A stretch of DNA of 64,000 bases. Origin: Hydrolagus colliei (lineage: Eukaryota). The notes beneath the pieces were generated by a model. That model saw nothing but the letters and a program-made list of their open reading frames with translations. It was not told where the DNA came from and did not search any database. Positions 1-64,000 of this stretch are shown here, piece by piece (positions within the stretch are counted from its first letter, which is position 1; each line of letters opens with the position of its first letter). The stretch lies in NCBI GenBank assembly GCA_035084275.1, contig CM068773.1, positions 1,798,001 through 1,862,000 of the forward strand, given 5' to 3'. Made by a program: the position numbers and the translations under genes.

Positions 1-1879
1 CTATAAAGAGAAAGGCAAGAAGGCGGATTTAAAGAACTGGAGACCTATATCTCTATTAAACGTAGACTATAAGATCTTAGCAAAGGTGATCTCAGAGAGG
101 ATGAAGACTGTCATGGAGCAGGTAATTCACCCCGATCAGACCTGCGCGGTGCCAGGCCGGAGGATCTCTGACAACCTTGGGTTGTTAAGGGATACCATCG
201 CCTACGTGCAGGAGAGAGGGGGGAAGACCTGCCTCATCAGTCTGGACCAAGAGAAAGCTTTTGACCGAGTATCTCATGACTATATGTATGAGGTACTTGC
301 CAAAATGGGTTTCGGACAAAGAATTCGCGATTGGGTCCACCTGCTCTACAGAGATATCTGCAGTGCAGTGATGGTTAATGGGAACGAAACGCTGCCCTTC
401 CCCGTCAGGTCGGGAGTAAGACAGGGGTGCCCCCTCTCCCCTATCCTGTTTGTCTGTTGCATCGAGCCCTTTGCACAGGCAATCAGGAGGGAGCAGAACA
501 TCAAAGGCGTCATCATCCCGGGCAGCCAAGGCATGCAAGCCAAGGTGTCCTTGTATATGGATGATGTTACGGTCTTTTGCTCAGATCACCGATCGATTGA
601 GAGCCTGATGGGTATCTGCAATCTGTTTGAACGGGCTTCGGGTGCCAAAGTGAATCGCCAAAAAAGTGAGGTGATGTACTTTGGCAACTGGCAAGACCGG
701 GCGAAGGTACCTTTTGAGGTAAAACCAGAGTACATTAAAATCTTAGGCATCTGGTTTGGGGCCGCTGGGGCAAGGGGGAAGAACTGGGAGATGGCAATAG
801 CGCAAATTAGGGGACGGTTGAAGCAGTGGCAGGAACGCACGCTTTCAATCACTGGGAAGAACCTGGTGATTAAGTGTGAGGCGATCTCTGGATTACTGTA
901 CGTGGCGCAAGTTTGGCCCTTGACCAAACGCAGCGCCACCGCAGTCACCAGAGCTATCTTTAGGTTTGTCTGGAGCTCTGGGATGGATCGTGTCCGCAGA
1001 GACGCCATGTACAAGACCCCAGACAAAGGAGGGAAGGGTGTCCCTGATGTAGCCAGGACTATCATGGCCACCTTTGTGTGTGGCTGCGTGAGGGTCTGCC
1101 AGGAGCCAAGATATGAAGGCACTGCGTGCAGATATATGCTGGGCTTCTATCTGTACCCAGTGCTAAGAAGGTTAGGTTTGGCTGAGCTGCCACGGAACGC
1201 CCCTCTGGGTTGGAATGTCCCGAGATACCTGGGGGAGATCGAGACATTCCTATCCGAGAACAGGGTGGATCCCTCTGAAGTTCCCAGGTGGACACCACGG
1301 ACGGTGTTAGACATCATCCGAGAGAGAGAGGTGGACGAAACTTTGGTAGGGTACCCTCCGTTGACCGTTAGTCACATCTGGGAGAACGTTTCATCCCCAG
1401 CTCTGACTAACAAACACCAGGATGTGGCCTGGATGACGGTCAAGAGAGTTCTTGGACTCAAGAGCTTTCTGACAAGAAGAGGCTTAGTGCAGTCAGAGAG
1501 TTGCCCTCGGGAGGGCTGTGGAGGGAAGGAGAATGAGGAACATCTGTTCCTGCATTGTGCCTTTGCCAAACAGGTGTGGAACAAGACAGAGTGGCTTCTC
1601 TCGCGGTTCATCCCGGGAGTCCCTCTGTCAGCCCACTCGGTGTTGTATGGCCTCTTCCCAGGAACACACGAAGTGACCGACCTACAATGTGCCTGGAGGG
1701 TCATCAACTCGGTCAAGCAGGCCCTATGGGTCTGCCGCAACCGAGAGACCTCCGGACATGGAAATAGGTCAGTGTCGGCCTGTTACAGGAGGGCGATGGT
1801 AAGTGTCCGGGAATATGTCATCAGGGACGCCCTGGAGATAGGCTCGGTCGAGGCTAAGGATAGGTGGGGTGTGTTTTAG
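1..1879 (+). CDS. Tx1 ORF2, partial (RT plus C-terminal Zn-binding motif)
   Basis: LDQEKAFD, GVRQGCPLSP, YMDD and CPREGC...HLFLHC motifs; frame open from the window start. Confidence 0.92.
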   Translation, partial: YKEKGKKADLKNWRPISLLNVDYKILAKVISERMKTVMEQVIHPDQTCAVPGRRISDNLGLLRDTIAYVQERGGKTCLISLDQEKAFDRVSHDYMYEVLAKMGFGQRIRDWVHLLYRDICSAVMVNGNETLPFPVRSGVRQGCPLSPILFVCCIEPFAQAIRREQNIKGVIIPGSQGMQAKVSLYMDDVTVFCSDHRSIESLMGICNLFERASGAKVNRQKSEVMYFGNWQDRAKVPFEVKPEYIKILGIWFGAAGARGKNWEMAIAQIRGRLKQWQERTLSITGKNLVIKCEAISGLLYVAQVWPLTKRSATAVTRAIFRFVWSSGMDRVRRDAMYKTPDKGGKGVPDVARTIMATFVCGCVRVCQEPRYEGTACRYMLGFYLYPVLRRLGLAELPRNAPLGWNVPRYLGEIETFLSENRVDPSEVPRWTPRTVLDIIREREVDETLVGYPPLTVSHIWENVSSPALTNKHQDVAWMTVKRVLGLKSFLTRRGLVQSESCPREGCGGKENEEHLFLHCAFAKQVWNKTEWLLSRFIPGVPLSAHSVLYGLFPGTHEVTDLQCAWRVINSVKQALWVCRNRETSGHGNRSVSACYRRAMVSVREYVIRDALEIGSVEAKDRWGVF

Positions 1880-2439
1880 TATGCCACTGCTTAGAACGTC
1901 AGGGATACTATCCGCAGTGCTTGTGGGGGGACGCTCGACCTGTAACCAGAGAGTGTCCCCAAGTGAAGGGTTTCTTTTGTAGATGCCTCTCCCCATAAAG
2001 GGGAGAGCATCGGTGGGTGTGTTTTTTTCCCAAATGTCTGTTTCTGTTTTTTTGGCCTACCATCCGGTAAGGAAAGGATGGTGGAGCTGGGATTAGCCCC
2101 TTTGTAACTGCTCCCTGTAAAAAAAGGCAGCAGTGCAGAGAAACGAGGAGGCCTGACATAAGGAAATGTGGGGATTAGGCGTTTTTGTGTCGAGAACGAC
2201 AGGTTTTTTGTTTTTTTTTCTCCACAAAGACGGTGGAAGGGTTGGTTTTGTTGGGAGTGGTGATTGGGTTGGTTTTTCTGTTCCGCGTGGGTACTGAGTC
2301 AAGGCCGATGCGGAATGTCACGGGAAAAAGGATTTAGGCGATTTAGATGTCACGGGGAAGGTTTTTAAAAAAACAAATCTATATGTTTTTAACAAAAAAT
2401 AAATATATTTGTTTAAAAAAAAAAAAAAAAAAAAAAAAA
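1..2439 (+). mobile_element. Tx1-clade non-LTR retrotransposon, copy 1 (3' part; continues left of the window)
   Basis: RT-containing 3' half of ORF2, a ~540-bp 3' UTR with AATAAA and a poly(A) tail ending ~2439; near-identical to copies 2-4. Confidence 0.93.
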
Positions 2440-2524
2440 GGGGAAAGACCCCAAAAGGGAAAGAAAGGATGCGGAAGTATACATAAAAGACACCGTACTC
2501 TTTCGGGTAAAGGAGAACAGAAAA

Positions 2525-3751
2525 ATGGATAGGAAAACCTTTATAAGGGAAGTACTGATCCAAATATGCGGAAGCACCAAGGAAAAAATGAGGTGCGTTT
2601 ACGAGGACGGGGAAAAGAGAAGGTACGAGGTCACATGTACCTCGTACGACGAGGCAGTGAAACTGAAAACAGTGGCACTGCAGAACCAGGGGAATGAACT
2701 GATGTCAGCCTATGAGGTGACAACGGCATTCCAAGAAAGACAGAGGCAGGAGAGGAGAGCCGTGGTTAGAATGAGCGACCCGCAAGTGCCGGCGTCGGAA
2801 ATCAGGTTATATCTTAACAGGCAGTGTGAGGAGATCCAGTCGATCTCCGAAATACTGGAAGACGGGATCTGGACATCCGAATGGGAAGTCCTTCTGAAAT
2901 TGGGGAGGAAAGGAGAGGGTAATGTGGTACATATCCCCTCCCGTTTCACCATTGGGAGTTTCAGGGGAACTATTTTTTACCCTGGACAACCCCGAGCATG
3001 CCTAAGATGTGGGCAAGTGGGGCATTACGTGGCAGCCTGCACACAAACAATGTGCTGGAACTGCAAGGGACTGGGACATGTGGCTAAGGAGTGCACATTG
3101 GGTAAGAGATGTGACCTATGTGGAGAAACAGGTCACCTCTACCGCACGTGCCCACAAAGAAGGGGGTCTAAAATAATGCAAAGCCGGGAGGTTGGGAGAC
3201 AGGAAGGGAGAAAGGAGTCAGGGGAAGGGAAAGGACAGGACGAGGAACTGGGTGGGGAAGTTTTGGGGGGGGTAGAGATACCCTTGGAGAGGAGGGAGGG
3301 TGAGTCAGGACGCACCGGTGAGGAGGAAATGGACACTTTGGACAATTCCAAACGGGACAGAGAAACCTGGCAGGTAGTCGGGAAAAGTAGCCGGAAAAAA
3401 AAGGGGATACAACTCAAAAGAAGCGGCTATGATAGTGATAGTGACGGAGGAAAGAGGAGGGAGAAAGGAGGGAGAAAGGAGGAAGGAACCCCTGCCCCCC
3501 CCCCAAAAAGGCAGCTGATGGAGGTGGTGGAGGTAGTGGAAAAAACCTCAAAGAAAGGGAAAGAGACTAAAGAGACAGAAAAAGGAAAAGAACTTGGGAG
3601 GACCCCTGAACCTGAACCCGAAGCAGGGAAGACGCCGGAGGAGACGGAAAAGAGGACAAACAACCCAACCAAGACGGGAGACAACCCCGGAGGAGATGGA
3701 GAGGAAAAAGGACTGGAACAGATGGAAGAGGGGGGAAACGGGCGAGTATAA
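2525..3751 (+). pseudogene. Tx1 ORF1, 5'-truncated (3x CCHC zinc knuckle)
   Basis: CLRCGQVGHYVAAC, CWNCKGLGHVAKEC, CDLCGETGHLYRTC; lacks the N-terminal half present in copy 4. Confidence 0.85.
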
Positions 3752-3760
3752 AAAATGTAA

Positions 3761-6700
3761 ATGGCACTGCGGATAGGTTCCCTGAACGTTAAGAGCGTTA
3801 AAAATTCCAAGCGTTGCGTAGCGACGCTTCAGGGCCTATCCAGAGTCAAGGCCGATATTCTGTTTCTGCAGGAGTGCTGGATTCCACACTCCAACAGTTA
3901 CAGAACTTGGGCAAAGTGGTGGGACCCCTACGGACCCTCTGTGTGGTCAGGGGGAAATGACACCCGGGCATCGGGTGTGGCGGTCCTACTGAGAGGGAAA
4001 AACCTCACCATCACCGACTATAAGGAGGTGGTGGGGGGCAGAATCCTTGTGGTGGATGTGACGTACAATGAAGCCCCGATTAGGCTCATTAATGTGTACG
4101 CTCCATCAAAGAGGAAGGACCAGGTGGCCCTTTTCCGGATGCTACCTCCCTGGCTGCTTACACCCAAACCAGTCATCCTGGGAGGAGATTTTAATTGTAT
4201 TCTGGAGAGAGACGGGAGATCAACCAGATCTGATGAGGAGTTAAGGGCTGCGTCCAAGCTGCTCCAAAAAGTGGTTGCAGATGGACGTTTGAGTGACGTT
4301 TTCAAGGCTCCAGATGATGGGGCCCCCAAACGATTCACCTATTCTAACCCCAGTGGGTCGGTCTTCTCACGAATAGATTTTCTATTCGTATCGAGAAGAC
4401 TAGAAGTGACTAAGACTGAAGTGAGGCCGGCGTCCCTTACCGACCATCGCCTCCTGCTGACGAACTTACTAGTTCACGGAAGCACGAGGAGGGGTCGAGG
4501 GACGTGGAAGCTGAACGTAAAGCTTTTGACCCGTAAGAATGTAGAGGAGTTGCGGAAGGAGTACCGAGGATGGAAAACCTTGAGGGACTTCTGTGACTCC
4601 TCTACAGAATGGTGGGAAATGGTGAAGAGTAGAATCAAAGAATTCTTTGTCCGAAAAGGGGTTCAATTGGCAAAGGCCACGAACCGGGAAAGAGAGAGAC
4701 TGCAGAAGGAGTTGCAAAAGCTCCTAAAGCAGCAGCTAGAAGGTATAGAGGTTAGGGAGGCAATTAAAGAGGTGAGAGACCAGCAAGGAGTGCTGCTCGC
4801 CTCGGAAGCCTCCAAGATCTTTTTCCGCTCCAGAGTGCGCACGATAGAACAAGACGAGAAGTGTACTAGCTTCTTCTTCCGGAAAGTGAACAGAGGTAGC
4901 TCTGTGATTTCCGGGTTGAAGGATAGAGACGACTCTGTGTGCACAGAACAGGAAGACATGAGGAGGATCGCAAGATCCTTCTATGAGGACCTGTACCGCG
5001 AGAAAGCCACGGAGAGCATGGCCACTCGGGATTTTCTCTCTGCCCTCACCGAAGTGGTGGACGAGGGGAGTCGAGAACACCTGGATCGGCCGCTCTCGTT
5101 TGAAGAGCTGACCAAGACGGTAGGTTCCCTCAGGACAGGTAAGACCCCGGGGAGCGATGGCCTCCCGGTGGAACTGTACTTAGTCCTGTGGGACGTGATC
5201 GGACCGGTCCTCCTGGAAGTGTACGAGAGTATGCTTCAAGAAGGAACCATGGCAGACTCGATGAGGAAAGGTAACATCACCTTGATCTATAAAGAGAAAG
5301 GCAAGAAGGCGGATTTAAAGAACTGGAGACCTATATCTCTATTAAACGTAGACTATAAGATCTTAGCAAAGGTGATCTCAGAGAGGATGAAGACTGTCAT
5401 GGAGCAGGTAATTCACCCCGATCAGACCTGCGCGGTGCCAGGCCGGAGGATCTCTGACAACCTTGGGTTGTTAAGGGATACCATCGCCTACGTGCAGGAG
5501 AGAGGGGGGAAGACCTGCCTCATCAGTCTGGACCAAGAGAAAGCTTTTGACCGAGTATCTCATGACTATATGTATGAGGTACTTGCCAAAATGGGTTTCG
5601 GACAAAGAATTCGCGATTGGGTCCACCTGCTCTACAGAGATATCTGCAGTGCAGTGATGGTTAATGGGAACGAAACGCTGCCCTTCCCCGTCAGGTCGGG
5701 AGTAAGACAGGGGTGCCCCCTCTCCCCTATCCTGTTTGTCTGTTGCATCGAGCCCTTTGCACAGGCAATCAGGAGGGAGCAGAACATCAAAGGCGTCATC
5801 ATCCCGGGCAGCCAAGGCATGCAAGCCAAGGTGTCCTTGTATATGGATGATGTTACGGTCTTTTGCTCAGATCACCGATCGATTGAGAGCCTGATGGGTA
5901 TCTGCAATCTGTTTGAACGGGCTTCGGGTGCCAAAGTGAATCGCCAAAAAAGTGAGGTGATGTATTTTGGCAACTGGCAAGACCGGGCGAAGGTACCTTT
6001 TGAGGTAAAACCAGAGTACATTAAAATCTTAGGCATCTGGTTTGGGGCCGCTGGGGCAAGGGGGAAGAACTGGGAGATGGCAATAGCGCAAATTAGGGGA
6101 CGGTTGAAGCAGTGGCAGGAACGCACGCTTTCAATCACTGGGAAGAACCTGGTGATTAAGTGTGAGGCGATCTCTGGATTACTGTACGTGGCGCAAGTTT
6201 GGCCCTTGACCAAACGCAGCGCCACCGCAGTCACCAGAGCTATCTTTAGGTTTGTCTGGAGCTCTGGGATGGATCGTGTCCGCAGGGACGCCATGTACAA
6301 GACCCCAGACAAAGGAGGGAAGGGTGTCCCTGATGTAGCCAGGACTATCATGGCCACCTTTGTGTGTGGCTGCGTGAGGGTCTGCCAGGAGCCAAGATAT
6401 GAAGGCACTGCGTGCAGATATATGCTGGGCTTCTATCTGTACCCAGTGCTAAGAAGGTTAGGTTTGGCTGAGCTGCCACGGAACGCCCCTCTGGGTTGGA
6501 ATGTCCCGAGATACCTGGGGGAGATCGAGACATTCCTATCCGAGAACAGGGTGGATCCCTCTGAAGTTCCCAGGTGGACACCACGGACGGTGTTAGACAT
6601 CATCCGAGAGAGAGAGGTGGACGAAACTTTGGTAGGGTACCCTCCGTTGACCGTTAGTCACATCTGGGAGAACGTTTCATCCCCAGCTCTGACTAACAAA

Positions 6701-7165
6701 CACCAGGATGTGGCCTGGATGACGGTCAAGAGAGTTCTTGGACTCAAGAGCTTTCTGACAAGAAGAGGCTTAGTGCAGTCAGAGAGTTGCCCTCGGGAGG
6801 GCTGTGGAGGGAAGGAGAATGAGGAACATCTGTTCCTGCATTGTGCCTTTGCCAAACAGGTGTGGAACAAGACAGAGTGGCTTCTCTCGCGGTTCATCCC
6901 GGGAGTCCCTCTGTCAGCCCACTCGGTGTTGTATGGCCTCTTCCCAGGAACACACGAAGTGACCGACCTACAATGTGCCTGGAGGGTCATCAACTCGGTC
7001 AAGCAGGCCCTATGGGTCTGCCGCAACCGAGAGACCTCCGGACATGGAAATAGGTCAGTGTCGGCCTGTTACAGGAGGGCGATGGTAAGTGTCCGGGAAT
7101 ATGTCATCAGGGACGCCCTGGAGATAGGCTCGGTCGAGGCTAAGGATAGGTGGGGTGTGTTTTAG
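3761..7165 (+). CDS. Tx1 ORF2 (APE endonuclease, RT, Zn-binding motif), 1134 aa
   Basis: APE motifs SLNV, FLQE, NVYAP, GGDFN, SRID, TDH; RT YMDD; no stops. Confidence 0.95.
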   Translation: MALRIGSLNVKSVKNSKRCVATLQGLSRVKADILFLQECWIPHSNSYRTWAKWWDPYGPSVWSGGNDTRASGVAVLLRGKNLTITDYKEVVGGRILVVDVTYNEAPIRLINVYAPSKRKDQVALFRMLPPWLLTPKPVILGGDFNCILERDGRSTRSDEELRAASKLLQKVVADGRLSDVFKAPDDGAPKRFTYSNPSGSVFSRIDFLFVSRRLEVTKTEVRPASLTDHRLLLTNLLVHGSTRRGRGTWKLNVKLLTRKNVEELRKEYRGWKTLRDFCDSSTEWWEMVKSRIKEFFVRKGVQLAKATNRERERLQKELQKLLKQQLEGIEVREAIKEVRDQQGVLLASEASKIFFRSRVRTIEQDEKCTSFFFRKVNRGSSVISGLKDRDDSVCTEQEDMRRIARSFYEDLYREKATESMATRDFLSALTEVVDEGSREHLDRPLSFEELTKTVGSLRTGKTPGSDGLPVELYLVLWDVIGPVLLEVYESMLQEGTMADSMRKGNITLIYKEKGKKADLKNWRPISLLNVDYKILAKVISERMKTVMEQVIHPDQTCAVPGRRISDNLGLLRDTIAYVQERGGKTCLISLDQEKAFDRVSHDYMYEVLAKMGFGQRIRDWVHLLYRDICSAVMVNGNETLPFPVRSGVRQGCPLSPILFVCCIEPFAQAIRREQNIKGVIIPGSQGMQAKVSLYMDDVTVFCSDHRSIESLMGICNLFERASGAKVNRQKSEVMYFGNWQDRAKVPFEVKPEYIKILGIWFGAAGARGKNWEMAIAQIRGRLKQWQERTLSITGKNLVIKCEAISGLLYVAQVWPLTKRSATAVTRAIFRFVWSSGMDRVRRDAMYKTPDKGGKGVPDVARTIMATFVCGCVRVCQEPRYEGTACRYMLGFYLYPVLRRLGLAELPRNAPLGWNVPRYLGEIETFLSENRVDPSEVPRWTPRTVLDIIREREVDETLVGYPPLTVSHIWENVSSPALTNKHQDVAWMTVKRVLGLKSFLTRRGLVQSESCPREGCGGKENEEHLFLHCAFAKQVWNKTEWLLSRFIPGVPLSAHSVLYGLFPGTHEVTDLQCAWRVINSVKQALWVCRNRETSGHGNRSVSACYRRAMVSVREYVIRDALEIGSVEAKDRWGVF

Positions 7166-7727
7166 TATGCCACTGCTTAGAACGTCAGGGATACTATCCG
7201 CAGTGCTTGTGGGGGGACGCTCGACCTGTAACCAGAGAGTGTCCCCAAGTGAAGGGTTTCTTTTGTAGATGCCTCTCCCCATAAAGGGGAGAGCATCGGT
7301 GGGTGTTTTTTTCCCAAATGTCTGTTTCTGTTTTTTTGGCCTACCATCCGGTAAGGAAAGGATGGTGGAGCTGGGATTAGCCCCTTTGTAACTGCTCCCT
7401 GTAAAAAAAGGCAGCAGTGCAGAGAAACGAGGAGGCCTGACATAAGGAAATGTGGGGATTAGGCGTTTTTGTGTCGAGAACGACAGGTTTTTTGTTTTTT
7501 TCTCCACAAAGACGGTGGAAGGGTTGGTTTTGTTGGGAGTGGTGATTGGGTTGGTTTTTCTGTTCCGCGTGGGTACTGAGTCAAGGCCGATGCGGAATGT
7601 CACGGGAAAAAGGATTTAGGCGATTTAGATGTCACGGGGAAGGTTTAAAAAAAAACAAATCTATATGTTTTTAACAAAAAAATAAATATATTTGTTTAAT
7701 AAAAAAATAAAAAAAATAAAAAAAAAA

Positions 7728-7742
7728 TTGTGCCTTAGAGTG
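7728..7742 (+). repeat. Target-site sequence between copies 2 and 3 (15 bp, TTGTGCCTTAGAGTG)
   Basis: Identical to 14496-14510 and 21330-21344. Confidence 0.9.
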
Positions 7743-7932
7743 GAATCGAGCAGAGAGAGCTACGGACGGTGTGAGTATTGGTTTGTTTGTGGTGGACGCG
7801 GCAGGAGAGTTTGGTTTGAATTATTGTTTATTTTGGGGCTAAGAGAGAGTAGGTGGTTTTGTTGGGTTTGTGGTGGTGTGGGGGGGTGATTCCCTTCTTC
7901 CTTCTTCCTGGCGAGGGGCTTTGGGCCCGGCC

Positions 7933-10515
7933 ATGGGAAGAAAGAACAAGGAAATGAAGGGGAAAAAAGAGGCGGAGGGCGAGAGCAGTTTGGAAAAAGG
8001 AGAGGCAATGGAGAACTCTAGTGGGAGAGTGCAGAAGGAGAGAACAGAGAGCAGAGAGAAGGGGGACAGCAGGGGAGAGGGGGGAGAGGGAGGCAATGAA
8101 AGAAGAGGGAGAGAAATCAAACGAGGATAGAGAACAGGAGGGAAGGAGGCAAGGGAGAGTGGGGAAAAGGGGGAGGAGGTGGGGGTCAAGCCAGTAGTTA
8201 AGGAGGGGAAAACCCTGGGGCAACAGGTCAGGTCGAAATCCGTGGGGGGTTTCAGCGAGGCCGGTGCGGGAAGCCTGTTTGGGGGGGTGAGAAGGCAGTT
8301 ACTGGCGGTGGGAAGCCATGTTGGGGGGGAGAGAAGCGGGGAGGCAGCAACGGCGGGAAGCCGAGTGGCCGTGGTAGGAAGCAGTGGGGATAAGGAGACA
8401 AGGCCTATACCGGCGACGGGAAGCCGTGCGGCCGTGGTGGGAGGCCGTGGGGATAAGGAGTCAAAGCCTACCCCGGCGACGGGAAGCCGTAAGGCCGGGG
8501 TGGGAGGCCGTGTGGGTAAGGAGACAAGGCCTCTACCGGCGGCGCGAAGCTGTAGTGGGGGGGAGAGAAGCGGGGAGGCGGCTAAGGCAGGAAGCCGTGA
8601 GGGGGGGGTGGCGGAGAGAAACGGGGAGGCAGCAGCGGCGGGAAGCCGGGGGGGAAACGAGACAAGACCGGTACCGGCGGCGGGAAGAAGTAACGCGGTG
8701 GCGGGAAGCGGTGAGGCCGGGGTGGGTAACCGGGAGCCAGGAGCAAGAGGTCGGGAGGTAGCGGCGGGAAGCCGGAAAGAAGAGAATGAAGTTTGTGAGG
8801 CCGCGGCGGGAAGCGGTGAGAGACAAACGAGCGGAACCGTGGAGGTAAGCCACGAAACCACGGGGGGGTCCCGGGAGGCTGCACAGGCAGGAGTAGGGAC
8901 ACAAAAAGGCGCAGAGAGCGAAGCGAGGAAGGCTGAGAGGGAAGAGAAGACTAGAGACGGAGAGACCAGGGAGAGCAGAGGGGGGAGAACCCCCAGCACC
9001 GAGGCCGGAGGAGAGGCAGGGAGGAAAGAGCCCAGCCCCCCGGAAATGACGGAGGCGGGGCCAAAGAAGGCAGGAGAGGGAGGACCGGAAGTAGTAGCTC
9101 CCCCTAGTGGGGAGAAGGCTTCCACAAGTCAGGGAAAGGCAGGCCCCATAACTTATGCATCAGCGGTGGCGGCAAAAAAGGGGGGCCCAAAGGAAGACCC
9201 AAAGGGGAAAGACCCCAAAAGGGAAAGAAAGGATGCGGAAGTATACATAAAAGACACCGTACTCTTTCGGGTAAAGGAGAACAGAAAAATGGATAGGAAA
9301 ACCTTTATAAGGGAAGTACTGATCCAAATATGCGGAAGCACCAAGGAAAAAATGAGGTGCGTTTACGAGGACGGGGAAAAGAGAAGGTACGAGGTCACAT
9401 GTACCTCGTACGACGAGGCAGTGAAACTGAAAACAGTGGCACTGCAGAACCAGGGGAATGAACTGATGTCAGCCTATGAGGTGACAACGGCATTCCAAGA
9501 AAGACAGAGGCAGGAGAGGAGAGCCGTGGTTAGAATGAGCGACCCGCAAGTGCCGGCGTCGGAAATCAGGTTATATCTTAACAGGCAGTGTGAGGAGATC
9601 CAGTCGATCTCCGAAATACTGGAAGACGGGATCTGGACATCCGAATGGGAAGTCCTTCTGAAATTGGGGAGGAAAGGAGAGGGTAATGTGGTACATATCC
9701 TCTCCCGTTTCACCATTGGGAGTTTCAGGGGAACTATTTTTTACCCTGGACAACCCCGAGCATGCCTAAGATGTGGGCAAGTGGGGCATTACGTGGCAGC
9801 CTGCACACAAACAATGTGCTGGAACTGCAAGGGACTGGGACATGTGGCTAAGGAGTGCACATTGGGTAAGAGATGTGACCTATGTGGAGAAACAGGTCAC
9901 CTCTACCGCACGTGCCCACAAAGAAGGGGGTCTAAAATAATGCAAAGCCGGGAGGTTGGGAGACAGGAAGGGAGAAAGGAGTCAGGGGAAGGGAAAGGAC
10001 AGGACGAGGAACTGGGTGGGGAAGTTTTGGGGGGGGTAGAGATACCCTTGGAGAGGAGGGAGGGTGAGTCAGGACGCACCGGTGGGGAGGAAATGGACAC
10101 TTTGGACAATTCCAAACGGGACAGAGAAACCTGGCAGGTAGTCGGGAAAAGTAGCCGGAAAAAAAAGGGGATACAACTCAAAAGAAGCGGCTATGATAGT
10201 GATAGTGACGGAGGAAAGAGGAGGGAGAAAGGAGGGAGAAAGGAGGAAGGAACCCCTGCCCCCCCCCCAAAAAGGCAGCTGATGGAGGTGGTGGAGGTAG
10301 TGGAAAAAACCTCAAAGAAAGGGAAAGAGACTAAAGAGACAGAAAAAGGAGAAGAACTTGGGAGGACCCCTGAACCTGAACCCGAAGCAGGGAAGACGCC
10401 GGAGGAGACGGAAAAGAGGACAAACAACCCAACCAAGACGGGAGACAACCCCGGAGGAGATGGAGAGGAAAAAGGACTGGAACAGATGGAAGAGGGGGGA
10501 AACGGGCGAGTATAA
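7933..10515 (+). pseudogene. Tx1 ORF1 with premature TAG at 8128-8130
   Basis: GCCATGG start at 7933; GGATAG here versus GGGGAG in copy 4; otherwise colinear with the copy 4 ORF1. Confidence 0.88.
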
Positions 10516-10524
10516 AAAATGTAA

Positions 10525-13500
10525 ATGGCACTGCGGATAGGTTCCCTGAACGTTAAGAGCGTTAAAAATTCCAAGCGTTGCGTAGCGACGCTTCAGGGCC
10601 TATCCAGAGTCAAGGCCGATATTCTGTTTCTGCAGGAGTGCTGGATTCCACACTCCAACAGTTACAGAACTTGGGCAAAGTGGTGGGACCCCTACGGACC
10701 CTCTGTGTGGTCAGGGGGAAATGACACCCGGGCATCGGGTGTGGCGGTCCTACTGAGAGGGAAAAACCTCACCATCACCGACTATAAGGAGGTGGTGGGG
10801 GGCAGAATCCTTGTGGTGGATGTGACGTACAATGAAGCCCCGATTAGGCTCATTAATGTGTACGCTCCATCAAAGAGGAAGGACCAGGTGGCCCTTTTCC
10901 GGATGCTACCTCCCTGGCTGCTTACACCCAAACCAGTCATCCTGGGAGGAGATTTTAATTGTATTCTGGAGAGAGACGGGAGATCAACCAGATCTGATGG
11001 GGAGTTAAGGGCTGCGTCCAAGCTGCTCCAAAAAGTGGTTGCAGATGGACGTTTGAGTGACGTTTTCAAGGCTCCAGATGATGGGGCCCCCAAACGATTC
11101 ACCTATTCTAACCCCAGTGGGTCGGTCTTCTCACGAATAGATTTTCTATTCGTATCGAGAAGACTAGAAGTGACTAAGACTGAAGTGAGGCCGGCGTCCC
11201 TTACCGACCATCGCCTCCTGCTGACGAACTTACTAGTTCACGGAAGCACGAGGAGGGGTCGAGGGACGTGGAAGCTGAACGTAAAGCTTTTGACCCGTAA
11301 GAATGTAGAGGAGTTGCGGAAGGAGTACCGAGGGTGGAAAACCTTGAGGGACTTCTGTGACTCCTCTACAGAATGGTGGGAAATGGTGAAGAGTAGAATC
11401 AAAGAATTCTTTGTCCGAAAAGGGGTTCAATTGGCAAAGGCCACGAACCGGGAAAGAGAGAGACTGCAGAAGGAGTTGCAAAAGCTCCTAAAGCAGCAGC
11501 TAGAAGGTATAGAGGTTAGGGAGGCAATTAAAGAGGTGAGAGACCAGCAAGGAGTGCTGCTCGCCTCGGAAGCCTCCAAGATCTTTTTCCGCTCCAGAGT
11601 GCGCACGATAGAACAAGACGAGAAGTGTACTAGCTTCTTCTTCCGGAAAGTGAACAGAGGTAGCTCTGTGATTTCCGGGTTGAAGGATAGAGACGACTCT
11701 GTGTGCACAGAACAGGAAGACATGAGGAGGATCGCAAGATCCTTCTATGAGGACCTGTACCGCGAGAAAGCCACGGAGAGCATGGCCACTCGGGATTTTC
11801 TCTCTGCCCTCACCGAAGTGGTGGACGAGGGGAGTCGAGAACACCTGGATCGGCCGCTCTCGTTTGAAGAGCTGACCAAGACGGTAGGTTCCCTCAGGAC
11901 AGGTAAGACCCCGGGGAGCGATGGCCTCCCGGTGGAACTGTACTTAGTCCTGTGGGACGTGATCGGACCGGTCCTCCTGGAAGTGTACGAGAGTATGCTT
12001 CAAGAAGGAACCATGGCAGACTCGATGAGGAAAGGTAACATCACCTTGATCTATAAAGAGAAAGGCAAGAAGGCGGATTTAAAGAACTGGAGACCTATAT
12101 CTCTATTAAACGTAGACTATAAGATCTTAGCAAAGGTGATCTCAGAGAGGATGAAGACTGTCATGGAGCAGGTAATTCACCCCGATCAGACCTGCGCGGT
12201 GCCAGGCCGGAGGATCTCTGACAACCTTGGGTTGTTAAGGGATACCATCGCCTACGTGCAGGAGAGAGGGGGGAAGACCTGCCTCATCAGTCTGGACCAA
12301 GAGAAAGCTTTTGACCGAGTATCTCATGACTATATGTATGAGGTACTTGCCAAAATGGGTTTCGGACAAAGAATTCGCGATTGGGTCCACCTGCTCTACA
12401 GAGATATCTGCAGTGCAGTGATGGTTAATGGGAACGAAACGCTGCCCTTCCCCGTCAGGTCGGGAGTAAGACAGGGGTGCCCCCTCTCCCCTATCCTGTT
12501 TGTCTGTTGCATCGAGCCCTTTGCACAGGCAATCAGGAGGGAGCAGAACATCAAAGGCGTCATCATCCCGGGCAGCCAAGGCATGCAAGCCAAGGTGTCC
12601 TTGTATATGGATGATGTTACGGTCTTTTGCTCAGATCACCGATCGATTGAGAGCCTGATGGGTATCTGCAATCTGTTTGAACGGGCTTCGGGTGCCAAAG
12701 TGAATCGCCAAAAAAGTGAGGTGATGTACTTTGGCAACTGGCAAGACCGGGCGAAGGTACCTTTTGAGGTAAAACCAGAGTACATTAAAATCTTAGGCAT
12801 CTGGTTTGGGGCCGCTGGGGCAAGGGGGAAGAACTGGGAGATGGCAATAGCGCAAATTAGGGGACGGTTGAAGCAGTGGCAGGAACGCACGCTTTCAATC
12901 ACTGGGAAGAACCTGGTGATTAAGTGTGAGGCGATCTCTGGATTACTGTACGTGGCGCAAGTTTGGCCCTTGACCAAACGCAGCGCCACCGCAGTCACCA
13001 GAGCTATCTTTAGGTTTGTCTGGAGCTCTGGGATGGATCGTGTCCGCAGGGACGCCATGTACAAGACCCCAGACAAAGGAGGGAAGGGTGTCCCTGATGT
13101 AGCCAGGACTATCATGGCCACCTTTGTGTGTGGCTGCGTGAGGGTCTGCCAGGAGCCAAGATATGAAGGCACTGCGTGCAGATATATGCTGGGCTTCTAT
13201 CTGTACCCAGTGCTAAGAAGGTTAGGTTTGGCTGAGCTGCCACGGAACGCCCCTCTGGGTTGGAATGTCCCGAGATACCTGGGGGAGATCGAGACATTCC
13301 TATCCGAGAACAGGGTGGATCCCTCTGAAGTTCCCAGGTGGACACCACGGACGGTGTTAGACATCATCCGAGAGAGAGAGGTGGACGAAACTTTGGTAGG
13401 GTACCCTCCGTTGACCGTTAGTCACATCTGGGAGAACGTTTCATCCCCAGCTCTGACTAACAAACACCAGGATGTGGCCTGGATGACGGTCAAGAGAGTT

Positions 13501-13929
13501 CTTGGACTCAAGAGCTTTCTGACAAGAAGAGGCTTAGTGCAGTCAGAGAGTTGCCCTCGGGAGGGCTGTGGAGGGAAGGAGAATGAGGAACATCTGTTCC
13601 TGCATTGTGCCTTTGCCAAACAGGTGTGGAACAAGACAGAGTGGCTTCTCTCGCGGTTCATCCCGGGAGTCCCTCTGTCAGCCCACTCGGTGTTGTATGG
13701 CCTCTTCCCAGGAACACACGAAGTGACCGACCTACAATGTGCCTGGAGGGTCATCAACTCGGTCAAGCAGGCCCTATGGGTCTGCCGCAACCGAGAGACC
13801 TCCGGACATGGAAATAGGTCAGTGTCGGCCTGTTACAGGAGGGCGATGGTAAGTGTCCGGGAATATGTCATCAGGGACGCCCTGGAGATAGGTTCAGTCG
13901 AGGCTAAGGATAGGTGGGGTGTGTTTTAG
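10525..13929 (+). CDS. Tx1 ORF2 (APE-RT), 1134 aa
   Basis: Same motifs as copy 2; intact. Confidence 0.95.
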   Translation: MALRIGSLNVKSVKNSKRCVATLQGLSRVKADILFLQECWIPHSNSYRTWAKWWDPYGPSVWSGGNDTRASGVAVLLRGKNLTITDYKEVVGGRILVVDVTYNEAPIRLINVYAPSKRKDQVALFRMLPPWLLTPKPVILGGDFNCILERDGRSTRSDGELRAASKLLQKVVADGRLSDVFKAPDDGAPKRFTYSNPSGSVFSRIDFLFVSRRLEVTKTEVRPASLTDHRLLLTNLLVHGSTRRGRGTWKLNVKLLTRKNVEELRKEYRGWKTLRDFCDSSTEWWEMVKSRIKEFFVRKGVQLAKATNRERERLQKELQKLLKQQLEGIEVREAIKEVRDQQGVLLASEASKIFFRSRVRTIEQDEKCTSFFFRKVNRGSSVISGLKDRDDSVCTEQEDMRRIARSFYEDLYREKATESMATRDFLSALTEVVDEGSREHLDRPLSFEELTKTVGSLRTGKTPGSDGLPVELYLVLWDVIGPVLLEVYESMLQEGTMADSMRKGNITLIYKEKGKKADLKNWRPISLLNVDYKILAKVISERMKTVMEQVIHPDQTCAVPGRRISDNLGLLRDTIAYVQERGGKTCLISLDQEKAFDRVSHDYMYEVLAKMGFGQRIRDWVHLLYRDICSAVMVNGNETLPFPVRSGVRQGCPLSPILFVCCIEPFAQAIRREQNIKGVIIPGSQGMQAKVSLYMDDVTVFCSDHRSIESLMGICNLFERASGAKVNRQKSEVMYFGNWQDRAKVPFEVKPEYIKILGIWFGAAGARGKNWEMAIAQIRGRLKQWQERTLSITGKNLVIKCEAISGLLYVAQVWPLTKRSATAVTRAIFRFVWSSGMDRVRRDAMYKTPDKGGKGVPDVARTIMATFVCGCVRVCQEPRYEGTACRYMLGFYLYPVLRRLGLAELPRNAPLGWNVPRYLGEIETFLSENRVDPSEVPRWTPRTVLDIIREREVDETLVGYPPLTVSHIWENVSSPALTNKHQDVAWMTVKRVLGLKSFLTRRGLVQSESCPREGCGGKENEEHLFLHCAFAKQVWNKTEWLLSRFIPGVPLSAHSVLYGLFPGTHEVTDLQCAWRVINSVKQALWVCRNRETSGHGNRSVSACYRRAMVSVREYVIRDALEIGSVEAKDRWGVF

Positions 13930-14480
13930 TATGCCACTGCTTAGAACGTCAGGGATACTATCCGCAGTGCTTGTGGGGGGACGCTCGACCTGTAACCAGA
14001 GAGTGTCCCCAAGTGAAGGGTTTCTTTTGTAGATGCCTCTCCCCATAAAGGGGAGAGCATCGGTGGGTGTGTTTTTTTCCCAAATGTCTGTTTCTGTTTT
14101 TTTTGGCCTACCATCCGGTAAGGAAAGGATGGTGGAGCTGGGATTAGCCCCTTTGTAACTGCTCCCTGTAAAAAAAGGCAGCAGTGCAGAGAAACGAGGA
14201 GGCCTGACATAAGGAAATGTGGGGATTAGGCGTTTTTGTGTCGAGAACGACAGGTTTTTTGTTTTTTTCTCCACAAAGACGGTGGAAGGGTTGGTTTTGT
14301 TGGGAGTGGTGATTGGGTTGGTTTTTCTGTTCCGCGTGGTTACTGAGTCAAGGCCGATGCGGAATGTCACGGGAAAAAGGATTTAGGCGATTTAGATGTC
14401 ACGGGGAAGGTTTAAAAAAACAAATCTATATGTTTTTAACAAAAAATAAATATATTTGTTTAAAAAAAAAAAAAAAAAAA

Positions 14481-14510
14481 TGCAGAGGAAGTAATTTGTG
14501 CCTTAGAGTG
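14481..14510 (+). repeat. Target-site sequence between copies 3 and 4 (30 bp, TGCAGAGGAAGTAATTTGTGCCTTAGAGTG)
   Basis: Last 19 bp identical to 21326-21344. Confidence 0.9.
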
Positions 14511-14700
14511 GAATCGAGCAGAGAGAGCTACGGACGGTGTGAGTATTGGTTTGTTTGTGGTGGACGCGGCAGGAGAGTTTGGTTTGAATTATTGTTTATT
14601 TTGGGGCTAAGAGAGAGTAGGTGGTTTTGTTGGGTTTGTGGTGGTGTGGGGGGGTGATTCCCTTCTTCCTTCTTCCTGGCGAGGGGCTTTGGGCCCGGCC

Positions 14701-17358
14701 ATGGGAAGAAAGAACAAGGAAATGAAGGGGAAAAAAGAGGCGGAGGGCGAGAGCAGTTTGGAAAAAGGAGAGGCAATGGAGAACTCTAGTGGGAGAGTGC
14801 AGAAGGAGAGAACAGAGAGCAGAGAGAAGGGGGACAGCAGGGGAGAGGGGGGAGAGGGAGGCAATGAAAGAAGAGGGAGAGAAATCAAACGAGGGGAGAG
14901 AACAGGAGGGAAGGAGGCAAGGGAGAGTGGGGAAAAGGGGGAGGAGGTGGGGGTCAAGCCAGTAGTTAAGGAGGGGAAAACCCTGGGGCAACAGGTCAGG
15001 TCGAAATCCGTGGGGGGTTTCAGCGAGGCCGGTGCGGGAAGCCTGTTTGGGGGGGTGAGAAGGCAGTTACTGGCGGTGGGAAGCCATGTTGGGGGGGAGA
15101 GAAGCGGGGAGGCAGCAACGGCGGGAAGCCGAGTGGCCGTGGTAGGAAGCAGTGGGGATAAGGAGACAAGGCCTATACCGGCGACGGGAAGCCGTGCGGC
15201 CGTGGTGGGAGGCCGTGGGGACAAGGAGACAAGGCCTATACCGGCGACGGGAAGCCGTGTGGCCGTGGTGGGAGGCCGTGGGGATAAGGAGTCAAAGCCT
15301 ACCCCGGCGACGGAAAGCCGTAAGGCCGGGGTGGGAGGCCGTGTGGGTAAGGCGACAAGGCCTCTACCGGCGGCGCGAAGCTGTAGTGGGGGGGAGAGAA
15401 GCGGGGAGGCGGCTAAGGCAGGAAGCCGTGAGGGGGGGGTGGCGGAGAGAAACGGGGAGGCAGCAGCGGCGGGAAGCCGGGGGGGAAACGAGACAAGACC
15501 GGTACCGGCGGCGGGAAGAAGTAACGCGGTGGCGGGAAGCGGTGAGGCCGGGGTGGGTAACCGGGAGCCAGGAGCAAGAGGTCGGGAGGTAGCGGCGGGA
15601 AGCCGGAAAGAAGAGAATGAAGTTTGTGAGGCCGCGGCGGGAAGCGGTGAGAGACAAACGAGCGGAACCGTGGAGGTAAGCCACGAAACCACGGGGGGGT
15701 CCCGGGAGGCTGCACAGGCAGGAGTAGGGACACAAAAAGGCGCAGAGAGCGAAGCGAGGAAGGCTGAGAGGGTGGAGAAGACTAGAGACGGAGAGACCAG
15801 GGAGAGCAGAGGGGGGAGAACCCCCAGCACCGAGGCCGGAGGAGAGGCAGGGAGGAAAGAGCCCAGCCCCCCGGAAATGACGGAGGCGGGGCCAAAGAAG
15901 GCAGCAGAGGGAGGACCGGAAGTAGTAGCTCCCCCTAGTGGGGAGAAGGCTTCCACAAGTCAGGGAAAGGCAGGCCCCATAACTTATGCATCAGCGGTGG
16001 CGGCAAAAAAGGGGGGCCCAAAGGAAGACCCAAAGGGGAAAGACCCCAAAAGGGAAAGAAAGGATGCGGAAGTATACATAAAAGACACCGTACTCTTTCG
16101 GGTAAAGGAGAACAGAAAAATGGATAGGAAAACCTTTATAAGGGAAGTACTGATCCAAATATGCGGAAGCACCAAGGAAAAAATGAGGTGCGTTTACGAG
16201 GACGGGGAAAAGAGAAGGTACGAGGTCACATGTACCTCGTACGACGAGGCAGTGAAACTGAAAACAGTGGCACTGCAGAACCAGGGGAATGAACTGATGT
16301 CAGCCTATGAGGTGACAACGGCATTCCAAGAAAGACAGAGGCAGGAGAGGAGAGCCGTGGTTAGAATGAGCGACCCGCAAGTGCCGGCGTCGGAAATCAG
16401 GTTATATCTTAACAGGCAGTGTGAGGAGATCCAGTCGATCTCCGAAATACTGGAAGACGGGATCTGGACATCCGAATGGGAAGTCCTTCTGAAATTGGGG
16501 AGGAAAGGAGAGGGTAATGTGGTACATATCCCCTCCCGTTTCACCATTGGGAGTTTCAGGGGAACTATTTTTTACCCTGGACAACCCCGAGCATGCCTAA
16601 GATGTGGGCAAGTGGGGCATTACGTGGCAGCCTGCACACAAACAATGTGCTGGAACTGCAAGGGACTGGGACATGTGGCTAAGGAGTGCACATTGGGTAA
16701 GAGATGTGACCTATGTGGAGAAACAGGTCACCTCTACCGCACGTGCCCACAAAGAAGGGGGTCTAAAATAATGCAAAGCCGGGAGGTTGGGAGACAGGAA
16801 GGGAGAAAGGAGTCAGGGGAAGGGAAAGGACAGGACGAGGAACTGGGTGGGGAAGTTTTGGGGGGGGTAGAGATACCCTTGGAGAGGAGGGAGTGTGAGT
16901 CAGGACGCACCGGTGGGGAGGAAATGGACACTTTGGACAATTCCAAACGGGACAGAGAAACCTGGCAGGTAGTCGGGAAAAGTAGCCGGAAAAAAAAGGG
17001 GATACAACTCAAAAGAAGCGGCTATGATAGTGATAGTGACGGAGGAAAGAGGAGGGAGAAAGGAGGGAGAAAGGAGGGAGAAAGGAGGAAGGAACCCCTG
17101 CCCCCCCCCCCAAAAAGGCAGCTGATGGAGGTGGTGGAGGTAGTGGAAAAAACCTCAAAGAAAGGGAAAGAGACTAAAGAGACAGAAAAAGGAGAAGAAC
17201 TTGGGAGGACCCCTGAACCTGAACCCGAAGCAGGGAAGACGCCGGAGGAGACGGAAAAGAGGACAAACAACCCAACCAAGACGGGAGACAACCCCGGAGG
17301 AGATGGAGAGGAAAAAGGACTGGAACAGATGGAAGAGGGGGGAAACGGGCGAGTATAA
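14701..17358 (+). CDS. Tx1 ORF1 (low-complexity N-terminus, YASAV motif, 3x CCHC knuckle; ZCCHC3-like architecture)
   Basis: ATG in GCCATGG context at 14701; open to TAA at 17358. Confidence 0.9.
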   Translation: MGRKNKEMKGKKEAEGESSLEKGEAMENSSGRVQKERTESREKGDSRGEGGEGGNERRGREIKRGERTGGKEARESGEKGEEVGVKPVVKEGKTLGQQVRSKSVGGFSEAGAGSLFGGVRRQLLAVGSHVGGERSGEAATAGSRVAVVGSSGDKETRPIPATGSRAAVVGGRGDKETRPIPATGSRVAVVGGRGDKESKPTPATESRKAGVGGRVGKATRPLPAARSCSGGERSGEAAKAGSREGGVAERNGEAAAAGSRGGNETRPVPAAGRSNAVAGSGEAGVGNREPGARGREVAAGSRKEENEVCEAAAGSGERQTSGTVEVSHETTGGSREAAQAGVGTQKGAESEARKAERVEKTRDGETRESRGGRTPSTEAGGEAGRKEPSPPEMTEAGPKKAAEGGPEVVAPPSGEKASTSQGKAGPITYASAVAAKKGGPKEDPKGKDPKRERKDAEVYIKDTVLFRVKENRKMDRKTFIREVLIQICGSTKEKMRCVYEDGEKRRYEVTCTSYDEAVKLKTVALQNQGNELMSAYEVTTAFQERQRQERRAVVRMSDPQVPASEIRLYLNRQCEEIQSISEILEDGIWTSEWEVLLKLGRKGEGNVVHIPSRFTIGSFRGTIFYPGQPRACLRCGQVGHYVAACTQTMCWNCKGLGHVAKECTLGKRCDLCGETGHLYRTCPQRRGSKIMQSREVGRQEGRKESGEGKGQDEELGGEVLGGVEIPLERRECESGRTGGEEMDTLDNSKRDRETWQVVGKSSRKKKGIQLKRSGYDSDSDGGKRREKGGRKEGERRKEPLPPPPKRQLMEVVEVVEKTSKKGKETKETEKGEELGRTPEPEPEAGKTPEETEKRTNNPTKTGDNPGGDGEEKGLEQMEEGGNGRV

Positions 17359-17367
17359 AAAATGTAA

Positions 17368-20300
17368 ATGGCACTGCGGATAGGTTCCCTGAACGTTAAG
17401 AGCGTTAAAAATTCCAAGCGTTGCGTAGCGACGCTTCAGGGCCTATCCAGAGTCAAGGCCGATATTCTGTTTCTGCAGGAGTGCTGGATTCCACACTCCA
17501 ACAGTTACAGAACTTGGGCAAAGTGGTGGGACCCCTACGGACCCTCTGTGTGGTCAGGGGGAAATGACACCCGGGCATCGGGTGTGGCGGTCCTACTGAG
17601 AGGGAAAAACCTCACCATCACCGACTATAAGGAGGTGGTGGGGGGCAGAATCCTTGTGGTGGATGTGACGTACAATGAAGCCCCGATTAGGCTCATTAAT
17701 GTGTACGCTCCATCAAAGAGGAAGGACCAGGTGGCCCTTTTCCGGATGCTACCTCCCTGGCTGCTTACACCCAAACCAGTCATCCTGGGAGGAGATTTTA
17801 ATTGTATTCTGGAGAGAGACGGGAGATCAACCAGATCTGATGGGGAGTTAAGGGCTGCGTCCAAGCTGCTCCAAAAAGTGGTTGCAGATGGACGTTTGAG
17901 TGACGTTTTCAAGGCTCCAGATGATGGGGCCCCCAAACGATTCACCTATTCTAACCCCAGTGGGTCGGTCTTCTCACGAATAGATTTTCTATTCGTATCG
18001 AGAAGACTAGAAGTGACTAAGACTGAAGTGAGGCCGGCGTCCCTTACCGACCATCGCCTCCTGCTGACGAACTTACTAGTTGACGGAAGCACGAGGAGGG
18101 GTCGAGGGACGTGGAAGCTGAACGTAAAGCTTTTGACCCGTAAGAATGTAGAGGAGTTGCGGAAGGAGTACCGAGGGTGGAAAACCTTGAGGGACTTCTG
18201 TGACTCCTCTACAGAATGGTGGGAAATGGTGAAGAGTAGAATCAAAGAATTCTTTGTCCGAAAAGGGGTTCAATTGGCAAAGGCCACGAACCGGGAAAGA
18301 GAGAGACTGCAGAAGGAGTTGCAAAAGCTCCTAAAGCAGCAGCTAGAAGGTATAGAGGTTAGGGAGGCAATTAAAGAGGTGAGAGACCAGCAAGGAGTGC
18401 TGCTCGCCTCGGAAGCCTCCAAGATCTTTTTCCGCTCCAGAGTGCGCACGATAGAACAAGACGAGAAGTGTACTAGCTTCTTCTTCCGGAAAGTGAACAG
18501 AGGTAGCTCTGTGATTTCCGGGTTGAAGGATAGAGACGACTCTGTGTGCACAGAACAGGAAGACATGAGGAGGATCGCAAGATCCTTCTATGAGGACCTG
18601 TACCGCGAGAAAGCCACGGAGAGCATGGCCACTCGGGATTTTCTCTCTGCCCTCACCGAAGTGGTGGACGAGGGGAGTCGAGAACACCTGGATCGGCCGC
18701 TCTCGTTTGAAGAGCTGACCAAGACGGTAGGTTCCCTCAGGACAGGTAAGACCCCGGGGAGCGATGGCCTCCCGGTGGAACTGTACTTAGTCCTGTGGGA
18801 CGTGATCGGACCGGTCCTCCTGGAAGTGTACGAGAGTATGCTTCAAGAAGGAACCATGGCAGACTCGATGAGGAAAGGTAACATCACCTTGATCTATAAA
18901 GAGAAAGGCAAGAAGGCGGATTTAAAGAACTGGAGACCTATATCTCTATTAAACGTAGACTATAAGATCTTAGCAAAGGTGATCTCAGAGAGGATGAAGA
19001 CTGTCATGGAGCAGGTAATTCACCCCGATCAGACCTGCGCGGTGCCAGGCCGGAGGATCTCTGACAACCTTGGGTTGTTAAGGGATACCATCGCCTACGT
19101 GCAGGAGAGAGGGGGGAAGACCTGCCTCATCAGTCTGGACCAAGAGAAAGCTTTTGACCGAGTATCTCATGACTATATGTATGAGGTACTTGCCAAAATG
19201 GGTTTCGGACAAAGAATTCGCGATTGGGTCCACCTGCTCTACAGAGATATCTGCAGTGCAGTGATGGTTAATGGGAACGAAACGCTGCCCTTCCCCGTCA
19301 GGTCGGGAGTAAGACAGGGGTGCCCCCTCTCCCCTATCCTGTTTGTCTGTTGCATCGAGCCCTTTGCACAGGCAATCAGGAGGGAGCAGAACATCAAAGG
19401 CGTCATCATCCCGGGCAGCCAAGGCATGCAAGCCAAGGTGTCCTTGTATATGGATGATGTTACGGTCTTTTGCTCAGATCACCGATCGATTGAGAGCCTG
19501 ATGGGTATCTGCAATCTGTTTGAACGGGCTTCGGGTGCCAAAGTGAATCGCCAAAAAAGTGAGGTGATGTATTTTGGCAACTGGCAAGACCGGGCGAAGG
19601 TACCTTTTGAGGTAAAACCAGAGTACATTAAAATCTTAGGCATCTGGTTTGGGGCCGCTGGGGCAAGGGGGAAGAACTGGGAGATGGCAATAGCGCAAAT
19701 TAGGGGACGGTTGAAGCAGTGGCAGGAACGCACGCTTTCAATCACTGGGAAGAACCTGGTGATTAAGTGTGAGGCGATCTCTGGATTACTGTACGTGGCG
19801 CAAGTTTGGCCCTTGACCAAACGCAGCGCCACCGCAGTCACCAGAGCTATCTTTAGGTTTGTCTGGAGCTCTGGGATGGATCGTGTCCGCAGGGACGCCA
19901 TGTACAAGACCCCAGACAAAGGAGGGAAGGGTGTCCCTGATGTAGCCAGGACTATCATGGCCACCTTTGTGTGTGGCTGCGTGAGGGTCTGCCAGGAGCC
20001 AAGATATGAAGGCACTGCGTGCAGATATATGCTGGGCTTCTATCTGTACCCAGTGCTAAGAAGGTTAGGTTTGGCTGAGCTGCCACGGAACGCCCCTCTG
20101 GGTTGGAATGTCCCGAGATACCTGGGGGAGATCGAGACATTCCTATCCGAGAACAGGGTGGATCCCTCTGAAGTTCCCAGGTGGACACCACGGACGGTGT
20201 TAGACATCATCCGAGAGAGAGAGGTGGACGAAACTTTGGTAGGGTACCCTCCGTTGACCGTTAGTCACATCTGGGAGAACGTTTCATCCCCAGCTCTGAC

Positions 20301-20772
20301 TAACAAACACCAGGATGTGGCCTGGATGACGGTCAAGAGAGTTCTTGGACTCAAGAGCTTTCTGACAAGAAGAGGCTTAGTGCAGTCAGAGAGTTGCCCT
20401 CGGGAGGGCTGTGGAGGGAAGGAGAATGAGGAACATCTGTTCCTGCATTGTGCCTTTGCCAAACAGGTGTGGAACAAGACAGAGTGGCTTCTCTCGCGGT
20501 TCATCCCGGGAGTCCCTCTGTCAGCCCACTCGGTGTTGTATGGCCTCTTCCCAGGAACACACGAAGTGACCGACCTACAATGTGCCTGGAGGGTCATCAA
20601 CTCGGTCAAGCAGGCCCTATGGGTCTGCCGCAACCGAGAGACCTCCGGACATGGAAATAGGTCAGTGTCGGCCTGTTACAGGAGGGCGATGGTAAGTGTC
20701 CGGGAATATGTCATCAGGGACGCCCTGGAGATAGGCTCGGTCGAGGCTAAGGATAGGTGGGGTGTGTTTTAG
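17368..20772 (+). CDS. Tx1 ORF2 (APE-RT), 1134 aa
   Basis: Intact; differs from the other copies by 1-2 aa. Confidence 0.95.
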   Translation: MALRIGSLNVKSVKNSKRCVATLQGLSRVKADILFLQECWIPHSNSYRTWAKWWDPYGPSVWSGGNDTRASGVAVLLRGKNLTITDYKEVVGGRILVVDVTYNEAPIRLINVYAPSKRKDQVALFRMLPPWLLTPKPVILGGDFNCILERDGRSTRSDGELRAASKLLQKVVADGRLSDVFKAPDDGAPKRFTYSNPSGSVFSRIDFLFVSRRLEVTKTEVRPASLTDHRLLLTNLLVDGSTRRGRGTWKLNVKLLTRKNVEELRKEYRGWKTLRDFCDSSTEWWEMVKSRIKEFFVRKGVQLAKATNRERERLQKELQKLLKQQLEGIEVREAIKEVRDQQGVLLASEASKIFFRSRVRTIEQDEKCTSFFFRKVNRGSSVISGLKDRDDSVCTEQEDMRRIARSFYEDLYREKATESMATRDFLSALTEVVDEGSREHLDRPLSFEELTKTVGSLRTGKTPGSDGLPVELYLVLWDVIGPVLLEVYESMLQEGTMADSMRKGNITLIYKEKGKKADLKNWRPISLLNVDYKILAKVISERMKTVMEQVIHPDQTCAVPGRRISDNLGLLRDTIAYVQERGGKTCLISLDQEKAFDRVSHDYMYEVLAKMGFGQRIRDWVHLLYRDICSAVMVNGNETLPFPVRSGVRQGCPLSPILFVCCIEPFAQAIRREQNIKGVIIPGSQGMQAKVSLYMDDVTVFCSDHRSIESLMGICNLFERASGAKVNRQKSEVMYFGNWQDRAKVPFEVKPEYIKILGIWFGAAGARGKNWEMAIAQIRGRLKQWQERTLSITGKNLVIKCEAISGLLYVAQVWPLTKRSATAVTRAIFRFVWSSGMDRVRRDAMYKTPDKGGKGVPDVARTIMATFVCGCVRVCQEPRYEGTACRYMLGFYLYPVLRRLGLAELPRNAPLGWNVPRYLGEIETFLSENRVDPSEVPRWTPRTVLDIIREREVDETLVGYPPLTVSHIWENVSSPALTNKHQDVAWMTVKRVLGLKSFLTRRGLVQSESCPREGCGGKENEEHLFLHCAFAKQVWNKTEWLLSRFIPGVPLSAHSVLYGLFPGTHEVTDLQCAWRVINSVKQALWVCRNRETSGHGNRSVSACYRRAMVSVREYVIRDALEIGSVEAKDRWGVF

Positions 20773-21325
20773 TATGCCACTGCTTAGAACGTCAGGGATA
20801 CTATCCGCAGTGCTTGTGGGGGGACGCTCGACCTGTAACCAGAGAGTGTCCCCAAGTGAAGGGTTTCTTTTGTAGATGCCTCTCCCCATAAAGGGGAGAG
20901 CATCGGTGGGTGTGTTTTTTTCCCAAATGTCTGTTTCTGTTTTTTTGGCCTACCATCCGGTAAGGAAAGGATGGTGGAGCTGGGATTAGCCCCTTTGTAA
21001 CTGCTCCCTGTAAAAAAAGGCAGCAGTGCAGAGAAACGAGGAGGCCTGACATAAGGAAATGTGGGGATTAGGCGTTTTTGTGTCGAGAACGACAGGTTTT
21101 TTGTTTTTTTCTCCACAAAGACGGTGGAAGGGTTGGTTTTGTTGGGAGTGGTGATTGGGTTGGTTTTTCTGTTCCGCGTGGGTACTGAGTCAAGGCCGAT
21201 GCGGAATGTCACGGGAAAAAGGATTTAGGCGATTTAGATGTCACGGGGAAGGTTTTAAAAAAAAACAAATCTATATGTTTTTAACAAAAAAATAAATATA
21301 TTTGTTTAAAAAAAAAAAATAATAA

Positions 21326-24213
21326 TAATTTGTGCCTTAGAGTGCATGTATGTAAATGCACGAAGTTTGAGAAATAAAATTGGTGAGCTGCAGGCTCAGG
21401 TTGCTGCGAAGCGATATGATGTTATAGCAGTAACAGAGACTTGGCTCCAGCATGGGCAGGAATGGGAGTTGAACATTCCTGGTTATAATGTATTCAGGAG
21501 GGATAGAGAAGGGAGAAAAGGGGGCGGGGTGGCAATTTTAGTTAAGGACTCAGTGACTGCCTTAGAAAGGAACGAGGTGGAAGAAGGACTAAAAACCGAA
21601 TCTATCTGGTTAGAATTGAGGAATAAAAAAGGTGCAGTTACACTGTTAGGGGTATACTATAGACCACCAAATAGTGGGGAGGAGATAGACAAGCAGATCT
21701 GCAAGCGTATCACGGAGAAATGCAGAGCTAATAGAGTAGTGATAATGGGTGACTTCAACTATCCCAACATAGACTGGCAGAATAGTAGAGTAAAGGGCAA
21801 GGAGGGAGAAGAATTCCTGAAGTGTGTGCAGGACAACTTTCTTGATCAGTATGTTTCCAGTCCAACGAGGAAAGAAGCATTGCTGGATCTAGTTTTGGGA
21901 AATGAGGTAGGGCAAGTTCAACAGGTTTCTGTAGGTGAGCATCTAGGGAATAGTGACCACAATATCGTTAGATTCAGAATAGTTATGGAAAGGGATAAGG
22001 AACGATCACAGGTGAGGACACTCAACTGGAAAAGGGCTAATTTCAATGAGTTGAGGTGGGACCTAGCCAAGGTGGATTGGAAAGAAAAATTGGCAGGTAA
22101 GACAACTAACGAGCAGTGGGCAGCGTTCAAAGAGGAGATAGTTCAGGCACAGGTCAAAAGCATCCCCACAAAGGTGAAATGTAAGGCATCCAAACCTCCC
22201 TGGATGACTAAGGAAATCGGGGCCAAAATCAAACAAAAAAAAGAGGCTTATGATAAGTGTCAGGCTCAAAATTCAGAAGGGAACCAAGCAGAATATAGGA
22301 AGTGTAGGATAGATCTAAAAAAGGAAGTTAGAGGGGCAAAGAGACTGCATGAAAAACAATTAGCGAGTAAGATTAAGGGGAACCCTAAGGTTTTTTACCA
22401 ACATATTAAGAGTAAAAGGTTGGTCAAGGAGAGGGTGGGGCCAATTAGGGACCTAGGAGGAAATCTCATTGTGGAGGCAGAGGGCATGGCTGATGTACTG
22501 AATGAGTACTTCGCCTCTGTCTTCACAAAAGAAAATGATACAGCCAATGCCATGGTATTAGAGGAGAGGGTAGGAGAAATGAATAGAATAATTATAACCA
22601 GAGAGGAAGTGCTAAAAAGGTTGACGTCGCTCAAGGTGGATAAGTCACCTGGTCCGGATGGGATGCACCATAGGTTACTAAGTGAGGCACGGGAGCAAAT
22701 AGCAGGGACTCTGGCCACGATCTTTCAATCTTCCTTGGACACAGGGGTCGTGCCAGAGGACTGGAGGATAGCTAATGTTACTCCCTTGTATAAAAAGGGG
22801 CAGAAGGACAAGCCTGGTAACTACAGACCAGTCAGTCTAACGTCGGTAGTGGGCAAAATTCTAGAGTCCATAATCAGGGACAAGGTAGATCTTCACTTAG
22901 AAAGATATAGGCTAATAAAGGACAGTCAACATGGATTTGTTAAAGGCAAATCTTGCCTTACAAATCTGATAGAATTTTTTGATGAGGTAACGGAATGGGT
23001 GGATAATGGTAGCGCAGTTGATGTAGTTTACATGGACTTTCAAAAGGCATTTGACAAAGTGCCACATGAGAGACTTATTATGAAATTAAAGGCCCATGGC
23101 GTAAAAGGGACAGTGGCAGCGTGGATTCACAACTGGCTGCGAGACAGAAAGCAGAGAGTTGTAGTGAGCGGCTGTTTTTCAGATTGGAGGGAAGTGAGCA
23201 GTGGTGTGCCACAGGGATCGGTTTTGGGACCATTGCTGTTTGTAATCTACATCAATGATCTGGACTTGGGTGTACGGAGTACAGTTTCCAAGTTTGCAGA
23301 TGACACTAAGTTAGGGAGAATAGTAAACAGTGAGGAGGATAGTAGCCATCTGCAAGAGGATATAGACAAATTGGTAAAGTGGGCAGACACATGGCAGATG
23401 AAGTTTAATGCAGAGAAGTGTGAGGTGATGCATTTTGGGAGAAGAAATGAAGGGAGGCAATATAGGCTAGATAGTACAATTTTAAATGGTGTAAAGGAAC
23501 AGAGAGACCTGGGGATTTGTGTTAGTGACTCGTTGAAGGTGGCAGGACAGGTAGACAAGGCTGTTAAGAAGGCATATGGGATACTAGGCTTTATAAATAG
23601 GGGTATAGAGTACAAAAGTCAGGAAGTGCTGACTAACCTCTATAGGACTTTGGTGAGGCCTCAGCTGGAATACTGTGTTCAATTCTGGTCACCACACTAC
23701 AGAAAGGATGTGAAGGCATTGGAAAGGGTACAACGAAGATTTACTAGGATGGTGCCAGGATTGAGGTACTTCAGCTATGAGGAGAGGCTAGATAGGCTAG
23801 GGTTATTCTCTCTGGAGCAGAGAAGATTGAGGGGAGACCTAATAGAGGTTTATAAGATCATGAGGGGTTTCGACAGAGCAAATAGAGAAAAACTATTTCC
23901 ACTCGTGGGTGAATCTGTGACTCGTGGTCACAGATTTAAAATAGTTTCAAGGCGCAGTAGAGGGGAGCTGAGGAGAAATTTTTTCACTCAGCGAGTTGTT
24001 CGAATCTGGAATGCATTGCCTGAAAAGTTGGTGGAGGCTGATTCGATAACAACTTTTAAAAGGGAATTAGATCTTTATTTAGGGAGAACGGGTCTATTAG
24101 GCTATGGGGAGCGGGCAGGGCAGTGGGATTGAATCGCTCTTTTCAAAGAGCCGGCACAGACTAGATGGGTCGAATGGCCTCCTTTTGTGCCGTAAAATTC
24201 TATGATTCTATGA
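21326..24213 (+). mobile_element. CR1 LINE, 3' part downstream of the Tx1 array
   Basis: CR1-type ORF2, short 3' UTR and (ATTCTATG)2 terminal repeat at 24197-24212. Confidence 0.95.
21346..24132 (+). CDS. CR1 ORF2 (APE-RT), 928 aa, intact
   Basis: MYVNARSL, VTETWL, MGDFNYP, SDH, YMDFQKAFDKVPH, GVPQGSVLGP, FADD, LEYCVQFWSP motifs typical of CR1. Confidence 0.95.
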   Translation: MYVNARSLRNKIGELQAQVAAKRYDVIAVTETWLQHGQEWELNIPGYNVFRRDREGRKGGGVAILVKDSVTALERNEVEEGLKTESIWLELRNKKGAVTLLGVYYRPPNSGEEIDKQICKRITEKCRANRVVIMGDFNYPNIDWQNSRVKGKEGEEFLKCVQDNFLDQYVSSPTRKEALLDLVLGNEVGQVQQVSVGEHLGNSDHNIVRFRIVMERDKERSQVRTLNWKRANFNELRWDLAKVDWKEKLAGKTTNEQWAAFKEEIVQAQVKSIPTKVKCKASKPPWMTKEIGAKIKQKKEAYDKCQAQNSEGNQAEYRKCRIDLKKEVRGAKRLHEKQLASKIKGNPKVFYQHIKSKRLVKERVGPIRDLGGNLIVEAEGMADVLNEYFASVFTKENDTANAMVLEERVGEMNRIIITREEVLKRLTSLKVDKSPGPDGMHHRLLSEAREQIAGTLATIFQSSLDTGVVPEDWRIANVTPLYKKGQKDKPGNYRPVSLTSVVGKILESIIRDKVDLHLERYRLIKDSQHGFVKGKSCLTNLIEFFDEVTEWVDNGSAVDVVYMDFQKAFDKVPHERLIMKLKAHGVKGTVAAWIHNWLRDRKQRVVVSGCFSDWREVSSGVPQGSVLGPLLFVIYINDLDLGVRSTVSKFADDTKLGRIVNSEEDSSHLQEDIDKLVKWADTWQMKFNAEKCEVMHFGRRNEGRQYRLDSTILNGVKEQRDLGICVSDSLKVAGQVDKAVKKAYGILGFINRGIEYKSQEVLTNLYRTLVRPQLEYCVQFWSPHYRKDVKALERVQRRFTRMVPGLRYFSYEERLDRLGLFSLEQRRLRGDLIEVYKIMRGFDRANREKLFPLVGESVTRGHRFKIVSRRSRGELRRNFFTQRVVRIWNALPEKLVEADSITTFKRELDLYLGRTGLLGYGERAGQWD

Positions 24214-24424
24214 AATCAGTCTAGACTGCCACATATCATTTGTTTTGCCCAATCAACGTGCCCGTATTAGGAGTGTTATCCAATGGTCACACACAATTGC
24301 TATATTTCTGCAATACACGATTACCTGGTCACAAACTTCTGATCTGGTCTAAATCAGTCTAGACTGCCACATACACACAAACGTGTTGTTACAGAGTCAC
24401 ACACAAAACTGCTACATTCCAACA
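24213..24424 (-). repeat. ERV 3' LTR (U3 part only)
   Basis: Homologous to ~27500-27694; begins TGTTGGAA on the minus strand just after the PPT. Confidence 0.88.
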
Positions 24425-24426
24425 AT

Positions 24427-24436
24427 CCCCCCTTTT
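24427..24436 (-). other. Polypurine tract
   Basis: Minus strand reads AAAAGGGGGG-AT-TG at the 3' LTR start. Confidence 0.85.
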
Positions 24437-24469
24437 GTGACTCTGTCACAACAATCTAAACATAATACT

Positions 24470-24858
24470 GTTAAGATAAAGGGGGAAGGGCTTGGTGAAG
24501 TATCCTTATAGTCGGGGTGATACCATCCCGAAAACTGAGTCGAGGAATAACCAGCTGATTCCAGCTGTTTGGGCAAAACTGGCCCATTCGTGTCCATTTC
24601 CAATTCAGTAACATTACCAATATTGTTTTGAGACAATAACCACTGTAACATCATTGTGACATTAAAAGGAACAACCATTATTGGAAAACCTTCCTTTGTA
24701 CTATGGGGAATCTTACAAACCCAACATTTTGTACGATTTGTGGCAATGGAGGTTTTAAGTGTCATTAACAAATAGGTATTAACTGCCACATTGTGCTTAA
24801 CGATAGCGTGGGCTTCTCCCTGTTGGGACGTGGTTACCGTTACCATCCCTATGCACAT
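24470..24858 (-). pseudogene. env: env remnant (N-terminal SU)
   Basis: Hydrophobic leader, then NRTKCWVC (CXXC motif of gamma-type SU); no TM subunit. Confidence 0.7.
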
Positions 24859-24935
24859 TGACAGAAATGAAAGTATTCTAAATTTTTTTAAAAAAAATTA
24901 TAAACAAACACACAGTGCTTAAACAATACAAGTTC

Positions 24936-25115
24936 TTAAACAGTGGAGCGTTTCACATGTGACGCGTGAATCCAAGCCTTCCTTCCTTCCACTTTTACTG
25001 CAGCAGGAGTTGTCAGCAACACCATGTAGGGACCTTCCCACTTAGCACCTAACGGATTTTTATGTATCTTCTTGATATACACTCGTTCTCCCGGGACCAA
25101 ATTGTGTCCTCCCTT
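24936..25115 (-). pseudogene. pol: pol remnant: integrase C-terminal GPY/F domain
   Basis: PGERVYIK...KWEGPYMVLLTTPAAVKVEGRKAWIHASHVK, typical of class I retroviral IN C-termini. Confidence 0.85.
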
Positions 25116-26625
25116 TGGTGAATCTCCCCAAGCCGTCGACACCTGTCGAGAAGTAGGACCTACAGCATTTGTTAATTTCTTCAGCGGCATTCAACAGGGC
25201 TCGCTGCATTCGAGAGGAAAGACTTTCAAAACGCTCCCGATTTGATCGAGGTTTATGTATCTCATCACAGTTATCATCCTGATTTTGCTTATTTGAAAAC
25301 GCTTTGAAGTTGCCGCCACTGCCAATCATTCGAACACGGCACGTTTTAGCCCAGTGACCTTCTTTACCACATCTGCGGCATTTGCCAGGTTTATGTCCAA
25401 AGGATGACTGTCCCACTGAAGTTCACTCTCCTCGTTGAAATGCTCGTAGTTGTACCCCTTGGTCCCTATCGACTTGGATACAGCGTGCAATCAACTGACC
25501 GAACGTTACTCCTTGTTCTTCCCACAGGGGCAACGTTAATTTTACCAATTTTGATATTTCCCCTTTGAGTCCGGCCATGAAAGCTGGTTTCAAAGGACCC
25601 TCCTCGTTAGCATCTAAGTCTGCATTTTGCATGTCGTTAGCCAGTACCGAATATTCAATCCACACAGCCCTGAAGCGCTCATCAAACTGAGCAACCGTTT
25701 CGGTCGGTTCTCGGGTACAGCCTGATATTTTCTTCCAGTCCACCCGGGCCGGACCTTGATTTCTCAGCCATTCTCTGATCGCTCCCCATCCAGCGTGCAA
25801 ATTATTTCCATCTTCGCCCAATGCGGTATAAACTTGTTGTTGCAATTCTTGGGTGATTCGACCGGTTGCCATTACTGACAAAACTTGCACACCATCTTGA
25901 GGATGCAGCCGATAGATGGTACGTATTCGGTTAAGCTCTTCCCATGTCTTCAATGACCCTTTCTTTGGGTCTGGCAAAGCTTTTGACCATTTGTCGATTC
26001 TGTCCGGATCGGCGGGTTGGTGTTCATGAAAAGGTACCCAAACAGCTCCGAATGCCTGAGCCCCACCCACCGGACCTAGGTTCTCCCCTTCTTCGGGTCG
26101 TGCTGCCGGCGGACCTGCTGGTCCCTGTCCGCGCCGGGCACGATATCGGGTGACCATAGGTCTCAATTGTGGTGGACGGTTATCATCCCCCCAAGGGTCC
26201 GGTAGACAAGTCGACGGGTCCCAAGGATCACACGCATAACCACTGGCATACTAAGGAGGTAAAGATGGAATAGATGCATGCAACACATTTAAAGATGGAT
26301 ATACTGATTGATACGGTACCGATGGAGCGCTCGATGTTTTTACGCCCTACTCCTTTTGCTTAAACAGTTCAGTTTTAAGCTTTTCAATTTCAGCTTGCTT
26401 TTTACTCAATTGTTCTGCCATTGCATTTAATTGTTCCTTTGCTTTCTTCATATCTGTGTCGTACTGGGTATTACGCATAATTTCACTCCGTTGTCGTAGC
26501 TGACTCATGACAATCATCGCCAACCTTGTCTGGTCGTTCCCCTTTGAGCGGGTAGTTTCTCCCCTTAATTTTTGTATATTGGGTAAAGACCACTGTCCTG
26601 TTCCCATGTTATATTTATTTTCCAA
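25060..26625 (-). pseudogene. gag: gag remnant (coiled-coil, Pro-rich, capsid-like, one CCHC knuckle), disrupted
   Basis: ORF pieces 26347-26625, 25423-26166 (ETVAQFDERF, major-homology-region-like) and 25060-25416 (CRRCGKEGHWAKTC). Confidence 0.75.
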
Positions 26626-27044
26626 TGTCTGCTGGAGGTTAAGTTAGTTCATATTTTTCTGGAAGATTTGTGTTAGTTCGCTCAACATTTCGGTTTCAGA
26701 CACGTCCGGAGGTGCCTGCCCTCCTTTGTGTAAAGTGTTTTTTTCACTTTTTTTTTCTACCATTTTTACCAATTTTTCTTGAGGCCATAGGCAATGTCAA
26801 CGCCGATAGAGGATTACACCCCGAGGATCTGAATGGGCTTCTCAAACTTGGTAATTTTCTAAAACCTAAAACCCGCTTGTATAACGTCTCCTAAGGATCC
26901 AAACTCAAACAAAAGAGATATTTCTTACGTCGAGATTACGTCTGACCGCACTTTGTTTTCTTGTCTTCTGCAAATCCGGTTCTTTCTTTAAGAATCACGA
27001 GAAGGTTCAAACAGCTCCACACCTGCCGAGGAATTTTAACAAAG

Positions 27045-27218
27045 ATTCCGTAACTTTATCTGGTGTAGCCCGTGTTCCGCCCTTGTTAACCAAGTCGTAC
27101 ACCTTTACCGTTTCTGGGGTAGACCGTGTTCCGCCCTTATCAATCGAGCCGTACACCTTTACCGTTTCTGGGGTAGACCGTGTTCCGCCCTTATCAATCG
27201 AGCCGTACACCTTTACCG
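27045..27218. repeat. 54-bp tandem repeat (~3 copies) in the ERV leader
   Basis: GTACACCTTTACCG recurs at 27097, 27151 and 27205; third unit degenerate. Confidence 0.85.
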
Positions 27219-27268
27219 ATTCACCTTAGGCAATCCGTGTTCAATGTCTGTCCTTGTTACCTTCTGTG

Positions 27269-27286
27269 ATCCTGCCGACTACGCCA
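27269..27286 (-). other. Primer-binding site for tRNA-Ser
   Basis: Plus strand ATCCTGCCGACTACGCCA matches, from memory, the 3' 18 nt (with CCA) of vertebrate tRNA-Ser(AGA/TGA); lies 3 nt from the LTR end. Confidence 0.88.
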
Positions 27287-27289
27287 AAT

Positions 27290-27694
27290 TGTTGGATTCG
27301 GTAGAAATGGGAGTTTTCTCAAAGAAACGATCTTCAGTCATCACAGAGTTTTATGATCTTTTTATTCAGTGCTACATCCCAGTTATAGCACAGGCACTCC
27401 TTGTGATTCGAATAGTTACTTGTTAGTTCGAACAGTTGAATCCTGGAGGACAGCCAACACATATATACTCAGTTCACTTTCTTTGTCCTACAGGACCCAA
27501 TCAGTTAAGACAGTCTTGCCCAACCAACATTCCCATATTAGGAGCGTTATCCAATGGTCACACACACTTGCTATGTTTCTACAATACACATTATCTGGTC
27601 ACAAGCTTCTGATCTGGTCTAAATCAGTCTAGACTGCCAGATAAACACAAACGTGTTGTCACAGAGTCACACCCAAAACTGCTACATACCCACA
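27290..27694 (-). repeat. ERV 5' LTR (~405 bp)
   Basis: TG...CA ends, AATAAA on the minus strand (plus TTTATT at 27361), homology to the 3' LTR. Confidence 0.88.
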
Positions 27695-27821
27695 GTACCC
27701 TATGGCTGGAGTCCCCTAACCCCCCTTTTCCCATTACTTGTTAAGCTTACGCCATGTGATTTTACAGAGCACGCAGTTTTCCAGGAACGTAACCCTCGGT
27801 GTTCGGCGAAGGTTAACTGTA
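27695..27821. mobile_element. Probable terminal fragment of an old Tigger/pogo-like element (ERV host site)
   Basis: CAGGAACGTAACCC...GGTTAACTG|TA resembles the Tigger-like end at 46518-46556. Confidence 0.4.
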
Positions 27822-28699
27822 GTCTGCTCAGCAGCTTTGTGTGTCCTCATGATGAGACAGTTATTGTACAAATGTTGTTGAAATCTTTACTATTTTACTG
27901 GAAAACTTGTGAAGTGATGCCAATTAATTAATTTTCAAGAAACTGAAAAGTGTCCAAAGTATGTACGTACTGTATTTTCATCGTTCTTGTTCTATTATTC
28001 GAACCTATTGTGATATGGTGATTTACATTTTTGATGCAGTTCTAAAGTGCTTGATGGGCGATTGTTTGTCAAACATTTCATTGTATTTTCTGACGTGTGG
28101 CTTTGCAATATTGTTATGCATGACCAAATGGAGAATCGTATGAAATTGCTCTTAATTTGATGTTGAACATAACTATTGAAGGAAATGTCTTTAAAATGTT
28201 CCAAGGATTTCAGCTGTTTTCTACCACTATCTCAGTTTAACCACACCAATCAGATTATATTTAAATATTTCACAGTGGAACGACAACAACAACAACAATA
28301 AAATTACATTAGTGTTCAGTAGGGAATGGCGATGTATCGGTTTTTCGATTAAACCCGATATGATTTTCAGATTGTTATGCCGATATGGTAATCTAAAAAA
28401 ACTGTTATATCGAGAGATTCGATTTTAAAAATATACATGGTTATATTTTTAATATCGTTCCTGGCAATATATCAATATTGTTGGTATTATCAGTGTAATG
28501 CGATCTTTTCCAGCTTACCTTGTCGCCGGCATTGCGACCTCCTAGACCTAGAGCATGGAATGTGCGTACATTCGGTGCGCGCGCACAATTAACGGGCGCG
28601 CATATCCGATGCGCGCGCACACTTTACTGTGTATACTCGACGTGAGTCGTGGCGTCTTAACAAAGTCGCATCGCTGAAAATTGCAGTTTGAAAATTTAC

Positions 28700-29070
28700 C
28701 TTTCTCATCATGGGGAAAAGAATGGGACTGGGACTACTTTGAAAACAATGCAGTCAGTAATGGTGTGTATAGATGTACAGTTTGCAAGGTCTTGGTTAAG
28801 ACATCTGATTCGAGCACGAGCAACCTGCGACATCACATTAAGCAGCACCACCCCGCCCAGCACGCTGCCCTCAGAGCGAAATAATTGTCGACAACAGCAG
28901 GAAGTCGAACCAGCGCTTCGGAGAAAGCGACAGGTAGTGGGGCCAGTGCAGCTCAAACAATTCCTGCTTTATTGAAGAGGAGAACATTATACCAGAGAGG
29001 GGACAAAAAGTGGCAAAGTATCACGAACGCTGTCACTTTTTGCATAGCAAAGGAGAGCTTGCCAATGGCG
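28700..29070 (+). pseudogene. hAT transposase N-terminal fragment (BED zinc finger, ZBED1-like)
   Basis: WDYF...CTVC...STSNLRHHIKQHH, in-frame TAA at 28882, then ITNAVTFCIAKESLP; catalytic core absent. Confidence 0.82.
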
Positions 29071-29150
29071 AAGGACATTAATTCAGACTTCAGACTACAT
29101 AACAATAAGTGGCATTTTGTGGCTGTAAGTGTTATTTTTGTGTGTGAGAG

Positions 29151-29224
29151 AGTTAGAAGCCAGATTATCACTGCTGTGTGTGTCTAGTCAGACACACACA
29201 GCAGTGATAATCTGGCTTCTAACT
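29151..29224. repeat. Perfect 35-bp inverted repeat with a 4-nt spacer
   Basis: AGTTAGAAGC...GTGTGTCT-AGTC-AGACACAC...GCTTCTAACT. Confidence 0.9.
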
Positions 29225-29371
29225 AACAGTCAAACTGTCTGTCTCTCTCTTTTCTATTGTAATAGATCTCATTTACACGTGGACATTACATGCTACTTTC
29301 AAGCAAGAAATGGAGGAGAATAAATCTCTAGATTTTGTTTTTGGTGTGTGTGTGTGTTCTATTTTGTGTTT

Positions 29372-30041
29372 AGAGATGGAGGGAGAGAAGGAGAGGGGGA
29401 AAGTTGCGAGAGAAGGAGAGAGGAGAGGGAGGGAGAGAATGAGAGGGGGAAAGGAGGAAGAGAAGGAGAGAGGGGAGGGAGAGAAGGAGAGGGGGAAAGT
29501 TAGGAGAGAACGAGAGAGGAAGAGAGAAGAGGGAGGGAGAGAAGGAGAGGGTGAAAGGAGGGAGAGAAGGAGCGAGGGGAAAGGAGGGAGAGAAGGAGAA
29601 AGGATGAGAGGAGAGGGAGGGAGGGAGAGAAGGAGAGGGGGAAAGGAGGGAGAGAAGGAGAGAGGAAGAGAGGTGAGGGAGGGAGAGAAGGAGAGGGGGA
29701 AAGGAGGGAGAGAAGGAGCGAGAGGAANNNNNNNNNNNNNNNNNNNNNNNNNNNNNNNNNNNNNNNNNNNNNNNNNNNNNNNNNNNNNNNNNNNNNNNNN
29801 NNNNNNNNNNNNNNNNNNNNNNNNNNNNNNNNNNNNNNNNNNNNNNNNNNNNNNNNNNNNNNNNNNNNNNNNNNNNNNNNNNNNNNNNNNNNNNNNNNNN
29901 NNNNNNNNNNNAAGAGGGAGAGGAGACAGGGAGGAGGGGGAGGAGAAAGGGAGAGTGGAGGGGGAGCGAGAGAAGGAGAGGGGAAAGGAGGGAGAGAAGG
30001 AGAGAGGAGAGGAGGGAGAGAAGGAGAGGGGGAGGTAGAGA
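29372..30041. repeat. GA-rich polypurine minisatellite spanning an assembly gap (N run 29728-29911)
   Basis: GGAGGGAGAGAAGGAGAGGGGGAAA-like units. Confidence 0.9.
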
Positions 30042-30591
30042 GCAAACAACATCGTATAATTCAACAGACCTTGACACCAACATTACAAACATTCTGGACC
30101 TAGAGCACGCATTTCGAAATGTGCGTGCACCGCGACTTCGCGCACATCGTCAGTGCGGACGCACCGTCAATGCGCGCGCACCGCGACTGAGCGCGCACCA
30201 TGAATGTGCGCGCGCCATCAATGCACGCGCACTTCGAATGCACGCGCATGCGCAGTATAAAAACTCGATAGATCGGTTTAAGCAGGTATGAGCAAACCGA
30301 TATATCCATATCCGGAAAAATCCCATATCGCCATTCCCTAGTGTTCAGTGACTTGGGATGTCCTCCCGACGTGAGAGGCTCTCTATGAACAGTATATTCT
30401 GTGAAGCGCTTAGAGAAGTCGATAAGATCAGAAAAGCAGTATATCAAATGCAAGGATTAATATTATTAATGTTATTAATATTAATAATTAATATTAATAA
30501 TATTAATTAATTTTTTCTTTGCAATTGCCTCAAATACAACACAGGTAAGCATTTGCCAAATATAATCTATAAGGAAAAATCTTCGTTATGT

Positions 30592-31619
30592 TGTAACGGA
30601 TCCAAAGTGATCCTTGAAACAGGTTCTGGACTATCACACGTTTCACCCGTGTTGCATTTCGATTTGGTCAACTCATCCATAATCTGCATTCATGTGTTGG
30701 GATATGGAGATACTGTGTTAAAAATGGAAGGAGAATGGAATGCGTATCTAACGTCTTTGAGTGTAAACGAACAACTCTTGCAGGGACAGCAGAGTAATGT
30801 AAACAAGACTCCCTCCTCTCCCAGATTGGACAGAACAAAGAAAGGGACGAAAGATGGAACCGCAAATCTTGGTACCAGCCAGAAAAAATATCAGCTACGG
30901 AGGTTACATACACAGAGTGTTCTTCTCTTGATTGGTACTAAGATAAGGAAGGTACCATGTTTACATTTCTCTGCAACTCCCATTAATATCATTAGACAAG
31001 ACAAAGAAGATGTTAGAACATCAGAGATGAGGATAAGGTTTGGACTGGTCAAGGGTCAGGAGGATTTCTGGGTATAAAGATAGGAGAGAAAGAGTGGCTC
31101 ATTACAACAGTTGGGGAGTGTCTCAGGGTAAACCAAGATCTCCAGCTTGCCACTGTTGTCCAGAACTACTGGAACGGGTCATGGTTCCGTTCCAGTTGTT
31201 TTGTTTTACAGGCAGAGAAGGGTCAGTTAACGAAGGAAAGTTAGAGGAAAGTTAGAAAGAGTGAGTATTGTGAGAAGCCTGAACCTGATTTATGGAGTAA
31301 CAGCTTGAATCCAGCATTGTATTCTACATAGAACTGGTAGTATGATTATTTACTCTTTCATAAGTTAGGTAAAACCGGCGTCTAATTGTTGAAGCCTTTG
31401 TGTATTGTATTGTTTGTGATACATATATGGGTGTAAACCTCGAGTAAGTATTAAAAAGGGTTATAGTCTGACTTAGTATCTGACCAAATGGTTATTGAGA
31501 GATCCGAATACATTCTATGACTCACCCAATAGGGCATCCTAACCAAGTGAGTGGTTGCAAACACTTATGAGGAGAGGTCCGTAGAACTAACCTTCTACAG
31601 GGGTGATCGATCTCTAACA
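30592..31619 (+). mobile_element. Solo LTR, 1028 bp
   Basis: TGTAAC...CTAACA ends; 5-bp TSD TATGT at 30587-30591 and 31620-31624; TATAAA ~31073 followed by ATTAAA ~31450. Confidence 0.75.
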
Positions 31620-34169
31620 TATGTTAATTTCCCCTACTGTAGCACAACTTGCTTTATCATGTCAAAGTGCTTCACACAATATGTTATTTGGATGTGTAGT
31701 AACTGTTGTCAAATATGAAGCCTTTTTAAGGGAATTCCCCAAATACATAGAAAAGGAAAGGACTGTGGGGAACAGGGCGAAACGGTTATCTCTTTCAGAC
31801 ACTCCACACAGGCTCCATGGACTTCTGGGCTGTAGAATTCTGTGATTCTATGAAATGTGACAGCTAATCCACACTGGCAATGTCCCATAAACAGCATTGA
31901 AATTAAAGGCTAAATGTAATGTGTTTTTAGAGGGTTAAATATAAGTGAATGAAGGATTTTGACTTGGACATGAAAGGATCTCCCTGTGTCTCTTCAAAAT
32001 AATGCCATGGGATTTACCTGAATCATGAGAACAAACAGATAGATACTTGACTCAATATTGTATCTGAAGGGCATTGCTCCATCATATCTCCTGTGTTCAA
32101 TTACCCTTCAAGATACAAACATAAGGTTTAAACTAGTACTCAAATCTCTAGTACTCTCAAGTTGTATTTCCTTGACTCATTGATGCAAAGCAATTGGCTT
32201 TCAAGTTTAAAAAAGCTTTCAAATCTTCTAATGCATTTACCTGGAGTGCACTGAGAATGGAGTTCTTATATTTGACTTGTCAAAACAAAATGCTAACAGA
32301 AATCAAATTTCTGAACTGAAGGTAAACGATCTTTCTCTCTCTGTATATATATATATGAATATATATGAATGAATATGAAATGAATTAAGCTTAACCCAGC
32401 AAAAGAAAAGTTCCCATTAGGGATAAGAATGATATATAAATTATACTGTTCATAAGATATTCAGGAGAATGCATAAATTCCTGTGGGAATTACAGATAAG
32501 GTCAGGAAAGGTCATGGAATTTGATGAAACCATCTTAAAAGTAATGAGGACTCATACTATTTCCATGAGTTTTAAATGCAAATTGTAGTTAAAGAAATGA
32601 CTACAATTAGCAGGTTTTCCAAAGAGGAAACTATTCTTTTCCTCTTCAAACTCCTTTCATTTTAAAAACAACATTATTGTTCAATCTTCCCATTCAATTT
32701 ACACATCTGAAAATCACATTCTTATTGAAAAGTGTTCAAAATGACAACATGTTTAAACGTGTGTGGGATTATTAACATGTCCAGATGATGGCAGAATTTC
32801 ATGTAGATACTGTACATCCTCCTGAATATATAACACCCTGAGTGGAATAGGTTGTTTCTCGGTTCCATTCAAATTAGCAGAAAACCGCACAACAATCATT
32901 TAAATGCCAGCAATATTTTAAACAAATCTCTCATGCATCGAAGCTTATACATTCCAATCCTGACAACCAATTAAATTCCCCTCATTTTGTGTTAGAGGGT
33001 AAATGTGACTTGACTGACTATAAAACTGAATAGTACTTGGGAAGTGGAGAGAAGGAGCCAGAGGTGTAAGGCATGTGAAGCACACAATACAGAAATGTAT
33101 CTGAACCTTAAGTATGACAGAGCTGTGTTTTTTCCAGCTTTAGCTTCCACTAAAGTACAGTACAATTCATGTTGTAAAGCTTCGGTTTCAATGAAAAATG
33201 CTCAGATCTACATTCTGCTTGAATCTCAAATCAAACATCCCTGGTATTATTCAGGTAAACCCTCCTTTGCACCCTCTCCATGGACTCATTAATTGAATAT
33301 GGTAATATGGTGCCATTGGCTGAAGACAGGGTGGGAAGAATAGACAGATTTACAAAATAAGTGCGGATTTATTATTGCGTGTTATTTCCTAAAATGTCAG
33401 TCATCAATTTATCGCTGCCATGCACCCACAATATTTTAAGTATTTCAGAATAAGAATCATTAATTCAGTATTTAAAAAAAAGGTTCCTTATCGCATTCCC
33501 TTCTCATTTGACCTTTTTACACTATGTTTTCTCTTGCTTGGGTTTGATTGAGATGAAAATATATTCAGAGTCACTTTGCATTGAGCATAAGCATTGATCC
33601 ACCAACATTGCTGCCTTTTGCCCACAAAATAGTCAATTAGCTCTACAGTATGTCCTGCGAAGCGCTGTGAGACATATCAAAAGGCATGATAGGGCGCTAT
33701 ATCAAATGCAAGGGTTATTATTTATTATTATGTCATTTGACATCTGTCATTTCTAATTCCTTAATTTTTCCTGCTTTGATTTTCTCTCTTTCTCATAAAC
33801 CAAATGTATTTTCATTCTATCTTCTAAAGTAAATCGCATTGATATTGCATTGATTCCAGCACCTTGGGACATCCTCTATCATGAAAGGCATTATGCAATG
33901 TAATTTTGTTGTTGTATTTTTTGTTGTTGATTCCAAGTCCTTCTTTACCTCGATGAAACATTATTATTTTGAGCCCCTGCAGTGAATAATGGCAGGCAAA
34001 ATGAGTAGTAGGCATTCTAACCAAGCCTCATCTTACCTTCTCTCAAATTGCACACCCAGTAAAGCAGACTAGTCTTCAGGGACAGGAACCTTAACCAATT
34101 TTCCTTAGTCTAAGGGTGCTGAAGCCAATTCTAATACCCCTAAATGTTATCCTGGGCCAATGTTCTTCC

Positions 34170-34460
34170 ATGGAGTTCAGTGGTTAGAGCACTCGTCTCA
34201 CAAGCAAGAGAACTAGGTTCAATTCCACGCAGGGCGAAACCTTGGGCAAGTTTCCTTACTCCACATGCCTCTGTTTACCTCGCCATGAGTAGGAACCCAG
34301 TTGTTGGTGGATCGCTTTTCCAGGGGTAATAATCCCTTTTTAAAAATATGGTCACTCAATCCATGACTGTTTGCGGGATATGAAAATGCACAATTTGGCT
34401 CCCAAATACAGTCATAATATTAATAAGGTGCTGTATCAAATGCAAAGATTATTATTAAGT
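34170..34460 (+). mobile_element. tRNA-derived SINE (degenerate)
   Basis: A-box-like CAGTGGTTAGAGC, B-box-like GGTTCAATTCC, CAGGGCGAAAC motif, ATCAAATGCAA...(TTA)n tail. Confidence 0.7.
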
Positions 34461-34967
34461 TCATAGTCCACATGGTCTATGACTGAAATTCTTTTAAAAG
34501 GATAATTACATCCTGAATTCCATTGGAAGCGATAGTATAAATCAACCATTGATTGCATGTGTTTGTGCAAATCTCTTTAAACCACTGACATAAATCTGGA
34601 AACCGCGTTTATCCTGTCGAAATCAACAGATGTTTTCGCAGAGCTGGTGTAAAAAAAGTAGAAAGTTACAAGAGCAACATCCTCCTACTTGTTTTGCAAG
34701 CAATTGGCATGAAATGGAAAGTGATCTCAGCATCTGATAATCAGGCAAAACAAAACTTACTTTCAGCTGACGTTTCTGTGATTTCCTGGGTAACAAGACC
34801 TGCAATAAAACTTTTGATAAAGTTTAACATGTCTTAATTGTTAATTGACGTTTAACCTTCTGCAGTGTTCTGGTCGTTGTGTAGGTTCAAGCTGTTATTT
34901 ATTGTACATTACTCGGCAGCCAGCCATTTGCTCCAAGACAATGTTTCTCTGTACTGCTCTCTCATGT

Positions 34968-35285
34968 GGAGTCGCATAGCTCAATGGTTAGAGCACTCGC
35001 CTTACAAGCGTAAGACCTGCGTTTGAATCCAGGCAGGGCGAAACTGTGGACAAGTTTCCTTACTCCACATGCCTAATAATAATCGCTCCAAAAAAAACAC
35101 ACTGTAATAAAATTGGTCATTTTCAATTCACGAATGTTTGTGGGACCCTGCTGTGTGCAATTGGCAGCCGCATTTCTCCCACAAATATACAGTTAATTCA
35201 CTCTGCAGTATATTCTGTGAAGCGCTTTGAGACATCTTGAACACGTGAAAAGTGCTATATCAAATGAAAGGATTTTTATTATATA
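34968..35285 (+). mobile_element. tRNA-derived SINE
   Basis: TAGCTCAATGGTTAGAGC A box, GTTTGAATCC B box, shared core and L2-like tail. Confidence 0.75.
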
Positions 35286-36064
35286 TTCTGGTAGCTGGCT
35301 GGAGAATGGGATTGCAGACATCCTGGATCAAAACTCCTGTGAAGGACAACCCGCAACAAAACAGTGTTCGAATTGTTATCCAACTTGAGGAACGCTAAAT
35401 AAACGCAACTTGTTTTTGCACACCCTTGAGATGCCTGCATGCCTTTTTGAACCACTTTCTCTTGGGTGTGATTTGAATTATTTGATGGATTTCACAGAAC
35501 AGTGCAAACGTGAGCAGGTATTTACAGTGTGAGCACATTGCTGGAAGCTGCCATCTATGACTCTTCTACTTTCTTTGACCCAAGTGTGAAGCCTCTTCAT
35601 AGAATTATTCGGCACAGAAGGCCATTCGGAACATCATGACTGTGCTGGCTCTTTGAAAAGTGCTGTCCCAAGCAATTTTATTCCCCTGCTCTCTGCCCAT
35701 AGGCCTGCAAACTTGTCCTCCCCAAATAACTATCTATTTCTCTGTAAAAAGTTGTTAATTCAGTCGGCTTTAATGTCTGCTCAAGAAATGTTCCATTTGC
35801 AGGCTTACAATTGTAAGGTTCACCGGAAAGAGACTTTACCCAATGCAGGTGGTCTGGATTATATGTCTTTTAATATTATACACAATTCAAAGGTTAATGC
35901 TTTAACAGGTACAATTATTATATTGTTAAGTTACATTAAAGCAGTAAGATTCAACAAAACCCATATTATCTGATTCCATCGGAGAAATCGATGACCACCA
36001 GCTGCCTCACTGCTGTTCCTCCTACAATGATTCCAACATTTTCAAGGTTACATTGTTCCTTTAT

Positions 36065-37007
36065 ATGATCTGGACTTGGATGTAGGGAGTACAGTTTCCA
36101 AGTTTGCAGCTGACACTAAGTTAGGGAGAATAGTAAATAGTGAGGAGGATAGTAGCCATCTGCAAGAGGATATAGACAAATTGGTAAAGTGGGCAGACAC
36201 ATGGCAGATGAAGTTTAATGCAGAGAAGTGTGAGGTGATGCATTTTGGGAGAAGAAATGAAGAGAGGCAATATAGGCTAGATAGTACAATTTTAAATGGT
36301 GTGAAGGAACAGAGAGACCTGGGGATTTGTGTTAGTGACTCGTTGAAGGTGGCAGGACAGGTAGACAAGGCTGTTAAGAAGGCATATGGGATACTAGGCT
36401 TTATAAATAGGGGTATAGAGTACAAAAGTCAGGAAGTGCTGACTAACCTCTATAAGAATTTGGTGAGGCCTCAGCTGGAATACTGTGTTCAATTCTGGTC
36501 ACCACACTACAGAAAGGATGTGAAGACATTGGAAAGGGTACAAAGAAGATTTACTAGGATGGTGCCAGGATTGAGGGACTTCACCTATGAGGAGAGGCTA
36601 GATAGGCTAGGGTTATTCTCTCTGGAGCAGAGAAGATTGAGGGGAGACCTAATAGAGGTTTATAAGATCATGAGGGGTTTCGACAGGGCAAATAGAGAAA
36701 AACTATTTCCACTCGTGGGCGAATCTGTACCTCGTGGTCACAGATTTAAAATAGTTTCAAGGCGAAGTAGAAGGAAGCTGAGGAGAATGTTTTTCACTCA
36801 GCGAGTTGTTCGAATCTGGAATGCATTGCCTGAAAAGTTGGTGGAGGCTGATTCGATAACAACTTTTAAAAGGGAATAAGATCTTTATTTAGGGAGAACA
36901 GGTCTATTAGGCTATGGGGAGCGGGCAGGGCAGTGGGATTGAATCGCTCTTTTCAAAGAGCCGACACAAACTAGATGGGCCGAATGGCCTCCTTTTGTGC
37001 TGTAAAA
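36065..37007 (+). mobile_element. CR1 LINE, 5'-truncated (RT C-terminal part, premature TAA at 36879)
   Basis: Highly similar to ~23255-24197. Confidence 0.92.
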
Positions 37008-38526
37008 TAGAATCATAGAATTTTACGGCACAAAAGGAGGCCATTCGGCCCATCTAGTCTGTGCCGGCTCTTTGAAAAGAGCGATTCAATCCCATTGCCC
37101 TGCCCGCTCCCCATAGCCTAATAGACCCGTTCTTCCTAAATAAAGATCTAATTCCCTTTTAAAAGTTGTTATCGAATCAGCCTCCACCACCTTTTCAGGC
37201 AATGCATTCCAGATTCGAACAACTCGCTGAGTGAAAAAATTTCTCCTCAGCTCCCCTCTACTGCGCCTTGAAACTATTTTAAATCTGTGACCACGAGTCA
37301 CAGATTCACCCACGAGTGGAAATAGTTTTTCTCTATTTGCCCTGTCGAAACCCCTCAATCTTCTCTGCTCCAGAGAGAATAACCCTAGCCTATCTAGCCT
37401 CTCCTCATAGCTGAAGTCCCTCAATCCCGGCACCATCCTAGTAAATCTTCGTTGTACCCTTTCCAATGCCTTCACATCCTTTCTGTAGTGTGGTGACCAG
37501 AATTGAACACAGTATTCCAGCTGAGGCCTCACCAAAGTCCTATAGAGGTTAGTCAGCACTTCCTGACTTTTGTACTCTATACCCCTATTTATAAAGCCTA
37601 GTATCCCATATGCCTTCTTAACAGCCTTGTCTACCTGTCCTGCCACCTTCAACGAGTCACTAACACAAATCCCCAGGTCTCTCTGTTCCTTCACACCATT
37701 TAAAATTGTACTATCTAGCCTATATTGCCTCCCTTCATTTCTTCTCCCAAAATGCATCACCTCACACTTCTCTGCATTAAACTTCATCTGCCATGTGTCT
37801 GCCCACTTTACCAATTTGTCTATATCCTCTTGCAGATGGCTACTATCCTCCTCACTGTTTACTATTCTCCCTATCTTAGTGTCATCTGCAAACTTGGAAA
37901 CTGTACTCCGTACACCCAAGTCCAGATCATTGATGTAGATTACAAACAGCAATGGTCCCAAAACCGATCCCTGTGGCACACCACTGCTCACTTCCCTCCA
38001 ATCTGAAAAACAGCCGCTCACTACAACTCTCTGCTTTCTGTCTCGCAGCCAGTTGTGGATCCACGCTGCCACTGTCCCTTTTACGCCATGGGCCTTTAAT
38101 TTCATAATAAGTCTCTCATGTGGCACTTTGTCAAATGCCTTTTGAAAGTCCATGTAAACTACATCAACTGCGCTACCATTATCCACCCATTCCGTTACCT
38201 CATCAAAAAATTCTATCAGATTTGTAAGGCAAGATTTGCCTTTAACAAATCCATGTTGACTGTCCTTTATTAGCCTATATCTTTCTAAGTGAAGATCTAC
38301 CTTGTCCCTGATTATGGACTCTAGAAGTTTGCCCACTACCGACGTTAGACTGACTGGTCTGTAGTTACCAGGCTTGTCCTTCTGCCCCTTTTTATACAAG
38401 GGAGTAACATTAGCTATCCTCCAGTCCTCTGGCACGACCCCTGTGTCCAAGGAAGATTGAAAGATCGTGGCCAGAGTCCCTGCTATTTGCTCCCGTGCCT
38501 CACTTAGTAACCTAGGGTGCATCCCA
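37008..38526 (-). mobile_element. CR1 LINE, 5'-truncated, minus strand
   Basis: ORF 37086-38537 nearly identical to the CR1 RT; (CATAGAAT) tail at 37008-37021. Confidence 0.93.
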
Positions 38527-39007
38527 CATGTCATCAAATTCTTTAACGATCTCTCCCAAGCACACTGGAAGGCACCAAGTGTTCCATTTAATCAGGACAA
38601 TGCCTTTTAAATTAAATGTAGATTATTTTGTATCAACACAATGTACATTTGATTTAATTGAGACAGACTGTTAGGCGCCATCCTTCCAAATAAGGAAAGG
38701 AATAACACCTACCCATCAAGTCTTCATAAAACACATCACAGCATTAATAGACCTCATTCCATTCGGTTCAAATTCTCTCTCCCAGTGCTTAAGATCAGTC
38801 AAGATAATGCTCCCAGTCCTTACAGATAACCTGGGTATCAAACAATGATTTAACTTTAAACTTACAGTCCCCACTTTGAGATTGAGAAAACAAGGTTTTC
38901 GATCTCTCATTTATTTATTAAGGTGGGTAACTGTAAATGATCTGCAACCAGGTAGCCATTGATAGGGAGCGCAAATAACATTAACACACAATCACTCTAA
39001 ATGAAAT

Positions 39008-39600
39008 GACAATAACAACAACTTGGATTTATATAGCGCCCTCCCATGCTGTCGGCATCTCAGAGTGCTTCCCAATAACAGATCCCAAGGTCGAGCCAGC
39101 GGGAGGGGGAAGAAGGTGACCAAAAGTGTGGTCGAAAAGAAAGGTTTTTTGCCAAGACCTGAAAGTAGGAAGAGAAGGGGTGAGGCTATAAGAAGAGCTT
39201 TAACATCTTTATTAAAATATTATTATGAGTTGCCGATGGATCCATCGAAGAGAAGAGACTTGAAGCGAGACTTGAAGAAGGCCAGGGTAAGGACGAGAAG
39301 GAGGGACTGCGGGATGGAATTCCAGAGGTTATGGGCAGAATGGCTAAAGGCTCGACCAAAAACGGTGGGGCGGGTTAGTTGGGGGACGTGGAGCAGGCCA
39401 GAACCTGCTGAGGGGAGGGGGCGGGCAGGTTGGTAAGAGGTCACGGATGTATGGTGGGTCGAGGTTATGGAGGGCTTTAAATGTGAGGACCAGTATCTTG
39501 AATTGGATCTTCTGGATAATGGGGAGTCAAAAGGAGTCGGGCAAGGATGGGGGAGATGGGGTCAAGGAGTTTGGAATGGTAGAGGCCATGAGTTCTGGAG
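39008..39600 (-). mobile_element. L2 LINE 3' fragment
   Basis: RPTVFGRAFSHSAHNLWNSIP...FKSRFKSLLF in translation; (CAA)n tail. Confidence 0.75.
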
Positions 39601-39807
39601 ACTGGAAGCAGACTGGCAGGCACCAAATGTTCCAATTATTCAAGACAATGTCCAGTTAACTCAAAGCCACAAATTTCTGATCTTGTGAATGTTGACTTGT
39701 GGGTTGGTCTTCTCAGTTGATTACAGAGTTTTTTTGTATCAACACAATGTCCATTTGATTTACTTTTGTTTGGCACCATCCTTTCCAAATAAGGAAAGGA
39801 ATAACAC

Positions 39808-39910
39808 TTGAAACAAAAACAGAAATCGCTGGGAACACTCAGCAGGTCAGGCAACATCTATGGAGAAAGGAAAAGTGAGTCAACATTTTGGGTCCACGAC
39901 CCTTTGTCAG
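39808..39910 (-). mobile_element. Penelope-like pLTR fragment with 12-bp TSD
   Basis: Similar to 45546-45650; flanked by AAGGAATAACAC at 39796-39807 and 39911-39922. Confidence 0.7.
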
Positions 39911-42900
39911 AAGGAATAACACCTGCTATTAAGTCTTCATCAAACGTATCACAGAACTCAAAAGCACAGATCTCTCTCTATTCGGTTCAAATTCTCTCTC
40001 ACGTTGCTTAAGGTCAATCAAGATACTCCTCCCAGTCCTCACACACATCCTGGGTATCAAACAATGTTTATAACCTTAATCTTACACAATGGAACAATTA
40101 AGTTTAGATTTAATGATCAGCAACTCATTGGCCCTATTCTACCAAGTACCATTCTCATGATCTTAACTCTGATTCAGATAGTAATTAATACAGATAAGGA
40201 AGTGCTTTCCATGAGGCAAATCTGAATGGTTTTCAATCAACAGATTGTTATTGCCAAATGATGGGTGTATCCTCACTATACAGATTCCCTTAGATTATGG
40301 AAAATAAACTGATATAGTAATTTGTAACATACTAATAGGGATAGGAATCCATGGGCTGAAGCTTCTCATAATCGTAGTCTTTAAAGCACTGTCTTAAAAT
40401 TTAAGATCTTATTAAATTTTGGTAAAAGTGTTAACATAATCTGAATTAAGGAGTTTTCTCCCAGTGCTTAATAAGATATTTTATGCCTCTGACTGGAAGT
40501 GATAATAGTACTAGATATGGGAACATCTGTATTTCTGGAACTGGAGTGACTCACGTTTCTCCATCAAAGTTATTATCAATATATCCAGGATACAATACAA
40601 ATCCTTTGCGTTTACATTGAAGGTGAGTCTTGAATTAGCACTGACAGCAGCAGTAGATGTCTAAAAACACAAAAATTAAGAAAGGGTTTCTTAAATTGCA
40701 TTTCAGTCTTGAGGAACTGCAGTGAAAGGCAATTTATTTGGAGCAGCAGAAAGGTCATGCAATGTTTCTTAGTGGCTGAAGGAATATCAAAGGGCAAGAA
40801 AATAGACTAGCAATCAATCAATCAATCAAAAAGTACATTGATATAGTGCCTTTCACGTCGAGAGGACGTCCTAAGGCGCTATGTGGTTAGGTAGGGACAA
40901 GTGCAGGGCGGGGAGGGGTAGGATTAAGACGAATGGGAAAATTGACCATTTGTGGGCGAATCACGGCAGCCAAATTGTGTACAGCTGTGTCCCACAAACA
41001 GTCATAGAAGTGGGATTAGGGGAAAAGGGGGGAAAAGATGGTAAGGGGAGGGGTCAGGGTAGGGAGAAGGAGAACAGGAAAGCCGACTGTATCCTTCAAA
41101 TTGCGCACAGCAGTGTCCCACAAACAGTTGCGAAAATGGGGCCAAGGGTGTATTGTCACACTTGGTGCCTTCATAGCTAAAAATGTGCAGAAAGCATATG
41201 AAGCACACTCAAGTTATTCATTGATTATGGATAGTGCTCAGCACTACAATAACTGCCAACTGCTGCCGTACCTGGCCTGCGAGCGTTCAACAGTGACAAC
41301 TGCCAACAATGTATCATATGTGAAGTTTGGATGAAGAAAGTACTTTTGGCTCATTTGATCCCATGCTTCCACAATTCAGCCTTCCCAGCTACAGTGGCAA
41401 GCTTCTTATACCAGTCTAGATTACTGGCTTCGGAACCACCCTGTTCTGGTTGTCAATTCCCCTATTGCATTTCAGTCTTTGAAAACTACAGTAACAAGCA
41501 ATTCATTTGAAACAGAAGGCAATGGAGTGGCTGATGAGAATGCTAAAGGACAACAGTGTAGATATGTTATTGTCATATGTGATGTTCCGCATGACTATTG
41601 TCCGATGATTGAGCCTTCTAACTACTAACATACTGTTGCTCTCATATTCTTCTCACAAGCCTCCGTCATAAGTAATTCTCATGTTTAATTGTCATGATGT
41701 CTGCCCCAGAATATTGTCTCTGCAACCCTAAACCTGTTTCCTCTTATTCTGCTGCCTTGGTGTTTCTGAATGTCCTGTTCTCCACTTACTCTGTTAGTTT
41801 TGCAAATGAGAGATGTTTATTTTTAAGGTGAAATAAATAAATAATAATAATATAATAATAATCCTTGCATTTGATACAGCGCTTTTCCCATCTTATCACC
41901 ATCTCATAGATGTCAAAAATAACCCGAGTTAAGTCTAATGATTGCTCACAGCTAATTCCTCTAACACCAGAGATTTCCCAGGTGTCTCTACTGCAACGAA
42001 ACTCCTGCAGCATCGCCTTGGTTTGATCGGGATGTCATGAGCTTGATCCAACATCAGCCCACCATCCTCCCAGAAGGAACACAAACCTATCCCTGGCTCA
42101 TAGAATTGCTTGTGTGGATCTAGCTGTGCTGCAGTCATTTGGCTCCTGTTAACTAAGCCTGCAAGCCAAAGTTCTGAATGGTTGGATGGTCCAAGATAGA
42201 CGTGCAGCAGGAAGCCCAGCACACAGTGTTCTCAGTGACAAGCTATGTGGTTTCAAATGGTTGACGGCTGGCGATGACCTCAATGCTCACTCCTGGGTCT
42301 CCAAGCCTTCGCTCTGGCCAACCTATACCTTATACAGTACTTTCCGGAATTGGGCAAGCAGCGTGGAGACACGAGTGTTATTCTACAGCATCCATCCCCA
42401 ACACTTTTAGTGAAATCAATGCTAAAATCTGCTCCCTTCCCCCACTTCCTCCCTGCCCCATATCCATAATAGTAAAGCCATTAGGTTTTCTCAGTCTGTG
42501 TGGAATGAAACTGCTCAACCCCACCCACACACACACATACCTTAAACAAGATCCAAGAAACATTTGCTGTGTGCCGACATGACAGAATTGCTCATTAATA
42601 AGCCTCCCATGATGTAACAGCCCACACGCCCAATTTATCTGCCATTTATCACTCAATTTGCTAACAGTTAAGTGAGTAACAGAGTGTCAACTGGTGACAC
42701 ATTTCACCCACCACAACCATCCCCCTTTCCCTTGCTTCATAGTAAAACATTGACAGAGTGGGTGGGGAAGAAGGAAAGAGAGATGAGGCCATAAAAAGGG
42801 AATGGGTTCTCTCATTCATTGGCTCCACACAGCAACAAGTCGAGACTCAGAGAACAAATTGCATTTCGACTCAACACAACGGGGGGAAGTTGCTGGGAAA

Positions 42901-43024
42901 AGTTGGCTGTGAATTTGTAGCGGAAGAAAACAAGCTCGGGGAAAAAAAAGTAGGAGGGGAGCGATAGCTTTCAGTGAGATCCTTCCAGCGACTGCAGAGT
43001 CAGAGCAATAGCTGGAGAGTCAAC

Positions 43025-43115
43025 ATGTCCAATACACTGGTGGTCATCGCCACTCTCCCCCTCCTCCTCCTCCTCATACAGGTCCACTGTCAAGATATCC
43101 CCATCTACAAACCAA
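43025..43115 (+). CDS. First coding exon (signal peptide) of a secreted Kunitz-type protease inhibitor
   Basis: AACATGT start; MSNTLVVIATLPLLLLLIQVHC-QDIPIYKP; donor GTAAG at 43116, phase 1, compatible with the exon at 49022. Confidence 0.7.
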
Positions 43116-43574
43116 GTAAGAAGGGCTTCAGGGCAGTTTTCGATCTGATTTGTTTTTTTAAAAATTCTTATTGCTGTATTTTGTTGTCTTTAGCACACAG
43201 TATTTTAAAGACGACAAAATAGATATTTTAAAATATGTAAAATAGATAAAAGATAACAAAATAATATATTTAAAAAAATATATTGGAAAAAGATTCTCAT
43301 TTGTATTTGTATGGAAACCTTCTCATCTGACTTGATGTCTTGCATTGCTCAGTTGCCAGTTTAAAAAACAACAATCAGACTGTTCCAAGCCGGACAGTTG
43401 GATGTATTTATTTATGTATCTATCCATTTATTTATACATGCTCCTTCACTTGGTGGGGGGAGAGAGAAAGTGAGAGATGTGGGTGGGGTGGGGACACTGG
43501 GCAAAGACTAATCAGAGCCAGTGAATCTAAACTACAGTTTAAGCTGTAAGGAGTCTAATATGTTTAAATGATAA

Positions 43575-43885
43575 TACTAGTCCTTGTATTTGATGTAGAG
43601 ATTTAAACATCTTTTCGATGCCTCAAAGCGCTGCATAGAATATCCCAAAGTGAAAATATGGCAAAGTGAATTGACTGTATATTTATTAGTGGGTGAAACG
43701 CTTCAGTCAATTGCGCACAGCAGTGTCCCACTAACAGTCGTGGGATGAAATGACCAACTGTGTTTTTTGAGGGATTATTGTCAGGTGTGTGGAGTCAGGA
43801 AAGTTGCCGAAGGCTTTGCCTTGCAAGGATTCAAACCCGGGTCGCTCACTTGGGAGGTGAGTGCTCTGAACACTGAGCTGCATTT
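43575..43885 (-). mobile_element. tRNA-derived SINE
   Basis: Reverse complement of the same family (CAGCTCAGTGTTCAGAGCAC head, GGTTTGAATCC). Confidence 0.65.
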
Positions 43886-44024
43886 CTCTACATGCCTTAT
43901 TTTAGACTCTATTACATTAATAGTGCACCCAACCTCCTAACCCATCTTTCTGTTTCATATGCTAACCGACCCACCTATAGTACCTTGTAAGGAATTTTAA
44001 GGAATGATTTTCCATTGAAGTTAT

Positions 44025-44953
44025 TAGGTTGCATTTCTGTCCGACATTGAGTCCTGGACGAGGGACAACTTCCTCCAATTGAACGTGAGTAAGACCGAGG
44101 CCCTCCTGATCGGCTCAAGCCAGCGCCTCCGCACATCGGGCACTGCCAGCCTCAACATCCAAGGCTGTACTCTCCACCTCACAAAGCCAGTCAGGAACCT
44201 CGGCATCACGTTCGACCAAAAACTCTCCTTCCTCCCCCACATCCGTGCCTTGACCGGCACCGCTTACTTCCACCTGCGCAACATTGCCAGGCTCCGCAAC
44301 TATCTTACCCCCCGCGCTGCCGAAACACTCGTGCATGCGTACATCACCTCAAGGCTGGACTACGGAAACTCTCTCCTCGTCGGCCTCCCCAGTTCCTCCA
44401 TTCACAGGCTGCAGGCCATCCAAAACTCTGCAGCCCGTGTATTATCCCGCACCCGCCTCCGCGACCATATAATCCCCACCCTCGCCCGTCTCCACTGGCT
44501 CCCCATCCTCCAGAGGATCGAATTTAAGATCCTCGTCCTCACTTTCAAGACCTTACACGGCCTTGCCCTGCCCTATTTAACCAATTTACTCTCCCCCTAC
44601 AAGCCCACCCGGTCCCTCCGTTCAGCAGGACTTGGCCTGCTCCAAGCCCCCCGCCCGAACCGCCCCACCATCGGAGGCCGGGCCTTCAGTTTTTTTGCTC
44701 CGACCCGATGGAATGCCATCCCTCAATCCCTCCGTCTCGTTTCTTCCCTTTCCTCTTTCAAGGCCGGTTTGAAGACTTTCCTCTTCGACCGTGCCTTTTG
44801 TTCCACCTCGCATTTTTCGACCTCCCCTACGTGTTTCACCCCTTCCCGAACACCCCCCTCCCAGCTCGGGTCACACGCCTCCTGTGCAGCGCCTTGGGAC
44901 GTCCTCCCGACGTGAAAGGCGCTTTCTAAGTGTAATTTGTTGTTGTTGTTGTT
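44025..44953 (+). mobile_element. L2 LINE, 5'-truncated
   Basis: NFLQLNVSKTE, FHLRNIARLR, SRLDYGNSLL, LHWLP, GGRAFS motifs; (TTG)n tail. Confidence 0.9.
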
Positions 44954-45040
44954 GCATTGCGATTCAGACATTGTTACCATATTATAGCTCAAACCACAGG
45001 GTGCTACTTGCTTATTTATGTCGAAGTCAGATAAGATGGT

Positions 45041-45680
45041 AAAAACAAAAGTAGCTGGGCAAACTTAGCAGGTCAAGCAGCATCCATGGAGAAAAGAAAA
45101 AGAGTCAACGTTTCAATGTGAATGTGAGTCAACCTCAGAGGCTGATCTTTCGATCCATGGTTTCCCGCGCTGCTCCAGTGACTCACAGCGAAAGCTTGAG
45201 GAACAGCACCTCATCTATCTACTGGGGACACTACAGCCGTCTGGTCTCAACATTGATTTCAGGCCATAGGAGTTTCCCCCCCCCCCCTCCCCCCATCACA
45301 ATCATACCTCCAGACACCCCCTGGCTCTCTGGTGTTTTGTTTATTCTATCACCACTAAACACCTCTTCTCCCCAGTTTCGTTGAAGCCCACTCCCTTCTG
45401 TTTCTCCCCCTGAAGCCATCAATACATATTCAACCCATCAGTTAACACACTCTATTTTCCTTTTGTCTTCTTTGTCTCTTTTGTCTTCCATGTCCTGCCT
45501 CTCCCCCTTTAATGTCCTTAAGAAACCTTTCCAATCAAGCCCCAGTTCTGACGAAGGGTTGTAGACCCAAAACGTTGACTCCTCTTCCTTTCTCCATGGA
45601 TGCTGCCTGACCTGCTGGGTTTCCCCAGCTACTTTTGATTTTGTTTCAGATTCCCAGCATCTGTAGTATTTTGTGTTTTG
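45041..45680 (+). mobile_element. Penelope-like element 3' fragment with inverted pLTR arrangement
   Basis: 45041-45113 inverted versus ~45569-45645; RKLEEQHLI...GTLQPSGLNIDF (GIY-YIG region C-terminus, frameshifted); CTGACGAAGGG...CCCAAAACGTT motif. Confidence 0.75.
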
Positions 45681-45737
45681 TCAGATAAGATGGTGAGTGG
45701 AAGCACATTCTTTCTGTTGTAATGGTTTAATAATATA

Positions 45738-46554
45738 CTGGTACCCCCAATTTAGGATGCTTCTATTTAGGACATTTCGATTGAACAAACAAGATTTTTT
45801 AACCTCTTTGTATCGATATAGGACACTTGGTTTCATTTTAACGAACAAAATTATCTTTTTGCGCAGACGCAGTACATATTGCCGTGTCCTTTTAGTCCAT
45901 ATGCACAGTCCATAGTGTGTTTGTGGGTAAATCACGCTCGCACCTGATACGGTGTATCCAAGCATTTGAACTGGCCAATAGCATGTCACTACTTCATGGT
46001 TTAAAAGCCAGCTGATTTTGAAGTGACACCATGCCAGTATTACAGTAATTTCCGAACATTCCCGAGCAATTTCGAGCGATTTACAGCCTCTACCATGTAA
46101 AAGAGAGCAGTAAGTGAAATGAGCAGCAGTAATATCGTTAGCGGCAAGAGATCCTCCAAAGTCATCACTTTAAATACTATATTGGAGGTGATAAAGCGCA
46201 TCGAGTCTGGCAAAAAAGGTATGGAAGTCGGGAGGGCTTTAGGGCTAGCTAGATCAACGGTGGCTACTATAAAACAGAATAAGGACAATATATTGGCAAG
46301 TTCACGGTGTGTTACAGCTACGGGTGCAAGCAGATTATCAAAACATAGGACTGTATTAAAGTTTGCCATTATTAAACTACAATACTGTACAGTTATCCCT
46401 TCTTGCCTGTGTATTATTTAGTGGGTTTAAGGTCTGACAATTTTGTTAAAAGGACGTATCTCAGGTTATACAATGGGACTTCATGTGAAACCGCGTTTCG
46501 ATCTGAGTACCGTTTTTCAGGAACGCAACCCCGTCTTAAGTAGAGGTTTACCTG
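45738..46554 (+). mobile_element. Tigger/pogo-like DNA transposon, internally deleted
   Basis: TA flanks, degenerate CAGGT-type TIRs, CENP-B-type HTH fragment (ITLNTILEVIKRIESG...GLARSTVATIKQNKDNI) at 46119-46360. Confidence 0.75.
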
Positions 46555-46949
46555 TATAATAATAAATCACAATATACCGAGTGTCTGTGGATCTATATAC
46601 TGTATAGTGTGTGTATCTTAGTGATAAATTGAATCCTTCCTGCCAAAACACGATTGATCTTTTCCAGGTTTTACAGTTTATTCTCCCAGTATTTTACCAT
46701 TTTTGTACATCTGCAATAAGTAAATATTTTAAATAAATAGTGGAATGCAGTAAGTTATTTGAACCATTCACTGCATTGTTTAAGAGATTAGGGTAGAATT
46801 TGTGGAATATTGGTAATATATTCAAAAGCGTGCTATATCACATTCAAGGATCATTATTTTATTATAATGATGAACTACATGAAATCTAGCGATATAGTAC
46901 ATTGAGCATAATCACCATGAAGAGGAAATTCAAACACTAATGAAGAAAG

Positions 46950-47132
46950 AAAAACACAATACTGCAGATGCTAGAAATCTGAAACCTAAAACAGAAGTTG
47001 CTGGGAACATCAGGTCAGGCAGCATCTAGCGAGAAAGGAAAAGTGAGTCAACGTTTTGAGTCCATGACTCTTCATCAGAAGAAGGGTGATAGACCCTCAG
47101 TAACCTGCTGCTGAGTGTTTTCAGTGACTTCT
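46950..47132 (-). mobile_element. Penelope-like pLTR fragment
   Basis: Reverse-complement similarity to 45546-45680. Confidence 0.65.
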
Positions 47133-47467
47133 AAAGATGAAGAAAGATTGCATTGATTCTAAAATTGGAATAAAATAATAATCCTTGCATTTGATATAAT
47201 GCTTTACACTTCTTTGGGCAGTTCTGTGGAGATTTATACTCAAGGTATAAACTCACGATGTTTAACTCGATGTGCTCTACAGAACTTACAGTTCTTTTAA
47301 CTGGTCATTAACCTCCAAAAATAATGTGTTTTGTGATAATTTCACGTGAACATTTACAATCCATCTTTTGACAATAAAACAGACTTTGCCCATTAACCAT
47401 AAACATGTGTTTACATCATTTTAACAAGGCCAACTTTGTTTTTTGCTGTCTGAAAGCTTGTATGAAT

Positions 47468-48010
47468 ACTCAGCTGGAGCAATATGTAGTAAGGCTGGGA
47501 TTTTGGCTGCAGTTGGGATACCAAGGATGTGATCAGTGCCTTTCTGTACAAAGGATGAATGTCTGGGATTTGCTGGCATCTGTTATTGTCGGTGGTTTTA
47601 AAGCTGATTGCCACGACTCCTTCATTACCCACATCTGAGTCCGTATTACATTTGTAACCATATATTGCTGTTCTATTCAGGCTCAGAGCCATTTGATGTG
47701 CAGACACTTTAACCTTTACTTTCTCCAGTAAGTCCTCAGGCCCTTTTACATCCTGTACAGGGAGCATGCATGCTGCCAAAAATAATATCTTAATTTTGAA
47801 TACCAACGTTGTTCTTTCCTCAGCCGCTAAAATGTGTTTTGCTGTGGTATAGGTCGGCCAATGGGAATATTCTGTTTAGCAGAACTAATTCTGCTCTCTT
47901 GAGGCTTTGATGGGTGATTGGAAGGCTGATAAACATCAGAACATCTTGAGTAATATTTTGATATCTACACTAGCAGCTCCCTGTAAAAATGCTTCATTAT
48001 TCACTTCATC
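47468..48010. repeat. ~540-bp direct repeat, copy A
   Basis: Aligns end to end with 50267-50811, high but imperfect identity. Confidence 0.88.
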
Positions 48011-48129
48011 TGCAGAAAAAAAGATAAAGATGTCTGTGGTGCAAGACGTCCAAAACAAATTCCTTTGGCATTGAGCAATCGTTCTGCATCAATTAATGCA
48101 ACAGTAGCACTCAACAGCAACTTACATTA

Positions 48130-48880
48130 CAGGGAAGAACCAGGAAGGCTGACGTGAAGGGAATTTCCATAGTCGAGCCTGGATGTGATGAATGGGTAGA
48201 CGAGGGTTTCAGCAGCCTGAGGGGTGAGGCAGTGGCAGAGTCTGGTGATGTTGCAAGGTGGCGGAAAGCAGTACTGATCATGGAGCAGATGTGGAGGAGG
48301 AAGGACAGTTCAGGGTCGAATCAGATGGCCAGGTTCCTGACTGGCTTAGAGAGGAGGAGAGTGCAGCCTTGGATGCTGATGGTATTAACTGTCTGGCATG
48401 TGTGGAAACCCACCATCATGCTTAAATATCAGTCTGGTTCGAATTCGGTTGAAGCACGATGATGGGTTGCCATATAGGACAGAACAAAACCACTAAAAAG
48501 AATGAGGTTACAATCTAAGGAAGAGATGCTTCAGATGTTTTTGTATCCATAATTGCTTGATACAGTCTCATTCTCTCCACTGGATCAGTCACTGCCCCGC
48601 TCAAAACCTCATCACCCCCCTCCTTAAAAAACCCTCCCTAGATCCCTCAAACCCTAGCCACTACTGCCCTATTTCTAACCTGCCCTTCCTTTCAAAGGCA
48701 CGGGAATGCGTTGTTGCAAACCAACTCCGTGCCCACCTCTCCTCCCACTCCCTCTTTGAACCCCTCCAGTGTCTGCCCTGCCCACAGTACAGAGACTGCG
48801 CTTGTGAAAGTCACAAACGACGTCCTCTCTATCTGAGACCAGGGCTCCCTCTGCCTCCTTAAACACTGTCTCAACCAGTG
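48130..48880. mobile_element. Degenerate L2 fragments in both orientations
   Basis: ITPLLKKPSLDP...PISNLPFLSK on plus (48590-48870); L2-like sequence on minus (48130-48380). Confidence 0.65.
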
Positions 48881-49021
48881 TTTGGAAGGAAGATCAACAT
48901 GCTTTGTGAGTGCCCACTCACAAAGTGGTAAAACAAAATGACCAAACAGAAGCTGTGTGATGGAATGTGTACTTGTTTAATAGAAAATTAGGAAGAAATA
49001 ACCAAACATTTTATCGTGCAG

Positions 49022-49222
49022 CTGGCATAATTCATAAGATGGATGACACCCCTGAGGTATGCAGACTGATGCCAGAAGTGGGCCGTTGCAGAGCTACAAT
49101 GAAGAGATTCTTCTTCAATGCTTTCTCTCAGAAATGTGAACTGTTTTACTACGGAGGATGTGGTGGGAATGGAAATAATTTTTACTCCATTGAAGGATGT
49201 TTGGCTAAGTGCACAGCCACCG
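49022..49222 (+). CDS. Kunitz/BPTI domain exon (SPINT2/TFPI2-like; P1 = Arg)
   Basis: CRLMPEVGRCRATMKRFFFNAFSQKCELFYYGGCGGNGNNFYSIEGCLAKC has all six Cys; AG acceptor at 49020-49021, GTATGT donor at 49223; 201 nt, phase 1-1. Confidence 0.9.
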
Positions 49223-50266
49223 GTATGTACCATTTCAGAGCCCTGGAACGTTCTTCCAAAGTGAAAGGTGCTCTTTCAATGTAATGTTGTTGTTATATAC
49301 TGTATCTGTCTGACCAACATTTTTTCCAGTCAAACACACACTGTGCTATAAAAGATCATCCAAACCATATAGTCTTGGGGTTTGGTGCACTTTGAGAGAA
49401 CAAAATAATACATCAAAATAGATATGAGTTCTTCCTTTTGCTCTTTTTAAACCCATGTGACCCTGTTTACCGAATGCCCGGTCAATGAAAGTTCACTATA
49501 ACGAAGGTTTCTATTTGTACCACTTATCTGCTTAACAAACAAACAAAACGTACATGTCCTCTCGACGCCTTTCACGTCGAGAGGACATCCCAAGGCTGCA
49601 TTCGCTTGAACAAATGTTTACACGCACTTTAAATCTCGCGGGCTTCTCATGGGCAGCATTTTCTGGTTGGCCAGCAATCTGCCGCTTAATCTCCTCCCAT
49701 ATTGTGCGGGCTGCACTGCTTCGTGGCTCCAATAATAGTAAGTCGCGGACTGTCTGTATTTTATTCTTCATTGTTGAATTTACTGAAATTTTAATATTTT
49801 AATATTTTACTGTTTACTGTTTTATTTTACTGTTGTATTTAAAGTTGTGCAGCCTTCAATAGCAGTTATATCCACCTTAGGCCTTCACTAGTACAGGTTG
49901 AGCCCGGGTTCGGGTATTTCTGGACTTTGGAATTCCAGAAGCGCGTCACGAGTCCGGAAATGCCTGGGCCCAGGTTGCGATATTTCGGTGCGGTGACTGA
50001 AGACCTGGCATGGAGCAGCAGGATTGGCGTTATTATTCTTGCATTTATTGTCATATTCCGGATTTTGGCCGCTCAACCTGTACACCGAAAATGTTAGCTC
50101 CAGGAACTGCTAGGAACTAAACTGATTTTAGCGGGGAGGCTCGGGTTGCGGCGGCGTTTTGGCTGCGTCCAAATACAGTAATACAGTTAAACTCTCACTT
50201 AACTAAATTTTCACTTAACGAAGGGTTTTAAAGACCCTAACTCCTTTGTTAAGCGGGTTCTACCTG

Positions 50267-50811
50267 TACTCAGCTGGAGTAATTAATATATGGTAAGGCC
50301 GGCATTTTGCCTGCAGTTGGAATACCGAGTACCATGAGTGACTTTCTGTACAAAGAATGAACGTCTGTGATTTGCTGGCATCTGTTATTGTCAGTGGTTT
50401 TAAAGCCGATTGCCACGACTCCTTCATCACCCACATCTTGAGTCTGTAACATCTGTAACTATAGATTACTGTTCTATTCAGGCTCAGAGCCATTTGATGT
50501 ACAGACACTTTAACCTCTACTTTCTCCAGTAAGTCTTCAGACCCTTTTACATTCTGTGTAGGGAGCATGCATGCTGCCAAAAATAATATCTTTATTTTCA
50601 ATACCAATGTTGTTCTTTCCTCAGCCACTAAAATGTGTTTTGCTGTGGTATAGGTTGGCCAGTGGCAATATTCTGTTTAGCAGAACTAATTTTGTTCTCT
50701 TGAGGCTTTGATGGGTGATTGGAGGGCTGATAAACATCAGAACAACTCGAGTATTATTTTGATATCTACACCAGCAGCTCCCTGTAAAAATGTTTCATTA
50801 TTCACTTCATC
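50267..50811. repeat. ~540-bp direct repeat, copy B
   Basis: Aligns with 47468-48010. Confidence 0.88.
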
Positions 50812-52356
50812 GATTTGCTATGTGATAAATGGGGGCTGTTTAACTTCCACAGGAATTCCCAGTGATTTGTGTTTTAAAGCTTCATTAATCTGTTCAGATT
50901 TGCTGTTATTGGTAGGTTACATGTGATGGCTAAACTCAGTTTGGATGAAAATGAGGGAAAAACGGCTTACCTCCATGAGACCAAATTCAGACTACAGTAT
51001 TGCTTTTGTGACGAATTATTATAGTGTCTTAGCAATGAAAATAAGAGAATGTGTATTTCTGTAGTTTTCATGGTAACACTGTGAGCTAAAATGTATTAGT
51101 GGGTATGATTAGGTTCTGTATGAATATTGCAATTACAAGGAATTCATCTTTAAATAAAATGGTTAGCCACAAAGTTGGACATCGTAAAAAAAATCTTGTT
51201 GACTTAGAAAGCACTCACAGAACATTAACATTTTCCTATGTTTCTTTGTAAACTTTGAATGTATATACAATATTAGGACAATATCGATACTTTAGAACAT
51301 TGCTTCCTCTCACTGATCTCAATGTTCTCACACGGTATTGTTTCTTATGCTTCATGTACAATTCTGCACTACTGTCTATGATGAAGTCAAATTGCTGTAA
51401 GTAACGTGGCTGAATGGTTTGATGTAACATATTACTGTGAGCTAATGCAAATACTAATATACTAATACTGTACAAATAATTATTAACAGTGCCAACAAGC
51501 AAATTAGTATTTCCCCGCATGAATATTCCATATCCACACCATTTTTAATTAGTTATGAACACATTTACTGACTCATTTTTGTGTGATTATTATGTTAGAA
51601 ATAAAACAACTGCAGTAATGTTAATGGAGGGACTTAAAGCATTCACTGATTCTATTCAGATATGGCCACGTAAAGATTCACTATGATGAACGGCCAGTTT
51701 TATCGCAGTTGGAGTGTGGAGGGAGAAGTATTCACCTGGACAATAGGGTCCGTCGATATGGAAATTTTCCGATTTAGATATATCGATGGGCTCATATCGA
51801 GATATACCGAAATATCGATATATTCGGGGTTTTCGTACTGCGCATGCAGTAATATATTTTTTTTATTTTTACATTGCAGAGGACGAAGTTCAATTATGAA
51901 TGTTATGTCTGTGGAAGGTTGTGTTGGATGATGGAGATGAAGCAATGGATAACAGTGAGTGATTACAAGTCCCTTATAAAACAGAGGTATTGGATGACAA
52001 TATACAAAAGTGATGTTTCAGTAGCATATAAATTATAGCACCTCCTCCTGATTTACAAGATTGGATTACAACCTTGAATCCAAATCACTCTCTGCAAATA
52101 AGTTATACTTTTCATAACACATTCTGGCCATGTTTTACAAAACATTTTTAACCGGTGACCTTGAATCTGGGAAAAAGTCGTTCTGACATATTTTACGTCA
52201 ATGAAAAATGTGGTGTGCGATGTGATTATCATCGCCAGAAATTATTATCACAAGGTGCTGCATTTTTCATGTTTCACTGTTAACGTTACACTTTAAAAAC
52301 AATACGTGTTTATGGGTCTCAGGTTGATCAAAGGTAAGTTTTGAAATGCTGCCTTT

Positions 52357-52692
52357 GAGTCCTGTAGCATAGTGGTTAGTGTGCTCACCTTGCAAGTAAA
52401 AGGACCAGGGTTCGATTCACAGGCAGGGCGAAACTTTAGGCAGGTTTCCTTAAGCTATATACCTCTGTATACCTAGCAGTAAATAGGGGTAATAAAGCTC
52501 TCCAAAAAACAATTGGTTGCTCAATCCACGACAGTTTGTGAGACACTGCTGTAAACAATTGGCTCCCTCATTTTGCCCACAAAATACACATTCAATCCAG
52601 TTTGGATTATATTCTGTGAAGTGCGTTGAGATGGCTCAACAATGTGATGAGATACTGTATGAAATGTAAGGATTATTATTATTATTATTATT
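52357..52692 (+). mobile_element. tRNA-derived SINE
   Basis: TAGCATAGTGGTTAG A box, GGTTCGATTC B box, (TTA)n tail. Confidence 0.75.
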
Positions 52693-55600
52693 TGAATTGT
52701 TTTGTGGCTTTCAGAGGTCAGCTGGCATTCCCAGAATGGAATTTATTTCCCTGTTTTAATTTTATTTCCATTTTTGCTTTCTGTAGTTTGTCAATGCAAC
52801 CTAGAATATCGTGATATCATCCTAACTGAATCAACAACAACAATAAAGAATCATTAAACATGGAATTGCGAATACCAGTGAACAGTTGCAAGCCTACAAT
52901 CAAATTGTTGGAATTCACTTGACATTACAAAATCCAAACTTGATTTATAATCAGGGTCTGAACCTACAATTAAATTACATCCTTCAATTTTCTGGCACCT
53001 TCTTAAATATAATGTACACTGTTTTGATTATGCCTCTTTCCCCACGCAGTACTCTCCATTTATTTGATGATGGTACTTTCACAGAGGTTTTTAATATAGC
53101 ACAAGTCAACTGTTTTATTACTGCATTGCTGTTATTTGTGCTTCGAAACAGATCATAGTTAAATTGGGAGCCATCAACCTATACATGTGCTGTTGGGCAT
53201 CTAAGAAAATGTAAATACAGTACTATTACATATGGAACTGGTGCCTAAAATGTTAAAGTTTCAGTGTGTTGCCAAGTGAAATGTGAATGATTAAAAAGCT
53301 CACGAGATGTTTAATCTTTCCAACTGCCTCTGCAGTTAGCAGCATTTCTCATAGTCACTGTACAGTAAATCCTGTGAAACACTTTAAGACGTCCTTCCAA
53401 CATATTCAAAAATAATAATAAATTGGTCACTTCAATCCACGGCTGTTTGTGGGACACTGCTGTGTGCAATTGGCTGCCGGTTTTCACCCACAAAATATAG
53501 TCAATTCACTTTACAGTAAAGTAAATGTGCTTTGTGATGTCTCGAACACTTGTTAAGGCGTTATATCAACTGCAAGGATTATTATTGATGATTAAAGATG
53601 ATTAATATAATACCAGTCTGAGTTTGAGTTTTCCTATCCCTCCCTTCTCTCATTTCCTCCAGGTCTCCTATGATCCTAGGTGCTGGATTATCTCACAGCT
53701 CCACAACAGTTGCAATGTAGGGAGTGGGAAGAAAGCATGATTGTCTAGCACTGTTAGTTAAACTATTGATGCCATGTTTTGCCATCAGCTTGTGACTGGC
53801 TCAGGTGTTGGGGAAGAATGAAATGCTATCTTCCTTCCAGTGGGCAGGCATCTCGCAGCAAGCATATATTTTTCAATTATTTTTTCATCTCCCTTTGCCT
53901 GTTGCTGCTTGCCGTGTGATGTCGCCCACAAATATACAGTCAATACACTTTACAGTATATGCTGTGAAGCACTTTGTGACATCCAGAAGATGTGAAAAGC
54001 GCTTTCAAAATGCAAGGATTATTATTATAAAGTTCTCATTGTGCAATCAAACCGATCCCTGGTTATGAAAAATTTTCAGAGCAGTTACATGGATGAAACC
54101 GAAGCAGGTGTGTAAAATATGTAAGTTTTAGTGAATCACAAAGTGAAATGTAAATGACTAAAAAGCTCACTGGATTGTTAATTGATGCAACTGCCTCTGC
54201 AGTTGGCAGCATTCCCTCCACGTATCGTAAAACATTAAGTTACTTTCTACAACGTGCAACCTAAAATGTTATATTTGAGAGTCATTCACTCACTTGTGTC
54301 CGTGCTGTTATAAATTGCTGCCAAGTGCGTTAAACACTGGCATCTCTGTAAAGATGTCCAGGGAAAATGTCAAACAAATTCAAGAGGCAATGATTGAGGA
54401 GTAAGAGTAATGCAGTGTGTTTTGTGATGTCTATTAAATGGTAAAGGGAATGTCAGGACATGGCCCCAACATTGTTTTTTTTCCAATTAGAATGAGGCTA
54501 TTGCTCACTGTACTGAACGTTATAAGTGGCTGTCACTCACCCACAAAGATCAGAAAATGGCAACTTGAGTATAATTAAAATTTCAGTGTCAACACAAATA
54601 CGAAACAGACAAAATATTGCAGTCTTCAGAATATCAGGATTTATTCCACAGTCATCCTAATGTATGTTAGGTACTGTATCTATATTTCGCATATGCACAT
54701 TAAAATCCTGTGAACTGCTTTGGGATGTCTTGATGATGCGATAAGGTGGTATACAAACATTGAGAATTATTCATCTAATTCCATCTCACCACTTTATTGA
54801 ATGATCAATTCAGCTATCTTCAGAATAAGCCCTCATCTGTATTGTCCATCATATCACATATATATAATATATATATATTTATAGCTCATCAATATTATCT
54901 ATCTAAACAATCTATTTTGTCCATCTATATTGTCGGGAGGTCCTCCAGACATGAAAGGCTCTATATAAAAATAATTTGTTGTTGTTGTTCATTCAATATA
55001 TTTAATCCTAATATTCTACTGCATGTTTATGAATTATTCTACTTCCCATAGAAGAGAGGCCCTTCTTGTTAGCTTTGTGTCAATTAGTGAGCAGGTATGG
55101 CTGGAAAATCCTGGATAAAACTGTAAATTCATTTTAGGTACAGGTTTTACAGTCAACTGATAGAACATATTCATCTTAAAAGTCTAGACTGGATTTAAAT
55201 CTACTTCCATTGTTGGAATGAAGTGTGTGAAATAAAGTATGTTAACTCAGTACATTAATTACAGTTAATTGTACTTATATGAAACTTTTCCTTATTAGGA
55301 AAATGTCTCAAAGCGCCTCATGGAGAAGTAGAATCCTGAGCAGGGTGGGATGGAGGTAATTAAAGATATACTGTAATTAGTCAAAGAGGCAGGTAGGATT
55401 TTGAGATGGAATGCAGAGATGCAAGGTGCAAGGAGGAATGATTTATAGTGATAAATCATCTGAAAGACATCACTTCTAATAATGGAGATTTCCCCCAACA
55501 GCATTGAGTCAAAGTGTCAGCTTCGATTGTGAACTCAGAGGCCTTGACGTGGGCTAGAACATGCCTGGGTTCTGGTCAAAAATTGGTCGAAAGCATGACT

Positions 55601-56877
55601 CCGGTAATGAAGCAGTGGGAATAGTGAAGACAACTCATTTGCTGACACTGTGACACCATGCACAGCTCACTGCAACATCAGTGTCATTTTTAATAAGGGG
55701 GTGGAGCCATGGAAACATGATGAAAACTTTTTAAGAGACAATGATGGTTAACTTTGTGCCCAGTAATATATTTTCAAGGGATAATAATATTTTCAAAGCA
55801 TTTGCAAATTACATTCTCAGTCTTGATTTGTAGAATTCAGTCTTCTTCTGCAGTTCGAACATTAAAAGAATTGGCAATAAATCTATGAAGAACTAGGCTA
55901 CTGAGTAACATCATTGTAAAAAACAGTCATTATTTTCACAAGCTGAATGGCTTCGATATGGTTTTATTCTTCCTGTTGAATGACTCTGTCATTTACATAG
56001 TGCAGTCGTGAGCTCAGGATGAGAAACCATTTCCTTTGAGAAATCTTAACATTTCCTCTATTAATTTGGAACTGTTTCATCAATTGGAGCCAGCAGGAGG
56101 AGACATCAGGGTCTACAGCAGATATGTATTTCTCACTATAAATCTTAATGGTGTATTCTCACACCATTAAGAGAATAGGTCTCACATTCACAAAATGCCT
56201 GGCATGTTACAAATTGCTCCATTTAGACCTCTATCAACATATATAGAACATGGAAATGTCCCAAACGCATGCTTCTGTGTGCAGCTTCCCAATGCACAGA
56301 TATCTGCAAGCTAGTACTGCCGCTGATGGAATCCGTTTGATGGGTAGGAACCTTCATGAACTCAATTGGAGTATAATGGTCAATAGCATTTCAAAAAGTA
56401 TTTCACAAGAAATATTTAGAATGAAAGCAGATTCCATATCAGGACTCCAGTATTTCACCACCAATTAACTACAAAATGTATTATTTATTATTTTTCATAC
56501 TGTAGAGATGTAAGCCCGGCTCAACCGGTAGCACGCTCACCTTGCTGTCAGAAAGTTGCGAGTCCAAGCCCCACAATGAGACTTTGAGTTCATAGCGTCT
56601 TCTAGGCTGACTCCCCTCCATGCGGTGATGGTTTCGCCCGTTACACTTTCAGAATTCAATTTCGCTTCAATTATTTTTCCATACTTGTTTAAAATCTATT
56701 AATTAAAGATACTGTAATGAACATATCATTACCTTTTAATACAGACTAATAAAGTCATCAACATGGCCTATAAATTAGATATGTCCTCTATTTGCGTATT
56801 GCGGGGGAAAGAGTATCATGCACGTGTGGTGAGGGATGGGGATAGAAAGCAGTTATGTCTATGTGTAGGGTAATGAG

Positions 56878-57275
56878 TCACCTTCAAAGCTCTCCATGGC
56901 CTCGCCCCACCTTACCTTTGTGACCCTCTAACACCGCACTAACCTGTCTGCACCCTCTGCTCAGTGGGCTCTGGCCTGCTCCATGTCCGCCGACCCATCC
57001 ACCCCACCATCGGCAGGCGAGCCTTCAGCCACTCTAACTACTGGAAATCCATCCCGCAGTCCCTCCACCTCGCCCCCTCCCTAGCCTCCTTCAAGTCCCA
57101 TCTCAAGACCCTCCTCATTGATGGTCTCATCAGTCACCCCAAATCCCCTCCTTTCCCTCCATCCTACCAATTCTGATCCCAGTTTGGGTCTGAAACACTG
57201 ACTGTCCAGTGACTTTGGACATCCTCCCAATGTGAAAGGTGCTATATGTATAGTTTTGTTGTTGTTGTAGTTGTA
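56878..57275 (+). mobile_element. L2 LINE 3' fragment
   Basis: PTIGRRAFS...SFKSHLKTLL; (TTG)n tail. Confidence 0.72.
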
Positions 57276-57774
57276 TTGCCAGCATGTATGGGTGGGAGCA
57301 ATGCATGTATGATATGCGGGTTGGGATACAGTGTCTGTATGTATATAGGATAGGGTATTGCAAGTGTCTGCATCGGTGGGGGTGTGGGGAGAGGGGATTT
57401 TAAGTGTGGGATATATGTGTTGTGGTAGGAATAGGTGTTGATTTCCTCAAGATTGGGTCTGAGAATAGGACCAAAAGGTAAAAAAAAACGAACTTGTCTT
57501 GTCATCCAATTCCTTGTGTTAACCCACGAGAGTAGCACAAGACGGCATATTTTTCAAATATAAATCCCCAGCAAGATCAGAGTGTGAAAGATTTAATCTT
57601 ATTCTTGCCTGCTTCCTTGTGTTAGTACATTCATTCATAAGAATGGTAACAAATAGCGAGAAACAACATGGAATTTTCGAAGCAGTCAACAATGGCAACA
57701 AAATTCACACAATGTTTTGACTATGCTCAACCAACCACAATTTAACCTCGTGTGATAATCATCATAATAATCTA

Positions 57775-58090
57775 ACAATAATCCTTACATTTGATATAGC
57801 ACTTATCACATCTTATCACCGTCTCAAAGCGCTTCAGAGAATATACTGTAAAGTTAATTGACTGTATATTTGTGGGCTATATGTGGCAGCCAATTGTGTA
57901 CAGTATTGTCCCACAAACAGTCGTGGATTGAAATGATCAATTTTATTATTGTGTTTTTTTGGGGGGACGGATTATCATTAGGCGTGTGGAGGAAGGAAAC
58001 TTGTTCAAGGTTTCACCCTGATCTGCCTGGATTCGAACACAGGTCTCACGCTTGTAAAGCAAGTGCTCTAACCACTGAGCTACAGGAGCT
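57775..58090 (-). mobile_element. tRNA-derived SINE
   Basis: Minus strand TAGCTCAGTGGTTAGAGCAC...GTTCGAATCCAGGCAG. Confidence 0.78.
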
Positions 58091-59159
58091 ACATCATCAC
58101 CAGTAATAATGTGCCACATCACATGGCACCTCTTACAAACATGTGGTGCAAGTTAGATCAAATCAAGCTAAAAAAAACTTGGGGAAACACACAACTGACA
58201 AAATCTAAGCAAGAGCTGCTAGAATTAAGGTACCAGTAAACCTTAAAATCAGGAGTAAGAAATTAGAAGGTAGCATGATGAATGTTGTCGGCGTGTGGAG
58301 GGATTTCAATTAAACGTATAAGGTTGTGTTGCTTCAAACATAGCAGTAAATCTTTGCAAGCTAAAAGCATAGTCGTAGCCAAAATAGCGTAACTTCATTC
58401 CAGAGAGATGAACTGCTATTGACTGTTTGCCCACCTCTTTTCACCTCTCCCCAACACGCTCCACAAAGCAACATGTGTATTTAAGTGAACATAAACACTG
58501 CTTACTGATTTCTGAAGAAGGACACATTTAACCTGAACACGTCTGTGATTTGTGTGTCTGTCTGTGATAATAATCCTAGAATTTGATAAGGCGGCTTATC
58601 ACGTCATCGAGAATGTCTCCAAGAGTTTTGTAAGATTTACTGCAAAGTGACTGTTGTGTGAGAACATGGCAACCAACTTGTGCACAGCAATGTCCCACAT
58701 ATAGCCATGAATGACCAATTTTAACTGGGAGATTATTAGTGAGGGCTCTGTGTGCATATGTGTCAGACTGCATTGTGCGACATACTTTTCATTAAACATG
58801 ATGTACAGAGACTTTTTTTTTATTACATGTGCATTAGTGGGTATATGAATTGTGTACTACAGATTTTGTTTCCGCCAAATTATACAACAACAACAATTTA
58901 CATTTATAGAGCGCCTTTCACGTCGGGAGGACGTCCCAAGGCACTGAACAGGAGGCGTGTGAATACAATGTAAATAACCACAGCAGAATAAATGAAGAAG
59001 CAGAAACGGCAAGGTAGATTGAAGAAAATCACAGTTCAGCAGGCACCAATAAAGAATCCAGCCACAAATATCAAACAAAAATAGACAGCATTGGATAACG
59101 TTTAGGTGGGTGGGCAGAAGGAAACAAGTAAAGCAACAGGGAAAGGTGAGCTCATTCCT

Positions 59160-59425
59160 ATTCCCATTCCACAGGTCGGTAATCCGGGGACAGCGATTTA
59201 AAATCGTTGTTAAAAGAAACAACAGCAACAACAACAACAACAACAAAATTATATTTATAGAGTGCCTTTCATGTCGGGACGACGTCCCAAGGCGCTGACA
59301 GGTTTGCAGAGCCTATGGACAGAGAGCGGAGGAGTGGGATGGATTTGAATAGCTTTTCAAAGAGCAAGCACAAACATGATGGGCCAAATGGCCTCCTTTT
59401 GTGCTGCATAATTCTATGATTCTAC
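59160..59425 (+). mobile_element. Old CR1 3' fragment interrupted by an inverted L2/SINE tail
   Basis: GGGCCAAATGGCCTCCTTTTGTGCTG...ATTCTATGATTCTA tail; (CAA)n insert at 59218-59300. Confidence 0.6.
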
Positions 59426-59769
59426 TAGTTAAAAATGCTGCATAATGTGGAAAGTCAAATTATGGTAATGTCTTATTGACTTTTGGGTCAATTGATAATC
59501 CAGATCATTACTTGTGGTTTAGTGACTTTAGACAATTACTCAGCAGTGTATAGTTTTACTGGTTCAGAGGTACATAATATTAATGTCAAAACGCTTCACA
59601 AGATTCTCTGTGAAGTGCAGTAATCTATAGGCAAACAAGGCAGACATTTTGAGCACAACATGTCCCACAAATAGCCATTAAGTGAATGATCTAAGTTTTT
59701 TATTGTGAGGATATCAGGTCATACTCCCTTCTCTTTACGAATAGTACCAAGGAATATTTAACATCCATC

Positions 59770-60145
59770 TGAACAACAACAACATTTGTTTGTATAGTAC
59801 CGCACTCACACAGGGAGGCATCCTAGAGTGCTTGACAGTGGCAGAGCAGCAGGATTCCTGGCGGGGGGGAGGCACAGTTGAAGATCTTCAGGTGCAACTT
59901 GAAGATAGTGAAGTAAGTAGGCAAGGCGGAGTGATACAGGAAGAGTGTTCCAGTGTTTTGGACCATTGATGGTGGAATGGAGCGCACGAGAGACATGAAG
60001 AAGGCCGGAGCCAGCTGGGTTGGAGGGATAAGCAGGTCGGAGAGGTAGGGAGTTGCCAGGGCATGAAGGGATTTGAAAACGCGTGTGAGGATCTTGAAAT
60101 CTATCATTTTGGTGATGGGGAGCCAGTGAAGCCAGGCAAGAACTG
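59770..60145 (-). mobile_element. L2 LINE 3' fragment
   Basis: LAWLHWLPI...FKILTRVFKSLHALATPYLSDLL. Confidence 0.7.
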
Positions 60146-61784
60146 ATATGAAGGTGGTACGGAGTTTAGTATGTGGGCATGTCTTATCTAAGGATGATAC
60201 CTCTGACAATGCAATGGACTCCCAGCAGTGCATCAACCCCAGTTCTTGACTATTTTCGAACATTTTTCAATTCAAAGCAACTTCCAATAACCCCAAATAA
60301 ACAGTCGAGAACTAGTTTACTGATGGAGCTTTCTGCAATCTGATTTTATCTCATAGTCATAACCGTACAAGATTTCATTAATTCAAGATGTTTTCCTGCA
60401 TAATACACTCCTCAGTAAATTACATCATTCTTATCTGATTATCATTGCTTTCCTTCCTTCCACCCTGCTGTGGTGCTGGATTTGCACTCATTGTACAAAA
60501 ATAGGATCTGATACTTTCATACTGAGCTGCTCATATAATGAGCTAATCATATATTCGTCCACAAAGCTTTGCAATTCAAAGCAAGCAATAAAAAGGTGCA
60601 ACTGATGAACTAGATTTAATGATACAAATTAGGAATGCAGGAAAACCTACAACAGGTCGGCAACTAGTTTCTAAAGGAGAAACCTTTAGATCACTCTCTA
60701 TGCACAAAATAGAGACCTTTCAATATTTTGTTCAAATTCCTCCAGGAATAAAACCATTCTATTTGTGAAGAGTTGAGTTCGGAAGGGCATGATGTTGTTC
60801 TTACAGCGGTGTGGCAGATTCATCATTGCCTCATATTGGTTGCTTGCAGTGGGCTGACTCATAAACAGGAAAACATACTGCAATCATTACTTCCCTCTTT
60901 TTACTGTAGCTCCCTGAACTGCTGTTCTGCCCAGTCCCAATTTACTCAATCCAATTTTGCAAGTTTAATTTATAATGAATTTCCTCCAGTTAACTCTTAA
61001 TTCATGACTGTATGATAACCAGATTGGATTAGAGATGACTGAGCCACTTCATAGATCTGTGGTGTTTGTGTAGTTTAATTAAAATGTAAACAAACACTGC
61101 ATTCATTACAATAAAACAACCCAACCAGTGTAAAAATGGAAAACTGCAGAATAGAGAAGAATAAACAATAAAAAATAGTGTGCCTGGAATAAAGATAAAT
61201 GAACTCTCATCGCAGGCACAAGTCACTTATGTCAATTTCTATACTGTGCTTATTTTCTCCATTTACACACCAACAACAGCAACTTGCATTTTTCTAGTGC
61301 CCTTTATACAGGATAGAGTCCTGGAGCGCTCACTTATAAATGGTTGTAGTTTTATTTCACAGATATGGACAGCCTTATTCTGAATAAGTGATCTATTACA
61401 ATCAAAGACAAGCTTCCTCTCTGTGACAAGTGATTCCTATGTTATCAACGGAAGCACTTGCCAAGTCCTGCACTAGACTAATTTTAAACTCATTACGCTC
61501 CTCAGGAATAGGCCCATTCCTCCACACTGTAATCAAACTATTTCATACATTCTACAATTTTTCAGTGTGAGCATGTGTGCAATGTGAAATTAGTATTAAT
61601 CCCATCCTTTGCCTTGTTCAAGGTTATCCTGCAAGTTCCTTAACTCTGAGCATTTTACTTATTAACACATACTAGCACAAACAAGAAATTCACAAAAGGG
61701 CAAACTGAACTACAGGTATTTTGCTGATTCCTGAATATTTTTATTTGGTTATTCAAAGTATAATATAAGTTCTGCCGGAAATCT

Positions 61785-62012
61785 GTAGTTACAAGCAAGA
61801 GACCCAGGTTTGATTCCTGGCAGGGCGAAACCTTGGGCAAGTGTCCTTGCTCCACACGCTTAATAATAATCTCTCAAGGAAAAAAACAATAATAATTTGA
61901 TCACTCAATTCATGACTGTTTGTAGCGGATTTATGCTGCTGTGTGCAACAACTGCTGCGTTTCGCTCACAAAATATACAATCAATTCACTTTACAGTATA
62001 ATCTGAGAACTG
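61785..62012 (+). mobile_element. tRNA-derived SINE fragment
   Basis: GGTTTGATTCCTGGCAGGGCGAAAC plus the shared core. Confidence 0.6.
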
Positions 62013-64000
62013 CTGCCAATATCCCAGTCACATATATTAAATTATTTGTACATGTGCTTAACTTACCACTCTGGATAACTCACGACTAAGCCTCCTTCTA
62101 TTGGAGAGTTAACAGGAGTTTAGTGCGCTCCAAAGCATATTCATCATTAATAGCATAACAAGGTACAAGCATTGATAAAGTTAATCTACTCTCAAAATGA
62201 AGAGACTCTCGAAGAGAAAGAGTACTCCCAAACAGGACTGGAAATTATAAAAACAAAATTTTCTGTTACCGTCCTCTTTTAACATTTAGAATGTCCACTA
62301 TTTATGTGTAACTTCAAGCTGAGCGTCTAGCTAACATGGGCACCAGCCCAAGGCTTATTGGAAATTTTAACGTGACCCACAGTGATCAAATCTGCCAAAC
62401 CACATCCCCCCAACATGTGTTTAATTAGTGTTTATGCAGCAGGATCACTAACCAGATTCCAATTCTTTAAACTTCATCCACAACAAATCTCATTGGATGC
62501 AAACCCCGCGTGCCCTCCCCATCACTCTTTCCCTGCATCGCAAGACCATTGGAACACTGCCAACAAATGGAAATGTGTCCAGATGTTTCTAAATGCAAGA
62601 CTGACGGGAGCTTTGAAACAATGTGGAAAATGACCATAGCTTCTCTGTCAGCCATCATGGTATTGCACACCCCTGAAATGGCCCCCATAGATTTTCTGTC
62701 CTTCATACATTTGCGAATGATACATCTCCTTCAAGATCTGCACTGACATGCTGTATGATGTAGCCAGATGACTGACACTTAAATTTATGGACAAAGTACA
62801 ACTGTTTAAATAATAAATACTTGCTCCAGTGCATCGATGTATTTAATCAATATGTGAAAGTAGCTACATGCTAACCATGACTTTATTTGTGTTGTCAACA
62901 TTTTACTTCAGGACTCACTGTGTAAATGAATGATAGCCCCATTAAAATAGGGTTAAAAGGATTAGTTACCGCTGACCTCACCGCGCATACCGGTATATGC
63001 TGAGCAAAACTGTAGGCACACACTGGGAGGATGGTAATCTGATCTCAGATCACCTCTAGCTTTCTAAGAGGTTTATTAATTGAGGTCATTATAAAGTACA
63101 CAGAACATTCTTGACGTGTAAAAAACAAGGCAAATTGCCAGCTTTTAGGTCATTTTCACTCCAGGAGATATTTATAATTCACTGAACGTCACAAGCCCAT
63201 AAAGATAGTTGTTTTAGAAAAAGTGCATGTTTTCTTTAGTTATGTGAAACTCTTAGCATTGTTCAATTCATCCACTTTAGCTCAGCATTTTCTATCTTGT
63301 TTTCCACAAATCTTAAAATTGTTCCCGTCCTCTGCTTAAATCAAACTCTTCCAATAACCGGCAGCTACACTTCACACCGGAGGCAGTACTCAGATACAAT
63401 TACCATACCAAAAGGTTCAGTTCTTCAGGGAATACAGTAATATGTGATTTTCTTGCCCTTCTATCAATTATGCTGTAATCCAAAATGAAATCAAGTTGAC
63501 CAGTCTTCACTTTAAGATCTCGAGGGTTTTTGCTTAACTAATTTTGTGCCAGGCTGTGGTTATGTGGTGCAATTAAACAAAAATCATTGGAATTCATTGC
63601 ACATGAATGCTTTTAAATCAATTTTTTTTTACACACACATGGGTACCCCTGAAACTACCTATTTTTAAAAAGTAATATTACTGATCAGTACGATTAAATG
63701 CACACTTTATTCTTTTGCACTGAGGTCTATTGTTGGCACCTAGGTACATTACTTTAATTCCCCAAACTATTGCAACTACATTTTTTAAGACAGGGCACTG
63801 AGCAGCAGAAATGCAATCAGGTCTGGGTCACACACTTTTGATCACTGTTAAACTATGTTGAAGTGAACGAAAGCCAGATTCGACGGCACTGCTTCTGAAA
63901 TTGTTTATGCCAAGAGAGGCTAAAGTTCACCTGATTGCATAAATCATGCTTCTACTTCCTCAATTCAATCGTAACTGGAAAAGGTATGTGTGGATTATTG

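What the first reader, a model, noticed from the sequence alone, without database searches (positions are those of the whole stretch)
7690..21345. Variable-left, fixed-right target duplications allow the insertion order to be reconstructed
Seen: duplication lengths are 15, 30 and 19 bp, varying only at the poly(A) side; copy 4 has extra TAATAA reiterating the first bases of its TSD. Inference: under TPRT the first nick or priming position varies while the 5' junction is exact. Copy 3 carries 30 bp of native target, so it inserted while upstream CR1 sequence was intact and is probably the founder; it also has the ORF1 nonsense change. Copy 4 then used the downstream regenerated site and copy 2 the upstream one. 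Different junctions argue for independent insertions rather than unequal crossing-over. An exact 5' junction could also mean the RNA carries upstream target sequence from read-in transcription. The TAA reiteration looks like slippage during priming.
Basis: partly seen in the sequence, partly recalled or inferred. Interest (0 to 1): 0.7.

Follow-up and report, generated by a model that had tools for sequence, protein, structure and literature searches.

The report
LINE that stacks on old copies
This is part of a stack of eight jumping-gene (Tx1-type LINE) copies at one spot; across this genome new copies mostly sit just in front of older ones and share their front end, so the stack likely grew right to left, possibly because the element homes to its own old copies.

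Summary
The junctions are real (15, 30, 19 bp, fixed right edge, extra TAATAA), but they do not give the order. Three orders fit, including 4→3→2. The array has 8 units, with further junctions of 156, 14, 14, 13 and 0 bp. Twenty units occupy 9 of about 730 CR1 target sites, so siting is not random. The family also stacks at sites with no consensus: 11 of 17 truncated loci are stacks. Units often share the same 5′ truncation point. The left unit is younger in 13 of 16 informative stacks. Several left units are chimeras: at L107 the left unit matches its old neighbour at 297/299 bases, then 716/846. So newcomers come from RNA made elsewhere, insert 5′ of a resident and likely take its 5′ end by annealing. 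Copy 4, not copy 3, is the likelier founder (about 70%). The TAA slippage idea is supported: it recurs at 3 of 4 such junctions. R1 arrays grow the same way, but at a fixed site. Homology-guided homing is inferred, not shown.

The parts
1..2439 (+). 3' part and poly(A) of window copy 1 (unit 5 of 8); likely inserted inside unit 6 at element position ~1529
   Evidence: shares an 11-bp insertion and variants 4345 and 5387 with the copy on contig C2
2440..7727 (+). Window copy 2 (unit 6): lacks the first ~1.5 kb, ORF2 intact, tail 7698-7727; no target sequence at its left junction
7728..7742 (+). Junction piece, 13 bp of CR1 target plus shared TG
7743..14480 (+). Window copy 3 (unit 7), full length, one 63-bp ORF1 repeat fewer, tail 14462-14480
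8127..8130 (+). GG>AT change creating TAG in ORF1 of copy 3, private to this copy
14481..14510 (+). Junction piece, 28 bp of CR1 plus TG; starts right after the A5 run of the -29A CR1 allele; same junction at C133 and C36a
14511..21319 (+). Window copy 4 (unit 8), full length, both ORFs open, likely founder; tail 21308-21319
14513..14543 (+). Element head matching the CR1 5' UTR just downstream of a TATA box (27 of 31 identical to the C1d flank); likely a captured read-in leader
14701..17358 (+). ORF1, 885 aa, ZCCHC3-like RNA-binding domain and CCHC knuckles
17368..20772 (+). ORF2, 1134 aa, APE endonuclease, reverse transcriptase, zf-RVT; hits Xenopus Tx1 ORF2 at E 8.8e-91, 29% identity
21320..21325 (+). 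TAATAA reiteration of the start of the duplication
   Evidence: recurs at C40c and C45
21326..21344 (+). Outer target duplication, 17 bp plus TG; a type seen only at outermost junctions (4 of 10 outer, 0 of 11 inner)
21345..24213 (+). Host CR1, ORF2 and 3' end; its 5' 1164 bp lie left of unit 1 at G000:C40 ~1765025-1766188

Best explanation
The window holds units 5-8 of an eight-unit stack of a Tx1-type LINE inside a CR1, and the stack likely grew right to left, each new copy likely inserting just 5' of the resident copy and taking its 5' end from it, which makes copy 4 the likely founder. Steps. (1) Shown: the family forms stacks at many unrelated sites, the left unit is usually the younger, and it often starts at the same truncation point as its right neighbour. 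(2) Shown: several left units are chimeras whose 5' 40-300 bp equal the old neighbour and whose 3' part is a younger lineage, so the template came from elsewhere, long after the resident. (3) Inferred: the bottom strand is nicked near the resident's 5' edge (mostly 11-17 bp upstream, sometimes 28-156 bp upstream or inside the resident), poly(A) primes there, and the cDNA anneals to the resident's homologous top strand or its transcript to start the second strand. This gives a variable-left, fixed-right junction; the true duplication is the flank piece plus part of the resident. (4) Inferred, weakest (about 50%): homology between incoming RNA or cDNA and the resident is what brings the complex back to occupied sites, and a CR1 leader on read-in RNA does the same job at empty CR1 sites.
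For: Polarity: left unit closer to the young reference in 13 of 16 informative stacks, p 0.011; 3 of the 13 were found with old- or middle-aged motifs. Same 5' start in several units at C1b, C1d (x4), C6b, C15c, C26b, C29 (x6), C48 (x3), C417, L096, L102. Chimeras, left-right identity before/after the switch: L107 297/299 then 716/846, 13 of 39 shared alleles seen at no other locus of the panel; L086 135/139 then 922/1072, 11 of 16 unique; C48 68/68 then 86/94; C29 40/40 then 148/176; C1b 53/53 then 155/160. C15c's left unit holds 2.1 kb that its right neighbour lacks. C23 and C265 left units share one internal deletion but each has its own neighbour's 5' variants. Founder sites carry almost no consensus (about 2.2 bits over 34 columns, 22 sites of which three were mis-called; median duplication 16.5 bp). 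In the array: private substitutions of units 1-8 are 0,0,2,3,0,1,6,6 (one-sided exact p 0.028); unit 8 alone carries ancestral allele 2388T; its junction type is outermost-only (p 0.035); the -44G/-29G flank haplotype occurs twice in the genome, in the left flank and the 156-bp piece, while the paralogous CR1 has -29A, which fits unit 7 primed at an A5 run before, and unit 2 after, the A>G change. R1 arrays grow at the 5' side (PMC2718515 section 13).
Against: Units 7 and 8 tie at 6 private substitutions, and junction logic alone allows unit 7 first in 630 of 1008 permitted orders against 126 for unit 8, so the 7-versus-8 order rests on analogy and two weak markers. Three stacks (C23, C265, C6a) have the more divergent unit on the left; C15c, L102, C1a and L087 were set aside as uninformative. 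In C2c and C6a the left unit did not inherit the resident's 5' end. At C26b, C29 and L096 none of the shared 5' alleles is locus-unique, and at C1d, C6b, C15b no resident tract is visible. Solo copy C133 has a 28-bp duplication with no resident, so long pieces do not need one. Young copies are too alike to show a resident tract between units 7 and 8. The -29 change could be ordinary mutation or CR1 gene conversion, since G is common (288 against 421). Nothing here observes the targeting step.
Confidence: 0.65

Rival explanations
1. One reading: copy 3 founded the array, copy 4 used the regenerated downstream site, copy 2 the upstream one; all pieces are plain target duplications made by a sequence-specific endonuclease.
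For: Allowed by junction lengths; copy 3 ties for most private changes; 28-bp duplications occur on solo copies (C133).
Against: No clear case of downstream addition among the stacks examined; 13 of 16 polarised leftward; copy 4's junction is the outermost type seen on solo C45; founder sites show no consensus; it does not explain shared truncation points or chimeric 5' ends.
Confidence: 0.15
2. Same leftward growth and 5' annealing, but no active homing: occupied sites are re-hit because they are open, transcribed hot spots with a regenerated nick site, and intermediates beside a resident survive far more often because homology lets the second strand start.
For: Many stacks lie just downstream of the CR1 TATA promoter (C1d, C6b, C417, C15b, L102, L107, C23, C265); 13 of 48 young 3' ends are on one 2.4-Mb contig; cDNA pairing is the favoured route to second-strand priming in R2 (PMC13580325, passage).
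Against: A random insertion falls within 100 bp of one of 100-1000 resident 5' edges with probability 2e-5 to 2e-4 (assumed resident numbers), against 11 of 17 truncated loci being stacks; about 720 equivalent CR1 sites stay empty; stacks also form at sites with no CR1 promoter match in the fetched flank (C26b, C29, C48, C15c, C1b).
Confidence: 0.3
3. DNA-level tandem duplication (unequal exchange or slippage through the target duplication), followed by gene conversion of one unit by younger copies.
For: C48 units 1-2 and C1d units 1-2 are near-identical, and C48's two junctions and tails are the same; C40b units 2-3 share many variants; R1 arrays in D. melanogaster were amplified this way.
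Against: Junction lengths and tails differ within most stacks; conversion has no reason to favour the left unit; the shared tract is anchored at the 5' edge; C15c's left unit has sequence absent from the right.
Confidence: 0.1
4. One event makes the stack: the reverse transcriptase jumps from one RNA to the next poly(A), inserting a concatemer.
For: Would explain junctions with no target (unit 5|6, C40c) and the clustering.
Against: Neighbouring units differ by up to 15-25% and belong to lineages of different age, while their shared 5' tracts are 97-100% identical; the 156-bp piece carries a locus-private haplotype.
Confidence: 0.05

Closest known systems
Drosophila R1 tandem arrays and melanogaster-type R1 (PMC2718515; section 13 read whole, passages of sections 9-18)
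   Same: New copies insert into the duplication at the 5' end of a resident; upstream target on the RNA anneals and gives exact 5' junctions.
   Different: R1 is tied to one 28S site with a fixed first nick and a variable second; here the first nick varies, the 5' junction is fixed, and stacks form at sites with no consensus and inherit truncated 5' ends.
Crocodilian Tx1-Mar and SINEU-3 (PMC4494074; sections 14 and 15 read; supplements not seen)
   Same: Tx1-clade elements preferring another transposon as target; tandem copies sandwiching a duplication, read as sequential insertion.
   Different: In the sections read, no age polarity, shared truncation points or chimeric 5' ends are reported; targets are DNA or LTR transposons, not CR1.
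Double insertion tandems in Drosophila (McGurk and Barbash, bioRxiv 10.1101/158386; passages)
   Same: Tandems from repeated insertion at one site, with a duplication between units.
   Different: Their non-LTR dimers show distinct 5' truncations; here units share the same one.
R2 second-strand priming by cDNA-target pairing (PMC13580325; passages)
   Same: About 28 nt of upstream target on the RNA lets cDNA anneal upstream.
   Different: R2 uses a restriction-like nuclease and a ribozyme; no ribozyme family was hit here, and the annealing partner is likely the element's own old copy.
L1 chimeras with endogenous L1 in cultured cells; Chlorella Zepp-into-Zepp insertion; Ty cDNA recombination tandems (all recalled, not read)
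   Same: New cDNA joins or targets a pre-existing copy.
   Different: As recalled: sporadic, telomeric or integrase-independent; not a dominant, age-ordered route for an APE LINE. Unchecked.

Membership tests
Tx1 clade LINE | ORF2 with APE endonuclease, reverse transcriptase and C-terminal zinc motif | tested here: met
   PF03372, PF00078, PF13966
Tx1 clade LINE | ORF1 with CCHC knuckles and an RNA-binding domain (feature recalled) | tested here: met
   PF00098, PF23058
Tx1 clade LINE | Reverse transcriptase groups with named Tx1 families in a tree | tested here: inconclusive
   Xenopus Tx1 ORF2 hit at E 8.8e-91, 29%; no tree built, no Repbase set held
Tx1 clade LINE | Poly(A) tail and target duplication | tested here: met
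   median 16.5 bp at 22 founder sites, with some automatic mis-calls
Sequence-specific Tx1 (Keno, Tx1-Mar type) | Most insertions, truncated ones included, at one target sequence | tested here: not met
   All 9 loci with a 5' junction at the CR1 ORF2 site start full length; none of 17 truncated loci lies at that site, and founder sites show about 2 bits of consensus
Keno | 3' flank starts at U2 nucleotide 39 | tested here: not met
   One copy lies in U2, but its duplication spans about nt 23-39, so the 3' flank starts near nt 23 (site from PMC4640811 section 6)
R1-type tandem array | Units separated by a target duplication, added at the 5' side | tested here: met
   13 of 16 stacks polarised; indirect for units 7 and 8
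R1-type tandem array | Constant spacer and fixed first nick at one conserved site | tested here: not met
   spacers 0-156 bp in this array; unrelated sites
Satellite-like array from unequal exchange | Identical junctions; neighbours most alike | tested here: not met

The most novel reading that the evidence does not exclude
This LINE gets its target preference from sequence homology rather than from its endonuclease: incoming RNA or cDNA finds any old copy of itself, or any CR1 matching its read-in leader, and inserts at the 5' edge of the match. Each stack is then an ordered record of the family's successive lineages, and the protein might be re-aimed by changing the RNA.
Probability: 0.35. 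Interest if true: 0.85.

Novelty: new variant of a known kind. Interest (0 to 1): 0.62.

Why it matters
How an APE-type LINE finishes its 5' end and chooses its site is still argued. These stacks give natural evidence that the 5' end can be completed on a resident copy, and that occupied sites are re-used far beyond chance, across lineages up to 25-30% diverged from the young copies. Practical consequences: tandem copies with the same truncation point need not be DNA duplications; 'truncated' inner units can be remnants of a resident that was cut; insertion order cannot be read from duplication lengths; chimeric 5' ends will distort subfamily trees. Several copies have both ORFs open, so the homing idea can be tested in an ordinary retrotransposition assay.

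Tried and rejected
Reading order from junction lengths: 1008 of 40320 orders of the 8 units are allowed. Hitchhiking of a CR1-Tx1 composite: host CR1s differ in truncation point and haplotype, 3' junctions differ, and none of the 30 loci holding the 48 exact 3' ends is a composite truncated inside Tx1. Long co-conversion of the CR1 flank by an RNA leader: flanks keep their own haplotypes beyond about -44. The -29G shared with C2 as proof of leader transfer: G is 288 of 709, and unit 5's junction implies its cDNA need not have reached the flank. A swap of CR1 halves at this locus: left and right halves look like the same CR1 subfamily, though neither this CR1's right flank nor that of its paralog matches the DNA after the CR1-free duplicate. 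5' ribozyme: only three weak miRNA matches in 14380-14900. A full-length-versus-truncated Fisher test was dropped, because several truncated stacks are also in CR1 5' UTRs. 'P(perfect sort)' values apply only to rows with 0 misfits. No RNA holder listed. Contig depths are not copy numbers and were not used. C30 duplicates C417, L113 and L115 and L118 duplicate L112 and L114 and L110, and each pair was counted once. Literature: nine full-text searches answered plus one search found no report of same-truncation, age-ordered LINE stacks; subscription papers, Repbase Reports and supplements were not seen, and three papers asked for by id were not held, so absence from print is not established.
Full report
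Observation. Copy 3 has a private GG>AT change that stops ORF1 at 65 aa.

The full array. The window is G000:C40:1798001-1862000. The array continues upstream to 8 units; window copies 1-4 are units 5-8. Junction pieces from left to right are native, 14, 156, 13, 14, 0, 13, 28, 17 bp. If a new unit can only duplicate what lies to its left, 1008 of 40320 orders are allowed; strict right-to-left growth is one of them, and for the window alone 3-2-4, 3-4-2 and 4-3-2 all fit. Lengths therefore show only that copy 3 preceded copy 2.

Genome context. There are 730 exact matches to the empty-type target and 48 exact young 3' ends. I fetched all 30 loci holding those 48, plus four more. Twenty units sit at the CR1 ORF2 site in only 9 CR1 copies (8, 3, 2, 2 and five singles; two of the hosts are paralogues). 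All 9 start full length with the same 5' junction. Of 17 loci whose leftmost unit is 5'-truncated, none is at that site, 11 are stacks, 5 are solo and 1 is unclear (C6a set aside). Founder sites have a median duplication of 16.5 bp and about 2.2 bits of consensus over 34 columns (22 sites, three mis-called by the script). So 13-17 bp pieces are the normal stagger, partly hidden by poly(A), and the enzyme is not strongly sequence-specific at those sites.

The stacks give the mechanism. Units in a stack often begin at the same truncation point: C1d four times at 6444, C29 six times at 6545, C48 three times at 5865, and pairs at C1b, C6b, C15c, C26b, C417, L096, L102. They are age-ordered: C1d 99.1, 99.4, 94.3, 92.7% identity to a young copy from left to right; C417 98.2, 94.4, 83.3; C15b 99.7, 87.2; C26b 99.1, 92.2. 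Searches with older motifs found five more stacks among 21 further loci, three of them duplicates; three are left-younger, L102 is marginal and L087 could not be compared. In all, 13 of 16 informative stacks are left-younger and 3 reversed (p 0.011). Two of the reversed (C23, C265) have left units of one internally deleted lineage, each with the 5' variants of its own right neighbour, which still fits a newcomer on the left. Left units are often chimeras: L107 matches its neighbour at 297/299 bases and then 716/846, with 13 of 39 shared alleles seen at no other locus of the panel; L086 135/139 then 922/1072; C48, C29 and C1b likewise over 40-68 bases; at C26b, C29 and L096 the shared alleles are not locus-unique (7 pairs tested). 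A near-identical 5' tract beside a 15% diverged remainder means that the newcomer arrived long after the resident, from a template made elsewhere, and took its 5' end locally. Junctions with no target (unit 5|6, C40c, C1a, C6a, C3a, C15b, C417, L102, L107) then read as nicks inside the resident. This is inference from end products.

Back to the array. Full-length neighbours share locus-specific 5' variants at C15a (68T, 72A, 131G) and C40c (18T, 1084C, 1310A) and differ further 3'. In the array, private substitutions rise rightward (0,0,2,3,0,1,6,6; p 0.028). Unit 8 alone carries the ancestral 2388T. Its -17 junction type occurs at 4 of 10 outermost and 0 of 11 inner junctions (p 0.035), and solo C45 has the same junction with the same TAATAA. 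The -44G/-29G flank haplotype exists only in this array's left flank and in the 156-bp piece; the paralogous CR1 has -29A, and 28-bp junctions at C133 and C36a begin after the A5 run of that allele. This fits unit 7 priming on the A run early and unit 2 duplicating 156 bp of local flank late. None of this separates units 7 and 8 firmly; I put unit 8 first at about 70%.

TAA slippage is supported by recurrence in three unrelated copies (3 of 4 against 0 of 14). Read-in RNA has left a trace: the young element's head matches the CR1 5' UTR just after a TATA box (27 of 31 bases), where older copies are inserted. Whether today's transcripts carry CR1 ORF1 sequence, which would explain exact junctions at empty CR1 sites as in melanogaster-type R1 (PMC2718515, passages), is untested: no RNA holder was listed, and flank haplotypes show no long conversion.

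Why occupied sites are re-hit. With 100-1000 residents assumed, a random insertion lands within 100 bp of a 5' edge with probability 2e-5 to 2e-4, against 11 of 17 observed. Either homology recruits the complex, or open sites plus much better survival of intermediates beside a resident produce the excess. I favour recruitment slightly, because about 720 equivalent CR1 sites stay empty and stacks also form away from CR1 promoters; it is not shown.

Comparison. Growth at the 5' side is known for R1 (PMC2718515 section 13); tandem Tx1-driven SINEU insertions are known in crocodilians (PMC4494074 sections 14-15); double insertion is general in Drosophila, with distinct truncations (10.1101/158386, passages); cDNA pairing primes the R2 second strand (PMC13580325, passages). 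Age-ordered stacks at sites without consensus, with inherited truncation points, did not appear in ten full-text searches (listings only unless cited above). L1 chimeras and Zepp are recalled, not read. Supplements of PMC4494074 were not seen and may show similar junctions. Earlier scan notes call this genome a chimaera fish (unchecked).

Verdict. Observation largely right, proposed order not established and probably reversed at the first step; the underlying process is more interesting than the finding stated. New variant of a known kind; interest 0.62.

Noticed in passing
L046:7850-8039 (G000:C13 ~6.072 Mb): A 5'-truncated copy sits in a U2 snRNA gene (Rfam 156.8 bits) with a duplication of about nt 23-39, ending where the Keno/Utopia flank begins.
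   Followed up: partly
G000:C2:67127079-67136823 and C18:21408623 onward: The host CR1's 5' UTR is a 324-bp TATA-containing monomer in tandem, 31 units at the C2 locus; recalls mouse L1 monomers.
   Followed up: no
window 48745-61767: 13-kb segmental duplicate (98.8%) of the DNA upstream of the array's CR1, without the CR1; a third, inverted paralogue near C40:1.946-1.96 Mb has the CR1 and its own 3-unit stack.
   Followed up: partly
window ~17050-17110 (copy 4 ORF1): An 11-bp and a 1-bp insertion compensate each other and keep ORF1 open (885 against 881 aa) in units 5 and 8 and in C2; C133 also reads 885 aa.
   Followed up: partly
G000:C23:17517568 and C265:2364167: Non-autonomous lineage with the same internal deletion (element 2856-6269) at two loci.
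   Followed up: partly
C36a, C265, C50 loci (L031, L033-L034, L011-L012): Mixed junctions: 5' end in the CR1 5' UTR with 3' end at the ORF2 site (CR1 ORF1 missing), or the reverse; either cDNA annealing 1.1 kb upstream or recombination between copies.
   Followed up: partly
window 36065-38526: Young CR1 in two inverted pieces (97% to the host CR1), like a 5' inversion by twin priming.
   Followed up: no
window 25423-26250: 275-aa open frame that looks gag-like by eye; no family search run.
   Followed up: no
L019:~2600-2700 region flank (G000:C35 ~4.396 Mb): A solo truncated copy is inserted in a tRNA-like SINE head with a 16-bp duplication.
   Followed up: no
window 15122-15389 and 8354-8558: 63-bp tandem repeat in ORF1 varies from 3.2 to over 5 copies among units, in frame.
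   Followed up: no

What the first reader, a model, noticed from the sequence alone, without database searches (positions are those of the whole stretch)
7728..21370. Tx1-clade retrotransposon that site-specifically targets a CR1 LINE and builds a tandem array there
Seen: three poly(A) tails are each followed by the same sequence (15 bp at 7728, 30 bp at 14481, 19 bp at 21326), always ending at ...CCTTAGAGTG. After the first two, a new element starts at the same base (GAATCG). After the last, the sequence continues as C-ATG-TAT-GTA-AAT, the start of CR1 ORF2. The reconstructed empty site TGCAGAGGAAGTAATTTGTGCCTTAGAGTG|CATGTATG reads AEEVICALECMYVN in the CR1 ORF2 frame, fitting the CR1 L-x-C-x-Y-x-N-A-R-S endonuclease start, so the spacer looks like CR1 DNA. 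Known: Tx1-clade APE endonucleases are often sequence-specific (Xenopus Tx1L into Tx1D transposons, Keno into U2 snRNA, Dewa in tRNA arrays, Kibi/Koshi in microsatellites). Inference: this family parasitises a young, abundant CR1 as a multicopy safe harbour, and each TSD regenerates the target. I know of no described CR1-targeting Tx1 family but cannot confirm novelty.
Basis: partly seen in the sequence, partly recalled or inferred. Interest (0 to 1): 0.93.

Follow-up and report, generated by a model that had tools for sequence, protein, structure and literature searches.

The report
Tx1-like LINE array inside a CR1
A young jumping gene of the Tx1/L1 type has landed several times at exactly the same base of another jumping gene (a CR1), building a head-to-tail row; this fits the known habit of Tx1 elements of aiming at one sequence, here with a target class I did not find described.

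Summary
The window starts inside a head-to-tail row of four near-identical (99.4-99.7%) Tx1/L1-type LINEs: E0, 5'-truncated E1, E2 and E3. Three poly(A) tails are followed by 15, 30 and 19 bp of one sequence, always ending at the same base. Two are followed by the element's first base, the last by a CR1 ORF2.

Each unit has its own tail and spacer length, so these are separate retrotransposition events, not tandem duplication. E3 has both ORFs intact.

The spacer is probably CR1 coding DNA. The 19 bp next to the CR1 ORF2 encode the L-x-C motif that 9 of 17 informative CR1 relatives carry just before N-A-R-S. The CR1 ends in two ATTCTATG octamers.

The fourth junction (E0/E1) has no spacer and fits a template jump.

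Tx1 families that target DNA transposons and LTR retrotransposons, and tandem insertions sandwiching a target duplication, are already in print (Kojima 2015). This looks like a new member of a known kind with a LINE as target.

Scan note s1-902123 is the same stretch read again, not other DNA.

The parts
1..2439 (+). E0: 3' part of a Tx1-like element (ORF2 from about residue 543, 3' UTR, A25 tail at 2415-2439). Its 5' part lies outside the window.
2440..7727 (+). E1: 5'-truncated Tx1-like element. It starts at the position equivalent to 9204 of E2, directly after the E0 tail, with an AAA microhomology. ORF1 remnant 2525-3751, intact ORF2 3761-7165, A-rich tail broken by single Ts.
7728..7742 (+). 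15-nt target copy between E1 and E2
7743..14480 (+). E2: full-length Tx1-like element. 5' UTR 7743-7932; ORF1 7933-10515 with a premature stop at codon 66; 63-bp repeats 8354-8558 (3.2 copies); intact ORF2 10525-13929 (1134 aa: APE, RT, zf-RVT); A19 tail.
14481..14510 (+). 30-nt target copy between E2 and E3, the longest version of the spacer
14511..21325 (+). E3: full-length Tx1-like element with both ORFs open. ORF1 14701-17358 (885 aa; ZCCHC3-type RNA-binding domains plus CCHC knuckles; 63-bp repeats 15122-15389, 4.2 copies); ORF2 17368-20772 (1134 aa; endonuclease catalytic motifs present); tail A12 then TAA repeats.
21326..21344 (+). 19-nt target copy directly joined to the CR1 ORF2. In the CR1 frame, 21328-21345 reads I-C-A-L-E-C before the Met at 21346.
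21345..24212 (+). CR1-type LINE, downstream part. ORF2 21346-24132 (928 aa; APE + RT); 3' UTR ending in two ATTCTATG octamers at 24197-24212. Its 5' part is presumably upstream of the array, outside the window.

Best explanation
A young, probably still active LINE of the Tx1 group (L1 superfamily) inserted by target-primed reverse transcription at least three separate times at one site. The site is the 5' start of ORF2 of a very abundant CR1 LINE, in the same orientation as the CR1.

Shown: every full-length 5' end is joined after the same base. The poly(A)/target junction lies 15, 19 or at least 30 nt upstream of it. Each event therefore left a target duplication of a different length.

Inferred: the copy of the target upstream of each insertion stays intact up to the joining point, so it can be hit again, and the row grows upstream. 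The 30-nt duplication of E2 means E2 entered a site with at least 30 nt of target. So E1 (15 nt) came after E2, and E3 (19 nt) came either before or after E2. At least E1 entered a site whose downstream neighbour was already a Tx1 5' end. The determinants of recognition therefore lie in the about 30 nt upstream of the joining point, not in the CR1 sequence downstream.

Inferred: the E0/E1 junction (tail joined directly to an internal point of the element, AAA microhomology) is best read as a switch of the reverse transcriptase from one Tx1 RNA to the tail of a second one within a single event.

Inferred, not shown: the specificity comes from the APE-type endonuclease. It may be helped by homology between a CR1-derived leader on read-through transcripts and the target, which would explain an exact 5' junction beside a variable 3' junction. 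It also holds for the family genome-wide.
For: Junction sequences. The shared 13-mer is found 3 times against 0.04 expected.

The units are 99.4-99.7% identical but differ by substitutions, tails and repeat number. ORF2 proteins differ by 1-2 residues. E3 has both ORFs open; E2 has a stop at ORF1 codon 66.

Domains: APE, RT and zf-RVT in ORF2; RNA-binding domains plus CCHC knuckles in ORF1. Endonuclease catalytic motifs align with human L1-EN.

Relationship: X. laevis Tx1 ORF2 scores 323 bits at 29% identity, against about 278 bits for human L1 ORF2p chains. The FastTree places the element in a starred 24-row clade with X. laevis Tx1, apart from plant and oomycete L1-likes.

CR1 identity and CR1 origin of the spacer.

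Abundance: summed word depth of contigs on the CR1 part is 224,000-955,000 in run X1, against 2,700-11,200 on the Tx1 part. The tool warns that this is no copy number.

Published precedent: Tx1 families aimed at transposons, and tandem copies sandwiching a TSD read as sequential insertion (PMC4494074 passages). Tandem same-site insertion of Utopia in U2 genes (PMC4640811 passages).
Against: All evidence comes from one locus. No second genomic copy of the family and no empty CR1 site could be examined.

The window holds no other fragment of the element and no other CR1 that reaches the site.

In a sequence-specific APE element one would expect the first (bottom-strand) nick, that is the poly(A)/target junction, to be the exact one. 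Here it is the variable one.

Only the last about 11 nt of the spacer are tied to CR1 by the protein motif. The other 19 nt are tied only by being contiguous with them.

The tree has no labelled vertebrate L1, so Tx1 versus the fish-type L1 lineages is not settled.
Confidence: 0.7

Rival explanations
1. Local array growth without family-wide specificity. One element landed in the CR1 by chance. Later units were added only because a copy was already there. One route is transcripts that start 15-30 nt upstream in the flank and so carry a leader that guides the cDNA back to the same place. Another is reverse transcriptase jumping from the 5' end of one leader-bearing RNA to the tail of the next within one event.
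For: The E0/E1 junction shows that template jumps happen in this array. The variable 3' junction beside an exact 5' junction fits homology-guided joining. No second locus was seen.
Against: It needs transcripts with two different leader lengths. It still needs the last 19 nt to be ordinary target DNA. The source copies would themselves have to sit in the same CR1 site, which again implies targeting. Tx1-group elements are known for endonuclease-based specificity (passages).
Confidence: 0.2
2. Tandem duplication or unequal crossing-over of a single insertion.
For: High identity of the units. A repeat period of about 6.8 kb.
Against: Each unit has its own tail (A25, interrupted A, A19, A12 + TAA repeats). 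The spacers are 0, 15, 30 and 19 nt. One unit is 5'-truncated. Duplication would copy the tail and the spacer unchanged.
Confidence: 0.05
3. Assembly artefact: a long repeat collapsed or expanded wrongly.
For: Young multi-kb repeats are hard to assemble. I could not lay raw reads, only contigs.
Against: The units differ at scattered substitutions, in 63-bp repeat number and in an ORF1 stop codon. The junctions are each different and biologically coherent.
Confidence: 0.03

Closest known systems
Tx1-Mar families and other crocodilian Tx1 families (Kojima 2015, Genome Biol Evol; PMC4494074, passages read)
   Same: Tx1-group LINEs that insert preferentially at one place in another transposon: Mariner-N4_AMi, Harbinger, or, for Tx1-8_Crp and Tx1-4_AMi, LTR retrotransposons. 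The SINEU-3 elements they mobilise are often found in tandem sandwiching a TSD, read as sequential insertion.
   Different: The target here is a non-LTR element (CR1), inside its ORF2 5' region. The copies are 99.4-99.7% alike and one is fully open, whereas the crocodilian families are 85-87% from consensus. I could not see Fig. 3 or supplementary figs S3-S5 of that paper, which list targets.
Tx1L of Xenopus laevis in Tx1D (named in passages of PMC4494074 and PMC1950540; the primary papers were not held)
   Same: APE-type endonuclease and RT. Specific insertion into a multicopy transposon. ORF2 is 29% identical over 892 aligned positions.
   Different: The Tx1L target is a non-autonomous piggyBac DNA transposon. 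Tx1L ORF2 is longer (1308 against 1134 aa). In the tree the present element sits in a sister lineage with salamander and unnamed sequences.
R1/R2 and Utopia type same-site tandem insertions (PMC4640811 passages; R2 co-transcription mentioned in PMC4494074)
   Same: Repeated insertion at one site of a multicopy sequence. A possible dependence on transcription from the target.
   Different: Different clades, and for R2 and Utopia a different endonuclease type. Their targets are RNA genes, not a LINE.

Membership tests
Tx1 group of L1-superfamily non-LTR retrotransposons | ORF2 with an N-terminal APE-type endonuclease, RT and a C-terminal zinc-binding domain; poly(A) tail | tested here: met
   Pfam hits: Exo_endo_phos 7.7e-16, RVT_1 8.5e-43, zf-RVT 2.9e-08. 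Catalytic motifs align with L1-EN. A-tails seen.
Tx1 group of L1-superfamily non-LTR retrotransposons | RT/ORF2 phylogeny places it with Tx1 and not with L1 proper | tested here: inconclusive
   FastTree of 51 rows (47 of the 120 listed hits, chosen by hand; the query; 3 CR1 outgroup rows). The query falls in a 24-row clade (SH-like 98) with X. laevis Tx1, excluding plant and oomycete L1-likes and the Ciona pol-like protein. X. laevis Tx1 scores 323 bits against about 278 for human L1 ORF2p. No labelled vertebrate L1 was in the tree, and the careful/quick IQ-TREE run did not finish.
Tx1 group of L1-superfamily non-LTR retrotransposons | ORF1 with RNA-binding domain(s) and CCHC zinc knuckles rather than the mammalian L1 ORF1 type (that this separates the groups is recalled, not from a call) | tested here: met
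   RBD_ZCCHC3_2nd 6.4e-15, zf-CCHC 4.7e-10, zf-CCHC_2 5.4e-06. No L1 ORF1 family was listed at E <= 0.01.
Target-specific Tx1 family (criterion of Kojima 2015: one kind of sequence in more than 20% of flanks) | The same target next to a large share of genomic copies | not testable with these tools
Pattern and protein scans of the public collections gave 0 matches.
CR1 clade (identity of the target element) | APE+RT ORF2 and a 3' end with ATTCTRTG-type octamer repeats instead of poly(A) | tested here: met
   Pfam: Exo_endo_phos, Exo_endo_phos_2, RVT_1. Two ATTCTATG units at 24197-24212, where two other copies in the window also end. The octamer is named as the CR1-type tail in PMC5381603 (passage). 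No named CR1 reference was placed in a tree.
Sequential same-site insertion array | Units separated by a copy of the target duplication, each unit with its own tail | tested here: met
   2 of the 3 internal junctions carry a target copy (15 and 30 nt), and the end of the array carries 19 nt. The third internal junction has none and fits a template jump.

The most novel reading that the evidence does not exclude
The family is an obligate hyperparasite of one CR1 lineage. Its target sits at the ORF2 5' start, so it exists only in long, potentially coding-competent CR1 copies. Every insertion therefore cuts a CR1 ORF2 off from its upstream part. The element is co-transcribed from the CR1 5' promoter. 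Its exact 5' junction comes from pairing of a CR1-derived leader with the target, not from a precise second nick. This would be a LINE that lives on, and selectively disables, the master copies of another LINE.
Probability: 0.25. Interest if true: 0.65.

Novelty: new member of a known kind. Interest (0 to 1): 0.45.

Why it matters
If the specificity holds genome-wide, this is an intact, very young APE-type LINE with a target of about 30 nt. APE-type site-specific endonucleases are few, and they are of interest for aiming DNA integration (PMC1950540 abstract).

The target would be another LINE, which gives a natural case of competition between two retrotransposon families in a cartilaginous-fish genome.

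The variable 3' junction beside an exact 5' junction bears on how the second half of LINE integration is guided. That could be tested with the purified endonuclease and with transcript 5' ends.

Tried and rejected
Looked for an empty site or a second occupied site in the window: none. The 30-mer and the CR1 start each occur once within 3 mismatches. There is no Tx1 DNA elsewhere in the window, and the only other CR1 copies are two 5'-truncated ones.

Tried to reach other genomic copies.
- The look-up of sequencing runs listed 19 runs, all kept as contigs.
- Read laying on 20500-23000 with 4 runs (X1, X18, X5, X6) gave thousands of short contigs. It skipped 21282-21335 as a repeat and showed only 20 of the more than 2,100 loose-end rows, none at the junction. 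So neither empty sites nor other flanks could be read.

Protein searches for same-family CR1 fragments that would show the sequence upstream of the site found nothing closer than 56-57% identity. This held for the full ORF2 N-terminal region (28 hits) and for a 126-aa query including the six target-encoded residues (36 hits).

Exact-pattern scans of metagenome, genome and viral contigs found 0 matches. The search for related loci in metagenome contigs confirmed 0 of 11 pattern matches.

Scan notes hold no other copy of this family.

The protein atlas gave only unnamed APE+RT+zf-RVT clusters.

Rejected tandem duplication and assembly error, because the tails, spacers and internal differences are unit-specific.

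Rejected the idea that the spacer is the element's own 5' end. Its last 19 nt are contiguous in the window with the CR1 ORF2 and complete the CR1 N-terminal motif.

Literature: six searches turned up no CR1- or LINE-targeting Tx1 family. I read passages only of PMC4494074, PMC4640811, PMC3747384, PMC1950540 and PMC5381603. Figure 3 and supplementary figs S3-S5 of PMC4494074 list Tx1 targets and could not be seen. Repbase Reports are not in the library. So 'not in print' is not established.
Full report
**What is there**

The window begins inside a head-to-tail row of one LINE family.
- E0 (1-2439) is cut by the window start.
- E1 (2440-7727) is 5'-truncated.
- E2 (7743-14480) and E3 (14511-21325) are full length.

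After the tails of E1, E2 and E3 come 15, 30 and 19 nt of one sequence: 7728-7742, 14481-14510 and 21326-21344. They are nested, identical where they overlap, and all end at the same base. The first two are followed by the first base of the next element (GAATCG at 7743 and 14511). The third is followed by C-ATG at 21345-21348, the start of a 928-aa ORF.

The 13-mer shared by the three occurs 3 times in the window against 0.04 expected; 0 of 100 shuffles reached 3.

The 25-A tail of E0 runs directly into E1 at 2440. That point corresponds to 9204 of E2, where the full-length element has AAA before GGGG. There is no spacer there.

**The element**

ORF2 (1134 aa) has an APE-type endonuclease, RT and zf-RVT. 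ORF1 has ZCCHC3-type RNA-binding domains and two CCHC knuckles. The endonuclease aligns with human L1-EN with the QE, YAP, GDFN, S-x-ID and DH motifs in place.

Among 128 proteins at E <= 1e-30, the best are 43-45% identical (a Logan contig and Pleurodeles waltl). X. laevis Tx1 ORF2 scores 323 bits at 29% identity. Human L1 ORF2p chains in the PDB score about 278 bits.

A FastTree of 51 rows puts the element in a 24-row clade (SH-like 98) with X. laevis Tx1. That clade excludes plant and oomycete L1-likes and a Ciona pol-like protein. The rows were 47 hand-picked hits of the 120 listed, the query, and three CR1 rows as outgroup. No labelled vertebrate L1 was available, and the IQ-TREE run did not finish. 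Tx1-group membership is therefore likely but not settled.

**Age and independence of the units**

Pairwise identity is 99.4-99.7%. The three complete ORF2 proteins differ by 1-2 residues. E3 has ORF1 (885 aa) and ORF2 open. E2 has a stop at ORF1 codon 66. E2 has 3.2 and E3 has 4.2 copies of a 63-bp coding repeat.

The tails are A25, an A-run broken by single Ts, A19, and A12 followed by TAA repeats. Different tails, spacers and 5' ends mean separate reverse-transcription events. They argue against unequal crossing-over and against an assembly duplicate.

**The target**

The downstream ORF has APE (both Pfam endonuclease families) and RT. Its relatives, at 56% identity or less, are CR1-like ORF2s of frogs and unnamed contigs. 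The element ends at 24212 in two ATTCTATG units, where two other 5'-truncated copies in the window also end. This octamer type is named as the alternative LINE tail in PMC5381603 (passage). Eight papers hold it together with CR1 (listing).

Of the 28 relatives, 17 have an N-x-R-S/G motif with at least 7 residues before it. Nine of these 17 have L at -6 and C at -4; 12 of 17 have C at -4. The 11 rows set aside were 6 that start too close to the motif and 5 without it in the first 160 residues.

The window itself reads I-C-A-L-E-C-M-Y-V-N-A-R-S from 21328. L and C fall in the 19-nt spacer and the Cys codon straddles the joining point. So at least the 3' part of the spacer is CR1 coding sequence. 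The other 11-19 nt are tied to CR1 only by contiguity.

**Abundance**

Contigs of four public runs were laid on 20500-23000 at 88% likeness.
- Run X1 (organism A): summed word depth is 2,743-11,217 in the ten Tx1 bins and 224,304-954,685 in the twenty CR1 bins. The jump falls at the bin that starts at 21340.
- Run X18 (organism A, another sample): 6,221-26,301 against 338,085-1,234,024.
- Run X5 (a second species): 43-1,987 against 16,095-1,365,161.
- Run X6: 5 contigs laid.

The tool states that these sums are no copy numbers. They show only that the CR1 family, including its ORF2 start, is far more represented than the Tx1 family, and that both exist in a second species. The tool skipped 21282-21335 as a repeat and showed no loose ends at the junction. 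Empty sites and alternative flanks stayed unseen.

**Mechanism (inference)**

By the usual target-primed model, the poly(A)/target junction marks the primer-strand nick and the 5' junction marks the second-strand break. Here the first lies 15, 19 or at least 30 nt upstream, and the second is invariant.

E2's 30-nt duplication requires a site with at least 30 nt of target. So E1 came after E2, into the regenerated upstream copy, whose downstream neighbour was already Tx1 and not CR1. E3 may be older or younger than E2. Recognition therefore rests on the sequence upstream of the joining point.

An exact 5' junction beside a loose 3' junction is unusual for a specific APE element. It suggests either resection of the primer end to a point that pairs with the tail (the E3 tail ends in TAA repeats where the target has TAA), or 5' joining guided by a CR1-derived leader on read-through RNA. 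The second idea is discussed for R2 and SINEU in PMC4494074 (passage).

The spacer-less E0/E1 junction, with its AAA microhomology, fits a template jump between two RNAs.

**Comparison with what is known**

Kojima 2015 (PMC4494074, passages) reports the following:
- many Tx1-clade elements are target-specific;
- Tx1 of X. laevis sits in the piggyBac-type Tx1D;
- crocodilian Tx1-Mar families sit in Mariner-N4_AMi, Tx1-9_AMi in Harbinger elements, and Tx1-8_Crp and Tx1-4_AMi in LTR retrotransposons;
- tandem SINEU-3 copies sandwiching a TSD come from sequential insertion.

Utopia is occasionally inserted in tandem in U2 genes (PMC4640811). The kind is therefore known.

A CR1 or other LINE as target did not appear in six literature searches or in the passages read.

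**What could not be done**

The decisive test is the flanks of all genomic copies together with the empty CR1 sites. It was out of reach:
- the single read-laying run gave no junction rows;
- protein searches held no same-family fragment;
- scans of metagenome, genome and viral contigs gave 0;
- scan notes on this genome list other Tx1 observations at other targets (a Gypsy LTR/PBS junction, a TTAA-flanked element) but no second copy of this family.

Those notes also call the genome chimaera-type. I did not verify that.

**Verdict**

Repeated independent same-site insertion into CR1-derived sequence is shown for this locus. Family-wide specificity is likely (about 0.7) but unproven. It is a new member of a known kind, of moderate interest.

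Noticed in passing
window 8354-8558 and 15122-15389: A 63-bp (21-residue) tandem repeat inside ORF1 of the Tx1-like element differs in copy number between neighbouring units: 3.2 in E2 against 4.2 in E3. It accounts for the different unit lengths.
   Followed up: partly
window 36049-38526: Two 5'-truncated copies of the same CR1 family lie tail to tail, meeting at about 37008. They are 93-99% identical to the CR1 at 21345-24212 and form a near-perfect inverted repeat of about 1 kb.
   Followed up: no
window 21342-21362: The joining point lies inside a 6-nt inverted repeat (GTGCAT ... ATGCAC, 9 nt apart) at the CR1 ORF2 start. This may be chance.
   Followed up: no
window 29728-29911: A run of 184 N (gap or masked stretch), left untouched. 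Several overlapping ORFs on both strands surround it (29273-30092).
   Followed up: no
window 20500-21339 (run X5): A second species holds contigs at 88% likeness or more to the Tx1 ORF2 end and the proximal 3' UTR, but almost none to the last 250 bp of the 3' UTR. The 3' end of the family seems to have been replaced or to have diverged between the species.
   Followed up: no
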